From positions 10,205 to 74,204 of the forward strand of contig JAQUPG010000007.1 of NCBI GenBank assembly GCA_028716725.1: a stretch of DNA of 64,000 nucleotides, in the 5' to 3' direction. The notes beneath the pieces were generated by a model. That model had not been told where the DNA came from. It saw only the letters and a program-made list of their open reading frames with translations, and ran no database searches. Made by a program: the position numbers and the translations under genes. Source of the stretch: Patescibacteria group bacterium (GTDB taxonomy: Bacteria > Patescibacteriota > Patescibacteriia > Patescibacteriales > JAQTRU01). Numbering within the stretch: the stretch's first letter is position 1; every line of letters begins with the position of its first letter. Positions 1 to 64,000 of the stretch are shown in pieces.

Positions 1-445
1 TATCAATCTCGCTTTTGTCTATATCAATAAAACTGGCGCTTGTCCCGAATAAAAAAGCTTTTTTTAATTCATTGCCATAACTTACCTGTTCCTGCCCCAT
101 TATGCCCGCATAACCCTGGTTTATATTCGGCAGCTTATTGATGTCTTCCATATCCTTCAAAGTTAAAGTAGTTACCTGCACACCGGTCGCTAAATTGGCT
201 CCGGACTGGGCTTCTCCGGCCGTGCCTTTTTTTGTGCTGGGAACTTTTATTTCCGTTTCAATTATATCTGAACCGCCAAAAGATTCCACTTCTCCCAAAA
301 TCAGGTTATTTATGCCTTCGCCGGCGGAAAAAACAATAATCACGCTGGCAATGCCGATGACCATACCCAAAACCGTCAGGCCGGTCCTGACTTTATTGGC
401 ATGCATTGCCTGCCAAGAAATCTTAATTGTGCTTCTAATATTCAT
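1..445 (-). CDS. ABC transporter permease, MacB/FtsX family (C-terminal part lies beyond the window start)
   Basis: Absent from the ORF track because it runs off the edge. My minus-strand translation from the ATG at 445-443 gives MNIRSTIKISWQAMHANKVRTGLTVLGMVIGIASVIIVFSAGEG... This is the same N-terminal TM plus periplasmic-domain layout as the paralog at 510..1763. Confidence 0.75.
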   Translation of the reverse strand, partial: MNIRSTIKISWQAMHANKVRTGLTVLGMVIGIASVIIVFSAGEGINNLILGEVESFGGSDIIETEIKVPSTKKGTAGEAQSGANLATGVQVTTLTLKDMEDINKLPNINQGYAGIMGQEQVSYGNELKKAFLFGTSASFIDIDKSEID

Positions 446-464
446 AAACTTCTAAAGGTGAGTT

Positions 465-506
465 CGTTATGCGTTATGCGTTATGCGTTATGCGTTATGC
501 GTTATG
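465..506. repeat. Perfect tandem heptamer (CGTTATG)x6 between the two permease genes
   Basis: Read directly. Six perfect units end 3 nt before the TAG stop (510-512) of the upstream permease. Confidence 0.95.
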
Positions 507-509
507 CGA

Positions 510-1763
510 CTACTCGTAATGCAGCGCCTGCACCGGCTCTAGGTGGGAAGCCTTACGGGCCGGATACAGCCCAAAAACCAAACCGACCAAAGACGAGACT
601 CCCACGGCCAGAACAATGGAAATTAAGGAAACGGAAAATTCCCAGTCGTAGTCCAAAAAATTGGCGACGATTGATATTAAAAAGGAGACAACCGCCCCGA
701 TAACAATGCCGATTATTCCGCCGATTAAAGTTATGGCGACAGATTCAATTAAAAATTGGTTTGAAATATTAGAATTAGTGGCTCCGACCGCCTTGCGCAA
801 GCCGATTTCCCGCGTTCTTTCCGTCACGCTGACGAGCATTATGTTCATAATCCCGATACCGCCAACCAGCAGGGACAAAGCCGCCATGGCTGCCAAAAAA
901 TAGCGCAGGGCATCAGTAATAGTTTTTACCATATCCAAAGCCTGAGCCGCGCTCCGGATCGTAAAATCGTCGCCAGCGCCGCTTTGGTCAAGAATATCAT
1001 GCCTTTCCCGCAAAGTAATAGTTACTTCTTCCATGGCTTCGGCAATGTTCTCTTCATAATCAACTTTAGCCCTGATCATATTAACGTGGTTAACCCCGAG
1101 CATCAGCTTCTGCATAGTCCGGATGGGAAGAAATATTTTGTCATCATAATCCTGAAAAGCGACCGTCCCTCTTTTAGCCATGACTCCGATTACTTCAAAG
1201 GTATGCTTTTTAATTTTTATCCTTTGGCCAACCGCATCAGATTCGCCGAAAAGTTCCTCTTTAACCGTACTGCCCAAAACTACTACTTTAGCTAAATTTT
1301 TTTCTTCCTCCTCGGAGAAAAAACGCCCTTTGGCCACTTCTCCGCCTTCCACCTCCATCATATCAGCCATACAGCCGCTTAAATTAGTATCATAAGTACG
1401 GGAGTCCCAGCTGGCCGTGCCCACGCCGTTTGAATAAGCGACCACGGCTGCTAAATGGGGCGCGTTTTTTTTGTCCCGCAAAGCTACGGCATCATCATAA
1501 GTAAGAGTTGTGATAACAATACCCATAGCTGAAGCCGGCGGACCTTCGTTTTCCGCTTTACCCGGCAGGACCCCGATTAAATTTGTGCCCAGACTTTTAA
1601 CCTGCGCCAAAATCAAACTTTGGGCTCCGGCCCCGACTGACATAATAATAATAACTGCTCCCACACCAATCACAATCCCAAGCATCGTTAAAAAACTTCT
1701 AACCTTATTAGCTAGAAGCGAAGTGGTAGAATTGCGAATACATTGTCTAATAATAGTTATCAT
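510..1763 (-). CDS. ABC transporter permease, MacB/FtsX family
   Basis: N-terminal TM, large extracytoplasmic domain, and a C-terminal FtsX region with GIMNIMLVSVTERTREIGLRKAVGA, the conserved MacB-type motif. Confidence 0.9.
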   Translation of the reverse strand: MITIIRQCIRNSTTSLLANKVRSFLTMLGIVIGVGAVIIIMSVGAGAQSLILAQVKSLGTNLIGVLPGKAENEGPPASAMGIVITTLTYDDAVALRDKKNAPHLAAVVAYSNGVGTASWDSRTYDTNLSGCMADMMEVEGGEVAKGRFFSEEEEKNLAKVVVLGSTVKEELFGESDAVGQRIKIKKHTFEVIGVMAKRGTVAFQDYDDKIFLPIRTMQKLMLGVNHVNMIRAKVDYEENIAEAMEEVTITLRERHDILDQSGAGDDFTIRSAAQALDMVKTITDALRYFLAAMAALSLLVGGIGIMNIMLVSVTERTREIGLRKAVGATNSNISNQFLIESVAITLIGGIIGIVIGAVVSFLISIVANFLDYDWEFSVSLISIVLAVGVSSLVGLVFGLYPARKASHLEPVQALHYE

Positions 1764-1830
1764 TTAAGCGCTTAACTAATAATCTAAAATTAAATTAGTT
1801 TCATGATTAAATGTAAATATACCTAAAATA

Positions 1831-1859
1831 TTGACATTTTCAAATTTTTATGCTTATAT
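1831..1859 (+). promoter_or_regulatory. Sigma70-like promoter for the orphan gene at 1912
   Basis: TTGACA (1831-1836), 17-nt spacer, TTATAT (1854-1859). The SD aaaggagag precedes the ATG. Confidence 0.55.
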
Positions 1860-1911
1860 TTAATTAAGAAAATTGCTTTCAGTATTACAACGCCCATAAA
1901 AGGAGAGGCAC

Positions 1912-2478
1912 ATGAAAAAGCGAATCTTCTATGTGGCAGTTGCTCTGGTTGCCATAGTCGTCGGCCTCTTATATTTCCAGAAGCCGGCTGTCGAGCACGT
2001 AAATAGTTCCGGCGAAATTTCCCAGGTACCATCCGCGCCGGATACGATCAGGGCGGAAAAAATAAAACAGTTCTTTGGATTCGCGGCAGAATACCAAAAA
2101 CAGAATGGGAAACCGCTCTCACGTGACTCGCGGGCAAACGAAGTCGTGTGGTATCGGACTTATCTATGTTTTATGGAAATGGAGCGTTCATACTACTCCC
2201 TGAACGAAACAGAGAAATGTTCGATCTTCGCTACTGATCAAAAATTGCCAAAGGGTATAAAAATCAGTGAAGGCGAGCCGCTGATTGAAGTCGCGGGTGT
2301 TTCCCTGATAAGCGGAAATCCGCGGGAAGATTTCGAGTCTTTCCTCGAAAATAGCTACGTGGAGATCGACTACATGTCGGGATGGTCAATGTTTCAGGAC
2401 GGTAGCACCTGCACAAAAGTCACCAATGATTATTACGACGAGCTTGAGGCGAAGGGCCTCAAGGTTGTCCGAGATTAG
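1912..2478 (+). CDS. Hypothetical membrane-anchored protein (opposite-strand orphan inside the ABC operon)
   Basis: N-terminal hydrophobic helix RIFYVAVALVAIVVGLLYF. It has its own promoter, SD and terminator, and its G+C is visibly higher than its neighbours. I recognise no motif. Confidence 0.6.
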   Translation: MKKRIFYVAVALVAIVVGLLYFQKPAVEHVNSSGEISQVPSAPDTIRAEKIKQFFGFAAEYQKQNGKPLSRDSRANEVVWYRTYLCFMEMERSYYSLNETEKCSIFATDQKLPKGIKISEGEPLIEVAGVSLISGNPREDFESFLENSYVEIDYMSGWSMFQDGSTCTKVTNDYYDELEAKGLKVVRD

Positions 2479-2501
2479 CATCTCTTTTTAAAGGAATCAA
2501 G

Positions 2502-2531
2502 GAGCCTGTTGTCCGCGCAGGCTCTTCTTTT
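2502..2531 (+). terminator. Rho-independent terminator of the 1912 gene
   Basis: gagcctg-ttgtccgcg-caggctc followed by ttctttt. It overlaps the stop of the convergent ATPase gene. Confidence 0.7.
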
Positions 2532-3252
2532 ATTTCAATATTTCCCCATCTCTGGCTATTCTTCTGTTAGCCACTTTAAAGTCATCAAAAATCAACCCGT
2601 CTTTTATCTTTATTATTCTGTCCGCGTGTTCGGCCGTATAAGTTTCATGAGTGACTAAAATTATAGTATTGCCGGCATCATTAAGCTTCTGCAGAATTTC
2701 CATAACCTGCACGCCGGATTTGGAGTCCAGGTTCCCGGTCGGCTCATCGGCAAAAACCACGGAAGGATTATTGACCAAAGCCCGGGCGATCGCCACTCTC
2801 TGCTTTTCTCCGCCGGAAATCTGGTTGGTAAAATAATTTAACCGGTGCTTGAGGCCCACGCTTTCCAAAACTTCTCTGGCCCTCTTATCAGGGTCATTTT
2901 TATTTTCAGAATAAATCAGGGGCAGCTTTACATTATCTAAAACCGTTGTCCGGGGAAGCAAATTAAAAGCCTGAAAAACAAAACCGATTTTTTTATTGCG
3001 CAAACTTGCCAATTCGTCATCGCTTAAATCATTCACATTTTCCTTTTCCAGTTCATAGGTTCCGCTCGTTGCCCTGTCAAGCAAGCCCAAAATGTGCATT
3101 AGGGTAGATTTGCCGGATCCGGACGGCCCCATAATCGCCACAAAATCACCTTTGTCTATACTAAAAGAAAGGCCGTGCAAGACTTTAGTCACGACCTCTT
3201 CTGTCCGATATTCTTTTTTTAAATCTTTTACTTGAATTAATGGGGTTGACAT
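2530..3252 (-). CDS. ABC transporter ATP-binding protein (MacB/LolD-type)
   Basis: Walker A GPSGSGKST, signature ISGGEKQRVAIARAL, Walker B VVFADEPTGNLD. Confidence 0.95.
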   Translation of the reverse strand: MSTPLIQVKDLKKEYRTEEVVTKVLHGLSFSIDKGDFVAIMGPSGSGKSTLMHILGLLDRATSGTYELEKENVNDLSDDELASLRNKKIGFVFQAFNLLPRTTVLDNVKLPLIYSENKNDPDKRAREVLESVGLKHRLNYFTNQISGGEKQRVAIARALVNNPSVVFADEPTGNLDSKSGVQVMEILQKLNDAGNTIILVTHETYTAEHADRIIKIKDGLIFDDFKVANRRIARDGEILK

Positions 3253-3321
3253 TTATTTATATTTATGTTAATTTATTCTGTTGAACTTTCAAAACTAAAC
3301 CACAATTCCTAGGAGGAAGCC

Positions 3322-4149
3322 ATGAAAAAGCTGACATTCTTTTCGCTCGTCATTCTTTCCCTGTTTCAGTTCGGGAGTACAGTCTGGAGCATGGGGTTAA
3401 AACTCCCCGAGCTTCCGGAAACGGTGGCAGAGTTTTCTCTTCCCGAGAATAATATTTCCCTCACCGATTCTTCTTCGCCAAAATCTTTTCCTAATCTGGC
3501 TGAAGGCGGAGAAAGCCAATTTTCTTCTGGCTACTGGTCAAGCGACCTTTATCCAAAGGCAATTGCCAGGGATGGAGTCTGGGATAAAGTCAAGAGAACC
3601 TGGAACGGAGAGATAGCTTACGTTATTGAAAAAATAACTGGGAAAGGCAGAAGTAATATTTTTATCTGGACCGGTGTTCATTCTTTTTTTGATTCTATCA
3701 CCGATGCCAAGGCCCATTCTCGCGGGAAAATGAAATATTTTTCCGGCGACGATGATTGGCATATGTGGAAGAATTGTCGAGATTTTTCCCTCGTAATGCT
3801 GATGCTAAATGAGGGAAACCGAATATTCACAGAAAAATTAACAGCCAAGGGGGCAGCGGGAGATCTTGCGTGTATTGCTTTTTGGAGATTTGTAATCCAT
3901 AACTCTGTAATGAAAATTTCCAAGGGCGGATTTCCCGCCTATAATGACCCCTATTATAATCAACATGCTTTACCATACTGGGGGTTAGACGGGAAAGACC
4001 ATTATATCGCCACCGGCCGCTGGTCTACTCCGATCTGCGACATCATATCCGTAACAGCGGCGATTTACCTGCTGAAACAACCTGAAACTCCCATCTTGAA
4101 CAAAATCTCTGTTTCAGATGGAATGGTTGGTTTCAGAACGACGTGGTAA
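3322..4149 (+). CDS. Hypothetical secreted protein (opposite-strand orphan inside the ABC operon)
   Basis: Signal-peptide-like N-terminus MKKLTFFSLVILSLFQFGSTVWS. SD ctaggaggaagcc before the ATG, its own terminator, and higher G+C than its neighbours. Confidence 0.65.
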   Translation: MKKLTFFSLVILSLFQFGSTVWSMGLKLPELPETVAEFSLPENNISLTDSSSPKSFPNLAEGGESQFSSGYWSSDLYPKAIARDGVWDKVKRTWNGEIAYVIEKITGKGRSNIFIWTGVHSFFDSITDAKAHSRGKMKYFSGDDDWHMWKNCRDFSLVMLMLNEGNRIFTEKLTAKGAAGDLACIAFWRFVIHNSVMKISKGGFPAYNDPYYNQHALPYWGLDGKDHYIATGRWSTPICDIISVTAAIYLLKQPETPILNKISVSDGMVGFRTTW

Positions 4150-4170
4150 TGTCAAAGTCGACCATTACAA

Positions 4171-4199
4171 GGGCGGTTCAAGTGCGAGCCGCCTTTTTT
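4171..4199 (+). terminator. Rho-independent terminator of the 3322 gene
   Basis: An 8-bp stem (4172-4179 / 4186-4193), a 6-nt loop, then T6 (4194-4199). Confidence 0.75.
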
Positions 4200-4327
4200 A
4201 ATCCCGCACCTTTTAGGCGATTAAATATTTTGAATTTTGAAATATTTAGTTGTTATAATTAATTATTTTGGCAGCTAGTTATTTAGGTATTTAACGTGCA
4301 AGCGTTTCGCCTAAAAGGTGCGGGATT
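4200..4327. repeat. MITE-like element, copy 1: 21-bp perfect terminal inverted repeats around an 86-nt AT-rich core
   Basis: aatcccgcaccttttaggcga (4200-4220) is the exact reverse complement of tcgcctaaaaggtgcgggatt (4307-4327). The right arm abuts or overlaps the stop codon of the HlyD-like gene. A related copy lies at 38855-38956. Confidence 0.8.
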
Positions 4328-6239
4328 AATTCCCGTCTTTTACAAAAGTTATTGCCTGATCCCCTTCTTTAACTCCGGAAAGAACTTCAACCATGCCCTC
4401 GTCCCCCTGCAGGCCGATTTTTACCGGCATCTCAATGGCTTTTTGGCCGACCAAAATTCTTGCATATTTATCTCCGCCGTTTTTTTCCACGACCGCGCGG
4501 GAAGGCATTATTAAAACATTATCTCTGAAATTAGTGGTAATAATAACATTAGCGGTCATGCCTGATTTTATCCCGGCCATTTTTGTCTCATCTTTTTCCG
4601 TAAATTGGATTTTAACCTTATAGTAAGTCACGTCCTGGATAATTGTTTCTGCCGGCTCTATTGAATAGACTTTTCCAAAAAATTTCACCCCGTCGCCAAA
4701 AGCGTCCAAAGTAATTTCGACCGGGTTGTCCTTTTTTACCTTAGTAATATCAGCTTCCGAAATATCAACTTCAATTTCGAAATTATTTTCACCCAGGATG
4801 GCTATGGCTGGTTTGGCCGCCGTTGCCTGCTCCCCTAATTCATATTCAATCCTCACAACCGTCCCGTCTATCGGCGCTTTTATAATACTATCTCCAATTT
4901 GCTCTTTTGCCAAAGCCAAAGCGGCTTCGGCTTGTTTAACCTGGGCCCGATATAAAGACACGTCCTGAATCCTGGCTGGCGATTTAAGATTTTCTAGCTG
5001 GGCTTTTGCCACCTGCCAGGCTTCCAAGCTCGTATCAACCTTTGACTGAGCGGCCGCTACCTTCTGATCCCCGGCCAGCCGGACAGACGCTAAAGAATTT
5101 TTAGCTGACTTTATGGCATTAGCCAAATCTATTTTCGCTTTAGCCAAATCATCTTCAGCTCCGGTTACTTCTGTTTGGTAGGTTAAAACCGCATCCTCTA
5201 AATTGTGCTGCGCCGTTTGAACGGCGGAAATGGCCGTGCTAATAGCCGTAATCTGAGTGCTGATTGAGGTTTTGTAAACATCTAATTCGGTTTGGGTAAA
5301 AGCGGAGGAAACAACGCTGTTTTCCAAAGCCTTATAACAATAATCAAGGGCTTCAAAAACTTTATTTAGAGCCGTCAGGCAATTTTGGCTGGCGGTGATT
5401 ACCGCCGAATTGGTTTGAGCTGTTTTAGCCGTAGCTAAGCTGTTATTGGCCGCTGTCAGCAATTCTACGCCATCGGCGTAGGAACTTACCGTACTGGGGA
5501 GATAACTTCTATTTTTAGCCTTAAGCGGTTCTTCGGCATCGCTGTCTTCTAAAATCGTATTTATATTATCAAGAGCCGTATTGGCTATCACTAATTTATT
5601 ATCAACAGTTGTTAAAGCTACGCTTCTTTTGTTGTTAATTGACTGCTCGTAGGTGCTTTTAGCATTGGCTAAGTCCGTCTCCGCTAAAGTCACGGCTTGT
5701 TCATATGAAGTAATGTCGTCCGCCTGATTTGATTCTAAATCAGCCAGACTTTTTTCCGCCTGGGAAATATCTTCGGCTGTAGTTTTTTCAATTTTATCCA
5801 GTTCCGCCAAATTGGCTAAATAAGTGGCTTTAGCCTGGTCAACCTGGGCCTGGGAAACGGCAATTTCTTTAGAGGTGGCGCCGGCCAATAATTTATTCAA
5901 ATTAGCGTTAGCCACATCCAGATTAGCCTGCGCTTCCTGCTCTTTTATGGAAAACGAATTATAATCCAGCTCGGCCAGAACTTGGCCTTCCTTTACTTTA
6001 TCGCCCATTTGCACTGATATTTTTCCGACCTTCCCGCTTTGCAAAAAGCTTAATTCAATTTCCTGGGAAGATTTAACCGTACCCACTTCGCTTACGGTCT
6101 GGGTTAATTTACCCCTGGCCACCGTCACTGTCGTATATTCCGTTTTGTTTTTTTTGCCCATAATAAAAAATACGGACAAAGCCGCAATCGCCACTAAAAG
6201 TATCACTATAATTTTTATTCTTTTCCCGGTTATTTTCAT
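4326..6239 (-). CDS. HlyD/MacA-family membrane-fusion (periplasmic adaptor) protein with an unusually long coiled coil
   Basis: N-terminal TM. Lipoyl-like segment GKVGKISVQMGDKVKEGQVLAELD. About 350 aa of Ala/Gln/Leu-rich heptad-like sequence. C-terminal beta-barrel-like region ...GTVVRIEYELGEQA... It is adjacent to the MacB-type ATPase and permeases. Confidence 0.85.
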   Translation of the reverse strand: MKITGKRIKIIVILLVAIAALSVFFIMGKKNKTEYTTVTVARGKLTQTVSEVGTVKSSQEIELSFLQSGKVGKISVQMGDKVKEGQVLAELDYNSFSIKEQEAQANLDVANANLNKLLAGATSKEIAVSQAQVDQAKATYLANLAELDKIEKTTAEDISQAEKSLADLESNQADDITSYEQAVTLAETDLANAKSTYEQSINNKRSVALTTVDNKLVIANTALDNINTILEDSDAEEPLKAKNRSYLPSTVSSYADGVELLTAANNSLATAKTAQTNSAVITASQNCLTALNKVFEALDYCYKALENSVVSSAFTQTELDVYKTSISTQITAISTAISAVQTAQHNLEDAVLTYQTEVTGAEDDLAKAKIDLANAIKSAKNSLASVRLAGDQKVAAAQSKVDTSLEAWQVAKAQLENLKSPARIQDVSLYRAQVKQAEAALALAKEQIGDSIIKAPIDGTVVRIEYELGEQATAAKPAIAILGENNFEIEVDISEADITKVKKDNPVEITLDAFGDGVKFFGKVYSIEPAETIIQDVTYYKVKIQFTEKDETKMAGIKSGMTANVIITTNFRDNVLIMPSRAVVEKNGGDKYARILVGQKAIEMPVKIGLQGDEGMVEVLSGVKEGDQAITFVKDGN

Positions 6240-6252
6240 AATCCAAAAAGTT

Positions 6253-6648
6253 TTATTTTATTTTTTCTATATTAGCAATAATCTTTTTAAATTTAGAAAT
6301 GAATTCATCAATATTGAAATCGTTTTTTATAAAATAATGCTTTATTCCCAGGTCTAAGCTTCGGCTCCGGCTATCCTCGTCGCTCAAGTTAGTAAAGATA
6401 AATATCGGCAGGAGAGAAATTTCTTCGTCCGCTTTTATGGCTTTTATCACGTCAAAACCGTCCACGGCCGGCAGAATTAAATCTAGAATTATAAAATCAG
6501 GCTTAAATTTTTTTATTTCTCTAAGCAAATCGCCAACTTCTATGTTGCCGCTGCTTGTCCCCACTAAAAACCCCTCCAGGCTTAATTTCGCCTGCAGACT
6601 GGATAAAATATTGGCGTCATCTTCAGCTATATAAATCCTTTTTGGCAT
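6253..6648 (-). CDS. Response regulator, receiver domain only (CheY-like)
   Basis: 131 aa. Acidic pocket IAEDDANIL, phospho-acceptor context IILDLILPAVDGFDV, conserved ...IFIFTNLSD...K. No output domain. Confidence 0.85.
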   Translation of the reverse strand: MPKRIYIAEDDANILSSLQAKLSLEGFLVGTSSGNIEVGDLLREIKKFKPDFIILDLILPAVDGFDVIKAIKADEEISLLPIFIFTNLSDEDSRSRSLDLGIKHYFIKNDFNIDEFISKFKKIIANIEKIK

Positions 6649-6654
6649 ATTAAT

Positions 6655-6683
6655 ATTATAGCAATATTAAAAATATTTTTCAA
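6655..6683 (-). promoter_or_regulatory. Sigma70-like promoter of the RR-HlyD-ABC operon (near-leaderless geometry)
   Basis: On the minus strand: TTGAAA (6683-6678), 17-nt spacer, TATAAT (6660-6655). Only 6 nt (attaat) separate the -10 from the ATG at 6648. Confidence 0.55.
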
Positions 6684-6693
6684 ATTCAAGGTG

Positions 6694-6715
6694 GGGGCAA
6701 TTCGCGAATTGCCCC
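6694..6715. repeat. 22-bp perfect palindrome ggggcaattcgcgaattgcccc just upstream of the -35
   Basis: Read directly. It lies between the peptide-gene terminator and the RR promoter. Confidence 0.85.
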
Positions 6716-6734
6716 TACTTATTATTTTTTAGGT

Positions 6735-6773
6735 TTTTAAAAAATTAAAAGGGGGGTATCTGCTAGATACCCC
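6735..6773 (-). terminator. Rho-independent terminator of the small peptide gene
   Basis: ggggtatct-gct-agatacccc (6753-6773), followed on the minus strand by ccttttaatttttt. Confidence 0.8.
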
Positions 6774-6809
6774 GCTTTTGCCTTCCTTTGGAGGCATTTC
6801 TCCGCTTGA

Positions 6810-6953
6810 TTACTCGTTGTTCTGGACGTCCGCATTGACGAGGTTGTAGCCGCGACCGTTCACCACCTGGTTGAATCCACTGTTGTTGCTGTTGTTACCG
6901 TTGTCCTGAGGGCGCCCGCGATTGTCGAGGGCGCCGGAGAGAATGGATTGCAT
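6810..6953 (-). CDS. 47-aa Asn/Gly/Gln-rich small protein (MQSILSGALDNRGRPQDNGNNSNNSGFNQVVNGRGYNLVNADVQNNE)
   Basis: Internal ATG of ORF 6810..7082, preceded by the consensus SD ttaaggaggaaaag. It has its own promoter and terminator. By my count 81 of 144 nt (56%) are G+C, with AAC strongly preferred over AAT. Confidence 0.65.
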   Translation of the reverse strand: MQSILSGALDNRGRPQDNGNNSNNSGFNQVVNGRGYNLVNADVQNNE

Positions 6954-7053
6954 CTTTTCCTCCTTAAGGAAAAAGAGCGTGATTGTTGTTTGAGGGCTTA
7001 GTGCTCTCAGCCTCCTTCCCGAAAGCTGCTCACAGCTTTTTGGGGTTATTTTT

Positions 7054-7082
7054 ATTATATAATATCTACTTGATTTTGCCAA
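7054..7082 (-). promoter_or_regulatory. Near-consensus sigma70 promoter of the small peptide gene
   Basis: On the minus strand: TTGGCA (7082-7077), 17-nt spacer, TATAAT (7059-7054). It starts right after the TAG stop of the upstream gene. A ~95-nt leader contains the hairpin aaagctgtgagcagcttt. Confidence 0.7.
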
Positions 7083-7085
7083 TGA

Positions 7086-7856
7086 CTACCTGTTAATAAT
7101 TTTTTCTAAATATTTTTTCGCTTCTAATTGCTCTCTTAAAGGATTTTCCAACTCAATTGCGCAAATCGGCGGAAAATATTTTACATATTTTTTAACATAA
7201 TCCAACTCGGATAAATCATGCAACCAATGATTATTGTAATATTTCCTTTTCTCGCCGTTTTCAATTTCAAAAAAGGGTTTTGTTCGCATGGCAGATATGT
7301 GGCCGAAGCCAACTTTATATTTTTTTAAGACAGTGGGGAATTTTTTATAACTTTCCAGTTTCTGCATCTGGCTATAATCATGCCAATGGCTTACGTCCAG
7401 ACAAAAACCGGCAAAAATGTCCAAAAGATGAAGAGATTCATTTGAAAAATTAATATGATTTTCTAAATAAATTTTTTTTAGATACCCCTTACTTCTGGCT
7501 AAAAAATCTCTATTTACCTTGTTAAAATGAGTATTAAAAAATTTCGTCTTAAATCTCTTTGTTAAGTAAGCAAATTCCCATTTTTTAAAATCATGCCTTA
7601 CATGGACAACCGGAATTTCTTTTAAACCAGTTTTCTCCAATAGCTTATAGAGCTCTTCCCTTTCCTTAATTTCTAAGCAAGTGGGGAAAAGCGCGATTTC
7701 TTTTAGCCCTAATTTATCAATTTCTTTAACCTTACCTCGCCAATCTGATTTATAAGTAGTGGTCAATCCTAAAAGTATTTTTGGTTTCACCCCGTTAGAA
7801 ATTTTTTTTCTTTCTTTCTCCATAATATTTTTGCCCTTGAATATCTCTTCCCCCAT
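7086..7856 (-). CDS. Hypothetical protein (start could be the internal MEKERKK at 7823)
   Basis: Long ORF in the operon orientation. I recognise no diagnostic motif confidently. The N-terminal KKISNGVKPK is encoded by one arm of an inverted repeat. Confidence 0.6.
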   Translation of the reverse strand: MGEEIFKGKNIMEKERKKISNGVKPKILLGLTTTYKSDWRGKVKEIDKLGLKEIALFPTCLEIKEREELYKLLEKTGLKEIPVVHVRHDFKKWEFAYLTKRFKTKFFNTHFNKVNRDFLARSKGYLKKIYLENHINFSNESLHLLDIFAGFCLDVSHWHDYSQMQKLESYKKFPTVLKKYKVGFGHISAMRTKPFFEIENGEKRKYYNNHWLHDLSELDYVKKYVKYFPPICAIELENPLREQLEAKKYLEKIINR

Positions 7857-7902
7857 TAAAATTTTATTACTCTTCCTATCCGACCAAATTTCTAACGGGG
7901 TT
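7789..7902. repeat. Inverted repeat bracketing the start region of the 7086..7856 gene
   Basis: accccgttagaaattt (7789-7804) versus aaatttctaacggggtt (7886-7902). The same arms recur at 13078-13181. Confidence 0.8.
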
Positions 7903-7923
7903 CATAACAAAATAAAAAAACAC

Positions 7924-7958
7924 TATACGATACGCGATAGGCGTTATGCGATATGTGT
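7924..7958. repeat. Degenerate heptamer array of the CGTTATG family
   Basis: tatacga tacgcga taggcgt tatgcga tatgtgt, in the spacer between rfbB and the 7086 gene. Confidence 0.6.
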
Positions 7959-7967
7959 TAAGTAATT

Positions 7968-8978
7968 CTATTTTTTCACTTCCTTATAATTTTCCACAAA
8001 ACCCTTTCCCTTAAGCGGCCGCCACCATCCTTCGTTTTGTTTATACCACTCTACGACGCCGTCAAGGCCTTTCTCAAAATCAATTTCCGGCTCCCAGCCC
8101 AATTCATTTTTTATTTTGGCAATATCAAGCAGATACCGGCGGTCATGCCCGGGCCTGTCTTCTATATATTTCTTCATGGAATCATCCTTCCCTAATCTTT
8201 TTAAGACTGCCGCGGCGATTTCTTCAACGCTTTTTTCTAAGCCAGTACCAATATTATAGGCTTCGCCGATTTTGCCTTTCTTAATTATCATCTCAATCGC
8301 CCGGCAATGGTCATCAGTATGAATCCACTCCCTTTTGTTTAAACTGCTTTTAAATAACGGAATCGGCTCATTATCTATTAAATTAGAAATGAATCTGGGA
8401 ATTACTTTTTCCGGAAATTGGTACGGCCCATAGTTATTAGCGCAATGGCTTATGGTTATCGGCAGGCCAAAAGTATGGAAATAGCACATTACCTCATGGT
8501 TAGCTCCGGCTTTAGAAGCATTATAGGGGGTCTTGGGGGCGTACGGGTCGCTTTCTTTAAAAGCGCGGTTTTCATCCAAAGCCAAGTCTCCAAAAACCTC
8601 GCAAGTCGAAATGTGGTGGAATCTTATCAATCCGGCTTCCTTGGCTGCTTCCAAGAGCATCTGCGTGCCCAAAACATTGGTTTTAACGAAAATATCCGGT
8701 TCCACCATAGCCCGGCCGTTATGTGACTCGGCGGCAAAATTTACAATCACATCAACTTTTTCGGTTTTGAGTAAATTGATATTGTTTTTTAAATCTCCTA
8801 TATCGCCTTTGACAAATTTATAATTAGAATTATTTTCAATGTCCTTCAAGTTTTCCAAATTTCCGGCGTACGTCAAAATATCCAAATTGACAATTTTATC
8901 ATCCGGATATTTTTTAAACCAATAATGGATAAAATTACTTCCTATGAATCCGGCTCCGCCGGTTACTAATAGTTTCAT
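7968..8978 (-). CDS. rfbB: dTDP-glucose 4,6-dehydratase
   Basis: VTGGAGFIGSNF Rossmann motif, catalytic YNASKAG, extended-SDR length (336 aa), and a typical RmlB C-terminus ...RPGHDRRY. Confidence 0.9.
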   Translation of the reverse strand: MKLLVTGGAGFIGSNFIHYWFKKYPDDKIVNLDILTYAGNLENLKDIENNSNYKFVKGDIGDLKNNINLLKTEKVDVIVNFAAESHNGRAMVEPDIFVKTNVLGTQMLLEAAKEAGLIRFHHISTCEVFGDLALDENRAFKESDPYAPKTPYNASKAGANHEVMCYFHTFGLPITISHCANNYGPYQFPEKVIPRFISNLIDNEPIPLFKSSLNKREWIHTDDHCRAIEMIIKKGKIGEAYNIGTGLEKSVEEIAAAVLKRLGKDDSMKKYIEDRPGHDRRYLLDIAKIKNELGWEPEIDFEKGLDGVVEWYKQNEGWWRPLKGKGFVENYKEVKK

Positions 8979-9517
8979 ATTTTATTTTTTAGATAATTAG
9001 CCTTGAAATGACTAACAGCCATTTTAATGTCTTTTACTTGTTTTTTAATAACATTACCAGGTAATGAATCTATATTAAAATATTTACCTAAGGGGCAACT
9101 TCCTTTAGCAATAGCCCAATGCATTAGGGTCATCTCTTTACCTCGACCAAGATTACGAAAAACAGGTTTAACAAAAATTGGTCCAATTTCTATTTTAACA
9201 TTCTTCAATTCATCAGTTAGAATTCTTTTAATCGCGTCTTTAAAATTACCCTCTCTGTCTGTTTCTCTAACTACTGTGCCAGGAGCATGAAACATGTCCG
9301 GCCAATTGGAATCGTCCTTCTTCCTTTTTATTAAAAGTACCTGAAGAGAATTATTTTTCTCCAGGCGGATGGGAACTATCTCAATGGTCGAAAGCACACA
9401 CAATCTAGAAACCTCTAAAAATATAGGCAATGGCAAAATGCCCGGTTTTAACTGTGCCATTTTTTTTCTAATAATCTCTATATCGTCTTTATTGAGAACC
9501 CCTTTTATTTTCTTCAT
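8975..9517 (-). CDS. Hypothetical protein, possibly Nudix-fold with a degenerate Nudix box
   Basis: PGTVVRETDREGNFKDAIKRILTDELK only loosely resembles GX5EX7REUXEEXGU. A 4-nt overlap with rfbB suggests co-translation. Confidence 0.5.
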   Translation of the reverse strand: MKKIKGVLNKDDIEIIRKKMAQLKPGILPLPIFLEVSRLCVLSTIEIVPIRLEKNNSLQVLLIKRKKDDSNWPDMFHAPGTVVRETDREGNFKDAIKRILTDELKNVKIEIGPIFVKPVFRNLGRGKEMTLMHWAIAKGSCPLGKYFNIDSLPGNVIKKQVKDIKMAVSHFKANYLKNKI

Positions 9518-9523
9518 AAAATC

Positions 9524-9928
9524 TTAAATACCATTTTTTATTTTTTTCACGATTTCCTCCGCTTCTCCCTCCCCATACTTTTCCTGCGGCCAAAGTTTTA
9601 ACCCATCATCCTGTCTTCTCGGAATAACATGAAAATGAAGATGCGGAACAATTTGCCCGGCGACTGGGCCATTGTTCTCTGTTATATTATACCCTTCTGC
9701 CCCCAAACTATCTTTCACTGCTTTTCCTATCTTTTTAATAACTACTGTCAATTTGCATAACTCGGCTTCCAGAATCTCTTCCATATTCTCATAATGCTTT
9801 TTCGGCACTACCAAGGTATGCCCGGGATTTACCGGCGCGATATCCAGAAAAGCCAAAACGTTTTCATCTTCATAAACTTTAAAACTAGGAATTTCCCCGG
9901 CTATAATTTTACAAAAAATACAATCCAT
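9524..9928 (-). CDS. HIT-family (histidine triad) nucleotide hydrolase/transferase
   Basis: Histidine triad HLHFHVIPR, with an N-terminal CIFCKI zinc motif. Confidence 0.9.
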   Translation of the reverse strand: MDCIFCKIIAGEIPSFKVYEDENVLAFLDIAPVNPGHTLVVPKKHYENMEEILEAELCKLTVVIKKIGKAVKDSLGAEGYNITENNGPVAGQIVPHLHFHVIPRRQDDGLKLWPQEKYGEGEAEEIVKKIKNGI

Positions 9929-9938
9929 ATTTTTAAAC

Positions 9939-11642
9939 TTAACTAACTTTTTTCTTCTCTTTATGATAAGTAAGCGGGTCTAAGGGCAATTCTACATAAA
10001 AAGTCGTGCCCTTGTCCACTTCGCTCGTAAACCAAATCTTGCCCTCATGGTACTCGACAATATTTTTCGCCACAAACAAACCTAAGCCATTGCCTTCCGG
10101 CTGGAAACTTAAGGCATTAGCTCCCCGGAAAAACTTTGTAAAAATCTGGCTTTGCGATTCTTTGGATATGCCAATCCCGGTATCTTTTACCGCCAAGAGA
10201 ATCTTATCATCCTTCAGGCGACAGTCAACTGTAACCTCGCCCCCCTTATCCGTATAAATAACGGCATTCTCAATTAAACTGGCCAAGACCAATTTTACCT
10301 TATTAGGGTCAAGCTTTGCTTCCGGAAGATTTTTATCAATGTTTAAATTAAATTTAACGCCTTTTTCGGCCGCTGTTTCTTGATAGCGCTTGCTTACCTC
10401 TTCCAGGAGGCCGCCTAAATCGGTTTTCACGAACTGGTAATAATATTTTCCCTGTTCAATGGAAAAAATATCTAAGAGGTCATCTACCATTTTTATAAGC
10501 TTCTCGTTATAATCAAAACATTGCTCCAGAACTTTTTTCTGCTTCAATTCCATCTTGCCAAAGTTTCCCTTTAAAAGCAAATCAAAGGCCGACTTAATCG
10601 CCGAAAGCGGGGTTCTTAGCTGGTGCCCGGCGATCATTATAAATTCCGACTTCATCCGGTCAACAAATTTTTCCCGGGAAATGTCATGGATAATCTTAGC
10701 GGTTCCGATTAATTCGCCTTTCTCATCTATTATAGTAACGGTATAAATTCTTAAAACTTCCTCGCCCATGCCCGCCGGTTTTAATTCTCCCTTCTTTTTA
10801 TATTTATCCTTAAAAATTTCCAACAAATTAATATATCTTTTGTCTATATTTTTTGCTTTCTTGCCTAAAACTTCTTTAGCCGCAAAATCCAAGAATTTCT
10901 CCGCCTTTGCATTAACCGCCTCAATAATTCCTCTGCGGTTGACAAACACCAAGCCATCGGACAAATTAGCTAGGATCGCTCTTTCCTTGTCCCTTTCCTC
11001 CCTGATTTCCTCTTCCCTCGCCCTTAAGGCCCGGGCGATTAAACCGGCGAACATTCCCACGATATAGAAGCTTAAGATGATGGCAATCAGGTTAGTAATA
11101 ACCGCGGAATAATTAAAAGCCAAAGCGTATTCATAGGCTAAATTATAGCGGGAAAAGAAAGGAATAATTTCGAAATACTGCAACAGGATTAAACCGCCGT
11201 AAAAAATACTGGCCAGGCTGGAAATAATCAAAACTCCGGCGAAAGAATAAAAAAAGGCCGAGGCAATAATATTATAGAAAAAATAAAGGAAAGAAATGCT
11301 GGTCAGGCCGCCGGCGTAAAAAATTACCAAAATATAAAAAAGATAATCAATGATTAAATTGAAAAAACTTATAATTCTAACCCCGGCAAAGGAAATTCTT
11401 TCCGGTTTCCGGAAATAAAAGAAAAATATCAAATTCAGGCCGTAAGAGCATAAACCCATAAAAACCATTAAAAGCAAAGGGAAATTAGTGTTGGGCGAAT
11501 CGGCAATTCTTTCTGACAAATTCCCGGTAATTTTTGAAGCCAGGCCGATTAAAACAATGCCGCTGGTATAAAGCCAGCGTCCCTTCACTAAAATCCGGTT
11601 AACGGCTATTAATCTAAATTTTTCTCTGATAAATTTATCCAT
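9939..11642 (-). CDS. Membrane sensor histidine kinase with a PAS-like domain
   Basis: Multi-TM N-terminus. H-box IAGHQLRTPLSAI, N-box LIENAVIYT, G-boxes DTGIGI and GNGLGL. Confidence 0.9.
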   Translation of the reverse strand: MDKFIREKFRLIAVNRILVKGRWLYTSGIVLIGLASKITGNLSERIADSPNTNFPLLLMVFMGLCSYGLNLIFFFYFRKPERISFAGVRIISFFNLIIDYLFYILVIFYAGGLTSISFLYFFYNIIASAFFYSFAGVLIISSLASIFYGGLILLQYFEIIPFFSRYNLAYEYALAFNYSAVITNLIAIILSFYIVGMFAGLIARALRAREEEIREERDKERAILANLSDGLVFVNRRGIIEAVNAKAEKFLDFAAKEVLGKKAKNIDKRYINLLEIFKDKYKKKGELKPAGMGEEVLRIYTVTIIDEKGELIGTAKIIHDISREKFVDRMKSEFIMIAGHQLRTPLSAIKSAFDLLLKGNFGKMELKQKKVLEQCFDYNEKLIKMVDDLLDIFSIEQGKYYYQFVKTDLGGLLEEVSKRYQETAAEKGVKFNLNIDKNLPEAKLDPNKVKLVLASLIENAVIYTDKGGEVTVDCRLKDDKILLAVKDTGIGISKESQSQIFTKFFRGANALSFQPEGNGLGLFVAKNIVEYHEGKIWFTSEVDKGTTFYVELPLDPLTYHKEKKKVS

Positions 11643-11646
11643 AATG

Positions 11647-12099
11647 CTACCCGATTTTATAAGGCGAATCCTCTCTATCCTCCCATCTTATTTCGTCAAC
11701 CTCTTCTTTTTTATTTTCGCCTTTATATAATTTATCCGGTAAATTAATGCTCATTCCTCCCTCTCTGGAAACGCATTTATAGCCATGCACTACCCCGGGC
11801 GGCACAATCACTAAGGCGGGGTTTGACGTCCCCGCTTCTATTTTCATATTTTCGTCTTTGGTTTTGGAGTTTTCCCGCCTATCCCAAAGATAAAGTTCAA
11901 AGTCTCCCGGCCCGACAAAAACGAACCGGTCAGACTGCTTTACGTGCTCATGCGGACCGCGGATTATACCGGGCTTGGTGAGACTTACATAACTCATTAT
12001 TGGCGAAAAACCATCTTCATCCTGCCGAAAAATTTCCGTTAGCCAGCCCCGCTCGTCCTCGTATTTTTTTAATTTTTTTATTACTACCCCCTCAATCAT
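11647..12099 (-). CDS. RmlC-like cupin (dTDP-4-dehydrorhamnose 3,5-epimerase-related)
   Basis: YEDERGWLTEIFRQ and RGPHEH..Q motifs typical of the RmlC fold. Short form (150 aa), so the exact activity is uncertain. Confidence 0.6.
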   Translation of the reverse strand: MIEGVVIKKLKKYEDERGWLTEIFRQDEDGFSPIMSYVSLTKPGIIRGPHEHVKQSDRFVFVGPGDFELYLWDRRENSKTKDENMKIEAGTSNPALVIVPPGVVHGYKCVSREGGMSINLPDKLYKGENKKEEVDEIRWEDREDSPYKIG

Positions 12100-12103
12100 A
12101 AAA

Positions 12104-13111
12104 TTATAAATCTTTTTTAGTTAATAAGCCGTTCTGCGCTCCTTGTTCGGCTATAACCGAGGCGGTATTTCTTATGCCTAAATGCATGGCTTTGCCAATA
12201 TCGCCTTTATATAATTCCAAACCAGCCATAAAAGAAGAATTAAAAGCGTCGCCCACGCCCGTAGTATCAATCCGCTTTTTCTCTCTTATTATATTATGAT
12301 GATAAAATCTTTTGCCGTCATAAGCATCCGCCCCGTCTTTACCCCGGGTTAATACTACTGTCTCCGGTCCCCAAGATTTTATAATTTTTAGCAGTTCCTT
12401 TGGATTATTTAAAAATCCATAGTTTTTTTTCTTATATTTTGGGTCCGATACCACCAGTTCAATCGCCTCATCTTTGTTAACAAAAAAGATAGCGGTCTTA
12501 GCGATAAACTTCTTTAATCTTTTCGCTCCGGTATTAAGCTGGACATGCCCCGGGTTCCAGGCGACTTTTAAGCCCCTTACGGAAAACACTTTATTTAACA
12601 CTTCTTCCCATTTCCCCGACAAAGAAGCCACAAAAACCCATTTAGCATTTTTTAAACTCTCTAATTCCTTATTCCTAATTCCTAATTCAGAGTTCGCTGC
12701 CCGGTTGGAAAAAACGATTTTTTCCGGATTGATTAAGATAAAAGAAAACCCGGTTTCTACGCCTTTTATTTTCTGCGCCAATTTCGTATCCACCCTATGC
12801 TTTTTCAGATTAGCCAAAACTCTTTTCCCCCGTTCGTCATCGCCAATAGCAATTAAGCTCGCCACGCGAAAACCCAAACCGGCGAAATTTACGGCCGCAT
12901 TAGCCGCCCCGCCGCCGAAAGTGGAATAGGATTTATCAATTTTCATTTTGGCGCCGTATTCAAAAGCCAGCAATTTCTGTCTTAAAATATCCTTTTTATT
13001 GTCCATCAAGATTCCTTCGTGGGTATAAAAAGTTATATCCTCGGTGGCTCCGCCAATAGTGATCATGTCATATCTTGCCCCATTAGAAATTTTGTTATTT
13101 TTTTTCGTCAT
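12104..13111 (-). CDS. PfkB-family carbohydrate kinase
   Basis: PfkB signature DTTGVGDAFNSSF near the C-terminus, and GGGAANAAV near the N-terminus. Confidence 0.85.
   Translation of the reverse strand: MTKKNNKISNGARYDMITIGGATEDITFYTHEGILMDNKKDILRQKLLAFEYGAKMKIDKSYSTFGGGAANAAVNFAGLGFRVASLIAIGDDERGKRVLANLKKHRVDTKLAQKIKGVETGFSFILINPEKIVFSNRAANSELGIRNKELESLKNAKWVFVASLSGKWEEVLNKVFSVRGLKVAWNPGHVQLNTGAKRLKKFIAKTAIFFVNKDEAIELVVSDPKYKKKNYGFLNNPKELLKIIKSWGPETVVLTRGKDGADAYDGKRFYHHNIIREKKRIDTTGVGDAFNSSFMAGLELYKGDIGKAMHLGIRNTASVIAEQGAQNGLLTKKDL
12661..12688. repeat. In-frame heptamer array (CTAATTC)x4 inside the PfkB kinase gene
   Basis: ctaattc cttattc ctaattc ctaattc. It encodes ...SELGIRNKELE... on the minus strand. 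Confidence 0.8.
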
Positions 13112-13181
13112 ATAATTTATTTAAAAATATTTTTTATCTTATTAAAATTTGCTATACCCCCTAGTTAGATTTCTAACGGGG
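13078..13181. repeat. Inverted repeat bracketing the start region of the PfkB kinase gene
   Basis: ccccattagaaat (13078-13090) versus atttctaacgggg (13169-13181). Same arm sequence as 7789-7902. The inner arm encodes NNKISNG of the kinase N-terminus. Confidence 0.75.
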
Positions 13182-13219
13182 TTCATATTTTCTTCTTATG
13201 CCTCTCCAATTAACTGGAG

Positions 13220-13248
13220 TTGACAAAATATTTATTATATGCTAATAT
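13220..13248 (+). promoter_or_regulatory. Sigma70-like promoter of the orphan gene at 13313
   Basis: TTGACA (13220-13225), 17-nt spacer, TAATAT (13243-13248). Confidence 0.6.
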
Positions 13249-13312
13249 ATAATATTAGTAAAATTGCACATTATATCTCAATTTTAGCATATTTCCTTGA
13301 AAGGCGGAAAAG

Positions 13313-13975
13313 ATGGACCCGATAAGTATTGTGTACCTAGTAACCCATGCCGACAAAGAAGGACTAACTTGGTTGGGCTGGTTTTTAGAAAAGTGGGTTG
13401 GCAAGTTATATGACAGGTGGCCCAGGCTAACCGAATTTCGGTGGCTCAACAAGATGTTCTGGGTGGCTAACCCGGGTATGACATGGAGAGGGAAAAGGAG
13501 AATTAAAAAACTCCGACTCGTCCTTGAAAAACTTCTCCCCGATGGTCGTCCGAGCAAAGTCCTCTGCGGGACAGGAAGGCGACAAATTGAAGTCGCTCTA
13601 TGCCTCGGTTATAAGTTGAGTGATATCTTCTGTTCTGATATTTGGGGTGGGCCAGCCACCTTAGTAAAAGTCGGCAGTAAGAGAATGGTAATATTGGCGG
13701 ACGGGACTCTCGTCGATTATGATGAGAAATTCTTGTCCAGCAAAGACCTTGCCAGGACAGCTAAGGACACCCTGAGAGGTCTTCTCAACAATTCTGTCAT
13801 CCCCTCTGGCCGACCCGTTGCTATCAGGGCGCTGGGCCTAAAAGCAGAACAGTGCCAGAACGGCGCCATCTACCGTATCAAAATCTTTCCTGACGGAAGG
13901 ATTGAAGCGGAGGTGGCGGTTACGGGTGTTTTTCTGGAAGACGCAAAAACCAGGGAAGCAGCGGCCCATGTCTAA
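13313..13975 (+). CDS. Hypothetical protein (opposite-strand, G+C-richer orphan). Very weak resemblance to the histidine-phosphatase fold.
   Basis: Its own promoter and terminator. VYLVTHADKEG and VLCGTGRRQIEVA loosely recall the RHG...SP..RA.QTA layout of histidine phosphatases, but the Arg is replaced. Confidence 0.6.
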   Translation: MDPISIVYLVTHADKEGLTWLGWFLEKWVGKLYDRWPRLTEFRWLNKMFWVANPGMTWRGKRRIKKLRLVLEKLLPDGRPSKVLCGTGRRQIEVALCLGYKLSDIFCSDIWGGPATLVKVGSKRMVILADGTLVDYDEKFLSSKDLARTAKDTLRGLLNNSVIPSGRPVAIRALGLKAEQCQNGAIYRIKIFPDGRIEAEVAVTGVFLEDAKTREAAAHV

Positions 13976-13991
13976 CATCATTTTTTCTCAT

Positions 13992-14031
13992 ACGGCGATT
14001 GCTTTGCAACTTAGCAACCGCCGTTTTTTTA
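13992..14031 (+). terminator. Rho-independent terminator of the 13313 gene
   Basis: acggcgattgc...gcaaccgccgt hairpin followed by T7. It overlaps the stop of the convergent gene at 14029. Confidence 0.65.
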
Positions 14032-15561
14032 TTTTAAAACTTTTACTATTCCCTTATTAGCATCAACCTCTACTAATTGCCCATCGCGCAACACTTGTGT
14101 TGCAATTTTCGCGCCCACGACACAAGGAATCTTTAATTCCCGCGAAATAATAGCGGCATGGCAGGTTAAGCCGCCTTCATCGGTTACGATAGCTGCGACT
14201 TTTTTCAAACCGGTAATTAAATCCGGCTTAGTTATCGGCGCGACTAAGATGTCGCCCTTTTTTATTTTACCAATATCCTTAAAACTTTTTATAATTTTGG
14301 CCCGGCCACGAGCTTTACCTAAATTAGCAACCTGACCTTTTAATTCTCTTATTTCTTTACTCAGTTTAGCCAAAAATCCTTTTTCTTTTATTACCCGTTC
14401 AGCTTCTGCCCCAGCTAAAACTATTAACTCCCCTTTTCCCGGGCAAATAAGGGATAAACTCTGACGAGATTTAATTAAAGATCTTTTAGGTAAAATGTTT
14501 TTTGCTAAAAACTTTTTTGCTTCTAGCGGAGTTAAATACCGGAAATCCCTTACCGGCCAGCCCGCCCGGGAGGCAGCTTCGGCGAACAAAGGCCTGGCTT
14601 TAAAGCTGGTATAAGAAAAAACCGCCCCCAACTCTGTTTTAATAAAAGCAAAGGTTTCTGCATATTTAATTAATTTTTTTATCTGCGCTGGGGGATTTAA
14701 TTCTTTTATTATTTTTTTCTTCTGTCTTTTTACATCTGCCAGATAATTTGAAAGAACCCTATACTTTTTATTTAATTCATTTTTATTCTTTAACCAACTT
14801 TTAATTTCCTTAATATAAAATTCTTTTGGCCAATCCGGAGAATCAAAAAAAACAGGCAGCCAGCAAAATTTTTTATGAAGCTCATTAAACTCTCTATTAA
14901 TATCTGGATCCTCCTCTCTTAACCAAGCTAAAATAACCTCAACATCTTTTTTAAAGAAAAAATCATAGATTTTTTTCCTCTTTGAAATCTTTTTGGCGAT
15001 TTTTAAAATTCCCAGTTCATTTTTAATTTCGCTACTTAGACGAACCGGCGATACCAGAATACTTAAATAAGCAGCCGCTTTACCCCGGCCATTAATTTTC
15101 TCCAACAAATACTTTTCTAAATCAGCCGCTAAAGTAAGGTCAAACATCCGGCAGAGAGATGCATAAGGATGGTGAGCAAGAAAGGCCCGGCAATAATAAT
15201 CTAAAAGCCGGGTTGATTTCTTATTGGAGGCCCCGGCTAAATCTGTTTTGCTAATTAGTTCGGCTATTTTGCAAAAATCGTTACGAATATAGAAATAATT
15301 AGAAGCCAATCTGTCCAAAAATATTCTGTCTTTCTTCGCTCGACGGCCAAATATTTCCGCTAATTGATCAAACTGACCGGAAACAAGATAGGAAGTGGCT
15401 ACCTCGTCTTTTAAAATCGAACTGTAAGTAGATGCCCCCTGGCCTATAATTTTGGGCAAGCGGTAGACATAATTATAGTTACATAGATACCAAGGAAAAA
15501 GCGTAGAAAACCTAGCCAATTGCTTCTCCCAAATTATTTTTTTTGATTTTTTGGCTTTCAT
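14029..15561 (-). CDS. PEP-utilising-enzyme mobile (phosphohistidine swivel) domain protein, paralog 1 (510 aa)
   Basis: C-terminal ...[73 protein letters not shown]. The ~380-aa Lys-rich N-terminus has no motif I recognise. Confidence 0.8.
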   Translation of the reverse strand: [510 protein letters not shown]

Positions 15562-16553
15562 AATTTTGTCACTATCCCCTCATCAGCATTCATTTCTATC
15601 AAATCCCCATCTTTTAAAACCTGTGTCGCGGTTTTTGTCCCCACGATGCAGGGCTTTTTAAATTCACGGGATATAACGGCGGCATGGGAATTAATACCAC
15701 CGAAATCAGTAACCAAACCCAGAGCTTTTTTAATATAAGGCGTATATTCAATAATGGTTTCCCTGGCCACAATAATTTTACCTGCAGATTTCTTAACGTC
15801 AGATAAACTGCGCACTATTTTTACTTTGCCTCTAATTTTTCCTAAACAAGCTGCCAACCCTTTTACATCCCCGCTTTTATTATTTCTCAATTCTGCGAAA
15901 CCTTGTCTTTTTAAGAACGACGCAGCCGTTTCCCCCGTAAATATTTTCGTCCCCTTCTTGGTACCGAGAAAAACATAGAATTTTTTGCGCGCGTTAATCT
16001 CTTTACCGCCGACAGTCCCCGGCAATTCCTCAACAGTATAACGGTTAATCGGTTTCTTTTTATACTTTTTCCCCAAGAAGGAAAAAGCACGGTTATAAAG
16101 AGGGTAAATAATTTTTGCCCCCTTGTCGCGCAAGTCGCCGTTGCGCTCAATCAATTTGCTTAACCGCTTATTTTTCTTAAAATCAGCCAACCTTTCCGCA
16201 TAATACGAATAGATCAAAATCGGCCCGACATCTTTTATGGCATTTAGGCTCTTCTCGGCCAAATCCCGCCCGCGCAACTTATAATTTTTTATCAGCTTCT
16301 CATATCGGGCAAAAACTTTTTCCATTTCTTTATTCCGGTAATGCTTAACCGCTTGCCGGAAGTTTGCTTCATCTTCCTTTTTGTCTACGAATACATCCAT
16401 TTCCCCGTCATCGCCGATTGCCAGCAATTTGCTTAACTTAACGCCGTTTATTTTATCAATATCCAGATAAGTCCACTTCATAAAATCCCGTTTTAGGATA
16501 GAAGTCGGACGGCTCACAAAAAGTTTCCATTTTTTGCTTGTATAATTTATCAT
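15558..16553 (-). CDS. PEP-utilising-enzyme mobile domain protein, paralog 2 (331 aa)
   Basis: C-terminal ...GLVTDFGGINSHAAVISREFKKPCIVGTKTATQVLKDGDLIEMNADEGIV. ATGA overlap with paralog 1. Confidence 0.8.
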   Translation of the reverse strand: MINYTSKKWKLFVSRPTSILKRDFMKWTYLDIDKINGVKLSKLLAIGDDGEMDVFVDKKEDEANFRQAVKHYRNKEMEKVFARYEKLIKNYKLRGRDLAEKSLNAIKDVGPILIYSYYAERLADFKKNKRLSKLIERNGDLRDKGAKIIYPLYNRAFSFLGKKYKKKPINRYTVEELPGTVGGKEINARKKFYVFLGTKKGTKIFTGETAASFLKRQGFAELRNNKSGDVKGLAACLGKIRGKVKIVRSLSDVKKSAGKIIVARETIIEYTPYIKKALGLVTDFGGINSHAAVISREFKKPCIVGTKTATQVLKDGDLIEMNADEGIVTKL

Positions 16554-16564
16554 ATATTTAATTC

Positions 16565-17578
16565 TTATAATTTTATCACCTTACCTTTACCTGCGTCTAG
16601 CTTTATTTTATCCCCGGTTTTAAGGGAGTCCGTGCCGTTTTTGGTGCCGACAATGGTGGGAATTTTTAATTCGCGGGAAACAATCGAGGCGTGGGAAGTA
16701 ATCCCGCCCTGGTCAGCGACAATCCCCTTGACTCTTTTTAAATATGGTACAACGTCATACCTGGTGGTTGAGCAAACTAAAATTGCGCCTTGCGGAATAT
16801 TTTTAAAATCACTGGGCCGCAGAGCGACAAAAGCCGGCCCGGTTACTATTCCCGGATAAGCCGGATTACCGGTTAACTCAGAATTTTTTTCTTTCCTGAT
16901 ATTGCCGGCTTCTCTTTTAAAAAAATTATCAGCTTCTTTATTCCAGAAAACTTTTTCCTTCCCGTTAAAAAATAAGATAACCGCTCTTTTTCTTTTATAA
17001 AAATTCTTGGGCAATTTTCCTCCCCGGGCATAATTTAAAACCTCTTCAGGCAGAAGCATTAAAGCCTGCTTCTGCGACAAACCAAGTTTTTCACCCAGTC
17101 TTCCTCGCCAAATTTTTTCCGCGGCCAAAAGTTTTTTCACGGCCGCCTCTCTTGATAAGCCAAATCGCCTAAGTAATTTTTTATCCGCTTCCGGTATTAA
17201 ATTTTGGGCTAATTCAGGCAATTGAAAAACTGCCAACAAATCGCAAACACCTTTGAATAACTTGGGTAAATAGGGAATGAAATCGGCCTCTTTGCCAAAA
17301 CATTTTTTAGTCAGAGAAAGCATCTTTTCTGATCTCTGTTTAATTACTAAACTAAATTTTTGTACAAATCGGGTATTAAATCTTTTCTTATAATATTTTT
17401 TCAACAATTCCATATCCCGGGCCGACCGATAAGAATATTCAAGGCTATCAATATAATAAAAAAATACATTTTTAAAAGCCCAGCCAAAATCCCGTTTCAT
17501 TTCGTTCGTATAACCATGCCCCACCAGATAAACATCAAAAGGATAATATTCAACTTTGCGATTTAAAAACCAGCGCAT
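16565..17578 (-). CDS. PEP-utilising-enzyme mobile domain protein, paralog 3 (337 aa)
   Basis: C-terminal ...GIVADQGGITSHASIVSRELKIPTIVGTKNGTDSLKTGDKIKLDAGKGKV. Starts 12 nt after mreD. Confidence 0.8.
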   Translation of the reverse strand: MRWFLNRKVEYYPFDVYLVGHGYTNEMKRDFGWAFKNVFFYYIDSLEYSYRSARDMELLKKYYKKRFNTRFVQKFSLVIKQRSEKMLSLTKKCFGKEADFIPYLPKLFKGVCDLLAVFQLPELAQNLIPEADKKLLRRFGLSREAAVKKLLAAEKIWRGRLGEKLGLSQKQALMLLPEEVLNYARGGKLPKNFYKRKRAVILFFNGKEKVFWNKEADNFFKREAGNIRKEKNSELTGNPAYPGIVTGPAFVALRPSDFKNIPQGAILVCSTTRYDVVPYLKRVKGIVADQGGITSHASIVSRELKIPTIVGTKNGTDSLKTGDKIKLDAGKGKVIKL

Positions 17579-17590
17579 ATTTTTATTATT

Positions 17591-18130
17591 CTAAAATTTA
17601 TTGGAAGGCCGGTCTAAAAACACCGGCTTCAGCCTTTTGCTCGCGAAATTCACAATATAAAAAAGCAAAAATACAAATAATAAATTAAAAAATGATTGGT
17701 AGCCCAGAGCAAGCCAGAATTCCTTGCCGGCCAGGGTACTTATCTTTATCTCCGGAAAACTAAATAAAAAGGCAAGCAGAAAAAAAAGAAGGCTATAAAA
17801 AAGGGTAGAAAAAAAAGTTAAAGCTATGGAGGAATAAAGAGAGCGGTCGGTAAAAAAATTAGCGAGCAAAAAATTAGCGAGCAAAACCGTAAAAAATAGG
17901 GAAATTAAATAAACGCCAAAAGGGAAAAAGGAATATATGTCCAGTAAAAATCCGGCGCCCAGGGCCCACCATAAAGACAGCCTGAAACCGCTAAGCGTAA
18001 GAATAAAAATTATGGCCACCAATATCAGGTTAAAATAGCTCATCCCGAGAGGCAGAGCGGCGATAAAAGACACCTGGCAGACAGACAAAATATATATTAA
18101 GATTAAATTTAAAAAAATTCTTAGATACAT
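17591..18130 (-). CDS. mreD: Rod shape-determining protein MreD (polytopic membrane protein)
   Basis: A 179-aa, highly hydrophobic multi-TM protein immediately after mreC. The call is mostly positional. It contains a 15-nt direct duplication (LLANFLLANF). Confidence 0.6.
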   Translation of the reverse strand: MYLRIFLNLILIYILSVCQVSFIAALPLGMSYFNLILVAIIFILTLSGFRLSLWWALGAGFLLDIYSFFPFGVYLISLFFTVLLANFLLANFFTDRSLYSSIALTFFSTLFYSLLFFLLAFLFSFPEIKISTLAGKEFWLALGYQSFFNLLFVFLLFYIVNFASKRLKPVFLDRPSNKF

Positions 18131-18133
18131 AAT

Positions 18134-18976
18134 TTAATTTTTCGGCGGCCGCAAAACCGACACTATTGTCAACTCATCTAAATTAATTAAGGGTTCAATC
18201 GTCGCCCTTTGCCAGACTTCATTGCTGGTTTTGTCTACCTCGACTATCCGGCCTATAACTAAACCAGCCGGGATATCCTTTTCCAGGCCGGAGGTAACCG
18301 CCGTATCGCCGACTTTTATTTCTTCCGCCTGGGGGATAAAATTCATCCTTATGGTCAGACCCAGCTCACCCTCCGTAATGCCGGCGGTTTTATTCGGGCC
18401 GCCCGGCTGATCCTCTTCCTCCTGGATTGACGCGGCCAGTTTGCAATTGCTGTCGGTAGCAAGATAAATCTTGGCCGTGTTTTCCTTTGCTTCCGCTATC
18501 TTACCGACAATAATCCCTTCGCTATTTACCGCGACCAAACCGGAGGCCAAACCTTCTGCCAATCCCTTATCAACAATCAGGCTTTGCCGGCCACTGACCG
18601 GATCGGCGAATATCCCCCGGGAAACAACATTAGCCAAAATGTAATTATATTCATTTTTTGTGGAAAATTTTAGATATTGGCGCAATTTTTTATTTTCTTC
18701 TTCAATTGATTTAAGCCTGGCGTTTTCCGCCTTTATCTGGTTTACTTCCGCCTGCAGATCCTTTAGGGAGGCCAATAATTCTTCTTTGTCTGTCCGTTCG
18801 CTTAACGCCAGCCGCAGGGAAGAACTTACTGAATAAAGACGGCCGGCAACGGGGCTTATCGCCCGCCCCATAATATTTTCAAGAGGAGACAAAACCTTAA
18901 TAAAATGCAAAAAAATAAGCAGCCCAATAACTGCCATAAATACAAAAATATTATTTTTTGTTTTTATCTTCAACAT
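18134..18976 (-). CDS. mreC: Rod shape-determining protein MreC
   Basis: N-terminal TM, coiled coil (LQAEVNQIKAENARLKSIEEENKKLRQ), and a C-terminal beta-rich domain with ...PAGLVIGRIVEV... Confidence 0.85.
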   Translation of the reverse strand: MLKIKTKNNIFVFMAVIGLLIFLHFIKVLSPLENIMGRAISPVAGRLYSVSSSLRLALSERTDKEELLASLKDLQAEVNQIKAENARLKSIEEENKKLRQYLKFSTKNEYNYILANVVSRGIFADPVSGRQSLIVDKGLAEGLASGLVAVNSEGIIVGKIAEAKENTAKIYLATDSNCKLAASIQEEEDQPGGPNKTAGITEGELGLTIRMNFIPQAEEIKVGDTAVTSGLEKDIPAGLVIGRIVEVDKTSNEVWQRATIEPLINLDELTIVSVLRPPKN

Positions 18977-18990
18977 ACACTAAATAATAA

Positions 18991-19010
18991 CTTGCCTACC
19001 GGCAGGCAGG
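18991..19010. repeat. 20-bp near-palindrome cttgcctaccggcaggcagg (family copy 1)
   Basis: Read directly, 15 nt upstream of the mreC start. Relatives at 25912-25931 (perfect) and 45691-45710. Confidence 0.85.
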
Positions 19011-19037
19011 AATAACAAAATAATATAAAAAATAAAT

Positions 19038-19433
19038 TTAATTTCTGTATTTTAATTGCTGCTCTTTTAAAAACCCTATATAACCGTTAATGGCCCCTTC
19101 CACATCCCTGCCCTCGTTGTATAAATTATAAAATTTCTCTTGGTTTATATAATTTTCATCTAAAGCAACATGGAGCTGGTCTAAAATTTCCACAAGAGAG
19201 CCTCTGGCCATCCGGCAAAATTGTATATTTTCTTGGAAATTGTATCGGCCATAACCTTCGGCAATATTGGAAGGTATCGAGATGGCCGCTCTTCTCATCT
19301 GTGACGTCAGGCAATATAATTCTTCTCTGGGAAAAATTTTTGTAATTTTGTAAATATTCCTCCTGAAGTCCCTGGCTAATTGCCAGGCCTTTATATCCTC
19401 AAAACTATGCTGTTTTTGATTTGCCCCCTCCAT
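19038..19433 (-). CDS. Four-helix-bundle protein (23S rRNA intervening-sequence protein / Avd-like family)
   Basis: 131 aa. FEDIKAWQLARDFRRNIYKIT...LTSQMRRAAISIPSNIAEGYGR is the hallmark of this family. Confidence 0.85.
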   Translation of the reverse strand: MEGANQKQHSFEDIKAWQLARDFRRNIYKITKIFPREELYCLTSQMRRAAISIPSNIAEGYGRYNFQENIQFCRMARGSLVEILDQLHVALDENYINQEKFYNLYNEGRDVEGAINGYIGFLKEQQLKYRN

Positions 19434-19469
19434 TTTTTATGTTATTTTATTATTTTATTTTTATATTAT

Positions 19470-20513
19470 TTAAAGTTCCTCGCTCGAAGGCAGAACTACT
19501 TTGCTTAATAATTCCAGATCAGCCAGAAGTATCCCGGTTCCCCTGACCACGCAGGTTAAGGGATCGTCCGCCACGCGTACCGGGATTTTTGTGTTCTGGG
19601 CGATTTCTTTATCAAGCCCCCGCAGCAAGGCCCCGCCGCCGGTTAAAAATATTCCGTGCTCATAAATATCGGAAACCAATTCCGGCGGAGTTGTTTCTAG
19701 GGTTATTTTTATATTATCAATAATCTGCTTTATGGTCCGGCTCATCGCTTCCCTAGCCTGGGTGTCGCTTATGATCACCGCTTTCGGCAGGCCGTTTATT
19801 AGGTCCCGACCCCTTATTTCCATTTCCAAAGAACTTTTTAAGGGGACGGCCGAGCCGATTCTTATTTTTACCTCTTCGGCCAATTGCTCTCCGACTAAAA
19901 TACTAAATTCCTCCCTAATATATTCAATAATATTGTTATCTAGCTCGTTGCCGGCCAAGCGCAAGGATTTCCAGGTCACTACTCCGCCCAAAGAAATAAC
20001 GGCGATTTCCGTTGTGCCGCCGCCGATATCAACAACCATCGTCGCCGTCGGTTCAATCACCGGCAGCCGGGCGCCGATGGCCGCGGCCATGGATTCTTCT
20101 ATTAAAAAAACCTGGCGGGCGCCGGCGGATTTAGCCGCATCCTCCACGGCCTTCCTCTCCACTTCCGTAATATCCAAAGGAATCCCAATTACCACCCGGG
20201 GACGGGGGACCAAAGTGAAACTCTCGCCATGGGCTTTATCAATAAAATATTTAAGCATTTTCTCCGTCACTTCAAAATCGGAAATTACTCCGTCAATCAA
20301 AGGTTTTATAGTCTGGATATGAGCCGGAGTTTTTCCAACCATTTTTTTCGCTTCTTCGCCCACAGCTAAAACTTCGTCCGTGCGCATATTAACTGCTACC
20401 ACCGACGGCTCATTTATGACTATGCCTTTATCGCTAGAATAAACCAGGGTATTTTTTGTGCCCAGATCTATGCCCAAGTCCTTGCTAAATTTTCCTAAAA
20501 TTTTATTAAACAT
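19470..20513 (-). CDS. mreB: Rod shape-determining protein MreB
   Basis: Actin-fold motifs DLGIDLGTKNT and VVDIGGGTTEIAV. I prefer the ATG at 20513 (MFNKILGKFSKDLG) over the TTG at 20525 used by the ORF track. Confidence 0.95.
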   Translation of the reverse strand: MFNKILGKFSKDLGIDLGTKNTLVYSSDKGIVINEPSVVAVNMRTDEVLAVGEEAKKMVGKTPAHIQTIKPLIDGVISDFEVTEKMLKYFIDKAHGESFTLVPRPRVVIGIPLDITEVERKAVEDAAKSAGARQVFLIEESMAAAIGARLPVIEPTATMVVDIGGGTTEIAVISLGGVVTWKSLRLAGNELDNNIIEYIREEFSILVGEQLAEEVKIRIGSAVPLKSSLEMEIRGRDLINGLPKAVIISDTQAREAMSRTIKQIIDNIKITLETTPPELVSDIYEHGIFLTGGGALLRGLDKEIAQNTKIPVRVADDPLTCVVRGTGILLADLELLSKVVLPSSEEL

Positions 20514-20612
20514 ATTTTCGCGCAACGCATAACGCCCGGAAATTACAGCAATTTAGCAATAAAATAATTTAACAATTTCCAAAAGTTCTAAAAATATTAA
20601 GAATTTCGTGAT

Positions 20613-20640
20613 ACGTTATGCGTTATTCGTTATGCGTTTT
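20613..20640. repeat. Heptamer array of the CGTTATG family overlapping the proS stop codon
   Basis: cgttatg cgttatt cgttatg cgttttg. It encodes the last residues ...KRITNNA and the TAA stop of proS. Confidence 0.75.
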
Positions 20641-21869
20641 GCAACTTCACTAATTTTTACCATCTCCACTTCTTTTTTATCTCTCTTCTTCACTTCCACG
20701 CTGTCCTTAGCCAGAGTTTTCTCGCTCACTACCAGCCGATACGGGCAGCCGATTAAATCCGCTTCGGCAAATTTTTCTCCCGCGCTAATCTCATCCCGGT
20801 CGTCATATAAAACTTCAACCCCATTTTTTCTCAAATCATTATAAAGTTTTTCCGTTTCTTTTTTAACTTTTGCTTCTTTGCTTCTCACTTCAATCAGATG
20901 GACCCGGAACGGGGCGATTTCTTCCGGCCAAATCATGCCTTGCTCGTCATGGCAGACCTCTACAACCGTTCCCATCAGCCGGCTCGGTCCAAGGCCGTAG
21001 CAGCCCATAATTACGTCCTGCTTTCCTCCTTTTTCATCCATATAAGAAAAACCAAAAGGTTTGGAAAAACGGGTGCCTAGTTTAAAAATATTTCCCACTT
21101 CAACCGCCTTTTCCTCGACAAAATCTTTTTTCTTACACTGCGGGCAGACTTTTTGCTCTTCTATAATCTCTTTATTGACGGCTATTTTACACTTCTTGCA
21201 AAGATAAATGGTATCTTCCCCGGTTTTGGCTAAAGTCTGGAATTCGTGGGAATATTTGGAAAAAGTACCGCCCAAAGCATAAGTTAAATAAGTAAGGTCG
21301 CCCAGGCCGCAGCGGGAAAATATCTTAAAATAACTCTTGATTACTATTTCATAAAATTTATTAAGATCTTTCTCGTCCGCATGAAAAGAATACAAATCTT
21401 TCATGGAAAACTCCCGGCCCCTGATCAGGCCGGCTTTGGCCCGAAGTTCATTCCTGAACTTAGTCTGAATCTGGTAAACGGCGGCGGGCAGGTCTTTGTA
21501 GGAAAAAATAAATTTTTTTACCAAAGGCGTTACGACTTCCTCATGCGTCGCTCCTAATCCATACTCTTTTTTATCGCCTCCGATTAATCTGAACAAAGCG
21601 TCAAAATTTTCCCAGCGGTTGGTTGCCGCCCAGCTTTCTTTCGGGATTAAAGCCGGCATTAAAATTTCCTGCCCGCCGATGGCGTCCATCTCTTCCCTGA
21701 TGATCCGGCAGATTTTATCATGGACGAGAAGGCCTAGGGGCAAAAACGAATAAACGCCGGCCGCCAGCTTATCAATAAAGCCGGCCCGAATTAACTGCCT
21801 GGCGTTAAAACTAGTTTCGTCTTTCGGCAGCTCTTTTATGGTTTTAGTAAAAAGTTTTGATTGAAGCAT
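20616..21869 (-). CDS. proS: Prolyl-tRNA synthetase, short form lacking the INS editing domain
   Basis: The N-terminus LFTKTIKELPKDETSFNARQLIRAGFIDKLAAGVYSFLPLGL matches bacterial ProRS, with class II motifs and an anticodon-binding C-terminus. A C4 cluster (CKKC...CPQC) sits where INS would be. Confidence 0.85.
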   Translation of the reverse strand: MLQSKLFTKTIKELPKDETSFNARQLIRAGFIDKLAAGVYSFLPLGLLVHDKICRIIREEMDAIGGQEILMPALIPKESWAATNRWENFDALFRLIGGDKKEYGLGATHEEVVTPLVKKFIFSYKDLPAAVYQIQTKFRNELRAKAGLIRGREFSMKDLYSFHADEKDLNKFYEIVIKSYFKIFSRCGLGDLTYLTYALGGTFSKYSHEFQTLAKTGEDTIYLCKKCKIAVNKEIIEEQKVCPQCKKKDFVEEKAVEVGNIFKLGTRFSKPFGFSYMDEKGGKQDVIMGCYGLGPSRLMGTVVEVCHDEQGMIWPEEIAPFRVHLIEVRSKEAKVKKETEKLYNDLRKNGVEVLYDDRDEISAGEKFAEADLIGCPYRLVVSEKTLAKDSVEVKKRDKKEVEMVKISEVAKRITNNA

Positions 21870-21932
21870 ATGATTGATGTGTGTATAAAATTTTTATACA
21901 GCCTTATTTTTAAAGTCTGTTTATATATGATT

Positions 21933-21961
21933 ATTTTATCTTAAAATCGCCTTCTTGTCAA
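21933..21961 (-). promoter_or_regulatory. Sigma70-like promoter of proS
   Basis: On the minus strand: TTGACA (21961-21956), 17-nt spacer, TAAAAT (21938-21933). It is directly preceded by the hairpin atcggat-gt-atccgat. Confidence 0.55.
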
Positions 21962-22008
21962 AAATCGGATACATCCGATACAGCAAGCGTATGGCTTGTT
22001 TTAAAACT

Positions 22009-22620
22009 TTAAATTCCGTATCCCTTCATCTCGCCCCGCACCATTTCGCGGTGTGGGGGCAAAAAGAAAAACCATCGGATGAACCGATGGTTTTCAGAAG
22101 CTGAAGTCCCTGAGTTGATAAAATCGTTTTTCTTTAAAATAATAAAGTAACCACGCTTTTCTGTCACCGGCGGTAACTCTTCATAAGGGAACGTCCCCAT
22201 GATTGTTATGATCACATCGCCGAGCATATTTGTTTCCATTTCCACTTCTATTTCATTACCCCGAATAAAACAAGTGGCAACAAAATAACCGCTGCCCAAA
22301 AATTTACCGCTCTTCCTATTGAGGTAGCCGGTAGAATCTATCACGGCGTAAGGGCAGCTGGACGAAATTTCTTTGGCTAAACTGAAAAGGTACTGATTGC
22401 TTAAAAAATTTGACTCTACCCGGATTTCTCCGCCGCCGTCAACAATAAAATATTTGACGGCAAGGTAATAAGTAACAACCGCGCTGTTATAGCTATAATC
22501 CTCCCCGCCGATAATCGGGCCAAGGCCCGGCCTCATTGATTTCCCGAGATGGCCACAACCAGCCAGAACCATAACTGCCAAAAAGATAATGGCAACCGAA
22601 ACTACAAAATGCTTTTTCAT
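22009..22620 (-). CDS. Hypothetical lipoprotein
   Basis: The start at MKKHFVVSVAIIFLAVMVLAGCGH has a lipobox (LAGC) and the SD gggggaggaagcc. The C-terminal tail is encoded by a hairpin element. Confidence 0.65.
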   Translation of the reverse strand: MKKHFVVSVAIIFLAVMVLAGCGHLGKSMRPGLGPIIGGEDYSYNSAVVTYYLAVKYFIVDGGGEIRVESNFLSNQYLFSLAKEISSSCPYAVIDSTGYLNRKSGKFLGSGYFVATCFIRGNEIEVEMETNMLGDVIITIMGTFPYEELPPVTEKRGYFIILKKNDFINSGTSASENHRFIRWFFFLPPHREMVRGEMKGYGI

Positions 22621-22721
22621 GGCTTCCTCCCCCTTGAATGAAAAAATGAACAATCCGTTTATATTAAAATCCAATATCTATTTACTTATTCTAAAATCTT
22701 AAATCTTAAATCTAAAATTAT

Positions 22722-23303
22722 CTATCTTCCCATCTTTTTTAAGGCCTGCCTAATTCTTTCTCCGCTGTCTTTAATTTTTCCGTCCACCTGCCTTAAAGCT
22801 TCCCGCGCCTGAGGCATAGAGTAGCCCAAAGCCATCAAAGCGTCTATCTCTTCTCCGCTTATGGCGGCTCCATCGCCCCCTTTGGCCTTGCCGGCATAAG
22901 ATAGATGGTCAATTTTTTCCCTTAACTCAAGCACAACCCTTTCCGCGGTCTTCCGGCCAATGCCCGAAACTTTTGTTAAAAGAGAGGGGTCGCCGCGGGA
23001 AATCGATTCCTTAATATTGGCAACGCTGGCCGTGGCTAAAACCCCGGAAGCTGATTTCGGCCCGATTCCGGAAATGGAAAGCAATAACTCAAAAAATTCT
23101 AATTCCTCCGGCGATTTAAACCCGTATAAATCCAAGGCGTCTTCCCTGACGTATTGGTGCGTGTATAACTCCGCTTCTTTCCCGGTTTCCAGCTTAATCA
23201 AGGCGGTCGGATTAAGAAAAACTTTATAGCCGACATTGCCAACCTCCACGATGGCGAAGTTCTGCCCCTTATTTAAAATTTTTCCTTTTAAATATGAAAT
23301 CAT
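22722..23303 (-). CDS. ruvA: Holliday junction DNA helicase subunit RuvA
   Basis: MISYLKGKILNKGQNFAIVEVGNVGYKV, HhH motifs GIGPKSA and GIGRKTAERV. The ORF-track N-terminal extension is rejected. Confidence 0.9.
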   Translation of the reverse strand: MISYLKGKILNKGQNFAIVEVGNVGYKVFLNPTALIKLETGKEAELYTHQYVREDALDLYGFKSPEELEFFELLLSISGIGPKSASGVLATASVANIKESISRGDPSLLTKVSGIGRKTAERVVLELREKIDHLSYAGKAKGGDGAAISGEEIDALMALGYSMPQAREALRQVDGKIKDSGERIRQALKKMGR

Positions 23304-23307
23304 AAAT

Positions 23308-24606
23308 TTATAACTCTCTAATTTTAACCCGGCGGCGCAAAACGCTATACTCCGGCACATTTCCGCTAACTTCCAAAATAACCACGTCTTCACTGCCTCC
23401 GCCATGCGCTTCTTTTATTTTTTCCCCGGTTTTAGCGTCTGCCATTCTTTTCAGCCTCATCTTTATTATATCATAACTTGGCCTTAAAATCTCAAGTTCG
23501 TCTCCGACTTTCATTGTGTTATGCGCTTTTACAAAAATCTTGCCCTTGCCATATTTCCTGTTTTTTATCACCTGCCCGCAGAATTCCCACTCCGGAATTT
23601 TGTGCGAATTATCAAGATTTTGGGCGGCTTTTCCTTCCCTAAACATAAAACCTTCGGTATAGCCCCGGTGATATAATTTTTCTTCCAGCTCTTCATATAA
23701 AAACTTCAGCTCATTGTTTTTTTGTTTTTTTGCTTGCCCCGCAAAGCCTTGGCGTAGTGGGGTTTTTTTGCTTTCTTGAATAACATCTATCGCCTTTCTG
23801 TAGGCCCCGACGACATTGGCCAAATAATAAACGCTCTTGGCCCGGCCTTCAATTTTAAAAGCGCTTATGCCCGCCTCAATCATCTCGGGCACTCTCTTTA
23901 TCAGGCACAAATCTTTAGAGTTTAAAATATAACTGCCGTTTTTTTCCTCGACCAACTCCAAAGTTTCGTGATTTTCCGCGGATATAAAATAATCCCAGCG
24001 GCAGGGCTGCGAGCAGTCGCCCAAATTAGCGTTCCGGTCATTAAAATACTTGGAAAGAAAGCACCGCCCGGAATAAGCCATGCATAAAGCCCCATGGATA
24101 AAACATTCCAGTTCCAGTTTTGGCACTCTTTTTTTTATTTCTTTTATTTCGGAAAGTTCTAATTCCCGGCTTAAGATTATTCTTTTTGCTCCCTGCTTAA
24201 GCCAAAAAATAGCAGCCTGCCAATTAGTGCAGTTGGCTTGCGTGCTTAAAATTATTTTTGCTTTAGGCCAGATTCTTTTTACCTCTCCTAAAACTGCCGG
24301 GTCGGAAATAAACAAACCGTCAACTCCGATTTTCTTTAATTTTTCTATGTGCCCTGGCAGTTTCTTTAAATGCTTATTGTGGGCAAAAATATTCACGGTC
24401 GCGTAAACTTTTTTCCCGATCTTGTGGGCGTATTTAGTCGCTTCATCAATTCCGGCTAAGGTAAAATCATTAACCCGGACGCGCAAAGAAAAATCCGGTA
24501 TGCCTAAATAAACCGCGTCTGCTCCAAAAGCAAAAGCGGTTTTCATTTTTTCTAGATTGCCAGCGGGCGCAATTAGTTCAGGTTTTATTTTAGTATTATT
24601 TTTCAT
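23308..24606 (-). CDS. Peptidase U32 family protein
   Basis: ELIAPAGNLEKMKTAFAFGADAVYLG and the ...E.F.HGALC... pattern of U32. Start taken at MKNNTKIKPE. Confidence 0.85.
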   Translation of the reverse strand: MKNNTKIKPELIAPAGNLEKMKTAFAFGADAVYLGIPDFSLRVRVNDFTLAGIDEATKYAHKIGKKVYATVNIFAHNKHLKKLPGHIEKLKKIGVDGLFISDPAVLGEVKRIWPKAKIILSTQANCTNWQAAIFWLKQGAKRIILSRELELSEIKEIKKRVPKLELECFIHGALCMAYSGRCFLSKYFNDRNANLGDCSQPCRWDYFISAENHETLELVEEKNGSYILNSKDLCLIKRVPEMIEAGISAFKIEGRAKSVYYLANVVGAYRKAIDVIQESKKTPLRQGFAGQAKKQKNNELKFLYEELEEKLYHRGYTEGFMFREGKAAQNLDNSHKIPEWEFCGQVIKNRKYGKGKIFVKAHNTMKVGDELEILRPSYDIIKMRLKRMADAKTGEKIKEAHGGGSEDVVILEVSGNVPEYSVLRRRVKIREL

Positions 24607-24772
24607 TTTGTACTTAATATTAATTTGCACAGCAGGTGTCTCGCCGAAGTTTTAACGAAGGCGGATCGGAGCAATCAGTTCCGGCTTTTTTATTTTCAAA
24701 CTTTTCATTATATTTTTCAACTAAAACAGCCCGTTGTCCGAGCTGTTTTATTTTAAATACTAACGTCTAATA

Positions 24773-25717
24773 TTATTTTCTCTTCACCCTAATCAGTCCG
24801 GAAACTGGCACTACTTTTATCCCTTTCTTTTCCAGCTCGTCCAAAAATAAATTCAAGCCCAAGGAATCGGAAGCCATATGCCCGGCAATTACGACATTAA
24901 TATGGGCTTTCTCCGCTTCTTTCCGGTGCTCTTCACTCATATGCATGCCGATAACCGTGCCAATGCCGTATTGGGACATTTTTTCGTAAATATCCTTTGA
25001 GCCAGAAGTGCCGCCGGTAAATTCCGTTACCACAACCTTGCCGCATCTGTCATCCGGATTGCCGACAAACAACTTTGGGCCGGCCTTGCGGGCAGCCGCT
25101 TCCTTAAATTCCGGAATTTCTTTTAACAGTTTTAAAATATCTTCCACAAACTCCGGTTTCTTTTTGGTAAGCAATTTTTCTAAATAAGTCGCTCCCAAAT
25201 TATCGCAAGGAGTATGAACGCACATGAAATTCAAGCCCAAAATTTTTGCCATATCAACGCTGCGGTTATGGTTAGCCGAGGACACGCCGCGGCCGACTTC
25301 GGAAATCCGCGGTTTTATGACTGACTCGGCAATATTAATCGGCACGCCATATCCAGCCAAAACTTCGGATTGCAGGTCCATTACGCCGTGCAAGTCGGCC
25401 AAAGCCGGTCCTTCCGGATGATGGGCAATTACTAAGTCTATATCGCCCAATTTATCAGCCAGCAGCAATTCTTCTCCCTCCATATCAACTCCGATTAAAA
25501 CCTTTTTTATTTCTTTCTTCCCTCCGGAAAATAAAATTCTAGAGTCGCTGTAAGGATTGGTTAATTTTTCCTCATCAAATTCTTCCTTTTCTTCTTTATT
25601 CATTTTGTCATACTTAGCCTCTAGCCTGGCTAAATTTTTTCTGACATTTTTCTCGCCGCGAAGGTCAGCTTTAATGCCCATCTTCACCGCTAAATCGTAG
25701 ATTTGTTGGATAGTCAT
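24773..25717 (-). CDS. NIF3-like (dinuclear-metal-centre) family protein
   Basis: DLVIAHHPEG and C-terminal ...AGHMASD... resemble the NIF3 metal ligands. The insert is atypical, so confidence is moderate. Confidence 0.6.
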   Translation of the reverse strand: MTIQQIYDLAVKMGIKADLRGEKNVRKNLARLEAKYDKMNKEEKEEFDEEKLTNPYSDSRILFSGGKKEIKKVLIGVDMEGEELLLADKLGDIDLVIAHHPEGPALADLHGVMDLQSEVLAGYGVPINIAESVIKPRISEVGRGVSSANHNRSVDMAKILGLNFMCVHTPCDNLGATYLEKLLTKKKPEFVEDILKLLKEIPEFKEAAARKAGPKLFVGNPDDRCGKVVVTEFTGGTSGSKDIYEKMSQYGIGTVIGMHMSEEHRKEAEKAHINVVIAGHMASDSLGLNLFLDELEKKGIKVVPVSGLIRVKRK

Positions 25718-25816
25718 ATGTTTTCACGAAACATGCAGTATGAAACATGTAACACTATTAATTTTCAATTTTTAATTTTTAAACAATTTTTAATTTTTAA
25801 ATTCTTAAAAGTTTTG

Positions 25817-25957
25817 AAAATCACCATGGGGTTCGGGGGCCGAACTGAGCGCCAGGGCGAGCATATCTAAAGATTAATCAACGTGATAGCGAATTGAGGC
25901 CCCCGAAACTTCCTGCCTGCCGGCAGGCAGGTTGCCTACTTTTGGTTACAAAAGTAA
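25817..25957. repeat. Structured intergenic repeat, copy A (~95-nt core plus palindrome plus hairpin tail)
   Basis: aaaatcaccatggggttcgggggccgaactgagcgccagggcgagcatatctaaagattaatc...gcgaattgaggcccccgaaactt is near-identical to 29015-29109. ttcgggggcc pairs with ggcccccgaa 60 nt away. The tail hairpin acttttg-gtta-caaaagt is shared. Confidence 0.85.
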
Positions 25958-26028
25958 GTCTTAGCGAAGCGTCTATCTCATCTACCTAATCTTATAAATA
26001 ATACAGCAATATTAGTATTATGTCAATT

Positions 26029-26910
26029 TTACCATGAACCGGAAGAACCTCCACCACCAGATCCGCCTCCGCCAAATCCGCCGAAACCGCCTCCGCCAAA
26101 TCCTCCCCCGCCCCCGCGCCCTCCGCCAATCCACCAGGGAATTGTGCCGCTGGCTTTATGTTTGGCATAGTTCTTCGAAACGATAAAATCAAACAATAGG
26201 CCAAAAGGAATTAAAATTACCAAAGAAACCAAGCCGAAAATAACAAAACCCTTTATTATTCCGATGATCACGCCGATTACTCCCCCAACAACTCCACCGG
26301 CCCACCAGGACTTGCTTCGGCCTAAGATGCTGGCCAGCCATATAACCGCGAAAAGCCCAAACCAAAAAATATTCTCCCAGGCCTGCGAACTTAGGACCTT
26401 AGCCGGTTCGCTTTCCGGAAGGTACTCGCCCTGCGTTGCCGCCATTATTTTATCAACTGCCTGGTCTATGCCTTGATAATATTTTTCCTGCCGAAAAGCC
26501 GGCTTCATTATATCGTTAATAATCCAGAAACTCTGGGCGTCGGTTAAAGCCCCTTCCAGACCATAACCTACTTCAATCCGCATTTTTCTATCTTCTTTAG
26601 CAACTAAAACTAAAATGCCGTTATCGTTTTTAGCTTTACCGATTTTCCAGTCTTCAAAAAGCCGGACGGCAAAATTTTCAATCGTATCCCCATCTAAACT
26701 CGGAATGATCACGACCGCGATTTCATTGCTTGTCTGGCTTTCAAAATTAACCAGTTTCGCTTCCAGACTCTGCCGCTGGCTCTCGCTCATCATCCCTGCA
26801 TAATCATTAACAAATCCAGCCGGCGTTCCCGGATTATAATAAGCCAAAGCCGGCATTGCCACAAACAATAACAATATAACCAATATTATCTTTTTCAATA
26901 ATTTAAACAT
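26029..26910 (-). CDS. TPM-domain protein (YgcG-like) with TM segments and a Gly-rich tail
   Basis: GFVNDYAGMMSESQRQSLEAKL...IAVVIIPSLDG...ILVLVAKEDRKMRIEVGYGLEG is the TPM signature. Confidence 0.9.
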   Translation of the reverse strand: MFKLLKKIILVILLLFVAMPALAYYNPGTPAGFVNDYAGMMSESQRQSLEAKLVNFESQTSNEIAVVIIPSLDGDTIENFAVRLFEDWKIGKAKNDNGILVLVAKEDRKMRIEVGYGLEGALTDAQSFWIINDIMKPAFRQEKYYQGIDQAVDKIMAATQGEYLPESEPAKVLSSQAWENIFWFGLFAVIWLASILGRSKSWWAGGVVGGVIGVIIGIIKGFVIFGLVSLVILIPFGLLFDFIVSKNYAKHKASGTIPWWIGGGRGGGGGFGGGGFGGFGGGGSGGGGSSGSW

Positions 26911-27042
26911 TTTTCTCTAAAACTAAAAAGTTAAAACGAAAAACTTAAATCTGTATCTTAAATCTAAAAACTAATAAAATTGCCAAACTTTTAAGTTTTT
27001 AGATATGGCTTTTACTTTTTAGATTTTAGTTTTTAGCTTTCA

Positions 27043-27597
27043 TTAAAATTCAACTTTTGGCGCTGTTTCTGCTCCTTCAACCGATTCAAAATAAGTTTTT
27101 TCTCCGAACCCGAACATGGAAGCAAACCATTCGGCCGGAACGCGCTTAACCATAACGTTAAAGTCCCGGGCCATGTCATTATATCTTTTGCGCTCCACGC
27201 TGATCCGGTTTTCTGTGCCTTCCAATTGCACCATCAAAGTCTGGACATTCTCGGCTGATTTTAACTCCGGATAATTTTCCATAACAACCAATAAACGGGC
27301 TAAAGAGCTTTCCACCTGACTGGCTGCTTCCGCTTTTTCGTTAACGGTCGTAGCTCCGGCATATCTGGTTCTCGCTTCAGCGATGTTGCCGAACACTTCC
27401 TGCTCCTGCGACATCATGCCCTTAACTGATTCTACTAAATTAGGGATTAAATCAAAACGGCGTTGATACTGGGTTTCTACCTGCGCCCAGGCGTTATCAA
27501 CGTTTTCCGACCCGGTAACCATCTTGTTATAAAGGCTCCAAGCGTAACTGGCCACAATAACCACGACGATTACCAGTACAATCAAAAATTTTTTCAT
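27043..27597 (-). CDS. LemA family protein
   Basis: N-terminal TM plus VDNAWAQVETQYQRRFDLIPNLV. The usual LemA-TPM gene pair. Confidence 0.9.
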   Translation of the reverse strand: MKKFLIVLVIVVVIVASYAWSLYNKMVTGSENVDNAWAQVETQYQRRFDLIPNLVESVKGMMSQEQEVFGNIAEARTRYAGATTVNEKAEAASQVESSLARLLVVMENYPELKSAENVQTLMVQLEGTENRISVERKRYNDMARDFNVMVKRVPAEWFASMFGFGEKTYFESVEGAETAPKVEF

Positions 27598-27678
27598 AAG
27601 TTCCCCTTGTCATTCCGGCCTCTGAGCCGGAATCCAGAATATCGGACCCCGGTCTAAGCTCAGAATAACAAATTAAAT

Positions 27679-28725
27679 TTATATTATTTTAATATTTAAT
27701 TTCACAGTTTTCCCCCTTGCCTTGGTCGCATACCACCCCGTCAACAATCCCGCCATTTCCAAAATTTTTTCTTCATTTTTAATTTCATCCAGCTTCAATT
27801 CTCTAACATTAAACTTTTTCGGAATCTGTAATTCAAAATTTCGTAATTTGTAAATTTGTAAATTTGTAAATTTGTAAATTCTCACTATTGTGAGCGGCCC
27901 TATTACCTCTTCCAACTCCATTATTATATCACCCTTTTTAGCTAATTTCTCTAGCGTCTGGCACTCTTCTTTATTTCTGCCCATCACTATTAAAGTTTTT
28001 CCTCCTAGCCAAAAAATTCGGCCATGCTTTAATAACTCTATATCTTCCGGTCCGCATTCCGGCCAATTTTTTATCATCTCCCGAGCTCTTTGGCTAAAAA
28101 CCGGGTCAGTAAGTAAGCAGCCTCCGGCCGGAGAAGGATAGGTAAAACCGTACTTTTCCGCCAATTTCATCTGCTTTTCTCTTGTTCTGCCGCTTATATC
28201 TAATAATTTTTTTCTATTTACCAGTCTTTTTTTCTCAATTTCCGTTTCCGGCAAAGCTAAAGCTGATAAAGGCCGCAAAACTTCTATTCCAGCCAGCTTT
28301 TTAACTCTTTCTAAAGCTCCGCCATTTTGCGACATCGGCCTCTGCCCTAAAACTTCACCCGTGGCAATAAAGTCATAACCTCTCCCCCTTACTCCCCCTC
28401 TCCTAATTAGGAGAGGGGGCTGGGAGGTGAGGTATTCCCCGGCCCGCTTTATCATTAAGGCGTGGCAGTCAATGCAAGGATTTAAACATTTTCCATAACC
28501 CGAAGCCGGATTTTTTACCATCTCCAAATGCTCTTTTTTAAATTCTATTTTTTTAAATTCAATGCCTAATTGCTGCGCCGCTTTCTCGGCTTTGGCTGTT
28601 CCAAAAAAACAACTGGCAAAGCTAATCCCCGTCACTTCTATGCCCTGTTCCATTAAAATTTTTGCCGCCAGCATCGAGTCCAACCCGCCAGAAAGCAGCA
28701 CCAAAGCTTTTATCTTCTTCTTCAT
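27679..28725 (-). CDS. PP-loop ATP pyrophosphatase, ThiI/MnmA-like tRNA sulfurtransferase family
   Basis: PP-loop LLSGGLDSMLAA and NPCIDCH. It carries two in-frame repeat insertions (see repeats 27845 and 28394). Confidence 0.55.
   Translation of the reverse strand: MKKKIKALVLLSGGLDSMLAAKILMEQGIEVTGISFASCFFGTAKAEKAAQQLGIEFKKIEFKKEHLEMVKNPASGYGKCLNPCIDCHALMIKRAGEYLTSQPPLLIRRGGVRGRGYDFIATGEVLGQRPMSQNGGALERVKKLAGIEVLRPLSALALPETEIEKKRLVNRKKLLDISGRTREKQMKLAEKYGFTYPSPAGGCLLTDPVFSQRAREMIKNWPECGPEDIELLKHGRIFWLGGKTLIVMGRNKEECQTLEKLAKKGDIIMELEEVIGPLTIVRIYKFTNLQIYKLRNFELQIPKKFNVRELKLDEIKNEEKILEMAGLLTGWYATKARGKTVKLNIKII
27845..27879. repeat. In-frame heptamer array (AATTTGT)x5 inside the PP-loop ATPase gene
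   Basis: Read directly. It encodes ...IYKFTNLQIYKLRNFELQ... on the minus strand. Confidence 0.85.
28394..28419. repeat. 26-nt perfect G+C-rich palindrome embedded in-frame in the PP-loop ATPase gene
   Basis: ccccctctcctaattaggagaggggg. It encodes PPLLIRRGG within the Pro/Gly/Arg-rich stretch TSQPPLLIRRGGVRGRG. Confidence 0.9.
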
Positions 28726-28730
28726 AAATA

Positions 28731-28988
28731 TTAAAAACCAATAATCTGATAGCCATACTTATCAACTTCTTCTTTTGGCCAAAAATTCGTTTCTTTTACT
28801 TTTAAGATATATTTCACTTCCTTTTCCAAACTTCGGCCGGTATATTCTTTCTTTTTCGGATCCCATTCCTGCAAAACCAAAATATCGCCTTCGCCGATAT
28901 TAAAGTCCGCCAGCCGCAACTCAAAATTCTTTCTGCCGTCCAAAATCGCCTGAAAATATTCCGGCCAAATTTTTTTCTCAATTTTCAT
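28731..28988 (-). CDS. ASCH/DUF3850-like small protein
   Basis: KKIWPEYFQAILDGRKNFELRLADFNIGEGDILVLQEW resembles the DUF3850 (PUA/ASCH fold) signature. Start taken at MKIEKK. Confidence 0.65.
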   Translation of the reverse strand: MKIEKKIWPEYFQAILDGRKNFELRLADFNIGEGDILVLQEWDPKKKEYTGRSLEKEVKYILKVKETNFWPKEEVDKYGYQIIGF

Positions 28989-29014
28989 ATTAAAATTTTC
29001 CAATCAACTATTTT

Positions 29015-29135
29015 AAAATCACCATGGGGTTCGGGGGCCGAACTGAGCGCCAAGGCGAGCATATCCAAAGATTAATCCAGGGACTAGCGAATTGAGGCCC
29101 CCGAAACTTTTGGTTACTTTTGGTTACAAAAGTAA
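29015..29135. repeat. Structured intergenic repeat, copy B
   Basis: Same core as 25817-25911, with a few substitutions outside the 10-bp clamp. The tail has a duplicated acttttggtt before the shared hairpin. Confidence 0.85.
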
Positions 29136-29180
29136 CTCGCTGAAAGCGAAACTTTCCTGGCACCAACAACTCAAATATTT

Positions 29181-32105
29181 TTAACGTTTCTCTACGCGTA
29201 AAACAATTTCCTCTCCATTAATCTTCACCTTCTTGCCCTCACCGCCAGCGCGTATTTCATCAGCCAAAGTATCTTTCTTTATTTCTTCGCCAAATTTCTC
29301 AAAAACTTCTTTTATTTCTTTATTCTTCGTTTCGTAATAAATCACGGCTCTGTCTTGAATAGTCATCCCGGTTTCTTTGCGCAAATTATTTATCGCCCGC
29401 ACCAGTTCCCGTTTTACACCTTCTTGCACTAATTCCGGCGTCATTTTTGTATCCAGCTCAACTGTCAATTCTTTCCCTTCAACAAATTTCACTTCCTTCA
29501 CGTTTAGTTCATCTTTTATAAGTTCTCCATATTCTTTTGGTAATTCGTAATTCGTAATTCGTAATTCGCTAAGCGGTTGTCGCACTTTTATCCCGGATTG
29601 ATCCCGTTTACCTAACCCCATCTCCACAATCTTTCTCACCACTTCCATTTTCTCTAAAACCTTCTCATCAATCCATTCTTTCTTCACATCAGCCCATTCT
29701 TTAAGATGCACTGATTCAACATCTGCGCCCAATTCCTGATAAATATGTTCAGCCATAAAGGGCATAAACGGCGCCATAATCCGCGCCAAATGATACAAAG
29801 TCCGGCGCAAAATTTTTAACGCCCGCATTTTGTCAACTTCATCATCGCCTTTGAAGCGGTCTCTGGACCGGCGGACATACCAGGTTGATAAATCGTTTAT
29901 AAAAATCGGAATTTCGCGAATGGCCTGCAAATCATAATTATCCATTTTTTCCGTTACCACTTTTTTAGTCTCTTCCAAACGTGAAGTTATCCATTTATCT
30001 AGAATATTAACTAAATCTTTTTTCTCTAAATTTTCAATCTTTAAATCAGTGGCAAACATCTTATAGAAAGATAGAACATTGAGTAAAATATTAAAAAATC
30101 TGGTTTGCTCCGCCATATCTTTCTCGGAAAAATTTATGTTGTCGGCCTTCATTACCGGCGAAGCGCAAAGATAATAGCGCAAAGGATCAGCCCCGTACTT
30201 ATCCATTACTTCCATCGGGTCAGGATAATTCTTAAGCCGCTTAGACATCTTTTTTCCGTCTTCGGCCAAAACTATGCCGTTAACAATAACATTCTTAAAA
30301 GCGTGGCTTTTCTTTATTCCGGTGGCAATGGCGTGCAGATAATAAAACCAAGCCCTTGTCTGGTCAACGCCCTCGGCAATAAATTCGGCCGGAAAATTGG
30401 CTTCAAATTTTTTCTTATTCTCAAACGGATAATGCATTTGCGCGTAGGGCATTGACCCGGACTCAAACCAGCAATCTATCACATCCGGAATGCGTTTCAT
30501 AACTCCCCCGCATTTGCAGGCAAAAGTAATTTTATCTACCACATGCTTATGCAGATCCGTAATTTTTTGTTTGCTCAATTTTTCCAGTTCCTCAACCGAG
30601 CCAATCACTTTTCTTTCTCCGCAAGCACATTCCCAAATCGGAATAGCCGAAGCCCAATATCTCTGCCGCGAAATTGACCAGTCCCGCGCCCCTTCCAGCC
30701 AGTTGCCAAACCGGCCTTCTTTAATATGAGCCGGCACCCAGTTTATTTTCTTGGCCAATTTCAGCATTTTCGATTTTATTTTCGTAATCTTAACAAACCA
30801 GGAAGAAGTGGCGTAATTAAGAAGCGGGGTTTCGCAACGCCAGCAATGCGGATAGCTGTGCTCATATTTTTCCTTAGAAAATAAAAATCCCTTACCATCC
30901 AGATATTTCTTAATTTCCTCATCGGTTTTCATAACGTCCTCGGCTGGTTTAACATGTAGGCCGGCAAAATCCTTTGCTTCTTCTTTAATAATTCCGTCCA
31001 TGCCAACGTGCTGAACAAATGGTAAATTTTTCTCTTTGCCCAAATTCATATCATCCTCGCCAAAAGCCGGGGCAATATGAACTATGCCTGTTCCTTCTTC
31101 GGTTGTTACAAAATCCGCGGCATAAACTTTCCACCCGTTTTCTCTATTTCCTAATTTTTCATCAGAAGAATAATAACCAAATAATGGCCTATATTTTTTA
31201 CCGACTAAATTTTTTCCTTTTAGGGGTCTCGCTTTTTTAGTATAATCTTTTTCTGCAATTTCGGGATAAAATTTTAATGTATCTTGCACTCTATCTAAAG
31301 CTAAGATGTAAGATTCTCCACTCTTTTCTTCTCTAATTTTTATATAGTTAATATCTTCGCCCACTGCCAAAGCAACATTACCAATCAAAGTCCATGGGGT
31401 GGTAGTCCATGCCAAAAGATATGTTCCCGGTTCGTCTTCCAGTTCAAACTTAACGGTCACGGATAAATCTTTAACTATCTTATACCCTTCCGCCACTTCT
31501 GATTGCGATAAAGTGGTTTCGCATCTGGGGCAGATATGCATTGACCGATAATCTTTATAAATCAACTCCTTATCCCAAAGCTCTTTAAACACCCACCAAA
31601 CAGACTCCATATAATCTAAGTCCATGGTCTTATAAGCGTTTTCCATATCCACCCACCGGCCCATTCTTCTTACGGTTTTCTCCCATTCTTTGGCATAAAC
31701 CAAAACTTTGCTTCGGCATTGTTCGTTAAATTTTTCCACCCCGATTTCTTCAATATCTTTCTTGCTTTTAGTCTTCATCTCCTTTTCCACGATATTTTCA
31801 ATCGGCAAGCCATGGCAGTCCCAACCCCATCTGCGCTCTATCCGATAGCCCTTCATCGTCCAGTACCGCGGCACAATATCTTTCATTAAACTAGCCACAA
31901 TATGCCCATAATGCGGCGTACCGGTCGCAAACGGCGGCCCGTCATAGAAAACATAATCCTTTCTACCCCCTTGAAAAAGGGGGCTAGGGGGATTATTTAC
32001 GGATTTTTCAAAAATTTTATTTTTCTCCCAAAAATTCAAAACCTCCTCTTCCATAGCCGGCCAGGAGCTCTTTCTATCTATATTTTTATCCTTTTCTTTC
32101 ACCAT
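29181..32105 (-). CDS. ileS: Isoleucyl-tRNA synthetase
   Basis: HIGH motif PHYGH, KMSKS motif KMSKRL, CP1 editing region, 974 aa. Confidence 0.95.
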   Translation of the reverse strand: MVKEKDKNIDRKSSWPAMEEEVLNFWEKNKIFEKSVNNPPSPLFQGGRKDYVFYDGPPFATGTPHYGHIVASLMKDIVPRYWTMKGYRIERRWGWDCHGLPIENIVEKEMKTKSKKDIEEIGVEKFNEQCRSKVLVYAKEWEKTVRRMGRWVDMENAYKTMDLDYMESVWWVFKELWDKELIYKDYRSMHICPRCETTLSQSEVAEGYKIVKDLSVTVKFELEDEPGTYLLAWTTTPWTLIGNVALAVGEDINYIKIREEKSGESYILALDRVQDTLKFYPEIAEKDYTKKARPLKGKNLVGKKYRPLFGYYSSDEKLGNRENGWKVYAADFVTTEEGTGIVHIAPAFGEDDMNLGKEKNLPFVQHVGMDGIIKEEAKDFAGLHVKPAEDVMKTDEEIKKYLDGKGFLFSKEKYEHSYPHCWRCETPLLNYATSSWFVKITKIKSKMLKLAKKINWVPAHIKEGRFGNWLEGARDWSISRQRYWASAIPIWECACGERKVIGSVEELEKLSKQKITDLHKHVVDKITFACKCGGVMKRIPDVIDCWFESGSMPYAQMHYPFENKKKFEANFPAEFIAEGVDQTRAWFYYLHAIATGIKKSHAFKNVIVNGIVLAEDGKKMSKRLKNYPDPMEVMDKYGADPLRYYLCASPVMKADNINFSEKDMAEQTRFFNILLNVLSFYKMFATDLKIENLEKKDLVNILDKWITSRLEETKKVVTEKMDNYDLQAIREIPIFINDLSTWYVRRSRDRFKGDDEVDKMRALKILRRTLYHLARIMAPFMPFMAEHIYQELGADVESVHLKEWADVKKEWIDEKVLEKMEVVRKIVEMGLGKRDQSGIKVRQPLSELRITNYELPKEYGELIKDELNVKEVKFVEGKELTVELDTKMTPELVQEGVKRELVRAINNLRKETGMTIQDRAVIYYETKNKEIKEVFEKFGEEIKKDTLADEIRAGGEGKKVKINGEEIVLRVEKR
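29542..29569. repeat. In-frame heptamer array (TAATTCG)x4 inside ileS
   Basis: Read directly. It encodes ...SELRITNYELPKEY... on the minus strand. Confidence 0.9.
31966..31983. repeat. Perfect G+C-rich hairpin embedded in-frame near the ileS 5' end
   Basis: ccccctt-gaaa-aaggggg, followed by ctaggggg. It encodes part of NNPPSPLFQGGRKD just upstream of the HIGH region. Confidence 0.85.
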
Positions 32106-32226
32106 AATAAAGTTTTATTTTTATTCGCAAAATTCGTATTCATAATTCGTAGATTAGCATTCATTCGTAGATTAGTATCATACTTCTAAAATAACCTAAA
32201 AAATGATAAAAGTCAAAGAATAATTA

Positions 32227-32261
32227 TAAAAAATCAGCGCCCTCAAACGCTGATTTTTTTT
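32227..32261 (-). terminator. Bidirectional-looking terminator after the 32267 gene
   Basis: atcagcg-ccctcaaa-cgctgat flanked by an A-run and a T-run. Confidence 0.7.
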
Positions 32262-32266
32262 ATTAA

Positions 32267-32815
32267 CTATTGTAAAGACAAAAGACATTGCCTTGTTACG
32301 TCTGCCATGATGTCAAATCCTCTGGCCATAAAACGGCCAATATCCCCTCCTGTGTTCAAAAAGAAACTATAATATAATCCGGCTCCTATTTGTTTGTAAG
32401 CTTCGGGAGTCATATTGCGATGATTGCTTCTTTCCGGAAAAACCGAGCAGAAAAGAAAACAAATATCCGCTCCCTGTTTTATTAATATCGGGTTTCCCTC
32501 CTCTATGCCTTTGATAAAGTAGTCAACCGCAAACCAGCTTTCCGGCACGGAAAAAGAAATCTTTCGGAGTAAAACGGCAATATACCTACCGCAAATAAAG
32601 AAACCGGGAGCAAAAAGTCGGCGGGTAAGCAATATATCCGATATTACTCTTTCAAAAATGATTTCCAGCTTTTGCTCGTTAACTACGAGCATACCGTTGC
32701 CAATTTCTTCTACAAAGTCCTCTCTTAAATCAACTGCTCGAGCAATAAGTCCAGACAAATCCATTTGTTCAATTGCTCTTTGCCTGGCCTCATCAAAGTT
32801 AATTATATCTCCCAT
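32267..32815 (-). CDS. Hypothetical protein
   Basis: SD ataaggaggaaaat and a TTGACA-type promoter upstream. No motif recognised. Confidence 0.6.
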   Translation of the reverse strand: MGDIINFDEARQRAIEQMDLSGLIARAVDLREDFVEEIGNGMLVVNEQKLEIIFERVISDILLTRRLFAPGFFICGRYIAVLLRKISFSVPESWFAVDYFIKGIEEGNPILIKQGADICFLFCSVFPERSNHRNMTPEAYKQIGAGLYYSFFLNTGGDIGRFMARGFDIMADVTRQCLLSLQ

Positions 32816-32959
32816 CTATATTTTCCTCCTTATCAAATTTAAAGAACTCTTTTCTTTTATATTATAAAAAAATAATTATTTTGTCAAAATAAAAACCCGC
32901 GGCATCAATCCACCACGGGTTAACTTTGTTCCTTTCCTTTTTATAACCGAAGACTTTTC

Positions 32960-33124
32960 CTACGACCCATACTTTTTTTCACAAGCAAAGCATTCCCTTT
33001 TTCCTTCTTTAATCCTTTTTTTGCTCAAACCTTGCTTACATCTCCAGCAGATATGAGAAGAGCCTGATGATTTTTTGCCTCCTCGGGCAACCTTACGGAA
33101 TTTTACGTCGTGATTATGGGCCAT
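32960..33124 (-). CDS. 54-aa zinc-ribbon-like small protein (not in the ORF track)
   Basis: My translation: MAHNHDVKFRKVARGGKKSSGSSHICWRCKQGLSKKRIKEGKRECFACEKKYGS. It has CxxC...CxxC, the SD gggggagggtg 7 nt upstream, and a hairpin plus T-run downstream (about 32890-32925). Confidence 0.55.
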   Translation of the reverse strand: MAHNHDVKFRKVARGGKKSSGSSHICWRCKQGLSKKRIKEGKRECFACEKKYGS

Positions 33125-33227
33125 GAATTACACCCTCCCCCTTATAAGGTTAATGTGCTGTTATATTTAAAATAGCTTAATTCATTTTTTAAATTTAGTC
33201 AAATGTCTTTATTTGCCATAGCATTTT

Positions 33228-33800
33228 TTATTTTTCTTGAACTTCCAAAATAAGACGCTCGGTTAATCCTTTCGGCAGCCCAAGGCTGTTTCCTTCTTTG
33301 CCTTTGTATTTTTTAAGATAGGGCCGTAATAATTCATGCTCGGCCAAAAATCCGCCGGCCGAGTTTAAAATGTCTTCCATCTTTATAAGCTTATCAATAA
33401 CTTCTTCGGGAATTTCTTTAAAATAAGCTTTGGCAATATCAACCCCTTGCGCGCGCTTGCCGCTTCCGGTGTCAGTTACTACTACCGCGTTAATAACCTC
33501 GACCGGGTATTTTCCATAAGAACGCAAAAATTCCCGCGCTTGATATTTATCTTTCGGCTTTTCCCGCAATTCGCCGTGGCACAGAACGACTTGGTCAGCC
33601 GTAATTAACAGGACCGGCTCCTTAATTTTTTTCTTTATGGCCTCGGCTTTAGCGCCAGCTATTTTAATCGGCAAAGCGTAATAATCATTACTGCGGATCG
33701 CTTTTTCGTCAATATCAGCCGTTATGACCTTAAAATTATATCCCATTTTCTCAAGCATCGCTTTACGCCATTTTGACCCGGAGCCCAAAATTATTTTCAT
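33228..33800 (-). CDS. maf: Maf-like nucleoside triphosphate pyrophosphatase
   Basis: IILGSGSKWRKAML...VITADIDE...ITADQVV pattern of Maf/YhdE. Confidence 0.8.
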   Translation of the reverse strand: MKIILGSGSKWRKAMLEKMGYNFKVITADIDEKAIRSNDYYALPIKIAGAKAEAIKKKIKEPVLLITADQVVLCHGELREKPKDKYQAREFLRSYGKYPVEVINAVVVTDTGSGKRAQGVDIAKAYFKEIPEEVIDKLIKMEDILNSAGGFLAEHELLRPYLKKYKGKEGNSLGLPKGLTERLILEVQEK

Positions 33801-33804
33801 ACTT

Positions 33805-34197
33805 TTATTTCAAACAATTAATCAAATCCTCTGGTCTTTTTATAACCCCACTAAACAAAACTTTCCGGCAAATCTCGCCGTCGTTTTCTTCGTAGACATA
33901 AATCGGCTTATCAAGAGCGACCGCATAGCCGATTTCAATATTGGTGCTGACGCCGGCATAACCATCTTTATTATAAACATAAACTACATCAGCCATTCTG
34001 ATTTTATAAAAATGATCATGAGCCAATCCCAGAGCAACAAATTTTTTATCGAAATCTTTTATCTCATCCCAAACGCCTCCTGAAGCTCGATAAAGATGAG
34101 GTTCATAGACAACCACCCCTAAGTTTATTAATTTTTTAGCAAATTCCCGCATTTCCGAAGCAAAACGAGAACTGCCGCAAATAACAACTGATTTCAT
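33805..34197 (-). CDS. Hypothetical protein, nucleoside 2-deoxyribosyltransferase-like fold suspected
   Basis: VVICGSSRF... and ...GVSTNIEIGYAVALDKPIY resemble that family only loosely. Confidence 0.4.
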   Translation of the reverse strand: MKSVVICGSSRFASEMREFAKKLINLGVVVYEPHLYRASGGVWDEIKDFDKKFVALGLAHDHFYKIRMADVVYVYNKDGYAGVSTNIEIGYAVALDKPIYVYEENDGEICRKVLFSGVIKRPEDLINCLK

Positions 34198-34244
34198 ATA
34201 TCTTTATTAGTAAATTATTTTCCGCCATATTTTTTATTTTCTTA

Positions 34245-34631
34245 CTATTTCCTCAAAGCTACCGATTTGGTTGCTACTTCAATTATATAGCCATCCGGAT
34301 CTCTGAAATCTACCGTGTACGAACTTTTATTCTTGTAATGGGACTCAAGAGGACCACGGATAATATCACTCTTATTTTTAATCAAAAAATTTGCTACATC
34401 TTCCACTACTTTGCGGGAACTTGCCAAAAAACATATGTGGCGGGGGCCGATTGTTTTTTGTAATTTCACCTCCTGCTCAATGAAGTAAATTTTGGTTTGT
34501 CCATTGCTAAAAGCATTTTTTTCAATACAGTCCCATCCGATAAGCTTAAAGACGCCTTTATAAAACTTCATGGCGCGCTTCAGGCCGGAAACCCAAAATT
34601 CTATATGTTTTATGGCCGCTTTATTTCCCAT
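34245..34631 (-). CDS. VOC (glyoxalase/bleomycin-resistance) family protein
   Basis: IKHIEFWVSGLKRAMKFY...FRDPDGYIIEV pattern. Confidence 0.6.
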   Translation of the reverse strand: MGNKAAIKHIEFWVSGLKRAMKFYKGVFKLIGWDCIEKNAFSNGQTKIYFIEQEVKLQKTIGPRHICFLASSRKVVEDVANFLIKNKSDIIRGPLESHYKNKSSYTVDFRDPDGYIIEVATKSVALRK

Positions 34632-34668
34632 AACATTCTTTAAATTTATTCCTTAGTCCGCAATAATT

Positions 34669-35001
34669 TTAGAACATTTTCCCACCCTTTGGCACTTTCT
34701 TTGTCGGTACTAGTAATATTACATCTCCGTTTTCATCCGGCAATCCAAGAGTCAGGACTTCAGATGCGAACGGGCCAATCTGTTTGGGCGGAAAATTTAC
34801 TACTCCTATCACCTGTTTTCCTAGGAGCTCCTCTTTAGTATAGTGCTTCGTAATTTGAACCGAAGATTTTTTAATGCCAATTTTCGGACCAAAATCTATA
34901 GTCAGTTTGTAAGCCGGTTTTTTGGCTTCAGGAAAATCTTCCACTTTTATAATTTCTCCGACTCGTATATCAATTTTTTCAAAATCCTGATAATTAATCA
35001 T
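34669..35001 (-). CDS. tRNA-binding domain protein (CsaA/Trbp111-like)
   Basis: FEKIDIRVGEIIKVEDFPEAKKPAYKLTIDFG...SEVLTLG. Start at MINYQDF, giving an 8-nt overlap with the upstream gene. Confidence 0.8.
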   Translation of the reverse strand: MINYQDFEKIDIRVGEIIKVEDFPEAKKPAYKLTIDFGPKIGIKKSSVQITKHYTKEELLGKQVIGVVNFPPKQIGPFASEVLTLGLPDENGDVILLVPTKKVPKGGKMF

Positions 35002-35518
35002 AATCCTTAAAATATTTTTCAAATGTATCATCCGGCGTTTGCCCGGTTGTATCAATAAAATTATCCCTGCCCACTTCATTTCTGATGGCTTCAAATTCCG
35101 CCCGAACCGCTTCTATGCGTTCAATGCCCGTTGTCCAGCATTCGCGCTCCTTATCTCTTTTTATCATCTCTTCTTTAGTCGGAAATAAAACTTTAATTTC
35201 CAGACTATTTCCGAATTCTTTTTTAAACCTTTCGAAAAATTCTAAATAATGGCCAAAGATTATATAATCAAGAACAATATTATTCTCGCCCTGATTAAAG
35301 GCTTTTTTTACTTCGGCAAAAATTTTATCATGCGCTTGTTTTAATTTTTTAAAATTTTCCGGCAGCCAATGGCGCCCCTCGGGAAAAAATTCGCTGTCCA
35401 ATTTGTCGCCGTCAACTTTGATAAAACCGCGCCTCTTAACTAATAAATCAGCCATTGTGGTTTTGCCCGAACCCCCTGGCCCGGTTAGGATCAGTACTTT
35501 TTTTTTATCGTTTGCCAT
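34994..35518 (-). CDS. P-loop kinase-like ATPase (AAA_33 / chloramphenicol-phosphotransferase-like)
   Basis: Walker A LTGPGGSGKTT. Small 174-aa kinase-fold size. Confidence 0.6.
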   Translation of the reverse strand: MANDKKKVLILTGPGGSGKTTMADLLVKRRGFIKVDGDKLDSEFFPEGRHWLPENFKKLKQAHDKIFAEVKKAFNQGENNIVLDYIIFGHYLEFFERFKKEFGNSLEIKVLFPTKEEMIKRDKERECWTTGIERIEAVRAEFEAIRNEVGRDNFIDTTGQTPDDTFEKYFKDYD

Positions 35519-35575
35519 ATTAATTATCTCCTGCTTCTCACAACATTTTTTATATTTCTTCCCGCTCCCGCCTGG
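35519..35575 (-). other. Relic SEC-C zinc-motif coding segment in the 5' leader of the kinase gene
   Basis: In frame with the kinase ATG, it reads [22 protein letters not shown]. By my hand alignment it is about 78% identical over ~46 nt to the secA 3' end ([13 protein letters not shown], 35981-36027). Confidence 0.7.
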
Positions 35576-35582
35576 TCAGGAT

Positions 35583-35611
35583 TTGACAAATTTATATCAC
35601 TATGATATTAT
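35583..35611 (+). promoter_or_regulatory. Sigma70-like promoter of the orphan gene at 35653
   Basis: TTGACA (35583-35588), 17-nt spacer, TATTAT (35606-35611), followed by AAT. Confidence 0.6.
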
Positions 35612-35652
35612 AATGTAAAAAATTGAAACTTTGTCAAAAAAGGAGGTAAATC

Positions 35653-35937
35653 ATGAGTGCTCCTGTCTGGAAAGTCCTCTCCATACCATTGAAGGATGGT
35701 GAAGGAAAACTAGAAATTCTCGTCCAGCAATGGAAGAAACCAGATAAGACTAAATTAAAATTAATCAGACTTAATTCAGAATTACTTATAACCCACAGCT
35801 GCTTCGGATTAATGAAATTTATAGAGGTATCTAAGGATAAAAACATTCTTCACTGTGTAGTATGTAGCTTAAGAATCTCTCTGCCTTCATCGATCAAAAC
35901 ATTAGGAGAACTCGAAGAGTATCTCTTAAATGCCTAA
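35653..35937 (+). CDS. Hypothetical 94-aa protein (opposite-strand orphan)
   Basis: SD aaaaggaggtaaatc. Its own promoter and terminator. No motif recognised. Confidence 0.55.
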   Translation: MSAPVWKVLSIPLKDGEGKLEILVQQWKKPDKTKLKLIRLNSELLITHSCFGLMKFIEVSKDKNILHCVVCSLRISLPSSIKTLGELEEYLLNA

Positions 35938-35944
35938 GGCTTAT

Positions 35945-35976
35945 GCCTCTACCACTACGATAGAGGCTTTTTTTTA
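35945..35976 (+). terminator. Rho-independent terminator of the 35653 gene (shared with the convergent secA)
   Basis: gcctcta-ccactacga-tagaggc followed by T9. Confidence 0.8.
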
Positions 35977-38772
35977 TTTTCCGCAACACTTCTTATACTT
36001 CTTCCCGCTTCCGCACGGGCAAGGATCATTGCGGCCGATTTTTTCCCCGGCCGCATCTTTTAATTTCGGCTTAACCATATCAATGGTGCCGGAATTGCTC
36101 CCTTTATCCGCCTGCTTAAAACCGGAAAAATTTGAAGAAGTTTTTTCATCCATGGTTTTTGCCGGAGCGCTGAACTGTTTCGCTCTATCTACCAGACTCG
36201 GGGCTTTAACCTGATTGATATCTCCGACTTTAAAAACGGAATAAACCACTTCTTTCTGGATTAAACCGTTGAGTTCGTTAAAAAGATGATAAGCTTCTTT
36301 TTTATATTCCACTAAAGGGTCGTGCTGGCCGTAGCCGCGCAGGCCTATGCCCCGGCGCATGTAATCCATGGCGTCCAAGTGTTCAATCCATAAAGTGTCA
36401 ATGGAACGGATTAAAATCGCTTTTTCAATTTCGGAAAAATTAAAGCCGGTATTGATAGCTCTAAACTGCTCTTTCATCTTTTCATAATTTTCTTGAGCCA
36501 GTTTCGCCAGATGCTCAATAATCACGGTTCGGGCTTTGGCCTTATTTAATTTTCCCTCGTCTTCGGCAAAGGCGGATAAATCTTTTTTCAATCCTTTTTC
36601 TACCGGGAAAATAGTGGCCGCCACTTCATAAATTTCCGCCAGATTCCAATCTTTAATATTTTCCGAAGCCGTATGAAAACTCACCACCTGCTCAATTTCA
36701 TTTTCCACCATATCAAGAATTATATCAGACAGAGTTTTGCCTTTTTCGCCATCGTTTTCGTTACTTTGGTTATTGGAATTTTCCGCCAATTCCAAAATTT
36801 CCCTTCTCTTTCTATAAATCGATTCCCGATGCTTATTTATCACGTCATCATATTCAACCAAATGTTTGCGGACATCAAAGTTATTGCCTTCAACTTTCAT
36901 CTGAGCCGATTCGATTGACTTGGAAACTATCCGGTTTTCAATCGGCATATCTTCCGGCACGTGCAAAGTCTTCATTAATCCCTTCATCCGGTCCCCGCCG
37001 AAAATCCTCATTAAGTCGTCTTCGGTAGAAACATAAAACTGGGAAGAGCCCGGATCGCCCTGCCGGCCGGAACGCCCGCGCAGCTGGTTGTCAATTCTTC
37101 TCGCTTCATGCCTTTCCGTGCCAAGCACATGCAAACCGCCGGCTTCAATTACCTTTTTCTGCTCTTCTTTATCGGGCGGATTGCCGCCCAAAATTATATC
37201 AACGCCCCGGCCGGCCATATTGGTGGCCACGGTAATCGCGCCTAAACGGCCGGCTTGGGCGATAAATTGCGCTTCTTTTTCGTGGTTTTTGGCGTTTAAA
37301 ACCTGGGGGTGAAGCCCTTCCCTTTCCATCATTTCCGCCAATAACTCATTTTTCTCAATGGAAATCGTGCCGATTAAAACCGGCTGGCCCTTTTTATTTC
37401 TTTCTTTTACATTTTCAATCACGGCTTTGAATTTTCCTTCTTCGGTGCGGTAAATTAAATCATTCATGTCTTTTCTTATCATCGGCTTGTTCGTGGGGAT
37501 AACCACGGTTTCTAATTTATAGATTTTAGAAAATTCTTCGGCTTCGGTTACGGCCGTACCGGTCATGCCGGATAACTTTTTATACATACGGAAATAATTC
37601 TGGAAAGTTATAGTCGCCAAAGTCTGCGATTCTCTTTGGATCTCGACATTTTCTTTGGCTTCAATAGCCTGGTGTAAACCTTCGCTATAACGCCGGCCAA
37701 ACATCAAACGGCCGGTAAACTCGTCAACAATTATAACCTGGCCTTCTTTTATTACATAATCCCTATCTTTTTTAAACAACACCCGCGCTTTGAGAGCCTG
37801 CTCAATATGATGAACGTCGCGGATACCGCCAGCCACATAAATATTTTCTACTCCCAGCCAATTTTCCATTTTGGCGATGCCGGCCTCGGTTAAAGTCGCC
37901 GCCCGCATTTTTTCATCAATATTATAATCTTCATTCTCCTTCAGGCGTTCCACCAATTGGGAAAATTTATAATATTTGTCGGTTGATTCCTCGGCCGGGG
38001 CGGAAATTATCAAAGGCGTCCGGGCTTCGTCAATTAAAATGGAATCAATTTCATCAACAATCGTATAATAAAGCCCTCTTTGCACCATCGCCTTTAGAGA
38101 CGGCGCCATATTGTCGCGCAGATAATCAAAACCGAATTCGTTGTTCGTGCCGTAAGTTATGTCGCAATTATAAGCTTCTTTTCTTTCTATCTTTTTAAAA
38201 TGCTTTAATCTGTCATCATACTGGGAATCGTCCATAAATTCCGGGTCGTAAGCAAAGGCGGTGTCATGGACAATCACGCCGGTCGAAAGCCCCAAAAGAT
38301 AAAAAACCGGCGCCATCCAGCCCGCGCCTACGCGGGACAAATAATCATTAACCGTGACCAGATGCGCCCCTTGGCCGGCCAAAGCGTTTAAATACAAAGG
38401 CAGGGTCGCCACCAAAGTTTTGCCTTCGCCGGTTCTCATTTCCGCAATCTGTCCGTGATGAAGAACTATGCCGCCTACCAGCTGGACGTCATAATGCCTT
38501 TGCCCTAAAACCCTCTTGGCCGCTTCCCTAACCGCGGCAAACGCTTCCGGCAATATCTCATCCAGCTTCTTGTCTGCGCCATCCTGAAGGGGCCCAGTCT
38601 CTCCCGTTTTTACTCCCAATCTTTTCCTGAATTCGGCGGTCATCCCCTTTAATTCCTCATCGCTCATCTTCTCAAATTTCGGCTCTAAAGCATTTATCTT
38701 TCCAATAATCGGCTCCAGCGACTTTACTATTTTTTCATTCGGGTCTCCAAAAATTTTAGTTAAAATACTCAT
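35974..38772 (-). CDS. secA: Preprotein translocase ATPase SecA
   Basis: [14 protein letters not shown] start, DEAD-like [19 protein letters not shown]-terminal SEC-C motif [15 protein letters not shown]. The ORF-track extension to 38832 is rejected. Confidence 0.97.
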
Positions 38773-38854
38773 ATTAATTCGGATGTGCCGCATTCGTAGT
38801 TGCGGCTTTTTGCCGCTAGGCAAAAAAGACATTAAAAAGCACGCTTCCAGCGTG

Positions 38855-38956
38855 ATCCCGCACCTTTTTATTTTAAGCGATGTTTAACGCTTTGCCTAAA
38901 ATAAAATTTTATTAAATTAAAAACCTCATATAAGAGGGCTAAAAAAGGTGCGGGAT
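38855..38956. repeat. MITE-like element, copy 2 (15-bp terminal inverted repeats ATCCCGCACCTTTTT)
   Basis: atcccgcaccttttt (38855-38869) versus aaaaaggtgcgggat (38942-38956). The AT-rich core shares gcctaaaa / aagcg words with copy 1. It lies between the secA leader and the ParB-like gene. Confidence 0.75.
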
Positions 38957-39043
38957 AAACAAAATTATTATATAACCTTTTTCTAAAAAAAGCAATAATA
39001 AGAAAAACCCGCCGACATCAAGCCAACGGGTCTTTTTTTATCA

Positions 39044-40726
39044 CTATTCCTCGGTTCCTCCTCCCTCACCTGGCCTATCAGCTTCCCAAAGCTTTCTAAC
39101 ACTTTCCTGAACCACGTCTTTGATACTGCCCTCGTTGTAGACAGTTTCCCTCAGTTTCTTGAATTTTGCCATAATTCTGTCCAAACACTCAAGGACCTTT
39201 GCTTTGTCTTTTTTGTCCCGGCTATAAAACAGCATGATGATTTTTAGAGGACCCATCTCCAGGATTAGTTTAGCCCTATCCTCTGTAATACCCAGAGAAT
39301 TTTTGAAAACAACATAATCGTCAGATAGCTGTCTTTTTCTTCCCGGCTTCCTTACTTCTGGCCCGGCCTGATTTCTGATAAACTGCTTGGCTCGGTCAAC
39401 TGACATCCCCTCATTTTGAATCCTTTTTAATAACTGCCTCTGCTTTTGGTGATCGGGAATATACCTGCCTAATTCAACGGCCAAACCGGAAGGCACGCCT
39501 TTGTCTTTATCCCGCGAATGAAGGGATATTTGCTCTTGAATATCAGAAGCGACTTTAAGAAGGTCCAAATAGTTCAACATTGTTTGGACGGACATACATA
39601 ATGCTTCAGCAACCCTTTCGTTTATAACTCCTTTCTTTAGCGGTTTACCATTTTCTGCGACCTCTTCTAATTTGGCGATAAGCTTTGCTGCGGTTTTAGC
39701 ATACTCCATCGGAGTATGCCCTTCTCTGCCAAGGTTGGCAATTGCTGAAGCCTCAAAAATATCAATGTCCGGATTAGCAAGTATAATCGCAAAAATATAC
39801 TTAAAATGTTTTGCCTCAGCAACGCGCCATCTCCTTTCTCCGTCAACCAGCATATAACCCTTGTCTGTTTTTACGACAATAACGGGTTGTTGCTGATTTT
39901 TCCTTTTAAAATTCTTCGCCAGTTGATCAAGCTTTTCTGGATCAAAGAATTCTCTTGGTTGATCGGGGTTGGGGTAAACTTCACTAACCAAAAGCTTCTT
40001 TAAAACCGCTCCTTCCAAAATCGAAGGGGGAGTTTTCGTTGCTTCTTCCTCGCCCATCCCAGAATCGTCCTCGGAAGCAGAAACTGAAGTTTCAACCCTG
40101 TTAGTTTCTTCAATCCTCACACCTTCTGGTTCAGGTTCGGTTTCGGTTTTTTCCCCTTTCCCAGCCTTTTCGGCCCCCGAAACATCTTGGGCTGCCGCGG
40201 CTACGGCGGCATCTATTTCCGGGTTAGTTACTTCATCCCCGACATCTCCCCCATCCTCGGAAACAGGATCAAGAATTTCAGCCTCAATCTCCCCGATTCC
40301 TCCGAGCCCCATATCTGCCAGAGCTGCCGCGGCTGCATTCTCATCCTCTTCCACAACTTTTGGGGGATCTTCTACGTTTTTAGGTTTTGTTTTTTTACCC
40401 CCTTGCCTGACTCTGGTAATAAAAGCGGAATTTTTGGATTTTTTACGAGTTCTCCCGGCTCCTCTTGGTTTTTCACCCCCATCTTCTTCCTTGGGGCCGG
40501 AACCATTACCGCCGCTATATTTCAACCATATCGGGGTACAGGTACAGCCGGCTTTGTCGCAAACCAATATTCTGTTTGAGGGATCAGAACGAAGTTTTAA
40601 ACATTCATTTTTCAAAACTTCTCTGTTTCTAACAGGACAAAAATGCGGCAAAGTATCCAGCGTGAAATGTTGTAAGTGCCCGGCGGTGCGGGTATAAGAA
40701 TCCATATCAAGGCTGTCCATTTCCAA
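39044..40726 (-). CDS. ParB/Srx-domain protein with HTH, Cys-rich N-terminus and a long acidic low-complexity linker
   Basis: ParB box ...YMLVDGERRWRVAEA... (GxxRxxA arginine patch), the HTH-like ERVAEALCMSVQTMLNYLDLL, and an N-terminal HFCPV...CLK...VCDKAGCTC. G+C is visibly higher than the flanks. No parA nearby. Confidence 0.7.
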   Translation of the reverse strand: MEMDSLDMDSYTRTAGHLQHFTLDTLPHFCPVRNREVLKNECLKLRSDPSNRILVCDKAGCTCTPIWLKYSGGNGSGPKEEDGGEKPRGAGRTRKKSKNSAFITRVRQGGKKTKPKNVEDPPKVVEEDENAAAAALADMGLGGIGEIEAEILDPVSEDGGDVGDEVTNPEIDAAVAAAAQDVSGAEKAGKGEKTETEPEPEGVRIEETNRVETSVSASEDDSGMGEEEATKTPPSILEGAVLKKLLVSEVYPNPDQPREFFDPEKLDQLAKNFKRKNQQQPVIVVKTDKGYMLVDGERRWRVAEAKHFKYIFAIILANPDIDIFEASAIANLGREGHTPMEYAKTAAKLIAKLEEVAENGKPLKKGVINERVAEALCMSVQTMLNYLDLLKVASDIQEQISLHSRDKDKGVPSGLAVELGRYIPDHQKQRQLLKRIQNEGMSVDRAKQFIRNQAGPEVRKPGRKRQLSDDYVVFKNSLGITEDRAKLILEMGPLKIIMLFYSRDKKDKAKVLECLDRIMAKFKKLRETVYNEGSIKDVVQESVRKLWEADRPGEGGGTEE

Positions 40727-40826
40727 CCTCCCTGCTAATTTTTATGTTTTTTGTTGTTTTGTCAAAGTTCAAAAAATATCTAAAAAAGAAAGGGAGAATT
40801 TCCTCCCTTTCTTTTTATCTTAACTC

Positions 40827-41147
40827 TTATCTTCTTTTCTTGTCAATTCTCTTCTCCCGGTATTTTTTAATTATAATTTCTAAGTGGTCTTTGACTTTAT
40901 CAATGGCTTTAAATAATTCTTTCTCGGTTTTCTCCACCCGCAATAATTCCCCCGGCACCTCCAGGTTAACTTCCGCCCTATAAATCTGCCCGCTATTTTG
41001 CCCGCCGACTGACATTCCGACTTCGACGTCGCAATTCAAGACCTGGGTATTGCCTAAATATTTTTCAATCATATCCATTTTCTCCTGGATAAAATTCTTT
41101 ATTTCCGGAGTTAACTTAATCTTTGTCGCTCTAATTCTAATTTGCAT
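40827..41147 (-). CDS. hpf: Ribosome hibernation factor (HPF/RaiA family, short form)
   Basis: MQIRIRATKIKLTPEIKNFIQEKM... and ...AEVNLEVPGELLRVE... are typical of S30AE/HPF. Confidence 0.85.
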   Translation of the reverse strand: MQIRIRATKIKLTPEIKNFIQEKMDMIEKYLGNTQVLNCDVEVGMSVGGQNSGQIYRAEVNLEVPGELLRVEKTEKELFKAIDKVKDHLEIIIKKYREKRIDKKRR

Positions 41148-41149
41148 AA

Positions 41150-42475
41150 TTATAATTTATTAATAATCATTTCCCATAAAGCCCTAAAGCTATCCCCGAA
41201 CCTGGCCACGTCCCGAAAAGTTACGACTAAAACGAGTAGCATCAAAAGGGCAAAACCGATATTGTGGATAGCCGTTTCCAGTTCCCGCTTAACCGGCGAG
41301 CCCTTTATTTTTTCAATAATCAAAAACAGGACCCGGCCCCCATCCAAAGCCGGAAAAGGCAAAAAATTAATAATCGCCAGATTGATGGAAAGTAAAGCGG
41401 TAAACTGGAGAATATAAATAAGGCCCATATGCGCTACCTGGCCGGTTAAGGCCGCAATGCCGACCGGCCCGGCTATATCCACTGCCACTCCTCGCCCCAT
41501 AATTAAATTCTTTATTAACTCATAAAAAGCCACGATGATCGCCCAGGTTAAAAGCGCGGTTTCCTTTATTCCTTCCTCAATCGCCAGATACCAGGGGTAT
41601 TTTACCAAGCCGGTGGTGGCGATAGCTATGCCTATACCCCCTCTTCCTGTTTCCTCTCTTGTTTCCGGAACGGCCTTAAGAATCATTTCTTCCTGGCCCC
41701 GTTTTATTTTATAAGCCAGTTCTTTCCCGGTCTCGCTGTCCACAAAATTCTGCAATTCTTCCTCGGTGGCAAATTCTTCATTATTAATAGCTATGATGGT
41801 GTCGCCGGCCATAAACCCGGTCTGGGCGGCTGGGGAATCCGGGATAATCTGCGTTATCTGGATTTTCTTATCGGAAACTCGAGCCCGGGAATCTAGATTA
41901 TCCAAGGCCTGGGGAAAACCAATCATAAGCCCCAGAGAAATTAAAAACGCGGCCAAAATTACGTTCATGCCCACTCCGGCGGAAAGAATCGTTGCTCTCT
42001 GCCAAATTTTTCTGGAAGCAAAGCTATCAGGGTCGTTTTCCTCTTCTCCGTTTTCACCTTTAATTTTTACAAATCCGCCCAAAGGAATCCAATTGAGAGA
42101 ATAAATCGTGCTGGCTTGCATTTCCTCTTCGCCCGCTTTAATTTCCGGTTCCCCGCTGCCCGGGATAAACCGCCATTTTTTAACAGAAACCAGCTCATCG
42201 ATTTCCTGTTTGCTGTCCGTTATCGTTTCTTTTATTATTTCTTGCTCATCTATAGTTTCATATTCAGAAACTTCCACTTCCACTTTCTCCTTTTCGGCTA
42301 TCTTTACTAATTTTTTGCCTTTTAAAATCTGCGCTCCGAAAATTCTCGGGGGAAAGCCAAAACCGAATTCCTCGGCCCGGACCCCGAATCTCCGGGCAAA
42401 CCAAAAATGGCCCAGCTCATGGGCAAAAATCAAAAGCGAAAATACTATTAAAAAAGTAATTATTGTTAAAATCAT
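41150..42475 (-). CDS. rseP: RIP metalloprotease RseP (site-2 protease, M50)
   Basis: HELGHF zinc motif, PDZ-like segment, NFLPFPALDGG. Confidence 0.9.
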   Translation of the reverse strand: MILTIITFLIVFSLLIFAHELGHFWFARRFGVRAEEFGFGFPPRIFGAQILKGKKLVKIAEKEKVEVEVSEYETIDEQEIIKETITDSKQEIDELVSVKKWRFIPGSGEPEIKAGEEEMQASTIYSLNWIPLGGFVKIKGENGEEENDPDSFASRKIWQRATILSAGVGMNVILAAFLISLGLMIGFPQALDNLDSRARVSDKKIQITQIIPDSPAAQTGFMAGDTIIAINNEEFATEEELQNFVDSETGKELAYKIKRGQEEMILKAVPETREETGRGGIGIAIATTGLVKYPWYLAIEEGIKETALLTWAIIVAFYELIKNLIMGRGVAVDIAGPVGIAALTGQVAHMGLIYILQFTALLSINLAIINFLPFPALDGGRVLFLIIEKIKGSPVKRELETAIHNIGFALLMLLVLVVTFRDVARFGDSFRALWEMIINKL

Positions 42476-42679
42476 AGTTCAACACGGTTAGATTGATTAC
42501 TTAGCACATCAAACCTTTAATCCAAATTCTTTTGTGCCTATCTTCACGATATTGCCATAATGCGAATGCTACGAATTATTATTTGCGGCATTTGAATTAT
42601 GACAAGAAGATATAAGTCCGCAGGAAGAATTCGCATTAAAGGATTATTAAACGGTTTAAACCCGAACAAACTCTTCCCA

Positions 42680-43234
42680 CTATACCGTCATTATTTCCTC
42701 CTCTTTTTTATCTCTTATATTTTTTAACTCCTCGTTTCTTTCTCCCACTTCTTCGTCAAGCTCTTTCATAAATCTGAATTTGTCGTCTTCGTTGATTTCC
42801 TTTTCTTCTTCGCCTTTCTCAATCGCCTCTTTTATTTCATCCCGGGTCTGTCTGATAGTAATACGGGATTTTTCCATTTTTTCATTCAGCTTCTTTACCA
42901 ACTCCCGCCTATTTTCTTCGGTCATTGTCGGAACCGTTATTCTTATTTTATCCCCTTCATTAACCACACCCACGCCCAAATTAGCCGCCACAATGGCTTT
43001 TTCAATATCTTTCATAATATTTTTATCCCAGGGGGAAATTACTAGGCTTTTGGCGTCGCTGACGCTTATGCTGGCCAGTCCGTTAAGCGGAGTCTTGGCG
43101 CCATAAGCTTCGGCCATGATTCCCTCTAAAATCGCCGGGTTCGCCCGGCCCGTGCGCAGGCTGGTAATATCTTTTTTAAAAAAATCAATTGCTTTGGCAA
43201 ATTCTCCTTGTTTCTCTTTTAGATATGAATTCAT
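42680..43234 (-). CDS. frr: Ribosome recycling factor
   Basis: 185-aa RRF layout with ...SLRTGRANPAILEGIMAEAYG... Start at MNSYLKEKQ. Confidence 0.95.
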   Translation of the reverse strand: MNSYLKEKQGEFAKAIDFFKKDITSLRTGRANPAILEGIMAEAYGAKTPLNGLASISVSDAKSLVISPWDKNIMKDIEKAIVAANLGVGVVNEGDKIRITVPTMTEENRRELVKKLNEKMEKSRITIRQTRDEIKEAIEKGEEEKEINEDDKFRFMKELDEEVGERNEELKNIRDKKEEEIMTV

Positions 43235-43311
43235 AATAATTATAATTTGTCCCGCCACTTTATTATATTTATTGTGGGCGGGATCCCGCCGAAGCGGTGA
43301 TAAATTAGTAA

Positions 43312-44391
43312 TTAGAAACTCTTATTATCCTCTATTTTTCTTGCACCCAGGTAAATAATATTCGGATTCTCCGGATTAATCAGCAACTTCCAGCCGGCCC
43401 GCGTAGTCGGCAGTTTCTTCGTTGTCCAGTTTGCCCCCCCGTCAAGAGAACGATAAAAAGTCGTATTGGTAACATAATAAACTTCTTTGGAATTCTTCGG
43501 GCCAACGGCGATAGAATTGATGGTCGCTTCTTTTTCCGGCGTGATTAATTCAATCTTTGCCCAATTATCGCCGTTATCGGCTGACTTCAACAAACCGTAA
43601 TTTGTCGCCAAAAATATTAAGCCTTTATCGGCAGAAGCGACTGCTAAATCCTTAAAGCTAAGGGCGTTTTTAAAATCCTTTAATTTTTCTTCAAGGCTTA
43701 CCCAATTGGCTCCGCCGTCAGTTGAACGGAAAATTCCTTTCTTGGCCGTGGCGGCAAAAATTAAACGGCTGTCAGCCGGGCTGACGACAATTTTTTGCAC
43801 GCTGTTTTCAAAGCGGCCGATGGTTTTCCAGCTTCCTCCCCGGTCAGAGCTCTTTATAGCTTCGCCCCTGGAAGTGCCGATAAAGACATTAACGCTGTTA
43901 TAATGGTCTATGGCAATGGTGTTAACTATCGTATTGACATCGTTGTCATAATAAACCTGGGCCCAGGTCCGGTTGCAGTCGGTTGATTTATAAACCTTAT
44001 TTTCAATGCCGGCATAAATTATGCATTTTGAGACCGGGTCAACGGCGATAGCGTTAATCGTCACCTTTCCCAGGCCGTTAGCCAAAAACCAGCCTCCTGC
44101 CCCATTATAAGTATAAAGAAGGCCATTGTCTACGCTGCCGAAATAAATCGCTCCCGGGTCGCTTGGATCCATAGCTAAAGAAGAAGCGTTTAAATTGCCA
44201 AAGCTGCCCGGCTGGCCGCTGGTTGTCGGAATTAAAACTTTCTGGACCCAATTATTGCCCTGGTTGGCAGTTACGTAAATGCCGCCGTCATTACCGCCCC
44301 CTTCTCCGTTTTTAAAGCTGATGGAGCAACCGGAGACCATAATTGCTAGAACCATCATTATAATCAGTAAATTTAGTTTGTTTTTAAACAT
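43312..44391 (-). CDS. Lipoprotein with BNR/Asp-box beta-propeller repeats (Ycf48/sortilin-like)
   Basis: Lipobox VSGCS. Repeated SxDxGxxW: STDCNRTW, SSDRGGSW, STDGGANW, SADNGDNW, SLDGGANW. Confidence 0.65.
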   Translation of the reverse strand: MFKNKLNLLIIMMVLAIMVSGCSISFKNGEGGGNDGGIYVTANQGNNWVQKVLIPTTSGQPGSFGNLNASSLAMDPSDPGAIYFGSVDNGLLYTYNGAGGWFLANGLGKVTINAIAVDPVSKCIIYAGIENKVYKSTDCNRTWAQVYYDNDVNTIVNTIAIDHYNSVNVFIGTSRGEAIKSSDRGGSWKTIGRFENSVQKIVVSPADSRLIFAATAKKGIFRSTDGGANWVSLEEKLKDFKNALSFKDLAVASADKGLIFLATNYGLLKSADNGDNWAKIELITPEKEATINSIAVGPKNSKEVYYVTNTTFYRSLDGGANWTTKKLPTTRAGWKLLINPENPNIIYLGARKIEDNKSF

Positions 44392-44494
44392 ATGTTTGAT
44401 TAAAAAGTAAAAAGTTATAAAATTCATAAAGCTATAAAGTTATCTAACTGATGGCATTCCAAAAACTTTATAAACTTTACAACTTTACAAACTT

Positions 44495-45589
44495 TTAACT
44501 AATATTGATTGCTATATTTTCTAATACCAGCTTCGGACTAACATTAGCCCCTAAATATTCTTTGCCTATCTCCAGATTTTTTATTATTTTTATTAAAGTG
44601 GTAATTCCGGGATTAAATTTTCCCCCCGGACGGGCAAACTCTTCAATTATCGTATGATGCTGGATTAAATCTTTCTGCCCCAAATCTAAGAGCAATAAAT
44701 CACGGGCTACTCCCTGCCAAATTTCTAAAATTTTAAAAGCTTTCTTACTGCCTTCCTGTCCGGAAAAACCGGCGCCGATTGTTTTTTCTATACCGGCCAG
44801 CCGTTCGTTTATATCCTGTCTGACAAAATCCAAAAAAATTTTTGCTTTATCCGTGTAGTCTTTATAAAAATTCTTGTCTTTTAAAAATTTAACCGCCAGG
44901 GCCGGCCGGCCCAGAGAAATTTTAGATAAATTTTTCGCCAGGCTTCTTGAAACTTTATGCTCATCAACAAGATAATTATGGATAATATCAGTTTTAACCG
45001 GATAAAAATTCAGAACCTGGCTGCGGGAAACAATCGTGGCCGGGATTGACTCTAAATTAGCGGCAATTAATATAATAACCACCTTTTCTTTCGGCTCTTC
45101 CAAAGTCTTTAACAAAGCATTAGCAGCCTCAAGACTTAAACTATCCGCTTCCTTGATAATCCCCACTTTATATGATCCTAAAAATGAGCTTAAATTTAAG
45201 CCCTTTATAAATTCCCTGGCCTGCTCAATGGAAATGTTTTTTTTATCTTTTTCCCTTTCTATAAGATGGAAATCACCGTGGATTATGCCGGCTTCTTCTT
45301 CTTGGCTCTGGCCGGAATTGCTTTTCTTTATTCTAGAAAAAGCCAAGCAAGAAACGCACTCGCCGCAGGGTGAAACAATTTCGTCTCTCTTTAATTTAGC
45401 TTTGCTTTGGCAAAGTAAACATTTGGCAAAATAATTAGCGACCGTGGATTTGCCTAAATCCTGCGGACCGAAAAAAATATAAGCATTGGCTATCTTTTCA
45501 TTAGTAATGCTTTTGGATAAAAAATCAATAATATGGCTGTTACCGACCAAAGGCCAACTTAATTTTTCCTTCTTTTTGCTTTCCGGCAT
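44495..45589 (-). CDS. holB: DNA polymerase III delta-prime subunit
   Basis: AYIFFGPQDLGKST P-loop-like motif, zinc module CGECVSC, SRSQ sensor motif (VSRSQ). Confidence 0.8.
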   Translation of the reverse strand: MPESKKKEKLSWPLVGNSHIIDFLSKSITNEKIANAYIFFGPQDLGKSTVANYFAKCLLCQSKAKLKRDEIVSPCGECVSCLAFSRIKKSNSGQSQEEEAGIIHGDFHLIEREKDKKNISIEQAREFIKGLNLSSFLGSYKVGIIKEADSLSLEAANALLKTLEEPKEKVVIILIAANLESIPATIVSRSQVLNFYPVKTDIIHNYLVDEHKVSRSLAKNLSKISLGRPALAVKFLKDKNFYKDYTDKAKIFLDFVRQDINERLAGIEKTIGAGFSGQEGSKKAFKILEIWQGVARDLLLLDLGQKDLIQHHTIIEEFARPGGKFNPGITTLIKIIKNLEIGKEYLGANVSPKLVLENIAINIS

Positions 45590-45690
45590 GCTTAAATTAT
45601 AACATTCTGTTTTATAATTCGCAACAGCTATAGTCCGCTTGATTTTTCTATAAAAATCTGCTAAATTATGAATACCAAACAGTTAAAACC

Positions 45691-45710
45691 CCTGCCTACC
45701 GGCAGGCAGG
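45691..45710. repeat. 20-bp near-palindrome cctgcctaccggcaggcagg (family copy 3), abutting a TATAAT
   Basis: Read directly. It is followed immediately by tataat and lies 21 nt upstream of the sugar-transferase ATG. Confidence 0.85.
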
Positions 45711-45730
45711 TATAATCTAAAATTAAAAAA

Positions 45731-47095
45731 ATGGACAATAAACTTAAAAAAATTATCCTTTTGGCCGGCGATATCGGGATTCTTTATCTTTCCCTCTATT
45801 TAACCCTTTTAATCCGTTATTGGGACAAACCGACCAGCAGTCTTTGGCAGAGCCATGTCTGGCCTTTTACAATAATTTTTGCGGCCTGGATCCTGATCTT
45901 TTATATCTCTAATCTATACGACTTGAATCTGGCTGCCAACAACGCAAATTTTTTCCGTTTAACCGCCAAGGGCCTTCTCATAACCGGCCTGCTTTCTGTC
46001 GCCTTCTTTTATTTAACGCCGCAAATAAGCATCGCCCCGAAAAGGAATCTTTTAATTTACGTGGTCATCTTTGCCGTTTTGTTTTCTCTTTGGCGGCAAT
46101 TTTTCAATTGGTCGCTAAAATCATATCTGCCCAAGAATAATATCGCTTTTGTCGGTTTAAACAACCAGGTGCTGGAGTTAATAAAAGAATTAAAGCAGAA
46201 GCCGCATCTTGGCTACAGTGTCGCTTTCGTGGTTGATGATAAAAATACCGGCCGGGAAAGCATTGAGGGCATCCAAATTTTTAACGATGTTTCCCGCCTC
46301 TATTCCCTCATCAGCTCCAAAAAAATTACTAATATCATCCTTACTTCCGACCCCCATCAGTCGGAAGAATTGCGAACCGTTCTTTTCGGCTGCCTGCCCC
46401 TGAAAATAAGCTATACCAGCCTGCCTAATTTTTACGAGAATATTACCGGCCGGGTTCCGATTGAATCAATCAACCAAATGTGGTTTCTGGAAAATTTGAG
46501 CGAAGGCAGGAAATCTCTCTTTGGTTTCACAAAACGCCTTTATGATTTTACCCTGGCTTTATTAATTTTATTCGGAACGCTAATCTTCTGGCCAGTCATT
46601 GGAATAATAATAAAATTGGGAAGCAAGGGCCCGATATTTTTCAGGCAGACAAGAACCGGCAAGGGCAATAAACCTTTTAAAATAATTAAATTCCGCACCA
46701 TGACGGTTATGAATAATAATTTTTCCCCGACCGCCAAAGACGATAACCGAATTACTAAATTCGGTTCTTTCCTGCGCAAAACCAGAATTGACGAAATTCC
46801 CCAGGTAATCAATATCTTAAGCGGGGAAATGAGTTTTGTCGGCCCTCGACCGGAAAGGCCGGAACTGATAGAAGAGCTGGAAGGCAAAATTCCTTTTTAT
46901 AACGAAAGGCTGCTGGTCAAACCCGGAATAACCGGCTGGGACCAAATTTCCGGCGAGTATCATTCCCCCAGCCAGGAAGACACTTTAAAAAAACTTCAAT
47001 ATGATTTATTCTACATCAAAAATCGTTCGATCTATTTAGATATTTCAATTCTACTAAAAACAATAACAACAATAATCTCCCATAAAGGCGTATAA
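45731..47095 (+). CDS. Polyprenyl-phosphate hexose-1-phosphate transferase (WbaP/EpsB-like priming sugar transferase)
   Basis: N-terminal TMs, with the C-terminal bacterial sugar-transferase motifs SFVGPRPERPE and KPGITGWDQISG. Confidence 0.9.
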   Translation: MDNKLKKIILLAGDIGILYLSLYLTLLIRYWDKPTSSLWQSHVWPFTIIFAAWILIFYISNLYDLNLAANNANFFRLTAKGLLITGLLSVAFFYLTPQISIAPKRNLLIYVVIFAVLFSLWRQFFNWSLKSYLPKNNIAFVGLNNQVLELIKELKQKPHLGYSVAFVVDDKNTGRESIEGIQIFNDVSRLYSLISSKKITNIILTSDPHQSEELRTVLFGCLPLKISYTSLPNFYENITGRVPIESINQMWFLENLSEGRKSLFGFTKRLYDFTLALLILFGTLIFWPVIGIIIKLGSKGPIFFRQTRTGKGNKPFKIIKFRTMTVMNNNFSPTAKDDNRITKFGSFLRKTRIDEIPQVINILSGEMSFVGPRPERPELIEELEGKIPFYNERLLVKPGITGWDQISGEYHSPSQEDTLKKLQYDLFYIKNRSIYLDISILLKTITTIISHKGV

Positions 47096-47096
47096 A

Positions 47097-47136
47097 CCCC
47101 ACACCTAATATTTATATATAAATATTAGGTGTGGGG
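47097..47136. terminator. 40-nt perfect palindrome right after the sugar-transferase stop (putative terminator)
   Basis: ccccacacctaatatttata|tataaatattaggtgtgggg. Read directly. Confidence 0.7.
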
Positions 47137-47347
47137 GTAAAAACTATTGCTACGATTTTATCAAAAAGTGGGATATAAAAAAGGCGACTTGGTGAAAAGT
47201 CGCCTTTTACAAATATTCCTAAAAAAGAGTGAAGCTCCCTGATTCGAAACCGAAAGCATCTTCCTTTAATATGTCTAACCACTTCCTCCTAAACAATCGC
47301 GCGGGAAGAGAAGAAAAAGTCTCTTTCGACGAAAGGGACTTTTTCGT

Positions 47348-48097
47348 TTAAAAGGCTTTAATGATGGTTCTTAAGCTCAAAAGAACAATGAGAATTCCGA
47401 CAACTACCATCAGTTTCTTCGGCGAAATCCTTTTGCAGGCATAGGCGGCCAACGGCGCAGCCAAAACCCCGCCGACAAGCAGGCCGACAATTACTTGCCA
47501 ATACTGGGTTAGTAAGGAACCGATAGTGACAAAAAAAGTTATTGATTCGGCTACGGTGACGAAAAATTCGGCCGCATTAACCGAACCAATTACGAATCGA
47601 GGATGATTGCCGTTGGCCACCAAAGTAGTAGTGACTATCGGCCCCCAACCGCCGCCGCCAATGGCGTCAAAAAATCCGCCGACTAAACCCAGGGGAACAG
47701 CCCTTATCTTTTTTACCTCTTGCGATTTAGCTTTTCTGAATGCCTTCCAAATTATTCTTATCCCCATAAGAAGCAAATAAGCGGACACAAAAGGTTTTAT
47801 CCTGTCTCCGGGAAATTCCGTTAAGATATAGGCTCCGCTGGCCCCACCTATTACTCCGGGGATTAAGAGGCTAAAAAAAAGCTTTTTGTCCACGTTGCCG
47901 AACTTAAAATGGGATATGCCGGAAGCGAGGGTAGTAAAAATCTCCGAGGTGTGGACACAAGCACTGGCTACCATTGGTGATAAACCGAAAGTCAGCAATA
48001 AAGTATTGGCCGAAACTCCATAGGCCATACCCAGCGTGCCATCAATCATCTGGGCGATGAAGCCAAAGATGATGAAAAAAAAGATGGATTCGTTCAT
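47348..48097 (-). CDS. TauE/SafE-family anion permease (sulfite/sulfonate exporter family)
   Basis: A 249-aa polytopic protein with the duplicated Gly-rich TM pattern of DUF81/TauE (...GGASGAYIL..., ...GGFFDAIGGGGWGP...). Confidence 0.8.
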   Translation of the reverse strand: MNESIFFFIIFGFIAQMIDGTLGMAYGVSANTLLLTFGLSPMVASACVHTSEIFTTLASGISHFKFGNVDKKLFFSLLIPGVIGGASGAYILTEFPGDRIKPFVSAYLLLMGIRIIWKAFRKAKSQEVKKIRAVPLGLVGGFFDAIGGGGWGPIVTTTLVANGNHPRFVIGSVNAAEFFVTVAESITFFVTIGSLLTQYWQVIVGLLVGGVLAAPLAAYACKRISPKKLMVVVGILIVLLSLRTIIKAF

Positions 48098-48152
48098 CGT
48101 TTTTTCCTTTGTTTTTAAATGAACCAGGTTAATATGTAAAAAAATACCTCTG

Positions 48153-48554
48153 TTAAATCAACTCTTTTAGTGTTAAATTTTCCAATTTATCAGCAATATA
48201 ATCTCTGATTCCCCGCAAAACTTTTATAATTTTTTTTTCTTGGCTTAAGGGTGTTTTAGAAAAAAAATAATGGCTGACTGACTCGGTTGGTGCTAAAGCT
48301 CCATCCATCAACCTAATAATTTCAGCCACGGTAATTTTCCCAGACGGCTTCGCCAGGCAATAGCCGCCTTCGGCCCCTCTTTTAGTCTTAATATAACAAC
48401 TATTTTTCAGGATAAAAAAAAGCTGCTCTAAATACTTTTTAGATAAATTGTATTTCTCGCAGATATCTTCTATTTTAATAAAGCCATTCTTTTCATGACG
48501 AGCTATATATATTAGCGCCAGCAAAGCATATTCGCTTTTAGTAGTTAATTTCAT
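48153..48554 (-). CDS. Rrf2-family transcriptional regulator (IscR/CymR-like)
   Basis: MKLTTKSEYALLALIYIA... is the winged-HTH Rrf2 N-terminus. I see no 3-Cys cluster. Confidence 0.9.
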   Translation of the reverse strand: MKLTTKSEYALLALIYIARHEKNGFIKIEDICEKYNLSKKYLEQLFFILKNSCYIKTKRGAEGGYCLAKPSGKITVAEIIRLMDGALAPTESVSHYFFSKTPLSQEKKIIKVLRGIRDYIADKLENLTLKELI

Positions 48555-48587
48555 ATTTTTTGTTTATTATTTACTTTGTCTATAAAC

Positions 48588-48616
48588 ATTATAGACTTAT
48601 CAACTTCTTTCGTCAA
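48588..48616 (-). promoter_or_regulatory. Near-consensus promoter of the Rrf2 gene
   Basis: On the minus strand: TTGACG (48616-48611), 17-nt spacer, TATAAT (48593-48588). The inverted repeat tgtttat-N14-ataaaca (48561-48588) lies between the -10 and the ATG. Confidence 0.65.
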
Positions 48617-48630
48617 GAACCCTGCCTGTG

Positions 48631-48667
48631 GATAAAAAAGAGCGGTTTTTATTCCTAAAAACCGCTC
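48631..48667 (-). terminator. Rho-independent terminator after the HxHxQ orphan
   Basis: gagcggttttt-aggaa-taaaaaccgctc, followed by tttttt on the minus strand. Confidence 0.8.
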
Positions 48668-48689
48668 GATGTGTCTTAATTTGAGCGAA

Positions 48690-49397
48690 TTATTTCTTCG
48701 ACTTCTGCATGATACCGGCAAGAAGTGCCTGAGCCACTGCCTCGGGAAGGTTGAATTCCCTCTGGACTCCCGCGATAACTTCGGGGATATTGGCAACGAC
48801 CCGGGGCAAGGATTCCTCTTTCCCCGCCTGCATAATCTGGGCGTGAAAATGGTCGCGCGTGCTAGCTCCGCCGAAATTGACAACTGCACGGAAATCGGTT
48901 CCGAATATTTCTGCCGCCACTCTTATGGCTTGGGCAGTGAGAACGGCACGGGCTTCCACTTCTTTAGCGCCGACATGGCAGTTAATGACTGTAAAGATAT
49001 AATGTTTCTTTACACATTTCTTACCGCTCGGGATGACGATCCAGATATATTCTTTTCCTCCCTTACCCCCTATCATAACCGATCCGGAGGAAATAATTTC
49101 AACTTCCTGCCCAATCTGATCAAGGGTTTTATCTTTGAATTGTTCGCAACTCGGGCAACCGGTAACAAAACCTTCTGCCATCACTCTGAATCCTCCCTTA
49201 TCCAAAAATTTGCCACTAGTATTTATGTATACATCAGCTTTCTTTTCCGCTATTTTCCCAACCTTTATGCCAGCACTCCCGCAAGGCATAAATTTTTTTA
49301 TACCCAACTTTTCAGCCAATCTTATTTCCGTTTCAAGTAAATGAAATCGGCTAACAAGCATCTTTGCGTTTCCCAAATTAATTTTCAACGAAGCCAT
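48690..49397 (-). CDS. Hypothetical protein with an HxHxQ motif (possible GalT-branch HIT-like nucleotidyltransferase/phosphorylase)
   Basis: STRDHFHAQIMQ matches the HxHxQ-hydrophobic-hydrophobic pattern of the GalT branch of the HIT superfamily, and there is an upstream CPSC pair. G+C is clearly above its neighbours. 13-nt overlap with the sulfotransferase gene. Confidence 0.35.
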   Translation of the reverse strand: MASLKINLGNAKMLVSRFHLLETEIRLAEKLGIKKFMPCGSAGIKVGKIAEKKADVYINTSGKFLDKGGFRVMAEGFVTGCPSCEQFKDKTLDQIGQEVEIISSGSVMIGGKGGKEYIWIVIPSGKKCVKKHYIFTVINCHVGAKEVEARAVLTAQAIRVAAEIFGTDFRAVVNFGGASTRDHFHAQIMQAGKEESLPRVVANIPEVIAGVQREFNLPEAVAQALLAGIMQKSKK

Positions 49398-50347
49398 TTA
49401 TTAATTTTATAATATATTCTCTCGAAACAAAATTTGAGTAATCGTTTAAACAATCGTTTTAAGCGTCTTTTTAATGTTAATGGTTTATTATCAAATAACT
49501 GATAACCTTTATAACTTAAATATGCTTTTTTTAAACTAAGTGGAGAAAATTTCTCTAAAGCTTTTAGTTTATCAATGTCTCCCCTAATTTCGCTATCTTT
49601 AAAATCTTCATTAACCTGCTGATAATACTTATCAAATATTGGTAACAAAGAATCCCAAAAAGGATGAGAGTTAAGATTTGCTTCTATGTCTTTATTTTTA
49701 GGCTTGATTGTAGAAGAAGGATGACCTTGCCACCAATAAAGAGAAGACTTGGGATTATCTTCATTAATATTGCTGACTTTTTCCCACCATTTATCCAAAG
49801 ATGACATTTCCATATTTAAAAAACGTCCTAATTCCTCTATTGTTTTATCATTCTGATAAATCATGTCCACCATGCGGATATGTAGAATATTCGGCAATAA
49901 AAAACTCTCTAAAAAATAAATACAATAATCTATCGCCGTATATAAAATATCATCCTTAATGAAGAAAAAATCGTTGATGGAATCTTTACACAACCAGGTA
50001 CGAATATCTCTTATAGTAAAAATTACTCCGTAATCCCGTAATTTATTTAACAACCCCTTATTTATATCCGGAAACTTATCCCCTATAATCTTAAAATCAT
50101 ATCCTTTCTCCCTGAAAAATTTCAAAGCCCGAGAATATGATCTCCCAATATCATCCTCGTCTCTAAACAAATATCGCGCTTCAGGATATCTCCTTAAAAA
50201 TTTTCCCGCATATTTACTAATTTTGCTGCGATTAAGACATGTTTCATAAAATATAAAAATATTTGGGTGGCGGTTTAACATTCCCACTAAGGTGGAAGTT
50301 CCGGTTTTTGGCGCACCAACAATAAATAAAATATTTTTTTTCTCCAT
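49385..50347 (-). CDS. Sulfotransferase-family protein
   Basis: N-terminal PAPS 5'-phosphosulfate-binding-like loop FIVGAPKTGTSTLVGML. Located directly downstream of cysD and cysNC. Very low G+C. Confidence 0.7.
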   Translation of the reverse strand: MEKKNILFIVGAPKTGTSTLVGMLNRHPNIFIFYETCLNRSKISKYAGKFLRRYPEARYLFRDEDDIGRSYSRALKFFREKGYDFKIIGDKFPDINKGLLNKLRDYGVIFTIRDIRTWLCKDSINDFFFIKDDILYTAIDYCIYFLESFLLPNILHIRMVDMIYQNDKTIEELGRFLNMEMSSLDKWWEKVSNINEDNPKSSLYWWQGHPSSTIKPKNKDIEANLNSHPFWDSLLPIFDKYYQQVNEDFKDSEIRGDIDKLKALEKFSPLSLKKAYLSYKGYQLFDNKPLTLKRRLKRLFKRLLKFCFERIYYKINKWLR

Positions 50348-50414
50348 AGGTTTATTGGCTTATTACCATTAAATATTTGAATATTTTACTCTCCCCTTTT
50401 TCCTTCACCCTTGC

Positions 50415-52232
50415 TTATATTAATTTTTTATTCTCCAAATAAGCTAAAATTTTGTTAACACATTCATCAAGCGGTATTTTATCGGTTCTTAAATGGATAT
50501 CCGGCTTCTTTGGCTCTTCATAGGGATCAGTAATCCCGGTAAAATCTTTTACTTCATTTTGGCCAGCTTTCTTGTACAATCCCTTTGTATCTCTCCTCTG
50601 GCAAACTTCCAGGGGGGCATCCACAAATATTTCAATAAAATCGGATACTTGTTTTCTGACCATCTCTCTCTGCTTGCGGTAGGGAGAAATAAAAGTGGCT
50701 AAAACCAAAACCCCGTGTTTGCTTAAAAGATTTGCCACATATGAAACCCGGCTAATGTTAGAGTCCCTGTCCTGCCTGGAGAAACCCAGATCTTTAGTTA
50801 AAGATTGGCGGACAATGTCTCCGTCCAGTCTTTCGCAGTCAATATTCCTTTTCTCCAGTTTTTCCCTCACTTCATCGGCAATGGTACTTTTGCCCGAACC
50901 AGACAAACCGGTAAACCATAAGACTGCGCCCCTTTTTGTAAAATTTTTTTTCTTTTCGTTCTTGGCTTTCTTTTGCCCTTTATTTAAAATAATGCCGGCT
51001 CCGACTGTATTTTTCGTTATCTCATCAATAAGTATAAAACTGCCCATATTTCTATTCTTTATAAAGACATCAAACAAAAATTGATCATTGCTCTTAAGAA
51101 AAGCCCGGCCTATTTCATTTAATTCTAATCTATCCACTCTTTCCCGATGTAACGTATTTATATTCAGACGATAATTTATCGAATTAATAGCAACTCTACT
51201 GGTTTTGGTCGTCTGCTTTATTAAATAACTCTTACCTTGCCGTAACGGCTCATTGGTCAGACAACAAAGCATTACTTCCAACTCGCTACTTATTTCCGGT
51301 CGGTTATTCCCCCGGACAATCATATCGCCGCGGCTGACATCTATTTCATCAGTTAAACGCACAATAATCGATTGAGGAGAAAAAGCGTATTTAACTTTAT
51401 GGCCACTGACAATAATTGATTTTATTTTAGTCTTTTTCTCTGAAGGTAAAACCATAATTTCTTCCCCTTCTTTTATAACTCCACTTTCAATTTTGCCGGC
51501 ATAACCGCGCAATCTTTCCCCGAATTTTATAACCATTTGAACCGGTAAACGAAAATTTATTAAATTTCTGTCCGTAAAAGGAGTATTTTCCAAATAATAG
51601 AGAACGGTATCGCCGCCATACCAAGGCATATTCTCGCCCCGGTTCACAACCATATCGCCCTTAAGGGCTGAAACCGGAATAAATTCTAAATCTTTTATAT
51701 TCAATTTAGTGGCATAATTAATGAAATCATTTTTTATCTTCTCAAATACTTTTTGGCTATAATTGACTGCATCCATCTTGTTAATAACGACTATAATATG
51801 CGAAGCACCCAACAAAGAAGCCAGGAATAAATGACGCTTTGACTGATTTGTTAAACCAATGCTGGCATCAACTAAAATCAAAACGACATCGGCTTCCGAG
51901 GCTCCGGTTATCATATTGCGCGTATACTGTTCATGACCGGGCACATCAGCAATTATAATCCGTCTTTTAGAAGTGTTAAAATACCGATAAGCCACGTCAA
52001 TAGTAATCCCCTGCTCTCTTTCCGCTGCCAGCCCGTCTGTTAAAAGGGACAAATCAATCTCTTTAAAACCCTTTTTCTTGCTAACCTTTTTCATTCCCAA
52101 AAGCTGATCTTCGTAAATAGCATTGCAATCATAAAAAAGCCTTCCGATTAAAGTTGACTTTCCGTCATCAACGCTTCCGGCCGTAGCTAGCCGCAATAAT
52201 TCTCTATTTTTCTGATAATCAAAATTATCCAT
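50415..52232 (-). CDS. cysNC: Bifunctional sulfate adenylyltransferase subunit 1 / APS kinase (CysN-CysC fusion, NodQ-like)
   Basis: GTPase motifs GSVDDGKSTLIGRL, DVPGHEQY and NKMD. C-terminal APS-kinase P-loop GLSGSGKSTIA. Confidence 0.9.
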   Translation of the reverse strand: MDNFDYQKNRELLRLATAGSVDDGKSTLIGRLFYDCNAIYEDQLLGMKKVSKKKGFKEIDLSLLTDGLAAEREQGITIDVAYRYFNTSKRRIIIADVPGHEQYTRNMITGASEADVVLILVDASIGLTNQSKRHLFLASLLGASHIIVVINKMDAVNYSQKVFEKIKNDFINYATKLNIKDLEFIPVSALKGDMVVNRGENMPWYGGDTVLYYLENTPFTDRNLINFRLPVQMVIKFGERLRGYAGKIESGVIKEGEEIMVLPSEKKTKIKSIIVSGHKVKYAFSPQSIIVRLTDEIDVSRGDMIVRGNNRPEISSELEVMLCCLTNEPLRQGKSYLIKQTTKTSRVAINSINYRLNINTLHRERVDRLELNEIGRAFLKSNDQFLFDVFIKNRNMGSFILIDEITKNTVGAGIILNKGQKKAKNEKKKNFTKRGAVLWFTGLSGSGKSTIADEVREKLEKRNIDCERLDGDIVRQSLTKDLGFSRQDRDSNISRVSYVANLLSKHGVLVLATFISPYRKQREMVRKQVSDFIEIFVDAPLEVCQRRDTKGLYKKAGQNEVKDFTGITDPYEEPKKPDIHLRTDKIPLDECVNKILAYLENKKLI

Positions 52233-52254
52233 AACTTTTAATTAAATATCTTGG

Positions 52255-53163
52255 TTAAAAATATCCTTCCCTCTTTTTTTCTTCCATCGAATTGCTGTCA
52301 GAACCATGATCAATGGCTCTATTTTCCCGCTCTGAATTTTTTGCTTCCATTACTTCCATTATTATTTCTTCGATTGTTACCGCCCTGGAAACGATTGCTC
52401 CGGTTGAAGGAGAGCAGCCTAAGGTACGATAGCGAAACATACCTTCAATAACTTCTTCACTTTCCTGCGGCTGAACAAATTCATCAAGACGCAAATAAAC
52501 ACTATGTCTTTTAATTACTTTGGTTTTTTGGGCAAAATAAAGGGGGACAATTTCAATTTTTTCTTTTTTTATATATAGCCAAATGTCTAGCTCTGTCCAG
52601 TCCGACAAAGGAAAAACTCTTACCGTCTCCCCCTCATTAATTTTGGTATTATAAAGATGCCAAAGCTCGGGACGCTGATTTTTTGGATTCCAAACCCCAT
52701 TGGCATCCCGGAAAGAGAAAATCCTTTCTTTGGCCCGCGATTTTTCTTCTTCCCGTCTGGCTCCGCCAAAGGCAGCATCAAATTTATATTTCTTTATCGC
52801 TTCCAGCAATGGCTTTGTTTTTTTATAATATATGTATTCATCGGTATGGGCCTGATCCGGTCTCATCATTCTAGCTTTTTCTTCCTTATTTTTATGAACA
52901 ATTAATTTTACTCCGATTTTTTTTGTATAATAATCACGGAATTGTATCATTTCCCTAAATTTATAGCCAGTATCAATATGAAGCAAGGGGAAAGGAATTT
53001 TTCCCGGAGAAAAAGCTTTTTGCGCCAACCGTAAAAGTACCGAAGAATCTTTTCCGATAGAATACAGCATTACGGGATTTTTAAATTCCGCTGCCGTCTC
53101 CCTTATGATATAAATACTCTCGGCCTCCAGTTGTTCTAGATAACCTAAATTATATTTTTCCAT
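52255..53163 (-). CDS. cysD: Sulfate adenylyltransferase subunit 2
   Basis: [11 protein letters not shown]..., PP-loop-like [13 protein letters not shown], and the conserved C-terminus ...[11 protein letters not shown]...[10 protein letters not shown]. Confidence 0.95.
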
Positions 53164-53258
53164 AATTATTTTAACTTTTTAATATTAAAAACATCCCTTT
53201 ACCGCTAGTACATTCGCCTTATCTCCTTTTTTTATAATGTAGGATATAATTAACTTTA

Positions 53259-54362
53259 TTATTGAAAAAATCTGACTATTCTCTTCCCGGCCCTGCCGTC
53301 CCCGAATGGGTTATCCCATTCTTTTTTTGTTCCTGCCATTTTCCTAGAACAAGACAATATTTTCTTGGGATCTGTCCCGGCTAGAATATTTGCGCCTGAC
53401 TTTAAAGTTTCCGGCCTCTCCGTATTATCTCTTATAGTCACGCAGGGAATTTTTAAAATACAAGCTTCTTCCTGCAAACCGCCGGAATCCGTAATTATCA
53501 GATTTGCCTTGGATTCCAACTGTAAAAAATCCAGATAGCCTAGGGGCGGTATCGCCCTTACGCCCGCCGGAATTTCCAAACCGAATTTTTTTATATTATT
53601 CAGGGTCCGGGGATGAACCGGATATATTATTGGTAAATTAAAATCATTAGCCACAAAAGCTAACCCTTCCAAAATTCCTTCCAAACGCTCTTCTATGTCT
53701 ACATTTTCCGCCCGGTGAGCCGTAGCCAGAATATAATTTTTATCCTCTAAATTTAATGCCTTCAAAATATCGCTTTTCTTTTCAGCTAACTCAAGATTCT
53801 GAAAAACGGCATCAACTACGGTATTGCCGGTTAAAACCGCTTTACCGTCAGCGACCCCTTCATCTTTAAGATTTTGCAAAGCGTCGTCCGTGGGCGCGAA
53901 TAAAAAATCAGAAATATGGTCCGTTATGATCCGGTTGGTTTCCTCCAGCATAGTTAGATCATGGCTTCGCAATCCAGCTTCATGGTGTCCAATTTTAATC
54001 CCCAGCTTATTAGCCGCCAAAGCCCCGGCCAAAACACTATTGGTATCGCCTTGGACTAATATCGCTTCCGGTTTTTCTTGGGCTAAAACTTTCATAATTT
54101 CCCTGATCATAAGTCCGACCTGTTTTCGGTATTCATTGCCGCCGACATTTAGATTGTACTTCGGTTCTTTAATTTCCAAATCTTCAAAAATTTTTTTATC
54201 CATCTCATAGCTATAATGCTGACCGGTATGCAAAATAAAATAATCAAGCTTTCTTTTCTCGCAAGCCCTGACTATCGGCGACATTTTTATAATCTCCGGT
54301 CTGGTTCCTAAAATAATAGCGATTTTCCCACCTTTGATTGGAATATTTTTACCTAAATTCAT
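53259..54362 (-). CDS. wecB: UDP-N-acetylglucosamine 2-epimerase (non-hydrolysing)
   Basis: ILGTRPEIIKMSPI, HHEAGLRS, ITDSGGLQEEA. Confidence 0.9.
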   Translation of the reverse strand: MNLGKNIPIKGGKIAIILGTRPEIIKMSPIVRACEKRKLDYFILHTGQHYSYEMDKKIFEDLEIKEPKYNLNVGGNEYRKQVGLMIREIMKVLAQEKPEAILVQGDTNSVLAGALAANKLGIKIGHHEAGLRSHDLTMLEETNRIITDHISDFLFAPTDDALQNLKDEGVADGKAVLTGNTVVDAVFQNLELAEKKSDILKALNLEDKNYILATAHRAENVDIEERLEGILEGLAFVANDFNLPIIYPVHPRTLNNIKKFGLEIPAGVRAIPPLGYLDFLQLESKANLIITDSGGLQEEACILKIPCVTIRDNTERPETLKSGANILAGTDPKKILSCSRKMAGTKKEWDNPFGDGRAGKRIVRFFQ

Positions 54363-54372
54363 AATAATAACT

Positions 54373-55563
54373 TTAATTGGCTAACGCCTCATTAAATAAT
54401 TTAATCAGCTTAGCGGTAGTATTTCGCACATCATACTGCTCTAAATATTCTTTATTTATTTTTATTTCTCCGGAAATTAACCCTTCGAGATATTTAGCTA
54501 GTTCATAAATTTGATTGTAATTAAATGATGCGCAACCCAAACTTTCTAGAAACTGGGCCGTCGGGCTATTAGTCGGGGTTATCCCCAGGATAGCCCTTCC
54601 GCTTCCCGCATAATCAACGACTTTTGACGGTAAAAACGGGCTGCCAGGCATGTCGGCGTCAATCACGACTAAACAATCAGACAATTTCATATATTTCAAA
54701 CTCTCTTCATAACTGACGGGGGGGACAATTTCTATATTATCTTTTAAGCCATAAAGATCCGCCATCTTAGCTATACTTTCAGTACTATAACCGGCGTAAT
54801 CATTGGCCGCGCCAATCAATTTAATTTTAAATTTACGAGCAAAGTCAGGCCCCTTATTTATTATCTTCTGTAAGGCTTTAAACAGCAATTCCGGATTTCT
54901 TTGCTTATAAAAAGCGCCGATATAGCTTATGATAAATTTATCAGAATCTGTTTTGCTAACTTCCGGATAATCTTTAAGATTAAAACAGTGAGAAATTACT
55001 TCCGCTTTTTTAGCCCAAAACTCCGGATATTTTTCCATAACCAGATTCTTTGCTTCCTTAGTAACAAAAACTACTTTATCGCTATTTTCAATAACATATT
55101 TTTCTAGTTTTAAAACATTTTTTCTCTCAAGCCATGAATATTTTTTGTATGGATTATCAAACCAGGGATCGCTAAAATAGGCGACAAATTTAGCGCCTAA
55201 TTTTTCTTTCATCATCGCCCCCAATATATTGCTAGCCTGCGGATTTGAAAAAGAAAAAATAATATCTATTTTATAATTTTTCACTATATCTTCGGCAATT
55301 TTACACAACTTTTTATAATACCTCGTGGCGAAAAAATTACGAATTAAAAAATACTTATTAAAATATCTGTTTATTTTAAATTTAGGAATTTTATAAACCG
55401 GCGCATTTATTCCCCAGTCTCCGCACACGTCATAAGTAATAATAACCGGCTCAAGGCCCTGCTTAATCCATTCCGGAATCATTTTCCCAATTAAAATAGA
55501 CTGCGGACGAACTGCGGGGGGCGTCCAAAAACTTAGGCATAAAACTTTAATTTTTTCTTTCAT
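54373..55563 (-). CDS. Glycosyltransferase, GT4/GT-B-like
   Basis: GT-B size and layout, with a C-terminal ...FLPSKVVDYAGSGRAILG... resembling the EX7E region. ATG at 55563 preferred over the TTG at 55581. Confidence 0.65.
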   Translation of the reverse strand: MKEKIKVLCLSFWTPPAVRPQSILIGKMIPEWIKQGLEPVIITYDVCGDWGINAPVYKIPKFKINRYFNKYFLIRNFFATRYYKKLCKIAEDIVKNYKIDIIFSFSNPQASNILGAMMKEKLGAKFVAYFSDPWFDNPYKKYSWLERKNVLKLEKYVIENSDKVVFVTKEAKNLVMEKYPEFWAKKAEVISHCFNLKDYPEVSKTDSDKFIISYIGAFYKQRNPELLFKALQKIINKGPDFARKFKIKLIGAANDYAGYSTESIAKMADLYGLKDNIEIVPPVSYEESLKYMKLSDCLVVIDADMPGSPFLPSKVVDYAGSGRAILGITPTNSPTAQFLESLGCASFNYNQIYELAKYLEGLISGEIKINKEYLEQYDVRNTTAKLIKLFNEALAN

Positions 55564-55564
55564 A

Positions 55565-56611
55565 TTAATTAAATACTTCAAAATTTTTCATCGCTAAAGG
55601 AAAAAATTTGTTTGTCGTACCCAGGGAATATAAACTTATATTTTTTAGTATTAACTCCGGTTCAAAATCGGATTGCAAAAAACGGTATTGCAACGGTAAA
55701 TTTATATAATCACAAAAGTCCTCAAATTTCTTTTGGTAAGATATACTTATAAAAGGTACATCTAATAAAAAGGGTACTACTATTCCATGCAATTTTGTCG
55801 AGATGAAAAAATCACACCTTTTTATCTCTTCCGTAAAAGACTTCGAATCATTTACGTATGGTATAATTTCTAAGTTATCTAGAGAAATTTCTTTATAAAG
55901 CTTTTGGCAAAAATTTAATTCTATTTTTTGTTCATCATTCGAGAAACAAAATAATTTTATTTTTTCATATTTTTTCCCTAACTCTCTAAGTAACTCCACA
56001 TAATTGTTAAATACTTTTGTGTAATTACTTTTGTACGGTAATCTAACAGCAATGCCAATGTTATTGATTGTCCTAACTTTATTTCGCGGACAAATATTTT
56101 TAAATTTTAAATAGCTAGCCGCTAAATCAAATGACAAAATCGGTTTATAAGGAAGATTTAATTTTTGAGCAAACTTAAAGCTGTCCTCATCACGAAACGA
56201 ACAGGTATCCAGTATTTGCAATAATTTAACGCAAGCCCTTTCGTCTTCCTGAGAACCAAAAGGCCCAATGGACAACCCAACACCAACTACCCTTCCGTTT
56301 TTGTTATTCTTTTTTAAGTATTCAGCTCCCCTTCGTTTCCAATTTGAACTATTGGCGGAATGTAAAACTGAACCGCCGCCGATTATAAGTAAATCCGTTT
56401 TTCTTAATATCCGATTTTCCCACCATTTTCTCAAAAAACAAATTTTAATTTTAAACGGGTATATCCATTTATCGCCATGGGGTCTCTCCTCCGCCCAAAC
56501 CCAATAATTATACTCTTTATATTTTTGCCATAAAAAAATCTTTATGGCTTCAGCCATAACATCATCACCGTAATTTTTACTGCCTCGCCAGGCAATGTGG
56601 ACAATATTCAT
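55565..56611 (-). CDS. Polysaccharide pyruvyl transferase family protein
   Basis: N-terminal HIAWRGSKNYGDDVMAEAI (the GxxNxGD pattern of CsaB/WcaK-type enzymes), ...LIIGGGSVL... and ...FISTKLHG... Confidence 0.6.
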   Translation of the reverse strand: MNIVHIAWRGSKNYGDDVMAEAIKIFLWQKYKEYNYWVWAEERPHGDKWIYPFKIKICFLRKWWENRILRKTDLLIIGGGSVLHSANSSNWKRRGAEYLKKNNKNGRVVGVGLSIGPFGSQEDERACVKLLQILDTCSFRDEDSFKFAQKLNLPYKPILSFDLAASYLKFKNICPRNKVRTINNIGIAVRLPYKSNYTKVFNNYVELLRELGKKYEKIKLFCFSNDEQKIELNFCQKLYKEISLDNLEIIPYVNDSKSFTEEIKRCDFFISTKLHGIVVPFLLDVPFISISYQKKFEDFCDYINLPLQYRFLQSDFEPELILKNISLYSLGTTNKFFPLAMKNFEVFN

Positions 56612-56685
56612 AAAGCCCTTCACAATTAACTATTTTTTAACATGAAGTTCAATTCCGGTTCTAAAACTTTCGCTATCAATTTCTT

Positions 56686-57434
56686 TTAATCCCAATCTTT
56701 TAACAATTCATAAAAATCCTCTACTGTATAACCATGTACTGGATTTATTATTTTTGAATGAATAGTCACTAATATATCCAGAGATTTACATCTTTTAATA
56801 AACTCCCTCATTCCTTCTAGGCACTGCTTTTCAAATCCTTCCGCGTCTATTTTCACAACTACCCTCTTGAAGTCTTCGTGATTTAAAGAGTTAATTAAAG
56901 AATCAATTGTCATGCAAGGCAACATTATAAAGTTATTTTTAGTAGTAAATCTACCCTTGAGCCATTTTTCTGTATCTTAACCGGAACCAACTCATTGACA
57001 TCACCAGCTGCAGCTTGATACAAAAAGACATTATTCGTTTTATTTAATTCCATATTTTTATAAATGATACAAGCGCTAAGGGGGTTTGGTTCAAAAATAT
57101 GTACTTTAATATTCTTATTCATTTTTGAGGCCAACAAGCCAAATATTCCGTTATATCCCCCGATATCCAAAAAAAGCGTTGCGTCCTTTGCTAAATCAAT
57201 GCTTTTCTTCTCCTATTTACTTTTCGAAAAATTATCTTTGGCTCTATAATGAGCATAAAAATGTTGATACATTATATCTCCGTCAAATACCAAGGAGTTT
57301 AATAACACTTCCTCGCCCTTATATTTGATTCTAAAAATTTTTCTTCTCCTTAAAAAGGTTGCTACATAAGGCATAAAAACCTTAAGTATGTATTTTTTAA
57401 TGAAATTTTTATAAAATATTACGCTTAGTTTCAT
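56686..57434 (-). pseudogene. FkbM-family methyltransferase disrupted by an in-frame TAG and a frameshift
   Basis: Three ORF fragments (57434-57213, 57170-56925, 56925-56686). The TAG at 57215-57213 is in frame with ...EKKSIDLAKDATLFLDIGGYNG. FkbM motifs FLDIGGYNG, HIFEPNP and VVKIDAEGFE are split across frames near 56925-56975. Confidence 0.6.
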
Positions 57435-57448
57435 TTGATTTTAATTAA

Positions 57449-58954
57449 TTAATTTTTTTCTATTTCTTTTTTATATATCTGCCATAACGGATCCAATGCT
57501 TCATCTCCCTGTTCCCAAGCTTTAAAATAATTAAAATAGAATCCAGTGTCATAAACAGCTGCCACAAAATTCTCTAATCGCCTCTCATACTCATCAGTCT
57601 TTAAATTAATCTTTAAAATCTCTTTAATTTTAGCTGACAAGGTTGTCATATCTGTGTGATGAAAAACGTTAGGTAACTTCAGGGTTGTACCTAAATTGCC
57701 AAGTTGGATTGCCGGTTTATTTAAAAAAGCGGCTTCCGCTATAGTAGTGCTGTTTGGACTAATTATTAAGTCGGCCCTTTTTAAAACGTCCTCGCTTGAA
57801 ATTCTATAATCAATCAGTTTAATATTAACCGTTCTGGCAATTTTCTCAATGTAGGAGGGCGGCCGCAAACCGACCATAGCCGGATGCTCTTTTACCGCCA
57901 GAACATAATCATCGGGCATAGACATAGCCGCTAGCCTGGCTATCTCTATTTGATTACTAAAATACGGAGCGGTTACATCCATACTGGCTTCCGGCTGAAA
58001 TTGCAAAGGAAAATAAACAAATTTTTTTATCTTTTCAAAGGGATAATAATTAAAATTATCCATAAATTTTTTATATCTCTTGTTGCAATAATGATCTCTC
58101 AAAATAATTTTTGGCGGCCGGTAATCTACTGTTATGCCGGTACTTTCTAAAACATTTTTTGATGGTCCTTTAATATACCAAAGCAAAATATGATAAAAAG
58201 GAGACAACTCATGCCTAATTATTTGTTTTATTGATTGTTTGATGTTTGTCTCTTTGAGATAATCCGGTTTTTTAAAAGTTTCTCTAAACTCTTTTATATA
58301 TCTTTTAGCTTTATCACGGTTAACCGTTTCTTCTGAATTATTATTAAGCGCATCAACCCGATCATAAAAAGCGCCTTCATTGCCCTGATAACTATCTGAA
58401 AAAATATGATAACCTTTAATTTTAGAATCCATAAATTCTGTCATTCTTACTCCTCTTTTTTTAGCAAAAAGATTAAACATTATGTGGGGCAAAGAAACAA
58501 AATTCGGAGTAATAATTATTTCTGGATTAAATTTATCAAATATTTCATTAATATACTTATAAACTGCCATAACAAAATCTATAATTTCTTCATCAGGCAC
58601 ATTCTGCTTAAAAGAATAATAATATTTATCTTTATAACATTTAACGTGATTTCTTAAAGTACTTACTATCGGCCAAATAGAATCTATATCTAAAGCCTTA
58701 CATATTTCTTTAAGAGAATAATTATCGCCTCGCAGATAGTCTTTCGGTCGGCTCATTATTTCGTCGTTATTAATAACCAAGTCATACTTTACCTCTTTCT
58801 GATTCAAAATGAAATCATGTGTAGTCCTTTTTAGTGTTAACGCCGCCAGCCTGCATCCTTCGGCTTGTAATTTCTTGGCTAAAAAATGTCCGATATTTAT
58901 TCCCCAAGCACGCTGTTGGAAAATTAAGATTCTTCTATTCTTTAAATTATCCAT
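57449..58954 (-). CDS. Capsule-polysaccharide-biosynthesis-like protein (KpsC/KpsS Capsule_synth-like or related GT-B)
   Basis: 501 aa. ...DLIISPNSTTIAEAAFLNKPAIQLG... resembles the C-terminal Rossmann half of Capsule_synth proteins. The family assignment is tentative. Confidence 0.4.
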   Translation of the reverse strand: MDNLKNRRILIFQQRAWGINIGHFLAKKLQAEGCRLAALTLKRTTHDFILNQKEVKYDLVINNDEIMSRPKDYLRGDNYSLKEICKALDIDSIWPIVSTLRNHVKCYKDKYYYSFKQNVPDEEIIDFVMAVYKYINEIFDKFNPEIIITPNFVSLPHIMFNLFAKKRGVRMTEFMDSKIKGYHIFSDSYQGNEGAFYDRVDALNNNSEETVNRDKAKRYIKEFRETFKKPDYLKETNIKQSIKQIIRHELSPFYHILLWYIKGPSKNVLESTGITVDYRPPKIILRDHYCNKRYKKFMDNFNYYPFEKIKKFVYFPLQFQPEASMDVTAPYFSNQIEIARLAAMSMPDDYVLAVKEHPAMVGLRPPSYIEKIARTVNIKLIDYRISSEDVLKRADLIISPNSTTIAEAAFLNKPAIQLGNLGTTLKLPNVFHHTDMTTLSAKIKEILKINLKTDEYERRLENFVAAVYDTGFYFNYFKAWEQGDEALDPLWQIYKKEIEKN

Positions 58955-58961
58955 ATATTAA

Positions 58962-60275
58962 CTAAGTTAACCTTTTGAACCCGGCATGGGCAATTGGACC
59001 CCTTAATTGCCAACGAACTTGATTATTATCAATGGCTTTTTTTAACAATCCAAAGGTCTCGGCCACTGCCTTTAAAAATCTTTTTGCCTCCTTTTCTTTA
59101 AAACTATAAGTAAGGTAAATGCCGCCAGAGATTAGTATACCTCTTTTTAGCATCTCCTGGGTAAACAAGGTGCGGATGGCCTGGCTTTCTTCACCATAAT
59201 TGAAAGAGAAAGAAATTAAAGGCGGCGGTCCGGCTACCGTGATTTTTAAATTATTGTTTTCTGCCACCTGCTTCAATCCTTTTATAATAAATTTGCCAAT
59301 TTTATTAAGATGCTGAGGAACTTTTTTCTCAATCATTTTTTTAATTGTCGCCAGAGCCGCTGCCGGACCAATTCTTTCAGTCCAAGAGGAGCTACTAATA
59401 AAAGAAGTTTGGGCGGCCTGCATAACTTTTTCTCGGCCGATAATGGCGGCCATGGGAAAACCATTACTTATGCCTTTGGCAAAAACGGCTAGGTCGGGAT
59501 TAACCCCGTATTTAAGATGGACTCCACCGATATTAAGCCGCCAACCGATGGTGACCTCGTCAAAAATTAAGACCGCACCGATTTTATCGGCAATTTTTCT
59601 GACTTGTTTTAAAAAATTATTCTTTGGCTCTTCGTGCCTTAATGGCTCCATCACAATCACACCGATATCCTTGTTTTGGGAAACTATTTTTTCTAATTCT
59701 TCAATTTTATTGTAATGGAAAGGAATCGCCGTTCCCTTTAATTCTCTGGGCACGCCCCTTGGCTCTAACCCCGGGAGCAAATGCCCGTCTAAATTTTTAT
59801 CATTGGCTAAATTAGCCGCCAAATACCAATCTTGCCAGCCATGATAACCGCAAAAGGCAACCTTACCTTTCCCCGAATAGGCACGGGCAATTCTTACGGC
59901 TACAGCCATGGCTTCTCCGCCCCCTCTGGCATACCTTACCATCTTTGCCCAGGAATGTAATTTGCATAACAATTCTGCCAATTCTACTTCTTCCGGAGGA
60001 TTGAGCGTAGAATTTGAGCCGTTATCTATTGCTTTTTTAACTGCCCGGTTAACGTCGGGGTCAGCATACCCTAAAATACAAGCCCCAATACTGGCATTAA
60101 CGTCAATATATTTATTCCCGTCTAAATCCCAAATTTCCACTCCCTTGGCTTTTTTATAATATGAGGGCCATTGTTCGGGCAAAAACATTTCCGAGCGCTT
60201 GGATAACAATTGCGAGCCGCCGGGGATTATTTTTTTTGCTCTATTCCATAATTTAATGCCTTTATTTATGTCCAT
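58962..60275 (-). CDS. Class-III PLP aminotransferase (glutamate-1-semialdehyde aminomutase-like)
   Basis: GGSQLLSKR, FDEVTIGWR, PLP-lysine context AVFAKGISNGFP. Confidence 0.85.
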   Translation of the reverse strand: MDINKGIKLWNRAKKIIPGGSQLLSKRSEMFLPEQWPSYYKKAKGVEIWDLDGNKYIDVNASIGACILGYADPDVNRAVKKAIDNGSNSTLNPPEEVELAELLCKLHSWAKMVRYARGGGEAMAVAVRIARAYSGKGKVAFCGYHGWQDWYLAANLANDKNLDGHLLPGLEPRGVPRELKGTAIPFHYNKIEELEKIVSQNKDIGVIVMEPLRHEEPKNNFLKQVRKIADKIGAVLIFDEVTIGWRLNIGGVHLKYGVNPDLAVFAKGISNGFPMAAIIGREKVMQAAQTSFISSSSWTERIGPAAALATIKKMIEKKVPQHLNKIGKFIIKGLKQVAENNNLKITVAGPPPLISFSFNYGEESQAIRTLFTQEMLKRGILISGGIYLTYSFKEKEAKRFLKAVAETFGLLKKAIDNNQVRWQLRGPIAHAGFKRLT

Positions 60276-60307
60276 GTATTTAAAATTTTATCTTAGAAAA
60301 TTATTTT

Positions 60308-60904
60308 TTATTTCCTGTAATTAATAACTTTTGCCGGCACACCAACAGCTATTGCATTCTTTGGTATGTCCTTAGTTACCACTGCATTTGCTCCAATTAT
60401 GGCTCCATCACCTATGGTAACTCCGGCCAATATTTTTGCCCCGGAACCGATCCAGACGTCCCTGCCTATTTTTGTCGCTTTTATAATGGCTAATTGTTCA
60501 GACATTAATATTCCCTTCTTTGTACCATGATTATGATCCAGTATCTGGCAGAAGGGGGCTATCATGGTATGATCTCCTATTTCCATTTTACCTTTACAGC
60601 AAATTAGGGAATATCTTTCTATAGCTACTTTCTTACCCAGAATTAAATGAGGATGCGGCTTTGTTAATAAAAACTCACAGCCCCGGAACATACAACCATC
60701 CCCGATTTCCATCTTGGCATTATCCGTAAGATTAAACTTTACATCTTCCTTTATTACAATATTTCTGCCGGCTTTTATTCTTTTGTCATTCAATACTCTT
60801 TCCATCCTTTCTTTATCCTCTTTTGTTTGGTATCTTATGGAAGCGATATCAGGCGCTAAATCAGATGTTCTAATATTCTTTTTTACTCTATTTTTTTTAT
60901 TCAT
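60308..60904 (-). CDS. Hexapeptide-repeat (LbH) acetyltransferase
   Basis: [36 protein letters not shown]. Confidence 0.8.
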
Positions 60905-60925
60905 ACACTGAATATAATAAATTAA

Positions 60926-61684
60926 TTATAATTTATCAGCCTCCAGCGACTTAGCGTAACCTTCATCTCTTGCTTTTCCCTCCTGGACTTTATGCAAGGC
61001 AGGATTTTGGTCTAAAAAATTTAAAATATCACCCATGCTAAAAATTTTTCCTTTCCGGTAAAGACCAGCAAATATTTTTTTAATAAACTCAAAATCTGTG
61101 TTGTCGTCAACAGTCCAGCGTAGATGCGAATAATCCGTCTTTGATTCAAAATGCCCCACCCTGAATAAATGCGGATTCTTCCAAATATAGGGGCAGACAT
61201 GTTCCCTTTCGGATTTAAGTTTAGCTTCTTTCCACGCCCGCTCCAATGTCTTAAAGGGGAAAATCCAAAGGTCTAAACCGTCCGGAAAAGTAGGGGGATT
61301 CACATTACTTACATAGTCATATTTATTTTTATTTTTTAGATAAAAATCTATTAAATCATCCACTATTTTGGGATCATGCAAAGGGCAATCAGCCGTTACC
61401 CTGGCAATTATATCAGCCTTGTATTTTTTGGCAGCTTGGTAAATTCTATCCAAGACATCATCCTCGTCTCCGATAAAGTAAGGACAATTTATCTTTTTAG
61501 CTAAAGCGACGGTAGCGGCATCGGCCGGATTCTTAGTGGTAGCGATAATAATTTTGTCTATCTTCTGGCAATGCCGCAATCTTTCTACCAAGAGCTCTAA
61601 TATTGGTTTTCCCTTTATTTTTTTTAAGATCTTACCGGGCAATCTGGTTGAGTTCATTCTGGCTTGGATTATGGCTGTTATCAT
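60926..61684 (-). CDS. SpsF-like cytidylyltransferase (CMP-sugar synthetase family)
   Basis: ITAIIQARMNSTRLPGKILK N-terminus. ATGA overlap with the upstream gene. Confidence 0.75.
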   Translation of the reverse strand: MITAIIQARMNSTRLPGKILKKIKGKPILELLVERLRHCQKIDKIIIATTKNPADAATVALAKKINCPYFIGDEDDVLDRIYQAAKKYKADIIARVTADCPLHDPKIVDDLIDFYLKNKNKYDYVSNVNPPTFPDGLDLWIFPFKTLERAWKEAKLKSEREHVCPYIWKNPHLFRVGHFESKTDYSHLRWTVDDNTDFEFIKKIFAGLYRKGKIFSMGDILNFLDQNPALHKVQEGKARDEGYAKSLEADKL

Positions 61685-62331
61685 ATAATTTCCGGGGCAA
61701 GACCATAACAATTGCGGAGGGAAAGGTGTCTATGGACATTAAACCCATTTTTATTTATTTTTTTAGGATCAAGGTATCGCCCGGTATATATCCTGTCTCC
61801 GTTCCTGTCTTTATCGGAGCACCAAATAAAATCATACTTCCAGAGTATTTCTCCTTGAGTATGAAAATAATAAGCAAAAAACACAAAAGCGGTTAGGATA
61901 GCCGCCGGAAAATTTTCTCTTCCTTCTAATCGTTTCCCGATATTTTCTGGGTTTTTCCCGCGGCTGTTTTTATTAACAGTCTTTTTCACTAAATACCACT
62001 TAAAATTTAAAGCTTCGCTTTTGGCGAATTTTTCTTTTAAATACCAATCCTGGTTATAAAAACATGGTTCTTTTTTTTCCGGATTACAACCGAACCTTGA
62101 CCGCATTTTATTAATAGTCAATCTCTGACCGTCTTTATCTTTTGGTATCCCTAAAATCAAAATATAATCTTTATGAATCCTTTTTAAAAAATTCGGATCA
62201 AAATAAATATTGGGAATTTTAAACTTCATTTTATAAGGATCCGCGATTTTAAATCTTAAACTTATTCTTTTAAGTTCATTCGGTCCGATAAAATTTTTAC
62301 CCATTATTTTTTTCGCTTGCGCTATATTCAT
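61681..62331 (-). CDS. Hypothetical protein
   Basis: A 216-aa ORF translationally coupled to the cytidylyltransferase. No motif recognised. Confidence 0.5.
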   Translation of the reverse strand: MNIAQAKKIMGKNFIGPNELKRISLRFKIADPYKMKFKIPNIYFDPNFLKRIHKDYILILGIPKDKDGQRLTINKMRSRFGCNPEKKEPCFYNQDWYLKEKFAKSEALNFKWYLVKKTVNKNSRGKNPENIGKRLEGRENFPAAILTAFVFFAYYFHTQGEILWKYDFIWCSDKDRNGDRIYTGRYLDPKKINKNGFNVHRHLSLRNCYGLAPEII

Positions 62332-62335
62332 AAAA

Positions 62336-62929
62336 TTATTTTTGCTTTTCTTTCCATTTCTGATAATTAATGGCTTCTTCTGTGGTAGCTAAATATCCTT
62401 CAGCCGTATATTTATCTATCTTTTCAAATTCTTCTTCCAGTAGCTTCATTCTGGTTTTCCCTAAAGTAGTTTTTTCAAACCATAATAATTCTCTGGCCGG
62501 AGCGTTAAATATTTGGATTTTCAATTTAGCCTTCTCCATAGTTTTTAAAAATGTCAAATAAGCCCTGGGCTGGTGGAAATTAGAAGCAACCAGGATTATC
62601 TTTTTCCATTTTTTCTCTTTAGCTATCTTCATAACTTCCACGCCTTGCTCATAGGAATTTTGGGAATTTTCTTCTAAAATTATTTTCCGTCGCGAAATAC
62701 TGGCTGGTATTTTTTTTGCCATTATTTTAGCCGGAATGCTAAAGGGAGGAGAATTATATCCTCCGGAAATCAATAGCCTTTCTGCCAGCCCCTGCTTAAA
62801 AATTTTAACCGCTTTATCAAGGCGATGATAAACGTCTCCTTCTAAACAAACCACCGCTTCTGATTTCTTGATTTTGTCATTACTGACAATGGCCATTATT
62901 TTAACTTTTTCCAGTTCTTTGTTTTCCAT
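62336..62929 (-). CDS. DUF218 (YdcF/ElyC/SanA-like) domain protein
   Basis: AVVCLEGDVYHRLDKAVKIFKQGLAERLLISGG and ...ILVASNFHQPRA... patterns. Confidence 0.65.
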   Translation of the reverse strand: MENKELEKVKIMAIVSNDKIKKSEAVVCLEGDVYHRLDKAVKIFKQGLAERLLISGGYNSPPFSIPAKIMAKKIPASISRRKIILEENSQNSYEQGVEVMKIAKEKKWKKIILVASNFHQPRAYLTFLKTMEKAKLKIQIFNAPARELLWFEKTTLGKTRMKLLEEEFEKIDKYTAEGYLATTEEAINYQKWKEKQK

Positions 62930-62953
62930 AAATTTTTATAATTTATATAATTT

Positions 62954-64000
62954 CTAAATAATATCTTCAATATCTTCCCAACTCAATGGCTCGCCAGCTT
63001 CAATATTACGTCTGGCTTTACGCCCAACAATAGCTAGTTTAAATTTCGGCAAAATTCCCAAAGCCGGGCGCAGCTCAATAATATTGTTTAAAGTAATTTC
63101 TTCGCCTTTGGCAATTTTGGAGTTAGCATAAAGCGAACGACGCTGGACTATAACCGTTTCGGCTTCTTCCTCAACAATGTTTTTTTCACCTCCTCCCATA
63201 GCTGACTCCAACTGACGGATACGTTTTACCATCTGGGCAAATTCTTGCGGTTCCATAGAATGGGAATGATCAGGCCCTTTATCTTTTTTGTTTAAAGTGA
63301 AATGTTTCTCAATAACTTTAGCCCCAAGCGCCACTGCTCCCAGAGGAACTATGTCAGTAGGCGCATGATCGGAATAACCGGTTATGATATTATATCTGTC
63401 TTGATATGTTTTTAAAACATTAATATTGGCGCTCTCTATTTTTGACGGATAATTAGTGATACATTGCAATAAAATCAAATTTTTATTACCCGTTCTCTCA
63501 ATCACGGCAATCGCTTCATCAACTTCTTCTAAGGTGCTGGCCCCGGTGGCCAAAATCATTGGTTTATTCTTTTTGGCAATATATTCTAACATTTCATGCC
63601 AGGTAATATCGCCTGACCCGATTTTATAAAAATCTACGCCTAATTCATCCATTAAATCAACAGCGGCAAAATCATAAGGAGCAGATGAAGCCATAATGCC
63701 AATTTCTTTACAATATTCAAAAAATTCTTTATGCCATTCTCGCGGAAATTCAACTTCTTTAAATATTTCATCAACTGGCCGGCCCCAACTGCCGTGAACG
63801 CCTTTTAACTGCATAGAAGCAAAGCCCTTGCCAGAAACGATTTTGGGCGCCAAAAAACTTTGGATTTTAACGACATCGCCGCCAGCCTCTTTTATGGCCA
63901 AAGCTAATTTTTTAGCTTTCTCTAAATCGCCATCAAAATTAGCGCCAATATCAGCCATAATAAAAGCCGGCTGATTTTCTCCGATTAAACGCGGCCCAAT
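62954..64000 (-). CDS. neuB: N-acylneuraminate (nonulosonic acid) synthase, NeuB/SpsE family (N-terminus beyond the window end)
   Basis: ...IGENQPAFIMADIGANFDGDLEKAKKLA... reads in frame to the window edge. TIM-barrel NeuB motifs and a C-terminal SAF domain (...ELRPALGILP...). Confidence 0.9.
   Translation of the reverse strand: MGPRLIGENQPAFIMADIGANFDGDLEKAKKLALAIKEAGGDVVKIQSFLAPKIVSGKGFASMQLKGVHGSWGRPVDEIFKEVEFPREWHKEFFEYCKEIGIMASSAPYDFAAVDLMDELGVDFYKIGSGDITWHEMLEYIAKKNKPMILATGASTLEEVDEAIAVIERTGNKNLILLQCITNYPSKIESANINVLKTYQDRYNIITGYSDHAPTDIVPLGAVALGAKVIEKHFTLNKKDKGPDHSHSMEPQEFAQMVKRIRQLESAMGGGEKNIVEEEAETVIVQRRSLYANSKIAKGEEITLNNIIELRPALGILPKFKLAIVGRKARRNIEAGEPLSWEDIEDII

Follow-up and report, generated by a model that had tools for sequence, protein, structure and literature searches.

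Candidate dispersed G+C-rich hairpin repeats in genes and spacers of a Patescibacteria contig

Host genes and hairpin elements of the window

The following host genes and elements were annotated in the window, the whole 64,000-nucleotide stretch of DNA under analysis.

13158..13181: imperfect C4...G4 hairpin in a spacer
22034..22058: hairpin CCCCGCACC...GGTGTGGGG at the 3' end of ORF 22009-22674, beside a terminator-like hairpin
23732..23766, minus strand: U32 island, an LRQG-type unit, sense AAAACCCCACTACGCCAAGGCTTTGCGGGGCAAGC, weakly palindromic
25912..25931: F3, a 20-nt perfect palindrome CCTGCCTGCCGGCAGGCAGG within one copy of a conserved ~125-nt spacer repeat
27679..28725, minus strand: PP-loop host gene, with a PP-loop ATPase (ThiI/MnmA-like) and a C-terminal NFACT-R_2-like domain by Pfam
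28378..28433, minus strand: F1 element, a 56-nt two-tier hairpin inside the PP-loop gene
28394..28419: F1 core, the 26-nt perfect palindrome CCCCCTCTCCTAATTAGGAGAGGGGG, with a 13-bp stem and no loop
29181..32105, minus strand: IleS host gene, isoleucyl-tRNA synthetase by Pfam
31963..31997, minus strand: F2 unit, 35 nt, sense AATAAT-CCCCC-TAG-CCCCCTT-TTTC-AAGGGGG-TAG
43277..43290: palindrome GGCGGGATCCCGCC, intergenic
45691..45710: intergenic second copy of F3, CCTGCCTACCGGCAGGCAGG, its arms mismatched at one position
47097..47136: perfect 40-nt palindrome, AT-rich at its centre, CCCCACACC...GGTGTGGGG; intergenic, directly 3' of a sugar-transferase gene

The PP-loop gene product is 100% identical to an NCBI protein that bears the name ThiI, and the translation of ORF 27679-28725(-) includes ...YLTSQPPLLIRRGGVRGRGYDF... 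An earlier reading of the sequence alone had described the 26-nt perfect palindrome at 28394-28419 and its peptide; sequence, frame and PPLLIRRGG were all confirmed, and the palindrome proved to be the core of the larger 56-nt element. The sense strand of F1 reads ACCTCACCTCC-CAG-(26-mer)-AGTAA-GGGGGAGAGGT, and these flanks recur unchanged at other loci carrying the 26-mer. PPLLIRRGG is encoded in the single open frame of the 26-mer, the other two frames containing stops. F1 forms a triplex motif on both strands ('palindromic TM'), and triplex-motif scoring of the sense strand gives a stem of 11 nt and a second loop of 5 nt, free of mismatch; its fold energy is -18.4 kcal/mol as DNA (z -3.3) and -38.9 kcal/mol as RNA (z -3.7).

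The hairpin reported ahead of the HIGH motif of ileS (31966-31983, CCCCCTTGAAAAAGGGGG, with a 7-bp stem and a 4-nt loop) is likewise present, as part of the 35-nt F2 unit, whose plus strand reads as the triplex motif CCCCCTT-GAAA-AAGGGGG-CTA-GGGGGAT. This region encodes NNPPSPLFQGGRKD, residues 37-50 of IleS, upstream of the HYGH motif. All host genes had been called essential, which is surely true of IleS, the sole flagged host of which this can be said.

The third genic segment, at 23735-23765 in the U32 gene, encodes TPLRQGFAGQAKK. Its proposed similarity to the other two holds for the C4 at its start and the G4 at its end, for an insertion of ~11 aa and for its membership of a dispersed unit, but it pairs imperfectly and is hardly a palindrome. 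The intergenic hairpins at 13158-13181 and 22034-22058 do have the C4...G4 boundaries ascribed to them, but with a bulge or mismatch; the arms of the latter are those of the palindrome at 47097-47136. A scan of the window for G+C-rich islands returned chiefly ordinary Gly/Ala/Pro coding sequence and was uninformative.

Palindromes exceed the expectation from composition, as the first reading would require, and dispersed families are found in other genes and spacers. Over 40 dinucleotide-shuffled versions of the window, perfect hairpins starting with CCCC numbered 0.7 +/- 0.75 (3 observed) and stems of at least 10 bp numbered 2.0 +/- 1.3 with a maximum of 4 (10 observed). Triplex-motif loci were found twice in the window and in none of 20 shuffles. 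These counts within a single window are modest, and the comparative evidence (ortholog presence or absence, near-identical copies elsewhere) is decisive. The 64-kb window holds one copy each of F1 and F2. Its C/G-bounded palindromes are mostly intergenic (~8, as against 3 coding), though ~92% of the window is coding.

Insertion sites and dispersal

Ortholog alignments place all three flagged segments in gaps of most orthologs and not at conserved residues, in agreement with their proposed nature as insertions. The PP-loop insert comprises residues ~97-116, with a net gain of 13 aa, and is missing in three of the four close relatives sampled. The AlphaFold model of this protein has a mean pLDDT of 89.4, and its sole stretch below 50 (residues 108-114) sits between helix 84-96 and strand 119-122. 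The IleS insert, P39-R48, adds 6 to 8 aa between helix 31-37 and strand 52-53, at a position where solved IleRS structures have a 6-residue gap; pLDDT is 54 over residues 41-50 and falls below 50 at 45-47. In keeping with tolerance of the inserts, both lie in low-pLDDT loops between confident secondary-structure elements. From a base length of 6-7 residues, the insert loop reaches at least 12 residues in 63 of 120 PP-loop orthologs and in 23 of 118 IleS orthologs, 89 of the latter 118 having at most 8 aa. The U32 insert (~11 aa) occurs in the window and in L002 and is missing from L001 and P0241; the structure search gave no match among solved structures for U32.

In the PP-loop gene, the filled allele (window and L004) reads GAA-T-(56 nt)-TATGAC and the empty allele (L001, L002 and L003) reads GAA-ATAGCAAAAAAAGAAGGT-TATGAC. 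The insertion exchanges 18 nt for 57 nt in this comparison, and generally the insert takes the place of 15-18 nt and is not a simple addition of DNA. F1 is identical at 55 of 56 positions between the window and L004, where the gene is otherwise 80.0% identical (P = 5.7e-5). A recombination tract was rejected as the source of this difference, because the flanks of the insert are no more alike in the window and L004 than in the window and L001. The phylogeny of the five closest genomes is star-like and gives no clear clade of the window and L004 that would allow a single recent gain. The F1 core is unbroken in PP-loop orthologs of 57-59% identity, and copies in L146 and L147 have decayed. The junctions of the insert (E|Y-L-T...G|Y or N) are constant across orthologs of 55-78% identity, and sequences with the insert are interspersed among empty alleles in the tree. 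Random transposition would not yield this pattern, which calls for a preferred site, gene conversion or a polymorphism of long standing. Length differences between filled and empty alleles are multiples of three, and the same is true of nested additions.

The IleS site is empty in L002 (GAAAAAGGCAAAAAGGAT) and holds one or two units in the window, L001, L003 and L130. F2 matches, at 33/34 identity, an insert of the L190 PP-loop gene, units related to F2 lie in spacers of L125, and the IleS gene of L130 carries a unit related to the U32 island (TRLRQGSGGQGG). Neither the paralogous repeat at 29013-29145 nor the orthologous spacers in L001 and L130 contain the F3 palindrome of 25912-25931, whose insertion left no target duplication; F3 is also nested within an IleS element of L003. 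Target duplications are lacking in all three filled/empty pairs compared, namely this spacer repeat, the nested F3 (L003 versus L130) and the IleS site (L001 versus L002). The core of the palindrome at 43277-43290 recurs in frame in SecA of L003 and between genes in L002.

The exact F1 26-mer with the same flanks was found in 19 metagenome contigs, including other CPR contigs. It lies in spacers and, in frame, in PP-loop, TsaD, PBP2 and GT2 genes; all four gene contexts employ the open frame, and all seven coding contexts share a single orientation. The wider F1 stem family comprises at least 120 genome loci over many phyla and 42 viral contigs. About 24 of 128 non-CPR copies are spanned by an ORF, and non-CPR copies have no orientation bias relative to flanking genes, with 20 in (+,+) and 18 in (-,-) settings, which argues for a DNA-level process rather than a strand-specific RNA. 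The flank ACCTCACCCCC is kept across phyla. In 34 of 40 stem groups the flank changes with the stem so as to remain its mirror image (p = 1.3e-7), a value obtained under lenient scoring with non-independent groups and loci selected for carrying F1. A start-codon or Shine-Dalgarno role for GGGGGTGAGGT was considered and dropped, as ATG follows a few viral copies and the pattern is not general.

Recurring neighbours at the 120 genome loci were syntenic housekeeping genes only, with no transposase, RAYT or parent insertion sequence with matching ends among them, and Pfam searches of ten unassigned or plus-strand ORFs of the window also yielded no transposase, RAYT or other mobilising gene. Rfam searches of the window and 14 element loci at the gathering threshold returned tRNAs only, which places the element outside the curated RNA families.

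Relation to known repeat classes

Judged from sequence architecture, the two clean elements, F1 and F2, appear to fit the G/C-rich intrastrand triplex motif repeats known as BoxC, PIT or TM (TM-ECO; Holder et al. 2015, PMC4666352). This class is plentiful in Proteobacteria and Cyanobacteria, and its E. coli copies are reported to lie invariably between genes and to be missing from phages; the published work found neither promoter nor terminator activity for BoxC/PIT elements, and no triplex in vivo (PMC4666352). Its hairpins have stems of 6-15 nt, a short loop, and one pyrimidine and one purine arm, compatible with the stems of 10-13 bp in F1 and 7 bp in F2. A second purine block follows 1-6 nt downstream with at most one mismatch to the purine arm. 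In F1 this mirror block matches at 11/11 positions after a 5-nt spacer on the sense strand, with one mismatch on the antisense strand, and in F2 at 7/7 positions after a 3-nt spacer on the plus strand; the U32 island and families F3 and F4 lack it. Both our elements and the known class have a C-rich arm, loop, G-rich arm, 3-5-nt spacer and mirroring second G-rich block (G.G-C, A.A-T, T.A-T). Both include 'palindromic' double forms, lack strand bias and a known transposase, and are associated with local indels. Highly similar copies are dispersed in the known class and, for our elements, are numerous across the sequence collections searched.

The TM-ECO consensus CCCTCNCCC-N3-6-GGGNGAGGG-N3-GGGNGAGGG is not matched; our elements share its layout and have a related motif, in a different register. 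Their stems are CCCCCTCTCC/GGAGAGGGGG/GGGGG(T/A)GAGG, with C5/G5 runs in CCCCCTCTCC/GGAGAGGGGG and CCCCCTT/AAGGGGG, as opposed to CCCTCNCCC/GGGNGAGGG. Both window copies lie in frame within coding sequence and the family reaches 42 viral contigs, in contrast to the intergenic, phage-free repeats of E. coli. The host phylum is new to the class, for which same-site recurrence and nesting are undescribed.

Rickettsia palindromic elements (RPE) are in-frame palindromic repeats in conserved genes, compatible with the protein fold, with coding, non-coding and decaying copies (review PMC10969869). The RPE-like behaviour proposed by the sequence-only reading stands in so far as our elements are in frame in conserved genes, free of stops, situated in low-confidence AlphaFold loops compatible with the fold, present in coding and non-coding copies and in part decaying; the kept frame suggests that they, too, add a peptide segment. 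They are not relatives of RPE, whose ten families, known from Rickettsia, measure ~150 bp, or ~100-150 bp taken as a range, as against 18-57 nt here, with G/C-run clamps, triplex-motif architecture and a family that crosses phyla. These descriptive features set them apart, and the clean cases belong with BoxC/PIT/TM.

REP and REPIN sequences, mobilised by RAYT, resemble our elements as dispersed 20-40-nt palindromes, mostly extragenic and without target duplications. REPs bear a GTAG or CGTC head (PMC3733652). Heads in our elements are instead C runs, ACCTC or ACCTCAC, and the genic copies are, by their kept frame, probably translated. MITEs differ in the target-site duplication that flanks their terminal inverted repeats and is lacking in our three filled/empty pairs. 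Other G+C-rich mini-palindromes of A+T-rich genomes, namely mitochondrial GC clusters, Neurospora PstI palindromes, double-hairpin/bypass elements and cyanobacterial small dispersed repeats, also nest into each other and now and then lie in frame in genes. They differ in being organellar or cyanobacterial, in their sequences and in that some are bypassed, not translated; to our knowledge, the mirror flank is undescribed for any of them. A literature search turned up no account of in-frame translation of such elements, of their occurrence in Patescibacteria, of same-site recurrence or of nesting.

Interpretation and rival explanations

The flagged sequences probably represent several families of tiny non-autonomous G+C-rich hairpin repeats that are dispersed in Patescibacteria and translated when in frame. 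F1 and F2 share one layout (pyrimidine arm, loop, purine arm, short spacer and mirroring second purine block). Copies would be seeded elsewhere by a process that acts on DNA without duplicating the target, as the three filled/empty comparisons suggest, with junctions in A-rich purine tracts adjoining GG. Within genes, only open-frame copies in permissive surface loops would survive, transcribed and translated as Pro/Leu...Arg/Gly peptides of presumably near-neutral effect; they may afterwards remain whole or decay and draw further nested palindromes. Mobilisation might proceed through replication stalled by the structure, followed by template switching or by repair through microhomology; a single-strand transposase of the HUH type acting in trans is the other candidate. 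The F3 that is present in one paralogous spacer repeat and absent from the other, F3 nesting, the 55/56 identity of F1 and the decayed copies are counted for recent activity. Selection on structure, instead of recency, could underlie the excess conservation of F1 and its cross-phyla flank.

Such selection is the basis of an alternative that we regard as unlikely, in which the hairpins function in mRNA or DNA through ribosome or polymerase pausing, transcript stability or factor binding, and their presence in genes is adaptive. It would account for an F1 conserved at 55/56 in a host gene of 80% identity, a core whole in orthologs of 57-59% identity, the kept flank ACCTCACCCCC, the mirror covariation and a very stable RNA hairpin (-38.9 kcal/mol). 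It fits poorly with patchy presence among genomes of 82-88% identity, with the decaying copies of L146 and L147, and with host positions that are variable loops, the same loop being taken by unrelated families in different lineages. Non-CPR copies have no orientation bias relative to genes, and BoxC/PIT repeats have neither promoter or terminator activity nor an in vivo triplex (PMC4666352). More improbable still are old lineage-specific protein loops, gained once, inherited vertically and kept for the peptide, with incidental palindromy. Identical PP-loop junctions in distant orthologs would follow from such descent, and the star-like phylogeny of the five closest genomes allows a single gain in the ancestor of the window and L004. 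However, unrelated genes and spacers share the same units at the nucleotide level, conservation acts at the DNA level with perfect arm complementarity and not at the peptide level, insert-bearing sequences are scattered among empties, and the peptides are modelled as disordered; empty alleles also retain IAKKEG, the ancestral residues, and loss of the insert could not restore these.

The very stable hairpin inside a coding region also raises the question of whether the message loses the elements, or the ribosome passes over them, so that the protein lacks them. Yeast mitochondrial bypass is a parallel, and excision of rRNA insertions is known in CPR. We give this very little credence: all coding copies keep the frame and avoid stops despite two closed frames of three in the 26-mer, nested additions keep multiples of three, and no splice-like or take-off/landing signals were seen at the elements. 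Least credible of all are assembly or sequencing artefacts, or template-switch mutations made on the spot without transfer between sites. Snap-back synthesis can make palindromes and metagenome-assembled genomes are error-prone, but the same insert occurs in independent NCBI, JGI and ENA sample assemblies, units of 34-56 nt are near-identical across genes and genomes, and the inserts do not repeat their own flanks in inverted form.

Dispersed, translated hairpin repeats would join two separate literatures, that of the 'protein-coding palindromes' of Rickettsia (RPE) and that of the BoxC/PIT triplex repeats reported as strictly intergenic in E. coli, and would be a miniature parallel in Patescibacteria genes to the Rickettsia elements. 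Such inserts would lengthen many Patescibacteria proteins, yield spurious low-complexity peptides in databases and could lead alignments, structure models and phylogenies of CPR proteins astray. Nesting, same-site recurrence and the existence of filled and empty sites provide material on the movement of hairpin repeats that have no transposase.

A bolder extension, which we hold as possible but doubtful, is that triplex-motif hairpins are an actively spreading element class across phyla, viral contigs included, with insertion steered by nucleic-acid structure and not by a transposase. A purine third strand or G-run microhomology might pick homopurine tracts, which in A+T-rich genomes would correspond to Lys/Glu/Gly codons of surface loops. 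Structure-directed insertion would explain why separate lineages were hit repeatedly at the same codon of the PP-loop gene, why all seven coding contexts point one way and why the inserts are tolerated. If it operates, proteins of Patescibacteria would gain new surface loops systematically from these elements.

In-frame G+C-rich segments in three genes

The G+C-rich elements form dispersed families that are inserted relative to orthologs, keep the reading frame, occupy loops and nest within one another, and their conservation exceeds that of the host gene. In the window, Patescibacteria DNA that is ~40% G+C and ~92% coding with nearly all genes on the minus strand, three genes carry the segments under study:

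28394-28419: core palindrome CCCCCTCTCCTAATTAGGAGAGGGGG, perfect, 26 nt (the 26-mer)
27679-28725, minus strand: PP-loop ORF with Pfam tRNA_Me_trans HUP domain, ThiI and NFACT-R_2; translation includes ...AGEYLTSQPPLLIRRGGVRGRGYDFIATGEV...
29181-32105, minus strand: IleS, with hairpin CCCCCTTGAAAAAGGGGG at 31966-31983, translated as NNPPSPLFQGGRKD
23308-24630, minus strand: U32 gene, with imperfectly paired island CCCCGCAAAGCCTTGGCGTAGTGGGG, translated as TPLRQGFAGQAKK

An NCBI MAG protein named ThiI matches the PP-loop protein at 100% identity; for IleS, the best named relatives are Falkowbacteria (~70% identity). Perfect hairpins with stems of at least 10 bp number 10 in the window versus 2.0 +/- 1.3 expected from 40 dinucleotide shuffles, and those starting with CCCC number 3 versus 0.7; taken alone, this excess is modest.

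The sequence-only reading had proposed that the segments are insertions, and ortholog alignments agree, with the PP-loop, IleS and U32 proteins all longer than their empty orthologs. The PP-loop alignment included the query and 119 orthologs (n=120; one more database match is identical to the query). The short form of the loop (e.g. AGE-IAKKEG-YDF) occurs in 53 sequences, and 63 have at least 12 residues there. Among four syntenic loci of related genomes (L001-L004; 82-88% amino-acid identity over four genes), the empty site of L001, L002 and L003 reads GAA ATA GCA AAA AAA GAA GGT TAT GAC, while the window and L004 have GAA T-ACCTCACCTCC-CAG-[26-mer]-AGTAA-GGGGGAGAGGT TAT GAC. Relative to L001-L003, 18 nt are replaced by 57 nt, which lengthens the gene by 39 nt (13 codons) at this site.

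When IleS is aligned with solved IleRS structures, these have a 6-residue gap opposite the insert, and the loop has at most 8 residues in 89 of 118 orthologs. L002 has the empty site, GAAAAAGGCAAAAAGGAT, at which L001 carries 27 additional nt. Tandem units were also found, two in L130 and L003 and three, by protein alignment, in P0122. The U32 proteins of the window and L002 are ~11 residues longer than those of L001 and the nearest representative, P0241, at a variable linker.

Insertions of other kinds were seen in the same proteins. PP-loop orthologs L003 10001-11077 and L004 443-1651 have a second insert site near query residue 243, occupied by an A+T-rich ACGAA-type repeat (translated ERINTKENTRMGRIKTK...), a dispersed unit of another kind than the G+C-rich hairpins. 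Some Patescibacteria IleS proteins (P0148, P0181, P0185, P0203, P0224, P0230, P0239 and P0187, P0237) contain an inserted histidine phosphatase domain (PF00300, near query residues 507-533) or NUDIX domain (PF00293, near residues 222-322).

Element families and their class

The exact 26-mer was found in 19 low-G+C contigs of a JGI metagenome scan, at the PP-loop site, in TsaD (...KTDLTPRPPLLIRRGGGAKRRRRGFGIDAIAVT...), PBP2 (...REYLTPQPPLLIRRGGEGGEVRSS...) and GT2 genes and in ~10 spacers. Nearly all of these contigs share outer arms, namely ACCTCACCCCC on the upstream side (3-4 nt away) and/or GGGGG(T/A)GAGG on the downstream side (3-5 nt away). Family F2, the IleS unit AATAATCCCCCTAGCCCCCTTTTTCAAGGGGGTAG, is identical at 33/34 positions to a unit in the L190 PP-loop hot spot (peptide NNPPSPLCQGG) and has relatives in L125 spacers, and the U32 unit was found again in the L130 IleS as TRLRQGSGGQGG. 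The families include F1, the 56-nt element around the 26-mer, F2, and two made up of plain G+C-rich palindromes, F3 (CCTGCCTGCC|GGCAGGCAGG) and F4 (TCCCGC...GCGGGA), which occur among relatives both in spacers and in frame within genes. The L131 TsaD ORF, besides its F1 insert, has a tandem QITNSK/SQIPNK repeat insertion that breaks the Pfam match into three stretches.

With any loop allowed, the F1 stem was present at at least 120 loci when a single genome per species was scanned; the matches listed include Dehalococcoidia and other Chloroflexi, Bacteroidales, Ignavibacteria, Cyanobacteria, Melainabacteria, Thiotrichales, Latescibacterota, Patescibacteria and one Bathyarchaeia MAG. It also occurs in 42 IMG/VR viral contigs. 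Among the matches listed, ~24 of 128 copies outside CPR are spanned by an ORF, and the conserved flank is one-sided in 98 of 128 genome-scan copies. This flank, GGGGG(T/A)GAGG(T), mirrors the adjacent purine arm AGGAGAGGGGG. The same rule applies to other stems of the collected loci, with AGGGGAAGGGGG followed by GGGGGATAGGGT, AAGGAGAAGGG by GGGATGAGGTT and AAAGGGGGA by AGGGGGATT. Under lenient scoring, with non-independent stem groups and loci selected for F1, the mirror score was 0.89 for a group's own flank versus 0.78 for other groups' flanks, with the own flank ahead in 34/40 groups (p = 1.3e-7).

[quoted passage not shown] Their single-stranded DNA forms a stable triplex in vitro, with none demonstrated in vivo; local sequence variability is higher, and no association with transposons, phages or plasmids was found (PMC4666352). 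Equivalent criteria applied to the window returned exactly two loci, both within genes: F1 at 28378-28433, a triplex motif on both strands (the 'palindromic' arrangement), and F2 at 31966-31993, on the plus strand. None of 20 shuffled windows contained a motif. The full F1 fold is a two-tier hairpin (-18.4 kcal/mol as DNA, -38.9 as RNA) matching no Rfam family.

The comparison with Rickettsia palindromic elements describes the behavior well but does not extend to relationship. The two clean cases, F1 and F2, belong to the BoxC/PIT/TM class, whose range they extend to a new phylum and to a new setting, within genes, where they are probably translated. The literature searched contains no description of in-frame translation of these elements, nor of their occurrence in Patescibacteria, a weak negative given incomplete coverage.

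At Dehalococcoidia loci (L010, L011, L021, L030, L036 and many others), the F1 hairpin lies within a longer composite in the order hairpin AAGAGGGGC-GAA-GCCCCTCTT, ~10 nt, F1 hairpin, GGGGGTGAGGT, AGATAAACAATCTC, which suggests a larger repeat unit.

Reading frame and protein context

Insert lengths differ by multiples of three throughout. Only one of the three frames of the 26-mer is open, and this frame is used in 4/4 gene contexts, each identified by homology on both sides. These observations argue for translation of the inserts rather than their excision or bypassing. In the AlphaFold models, which are confident overall (mean pLDDT: PP-loop protein 89.4, IleS 85.8), both inserts are predicted as low-confidence loops. 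The sole PP-loop stretch below 50 covers residues 108-114, flanked by helix 84-96 and strand 119-122, and IleS residues 41-50, between helix 31-37 and strand 52-53, average 54. The elements are probably translated and nearly neutral. Of the ~11 C/G-bounded palindromes of the window, ~8 lie in the 8% non-coding DNA. Genes are thus depleted ~30-fold, the pattern that loss of most coding insertions would produce.

Gain, nesting and decay

F1-type inserts in PP-loop orthologs of 55-78% identity have identical junctions (E|Y-L-T...G|Y or N), and the same loop holds other families, F2 included, in other lineages. Carriers are scattered among empty alleles in a neighbour-joining tree, the phylogeny of the five closest genomes is star-like and gives no support to a window and L004 clade, and empty alleles retain the ancestral IAKKEG, which deletion of an insert cannot regenerate. 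Together these point to recurrent gain at a single site, gene conversion or long-lived polymorphism. Between the window and L004, F1 is 55/56 identical versus 80.0% for the remainder of the gene (binomial P = 5.7e-5); identity is not raised in the flanking stretches, which thus give no indication of a recombination tract.

Both empty sites are sense-strand homopurine tracts ending in GG (GCAAAAAAAGAAGG and GAAAAAGGCAAAAAGG), and the C-rich arm is 5' on the sense strand in 7/7 coding contexts. This would be compatible with an insertion preference for purine tracts, here Lys/Glu/Gly codons of surface loops. Spread of the elements may take place at the DNA level, through stalling induced by their structure and then template switching or microhomology-mediated repair, or through a single-strand transposase acting in trans. 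Neither the recurrent neighbours of the at least 120 genome loci nor 10 window ORFs included a mobilising gene, and three filled/empty pairs showed no target duplication.

A ~125-nt spacer repeat has two window copies, 25817-25960 and 29013-29145 (93% identical). The 20-nt F3 palindrome sits at CTT|TTG in the former, with no target duplication relative to the empty copy, and is absent from the latter and from the orthologous spacers in L001 and L130, where other small palindromes occur instead. In the L003 IleS, another element carries F3 nested within its C run (CC|CCTGCCTACCGGACAGGCAGG|CCCC; CCCCCC in L130), an addition of 21 nt that keeps the frame. Nesting is also seen at the PP-loop site, where the F1 right spacer of L144 and L145 holds additional hairpins; L146 and L147 have decayed F1 copies.

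The spacer repeat, read on the minus strand, also occurs in the orthologous spacers L001 13513-13626 and L130 3522-3674, and lies upstream of NIF3-like and DUF3850 genes. The repeat contains a long-range stem, UUCGGGGGCC...GGCCCCCGAA (RNA MFE -43.3 kcal/mol, z -2.8), and has no Rfam match; it could represent a leader RNA or be MITE-like. Other spacer palindromes include a perfect 40-nt one at 47097-47136, immediately after a sugar-transferase gene, with arms CCCCACACC/GGTGTGGGG and an AT-rich centre. The same arms form a shorter hairpin at 22034-22058, adjoining a terminator-like hairpin (22068-22094). Two palindromes of reversed polarity (GGGG...CCCC), 6694-6715 and 6753-6773, lie together in the 160-nt spacer that separates a response-regulator gene from an unassigned ORF. 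The protein of 26029-26910, an ortholog of TPM-phosphatase-domain genes in L002 and L003, has a long Gly/Phe C-terminal tail GGGRGGGGGFGGGGFGGFGGGGSGGGGSSGSW, whose length differs between relatives.

Follow-up and report, generated by a model that had tools for sequence, protein, structure and literature searches.

We propose, with moderate confidence, that the minus-strand gene lying between hpf and secA in the 64,000-nucleotide (64-kb) stretch of Patescibacteria DNA analysed here (the window) encodes an orphan protein of the ParB superfamily. Its sequence suggests a ParA-independent, nucleotide-gated DNA clamp with slow or no hydrolysis, which would serve as a nucleoid-bound regulator or silencer. 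The protein is a new variant within the already known class of orphan ParBs, and probably represents a new kind of chromosome-bound regulator rather than the partition protein of the cell.

The open reading frame extends over 39044..40726 of the minus strand (560 aa from the called TTG at 40726). An ATG at 40720, two codons inside this TTG, is the likely true start, giving a product of 558 aa (coding sequence 39044..40720, minus strand, stop codon counted in). An identical 558-aa protein is present at NCBI under the label 'ParB/RepB/Spo0J family partition protein [Patescibacteria group bacterium]'. On the same strand, a Shine-Dalgarno sequence, AGGGAGG (40727..40733), lies 6 nt 5' of the ATG, and its counterpart in L001 and L003 reads AAGGAGG or AAGGGGG. 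It is preceded by a sigma-70-like promoter (TTGACA, 16 nt, AAAAAT; 40738..40765, minus strand), of which relatives keep TTGAACTTTGACA...CATAAAAA, and by the intrinsic terminator of hpf, a 15-bp stem followed by a T-run (40783..40816, minus strand), which sets hpf apart from the gene. At the 3' side, the gene has an intrinsic terminator of its own (39003..39035, minus strand). The upstream terminator and promoter as well as the downstream terminator are kept in two other genomes. The gene forms its own transcription unit; the terminator-promoter junction that had been seen upstream of it is real, and is matched by the terminator downstream.

The protein begins with a Cys-rich head (residues 18-68; 40517..40669, minus strand), in which C28, C40, C54 and C61 are followed by (S/T)P-x-W, and which is a short form of an ~80-aa Cys7-His module. 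The Cys/His cluster noticed at the N-terminus is genuine, and it is conserved: in a set of 17 homologous heads, the four cysteines show no or almost no variation. With the head of the relative at 60% identity it shares 65% of its residues, the same level as the catalytic domain, with a dN/dS of 0.215. This conservation bears on the possibility that the start was mis-called, in which case the first 235 residues would be spurious and the real product a ParB core of ~320 aa. An in-frame ATG does occur at codon 222 with an SD-like sequence 5' of it; however, Met222 is not kept in P0002, the conserved Shine-Dalgarno sequence and promoter stand ahead of the ATG at 40720, and modelling of the head's long form gives pLDDT 90. 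Together with the head conservation and its dN/dS, this makes the mis-called start hardly credible, and we excluded it.

The head has no Pfam entry and gave no significant match in PDB or BFVD (Foldseek and HMM searches). Word-indexed homology searches, with the head alone and with a profile of 17 heads, returned no match, the index being unable to reach short, variable modules; further head carriers were sought successfully in metagenomes by means of a degenerate DNA pattern written by hand. This uncatalogued Cys module has a confidently predicted fold, and its four cysteines probably make it a metal (putatively Zn) module. In the metagenomic protein L110, the same head in its long form stands N-terminal to an H-NS C-terminal DNA-binding domain (PF00816, 42.6 bits). 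The layout of L110 is analogous to that of our protein (N-terminal module, linker, DNA-binding domain), although the latter contains no H-NS domain and is tied to the H-NS family through the shared head only. This suggests that the head does a job shared by nucleoid-associated proteins, and that it is not itself the element recognising DNA.

Between head and core, a linker of ~180 aa, acidic and disordered, had been described. Its acidity and disorder stand, but its length was overestimated: the acidic part comprises ~115 aa and follows a basic patch of ~30 aa. The patch (residues 85-115; 40376..40468, minus strand) reaches a net charge of up to +8 per 20-residue window. The acidic linker with its conserved islands (residues 116-230; 40031..40375, minus strand) comes next; residues 121-235 count 32 D+E vs 7 K+R (net -25), and pLDDT is below 50 across most of 62-216 in the structure model. 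One of the islands is the short helix motif EEDENAAAAALADM (residues 124-137; 40310..40351, minus strand; helix modelled at 127-137), which is shared with P0002, P0008 and P0009, and in a looser version with P0007.

As for the rest of the protein, the ParB N-terminal-domain box, the HTH and the helical tail of the sequence-only reading were all found by Pfam, alignment and structure model. The PPSILEG motif and the ParB_N nucleotide-binding domain occupy residues 231-340 (39701..40030, minus strand; Pfam PF02195 at 242-332, E 4.7e-16), and the core is modelled at pLDDT above 90. The ParB-type HTH DNA-binding domain (residues 341-459; 39344..39700, minus strand) is supported by the structure model, by Foldseek and by Pfam HTH_ParB at residues 366-452, with an E-value of 1e-4 and a score (22.9 bits) barely over the cutoff of 22.6. 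It is followed by the family-specific GRKRxxSDDY motif, a helical C-terminal domain and an acidic tail (residues 460-558; 39047..39343, minus strand), for which Foldseek and HMM searches found no relative in PDB and no significant match in BFVD. The nearest structures of the ParB_N and HTH core in Foldseek were the CTP clamps ParB, Noc and KorB. Best matched in sequence and structure, over residues 236-450, were the canonical ParB/Spo0J proteins (e.g. Myxococcus 7BNK, Caulobacter 6T1F, B. subtilis 6SDK).

No gap is needed to align LVDGERRWRVAEA with the GERRWR box of Myxococcus ParB, both Q254-P-R256 and G294-E-R-R-W-R299 are intact, and the phosphate-contacting residues (Q, R, GERR, N, R) are all present; canonical ParB has the same QPR, the same GERRWR and the same box III Asn and Arg. 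Box III, however, reads A328-N-L-G-R332, with Ala where Glu is expected, a natural equivalent of the hydrolysis-dead E135A/E111Q. In the Caulobacter E135A and B. subtilis E111Q proteins, CTP hydrolysis is lost, whereas Caulobacter S74A and G79S lose CTP binding (PMC8367383, PMC8494293). Since Caulobacter E135A also entraps DNA poorly in vitro (PMC8367383, PMC8494293), a long-lived clamp is not the sole possible result of losing the Glu. The cytosine-reading positions are N270 and N275. The ParB-CTPase fold's nucleotide specificity is not predictable from sequence (PMC12704722), and Asn at both of these positions in this branch may mean that the ligand differs from CTP or that binding is weak.

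By sequence, the protein is a member of a large, metagenome-only, 'Glu-less' ParB-like family occurring in phages and cells. This 'xNFGREGHTP' family was defined in the present analysis by a box III of the form xN(F/L)xREGHT lacking the Glu, a post-HTH RKRxPxDDY motif and a helical C-terminal domain; our protein has AIANLGREGHTP and GRKRQLSDDYV at the respective positions. The family features were present in 108 of the 148 top representatives. When nucleotide-pocket residues were surveyed in these 108 members and in 40 canonical ParBs, no family member had the box III Glu, and the G[KR]GL motif was found in a single member vs 33 of the canonical proteins. Within the clade, the N-terminal modules are shuffled (a short head, one or two long heads, or an XRE-type HTH) and the linkers range from 0 to ~180 aa. 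Many members are located in phage genomes, in contexts too heterogeneous for a uniform 'phage packaging-module' role of the short members, which we rejected. Annotated phages and plasmids yielded only generic ParBs of 25-33% identity, and a scan of a genome collection retrieved one true relative among a mass of canonical ParBs, the QPR pattern being generic. The public annotation as 'partition protein' is probably misleading for the whole family.

The neighbours were confirmed to be secA and hpf, and the order frr-rseP-hpf-ParB-secA is kept in four other genomes, so that the gene holds a fixed position between hpf and secA in a Patescibacteria clade, which argues against a recent insertion. 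The idea of a compositional island, visibly richer in G+C than both neighbours, did not survive comparison of per-gene GC and GC3. The GC of the gene (0.449) equals that of secA (0.444) and rseP (0.446), with an ORF mean of 0.407 (sd 0.046) in the window, and its GC3 (0.408) lies under the window mean of 0.418. The linker alone is GC-rich (0.51), and because this arises through codon positions 1 and 2, it reflects amino-acid composition. The gene can still be regarded as a single-gene island in another sense, as a hypervariable cassette within highly conserved flanks. The cassette spans approximately 39300..40770 (minus strand), where nucleotide identity to L009 is 25-57% vs 80-92% in the flanks; the identity falls abruptly between these flanks, while the gene stays conserved at its 3' end. 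Just downstream of the gene, the suspected MITE-like element was found as ~100 bp bracketed by a perfect 15-nt inverted repeat (38855-38956), and the same repeat termini recur as a second copy at 4201-4326. No tRNA or Rfam elements were detected in the 64-kb window. A palindrome, GGCGGGATCCCGCC, was considered as a candidate operator, with mixed results: its position is kept in two genomes, yet it is missing from L004, lies inside secA in L003, and is specific to neither of the allelic types described below. A linkage to sigma factors, seen at L008 and L004/L005 and not at other loci, was judged a coincidence.

Comparison of the slot in five genomes revealed two deep allelic types, A and B, which differ mostly in the HTH. 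This domain is the most conserved region within type A (84% identity) and the most diverged between A and B (15-28%), whereas the last ~60 residues are conserved between the types. ParB-like cores are 41% identical in genomes whose SecA proteins are 91% identical, non-synonymous change proceeds 4-8 times faster in the gene than in the flanks, and the gene tree, a rough NJ tree without support values, conflicts with the flanks. In the one close pair tested, dN/dS was below 1 in every region. From the sequences compared, the gene evolves fast, yet under purifying selection.

Such a pattern might be expected of a conflict or specificity gene, i.e. of a domesticated, phage-derived ParB-type clamp that silences or coats foreign DNA, or of a self-recognition determinant. 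The HTH specificity and the N-terminal adaptor would then be under diversifying or frequency-dependent selection, and recombination within the conserved flanks would swap alleles from strain to strain. The two allelic types in one slot with the HTH as their most diverged part, the disagreement between gene tree and flanks, the abrupt drop of identity between conserved flanks together with the conserved 3' end, the shuffled N-terminal modules and the phage relatives all agree with this, as does the occurrence of the same head on the H-NS domain, a classic DNA-binding module of xenogeneic silencers. Against it, dN/dS stays below 1 throughout the pair tested, PADLOC defence models found no match, the neighbours are housekeeping and not defence genes, and the comparison comprises only five genomes and the unsupported tree. 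We therefore consider a conflict function rather unlikely. An equally speculative extension combines these features with our preferred reading: a hypervariable, ParA-independent and hydrolysis-impaired clamp might act as a strain-specific silencer or exclusion factor, or as a marker of self DNA. Its cassette of head, linker, ParB_N and HTH might recombine between close relatives, and the head might be a new adaptor that links ParB-like and H-NS-like proteins to a common partner.

A more conventional explanation is that the protein is the functional chromosomal ParB of the lineage, possibly the sole one, acting as a centromere binder. Its ParA could be encoded elsewhere, or it could function ParA-free via SMC loading or organisation of the origin region, and the N-terminal extension could be a lineage-specific substitute for the ParA-interaction peptide. 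The protein does pass the cutoff of the generic TIGR00180 parB_part model (81 vs 58 bits) and is annotated as a partition protein, its GERRxR and QPR motifs are intact, and the gene has been inherited vertically amid housekeeping genes. However, a regular-expression search of the protein found no ParA-activating motif [LFI]G[KR]G[LFI], and PPSILEG is found at the corresponding site. A deviant Walker A of the ParA type (KGGxGK[ST]) is not encoded in the 64-kb window, in keeping with the earlier statement that parA is not nearby, nor at the syntenic loci L001, L003 and L004, and parA was also missing among the genes inspected around other family loci; a second GERR box is likewise absent from the rest of the window. 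Pfam gave no match to the C-terminal dimerisation domain PF23552 even when E-values up to 1 were admitted, and the parS sequence (TGTTNCACGTGAAACA) has no match within 3 mismatches in the window. To this can be added the missing box III Glu, the phage-borne family members, and a divergence of core and HTH, relative to SecA, that would be most unusual in a housekeeping centromere protein. The assumption that this is not the canonical chromosomal partition ParB is thus upheld, and a role as the chromosomal ParB seems improbable to us.

Several other identities had been suggested. Membership in Noc is contradicted by a TIGR04285 score of 91.3 bits vs the cutoff of 315, and palindromes resembling the Noc-binding site occur in the window at chance level, with no significant enrichment. 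Noc is nevertheless instructive as an orphan ParB paralogue: its open-state structure 7NFU is among the best superpositions (TM 0.65-0.67, rmsd 4.3-4.5 A), and in both proteins the N-terminus is extended by a region whose function is unrelated to ParA, although Noc keeps the Glu of ENLQR and carries a short membrane-targeting helix instead of a Cys head. A sulfiredoxin-like identity was dismissed, as the protein lacks the GCHR motif and has an HTH and a C-terminal domain besides, and sulfiredoxin structures match over ~80 residues only (E ~1e-3). Were the protein a ParB-like nuclease, or did it guide a DNA-modifying enzyme to DNA as certain phage ParB-like proteins do, it would have a precedent in the reported ParB-dependent phage thymidine dioxygenase (PMC13229309), and PHROGs designates some relatives, with weak scores, 'ParB-like partition nuclease'. 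Yet nothing in the protein itself points to a nuclease: Pfam finds no fused HNH, other nuclease or methyltransferase domain, no such gene is adjacent, HTH-bearing clamps are the structures that match best, and a full complement of phosphate-binding residues, as seen here, is characteristic of NTP switches. We regard this explanation as very unlikely.

A closer analogy is offered by KorB of RK2, VirB of Shigella and BisD of ICEclc, ParB-like CTP-dependent clamps that regulate transcription. By analogy with these proteins, ours may likewise have a ParA-independent role, loading at a specific site and subsequently affecting gene expression. It shares the core fold with KorB (Foldseek, 8qa8/8qa9, E ~1e-9), but the KorB domain PF08535 was not detected, and no KorA-like partner is nearby and no small repressor gene adjacent. 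Unlike all three, it has a different C-terminal domain and an N-terminal head, and its gene is chromosomal and housekeeping-linked, not located on a plasmid or ICE. Of the suggested KorB-like protein, it is the clamp or silencer mechanism that remains as the best analogy, and not the KorB domain. Compared with canonical ParB, the protein lacks the ParA peptide, parA, parS and PF23552, and carries the 235-aa N-terminal extension.

The features found correspond to the definition of orphan ParBs by Kaljevic et al. (PNAS 2025, PMC12704722): the fold is present, the gene lies outside a parAB operon, and the ParA-binding motif is missing. Similarities to the orphan ParBs of that survey include the ParB-CTPase fold with an HTH at a distance from parA, the absence of (L/F/I)G(K/R)G(L/F/I), a divergent box III, relatives on mobile elements and phages, and extra regions outside Pfam (PMC12704722). 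The survey is Pfam-based, has no Patescibacteria in its main text and mentions zinc in a reference only; it describes neither a Cys-rich head, an acidic disordered tether or the xNFGREGHTP / RKRxPxDDY family, nor hypervariability at a conserved chromosomal slot (PMC12704722).

According to the model we favour, that of an orphan nucleotide-gated clamp, the HTH would bind a specific DNA site, and the protein would bind a nucleotide, probably CTP, though with Asn at both cytosine-reading positions of this branch its identity is uncertain. The nucleotide-bound protein would then close into a clamp on DNA and, with the catalytic Glu missing, could stay closed for long. Like KorB, VirB or BisD, the closed clamp would work on the nucleoid as a platform, silencer or regulator, and not as a ParA-driven partition complex. 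The Cys4 head, tethered via the basic patch and the acidic disordered linker with its conserved short motifs, may act as an adaptor which recruits a partner or is recruited by one. Alternatively or in addition, head and linker could form an autoinhibitory, DNA-mimicking arm.

Patescibacteria are ultra-small bacteria, uncultivated and poorly understood, and the CTP switches of the ParB type form a class of molecular switches that was recognised recently and whose roles beyond partition are only now being mapped. A natural family without the hydrolysis Glu, with phage members among it, offers ready material for testing the purpose of CTP hydrolysis. Furthermore, an undescribed Cys-rich domain with a confidently predicted fold is found on two unrelated nucleoid-binding chassis. 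Finally, the presence of deeply different alleles in one chromosomal slot of close relatives is a hint that the gene may serve specificity or conflict in Patescibacteria.

The ParB-like gene occupies 39044..40726 on the minus strand, where it forms an ORF of 560 aa counted from TTG. With AGGGAGG 6 nt 5' of an ATG at 40720, translation most probably starts there and gives a 558-aa protein; an NCBI entry with the identical 558-aa sequence is named 'MAG: ParB/RepB/Spo0J family partition protein [Patescibacteria group bacterium]'. Pfam identities gave the gene order holB, BNR protein, frr, rseP, hpf, ParB-like gene, secA, AAA kinase, tRNA-binding protein, confirming the position between secA and hpf that had been proposed from sequence. 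The proposed terminator-promoter junction upstream was also present, together with a terminator downstream, and the gene is an independent transcription unit. Identical gene order was found on a 301-kb contig around the homologous protein P0002 (567 aa, 60% identity across 98% of length), and the frr-rseP-hpf-ParB-secA order was kept around the more distant relatives P0006 (GCA_028711655.1), P0005 and P0007 (JAQTSG01). Conserved in the DNA of three genomes were the terminators of both hpf and the ParB-like gene, the latter's promoter (TTGAACTTTGACA...CATAAAAA) and SD, and the promoter of secA. Given this synteny and regulatory conservation, a recent island was dismissed.

The sequence-only reading had described the gene as richer in G+C than both neighbours, but its GC is 0.449 vs 0.444 in secA and 0.446 in rseP, and its GC3 of 0.408 lies below the window mean (0.418). 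The GC of 0.51 in the acidic linker is located in codon positions 1 and 2 and is due to Gly, Ala, Glu and Asp codons. The ORFs of the window that truly deviate in composition are low in GC (0.30-0.35 vs a mean of 0.41) and lie at 7086-7856, 8975-9517, 49385-50347, 54373-58954 and 61681-62929. Strand bias is very strong (48/52 large non-redundant ORFs on the minus strand), and cumulative GC skew drops monotonically over the profiled 30-50 kb, with no replication origin or terminus evident there. Read from TTG, the tRNA-binding-domain ORF shares ~100 nt with the AAA-kinase ORF upstream of it (34669-35094 and 34994-35518); because the two genes abut in relatives, this TTG was probably called too early.

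Both anticipated domains were matched by Pfam, ParB_N at residues 242-332 (E 4.7e-16) and HTH_ParB, barely over the cutoff, at 366-452, and Pfam found no further domain in the protein. Sequence composition gave the following architecture: a Cys/His head (~residues 18-68), a basic patch (85-115), an acidic stretch (~116-230; computed block 121-235, net charge -25), then ParB_N, HTH and a helical tail of ~100 aa. The generic NCBIfam parB_part model was passed (81 vs 58 bits), and Noc, one of the identities considered previously, was not (91 vs 315 bits needed). AlphaFold2, with a 148-sequence family alignment as input, predicted residues 230-550 with pLDDT >90, the head as a beta-hairpin and helix with pLDDT 67-80, and the linker as disordered bar one short helix at 127-137. 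Foldseek placed the core in the ParB fold, grouping it with ParB, Noc and KorB clamps, and returned no match for the C-terminal domain. That the N-terminal extension might reflect a mis-called start is excluded, because head identity between the window and P0002 (65%, dN/dS 0.215) equals that of the catalytic domain (66%); we give little weight to artefact readings, and little to a nuclease. An in-frame ATG at codon 222 (40055-40057), with an SD-like sequence 5' of it, would allow a headless 337-aa isoform beginning just before PPSILEG; Met222 is not kept in P0002.

The expectation that no parA lies nearby was upheld: the 64-kb window contained no ParA deviant Walker A and no second GERR box, and no ParA family was found among genes called, or scanned with Pfam, in the related loci that were examined. 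A search of the window for parS within 3 mismatches yielded no site, and no DNA binding site was found for the protein. The ParA-activating motif is absent, PPSILEG (ISPILEG in relatives) taking the place of canonical LGRGL, and Pfam detected no ParB C-terminal dimerisation domain. Judged by these features, the protein is not a canonical partition ParB, as had been surmised. In an ungapped alignment with Myxococcus ParB, QPR and GERRWR are intact, whereas box III reads IANLGRE vs VENLQR. Caulobacter ParB E135A, mutated at the equivalent of the box III Glu, bound CTP without hydrolysis and closed prematurely (PMC8367383), and B. subtilis E111Q is also hydrolysis-dead (PMC8494293). The residues reading the cytosine amino group (Caulobacter S74, G79) are both Asn here, a combination limited to the immediate branch, and the ligand is therefore uncertain; within the ParB-CTPase fold, ligand specificity is not predictable from sequence, and ATP and GTP binders exist (PMC12704722).

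An exhaustive HMMER search against 1.84 billion representatives returned only 6 proteins at E <1e-30. A large further set at ~100 bits shared two traits: i) box III 'xNFGREGHTP', and ii) a helical C-domain preceded by the post-HTH motif 'GRKRxPSDDYR'. Of the 148 top-ranking representatives, 108 belonged to this family and 40 were canonical. The phosphate contacts Q58, R60, G101, R103, R104 and N136 were 96-100% conserved in both groups, and R139 was retained in 90/108 family members and all 40 canonical ParBs. In our protein the phosphate pocket is intact. The box III Glu, in contrast, was present in 40/40 canonical ParBs vs 0/108 family members (replaced by Ala in 51, Ser in 32, Cys in 9 and others in fewer), and the G[KR]GL ParA motif in 33/40 vs 1/108. 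The features fit the orphan ParB class of Kaljevic et al. (PMC12704722), whose Pfam-based survey describes neither the Glu-less family nor the Cys head nor Patescibacteria. Family members come solely from metagenomes with generic source names; annotated phages and plasmids gave only generic ParBs of 25-33% identity.

Short family members (~300 aa) are phage genes, and the family box III occurs on 11 IMG/VR contigs. In three loci (L006, L007, L115) the gene sits between portal and Mu-F head genes, and other phage contexts include DnaB helicase, LexA-type regulators and integrase; with contexts so varied, a single phage role is unsupported. On the viral contig L131, a 773-aa protein (5680-8001) with a weak ParB_N match lies directly 5' of a family-type short gene, an arrangement that would amount to a tandem pair of ParB-fold genes. 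A sigma-70-type factor gene overlaps the ParB-like gene stop to start in L008 (2347-4304) and lies just downstream on the opposite strand in L004/L005 (L004 3396-5939); the window, L001, L003 and L009 show no such neighbour.

The hpf-secA slot was compared in five genomes (the window and the related loci L001, L003, L004 and L009). Between window and L001, frr, rseP, hpf and secA share 92, 88, 93 and 91% aa identity and the ParB-like cores 74%. For L009 the flanks share 89, 84, 93 and 91% and the core 41%; for L003, 87, 84, 80 and 89% with a core of 39%; and for L004, 71, 67, 79 and 77% with a core of 44%. L003 and L009 share 83, 79, 81 and 88% in the flanks and 66% in the core. Thus L004, whose flanks are farthest from the window, has a core nearer to the window's than those of L003 or L009, and relationships of the ParB-like gene conflict with those of the flanks. 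By these identities one slot holds two deep allelic types, A (window, L001 and distantly L004) and B (L003, L009); a rough, approximate NJ tree without support values gave the same groups. DNA identity between window and L009 is 80-91% in rseP and hpf, falls to 25-57% from ~40770 to ~39300, and recovers to 69-80% over the last ~250 nt of the CDS and 80-92% in secA. Between types the HTH is most diverged (15-28%) and the last ~60 residues most conserved (54-66%); among type A members no region is better conserved than the HTH (84%). In the comparison of the window with L001, dN is 0.258 vs 0.03-0.07 in the flanks, dN/dS is 0.27 vs 0.04-0.11 and <1 in every region, and dS of the 5' half is about twice that of the 3' half and flanks. 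From the identities, their drop and the dN/dS pattern, we infer that the gene is functional and constrained, yet recombination-replaced or diverging very fast in these five genomes. The earlier 'single-gene island' accordingly stands as a hypervariable gene inside a conserved slot, not as a compositional island. DNA specificity is most likely its variable trait; a more specific reading in terms of conflict or specificity has a low probability. Such hypervariability in a conserved slot is unlike housekeeping centromere proteins, and a true partition or SMC-loading role appears improbable.

Two kinds of repeats were noted nearby. The secA leader contains a ~100-bp element at 38855-38956 that ends in perfect 15-nt inverted repeats (ATCCCGCACCTTTTT / AAAAAGGTGCGGGAT; arms 38855-38869 and 38942-38956); the conserved promoter of secA lies on one side of it and a conserved hairpin on the other. 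L001, the nearest relative, lacks the element, and L003 has part of it. The same termini enclose an unrelated interior in a second element (4201-4215 / 4312-4326) between ORFs at ~4.2 kb. The MITE-like element previously reported downstream does exist as an inverted-repeat element, which could be an insertion of that kind or a structured leader RNA. A perfect 14-bp palindrome, GGCGGGATCCCGCC, occurs at 43277-43290 (half-site again at 43250-43256), at L001 7224-7237 and 9393-9406, and at L003 13409-13422, its BNR-frr intergenic position being the same in window and L001. Relative to a TATAAT box, it sits there roughly at the spacing expected of a -35 element, with no T-run after it, and GCGGGAT has 6/10 occurrences in the 13% non-coding DNA, always as inverted pairs. 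The palindrome may be an operator, but nothing ties it to the ParB-like protein.

Pfam found nothing in any N-terminal extension. By inspection, a recurrent head module was seen, with the long form PCP...C...C...C-x-SPWR-x-C-x2-C-x2-QG...GLC-x-FH-x2-HG; a short form predominates in the clade of our protein, retaining the first four Cys and stopping at C-x-PPW. In-register alignment of the two forms shows no variation at C2, C3 and C4 and almost none at C1. From the invariant Cys, and from these only, we infer that the head may bind metal. A long-form model built from only 17 sequences reached a mean pLDDT of 90.1 and pTM of 0.78, and had no significant structural match in PDB or BFVD and no significant profile match in PDB. 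A degenerate DNA pattern for CxSPWRxCxxCxxQG gathered 26 metagenome loci, 13 with genuine heads. Seven full-length ORFs and one 3'-truncated ORF fuse the head to a ParB core, one 163-aa protein has no recognised domain after it, and the 309-aa protein of L110 (5927-6970, minus strand) joins a long Cys head and coiled coil to a bona fide H-NS C-terminal DNA-binding domain (PF00816, 42.6 bits, E 5e-11). The gene for this L110 protein has cell-wall hydrolase and ComEC genes on one side; genes for MBL and HD hydrolases lie on its other side. On this sequence evidence the head is a portable module; its attachment to two unrelated nucleoid-binding chassis, ParB-like and H-NS, argues for a role in binding a partner, in oligomerisation or in regulation rather than in sequence-specific DNA recognition. 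Other N-termini precede the same core: a knuckle, C-x-HG-x7-C-x2-C, right at the start of the protein (P0016, P0022, P0023, P0080, P0091), an XRE-type HTH (P0008, in the same clade) and a 627-aa region, helicase-like by eye (P0092).

The linker is poorly conserved overall (26-40% identity, dN/dS 0.45-0.55), and its length in the clade ranges from almost none (P0006) to ~180 aa. Its conserved islands, EEDExAAxxALADM (the predicted helix), GGIGEIEAE, EIDAAV and ETSVSxxEDDSGxGEE, resemble short linear motifs set along a flexible, acidic tether.

With moderate confidence, we favour the following general reading. The protein would load site-specifically on DNA through its HTH, and nucleotide-driven closure of the N-gate would then form a clamp that persists for long or is recycled only slowly. 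Bound to the nucleoid, this clamp would act like KorB, VirB or BisD as a platform, a silencer or a regulator, and the head on its acidic tether would serve as an adaptor and/or autoinhibitory arm.
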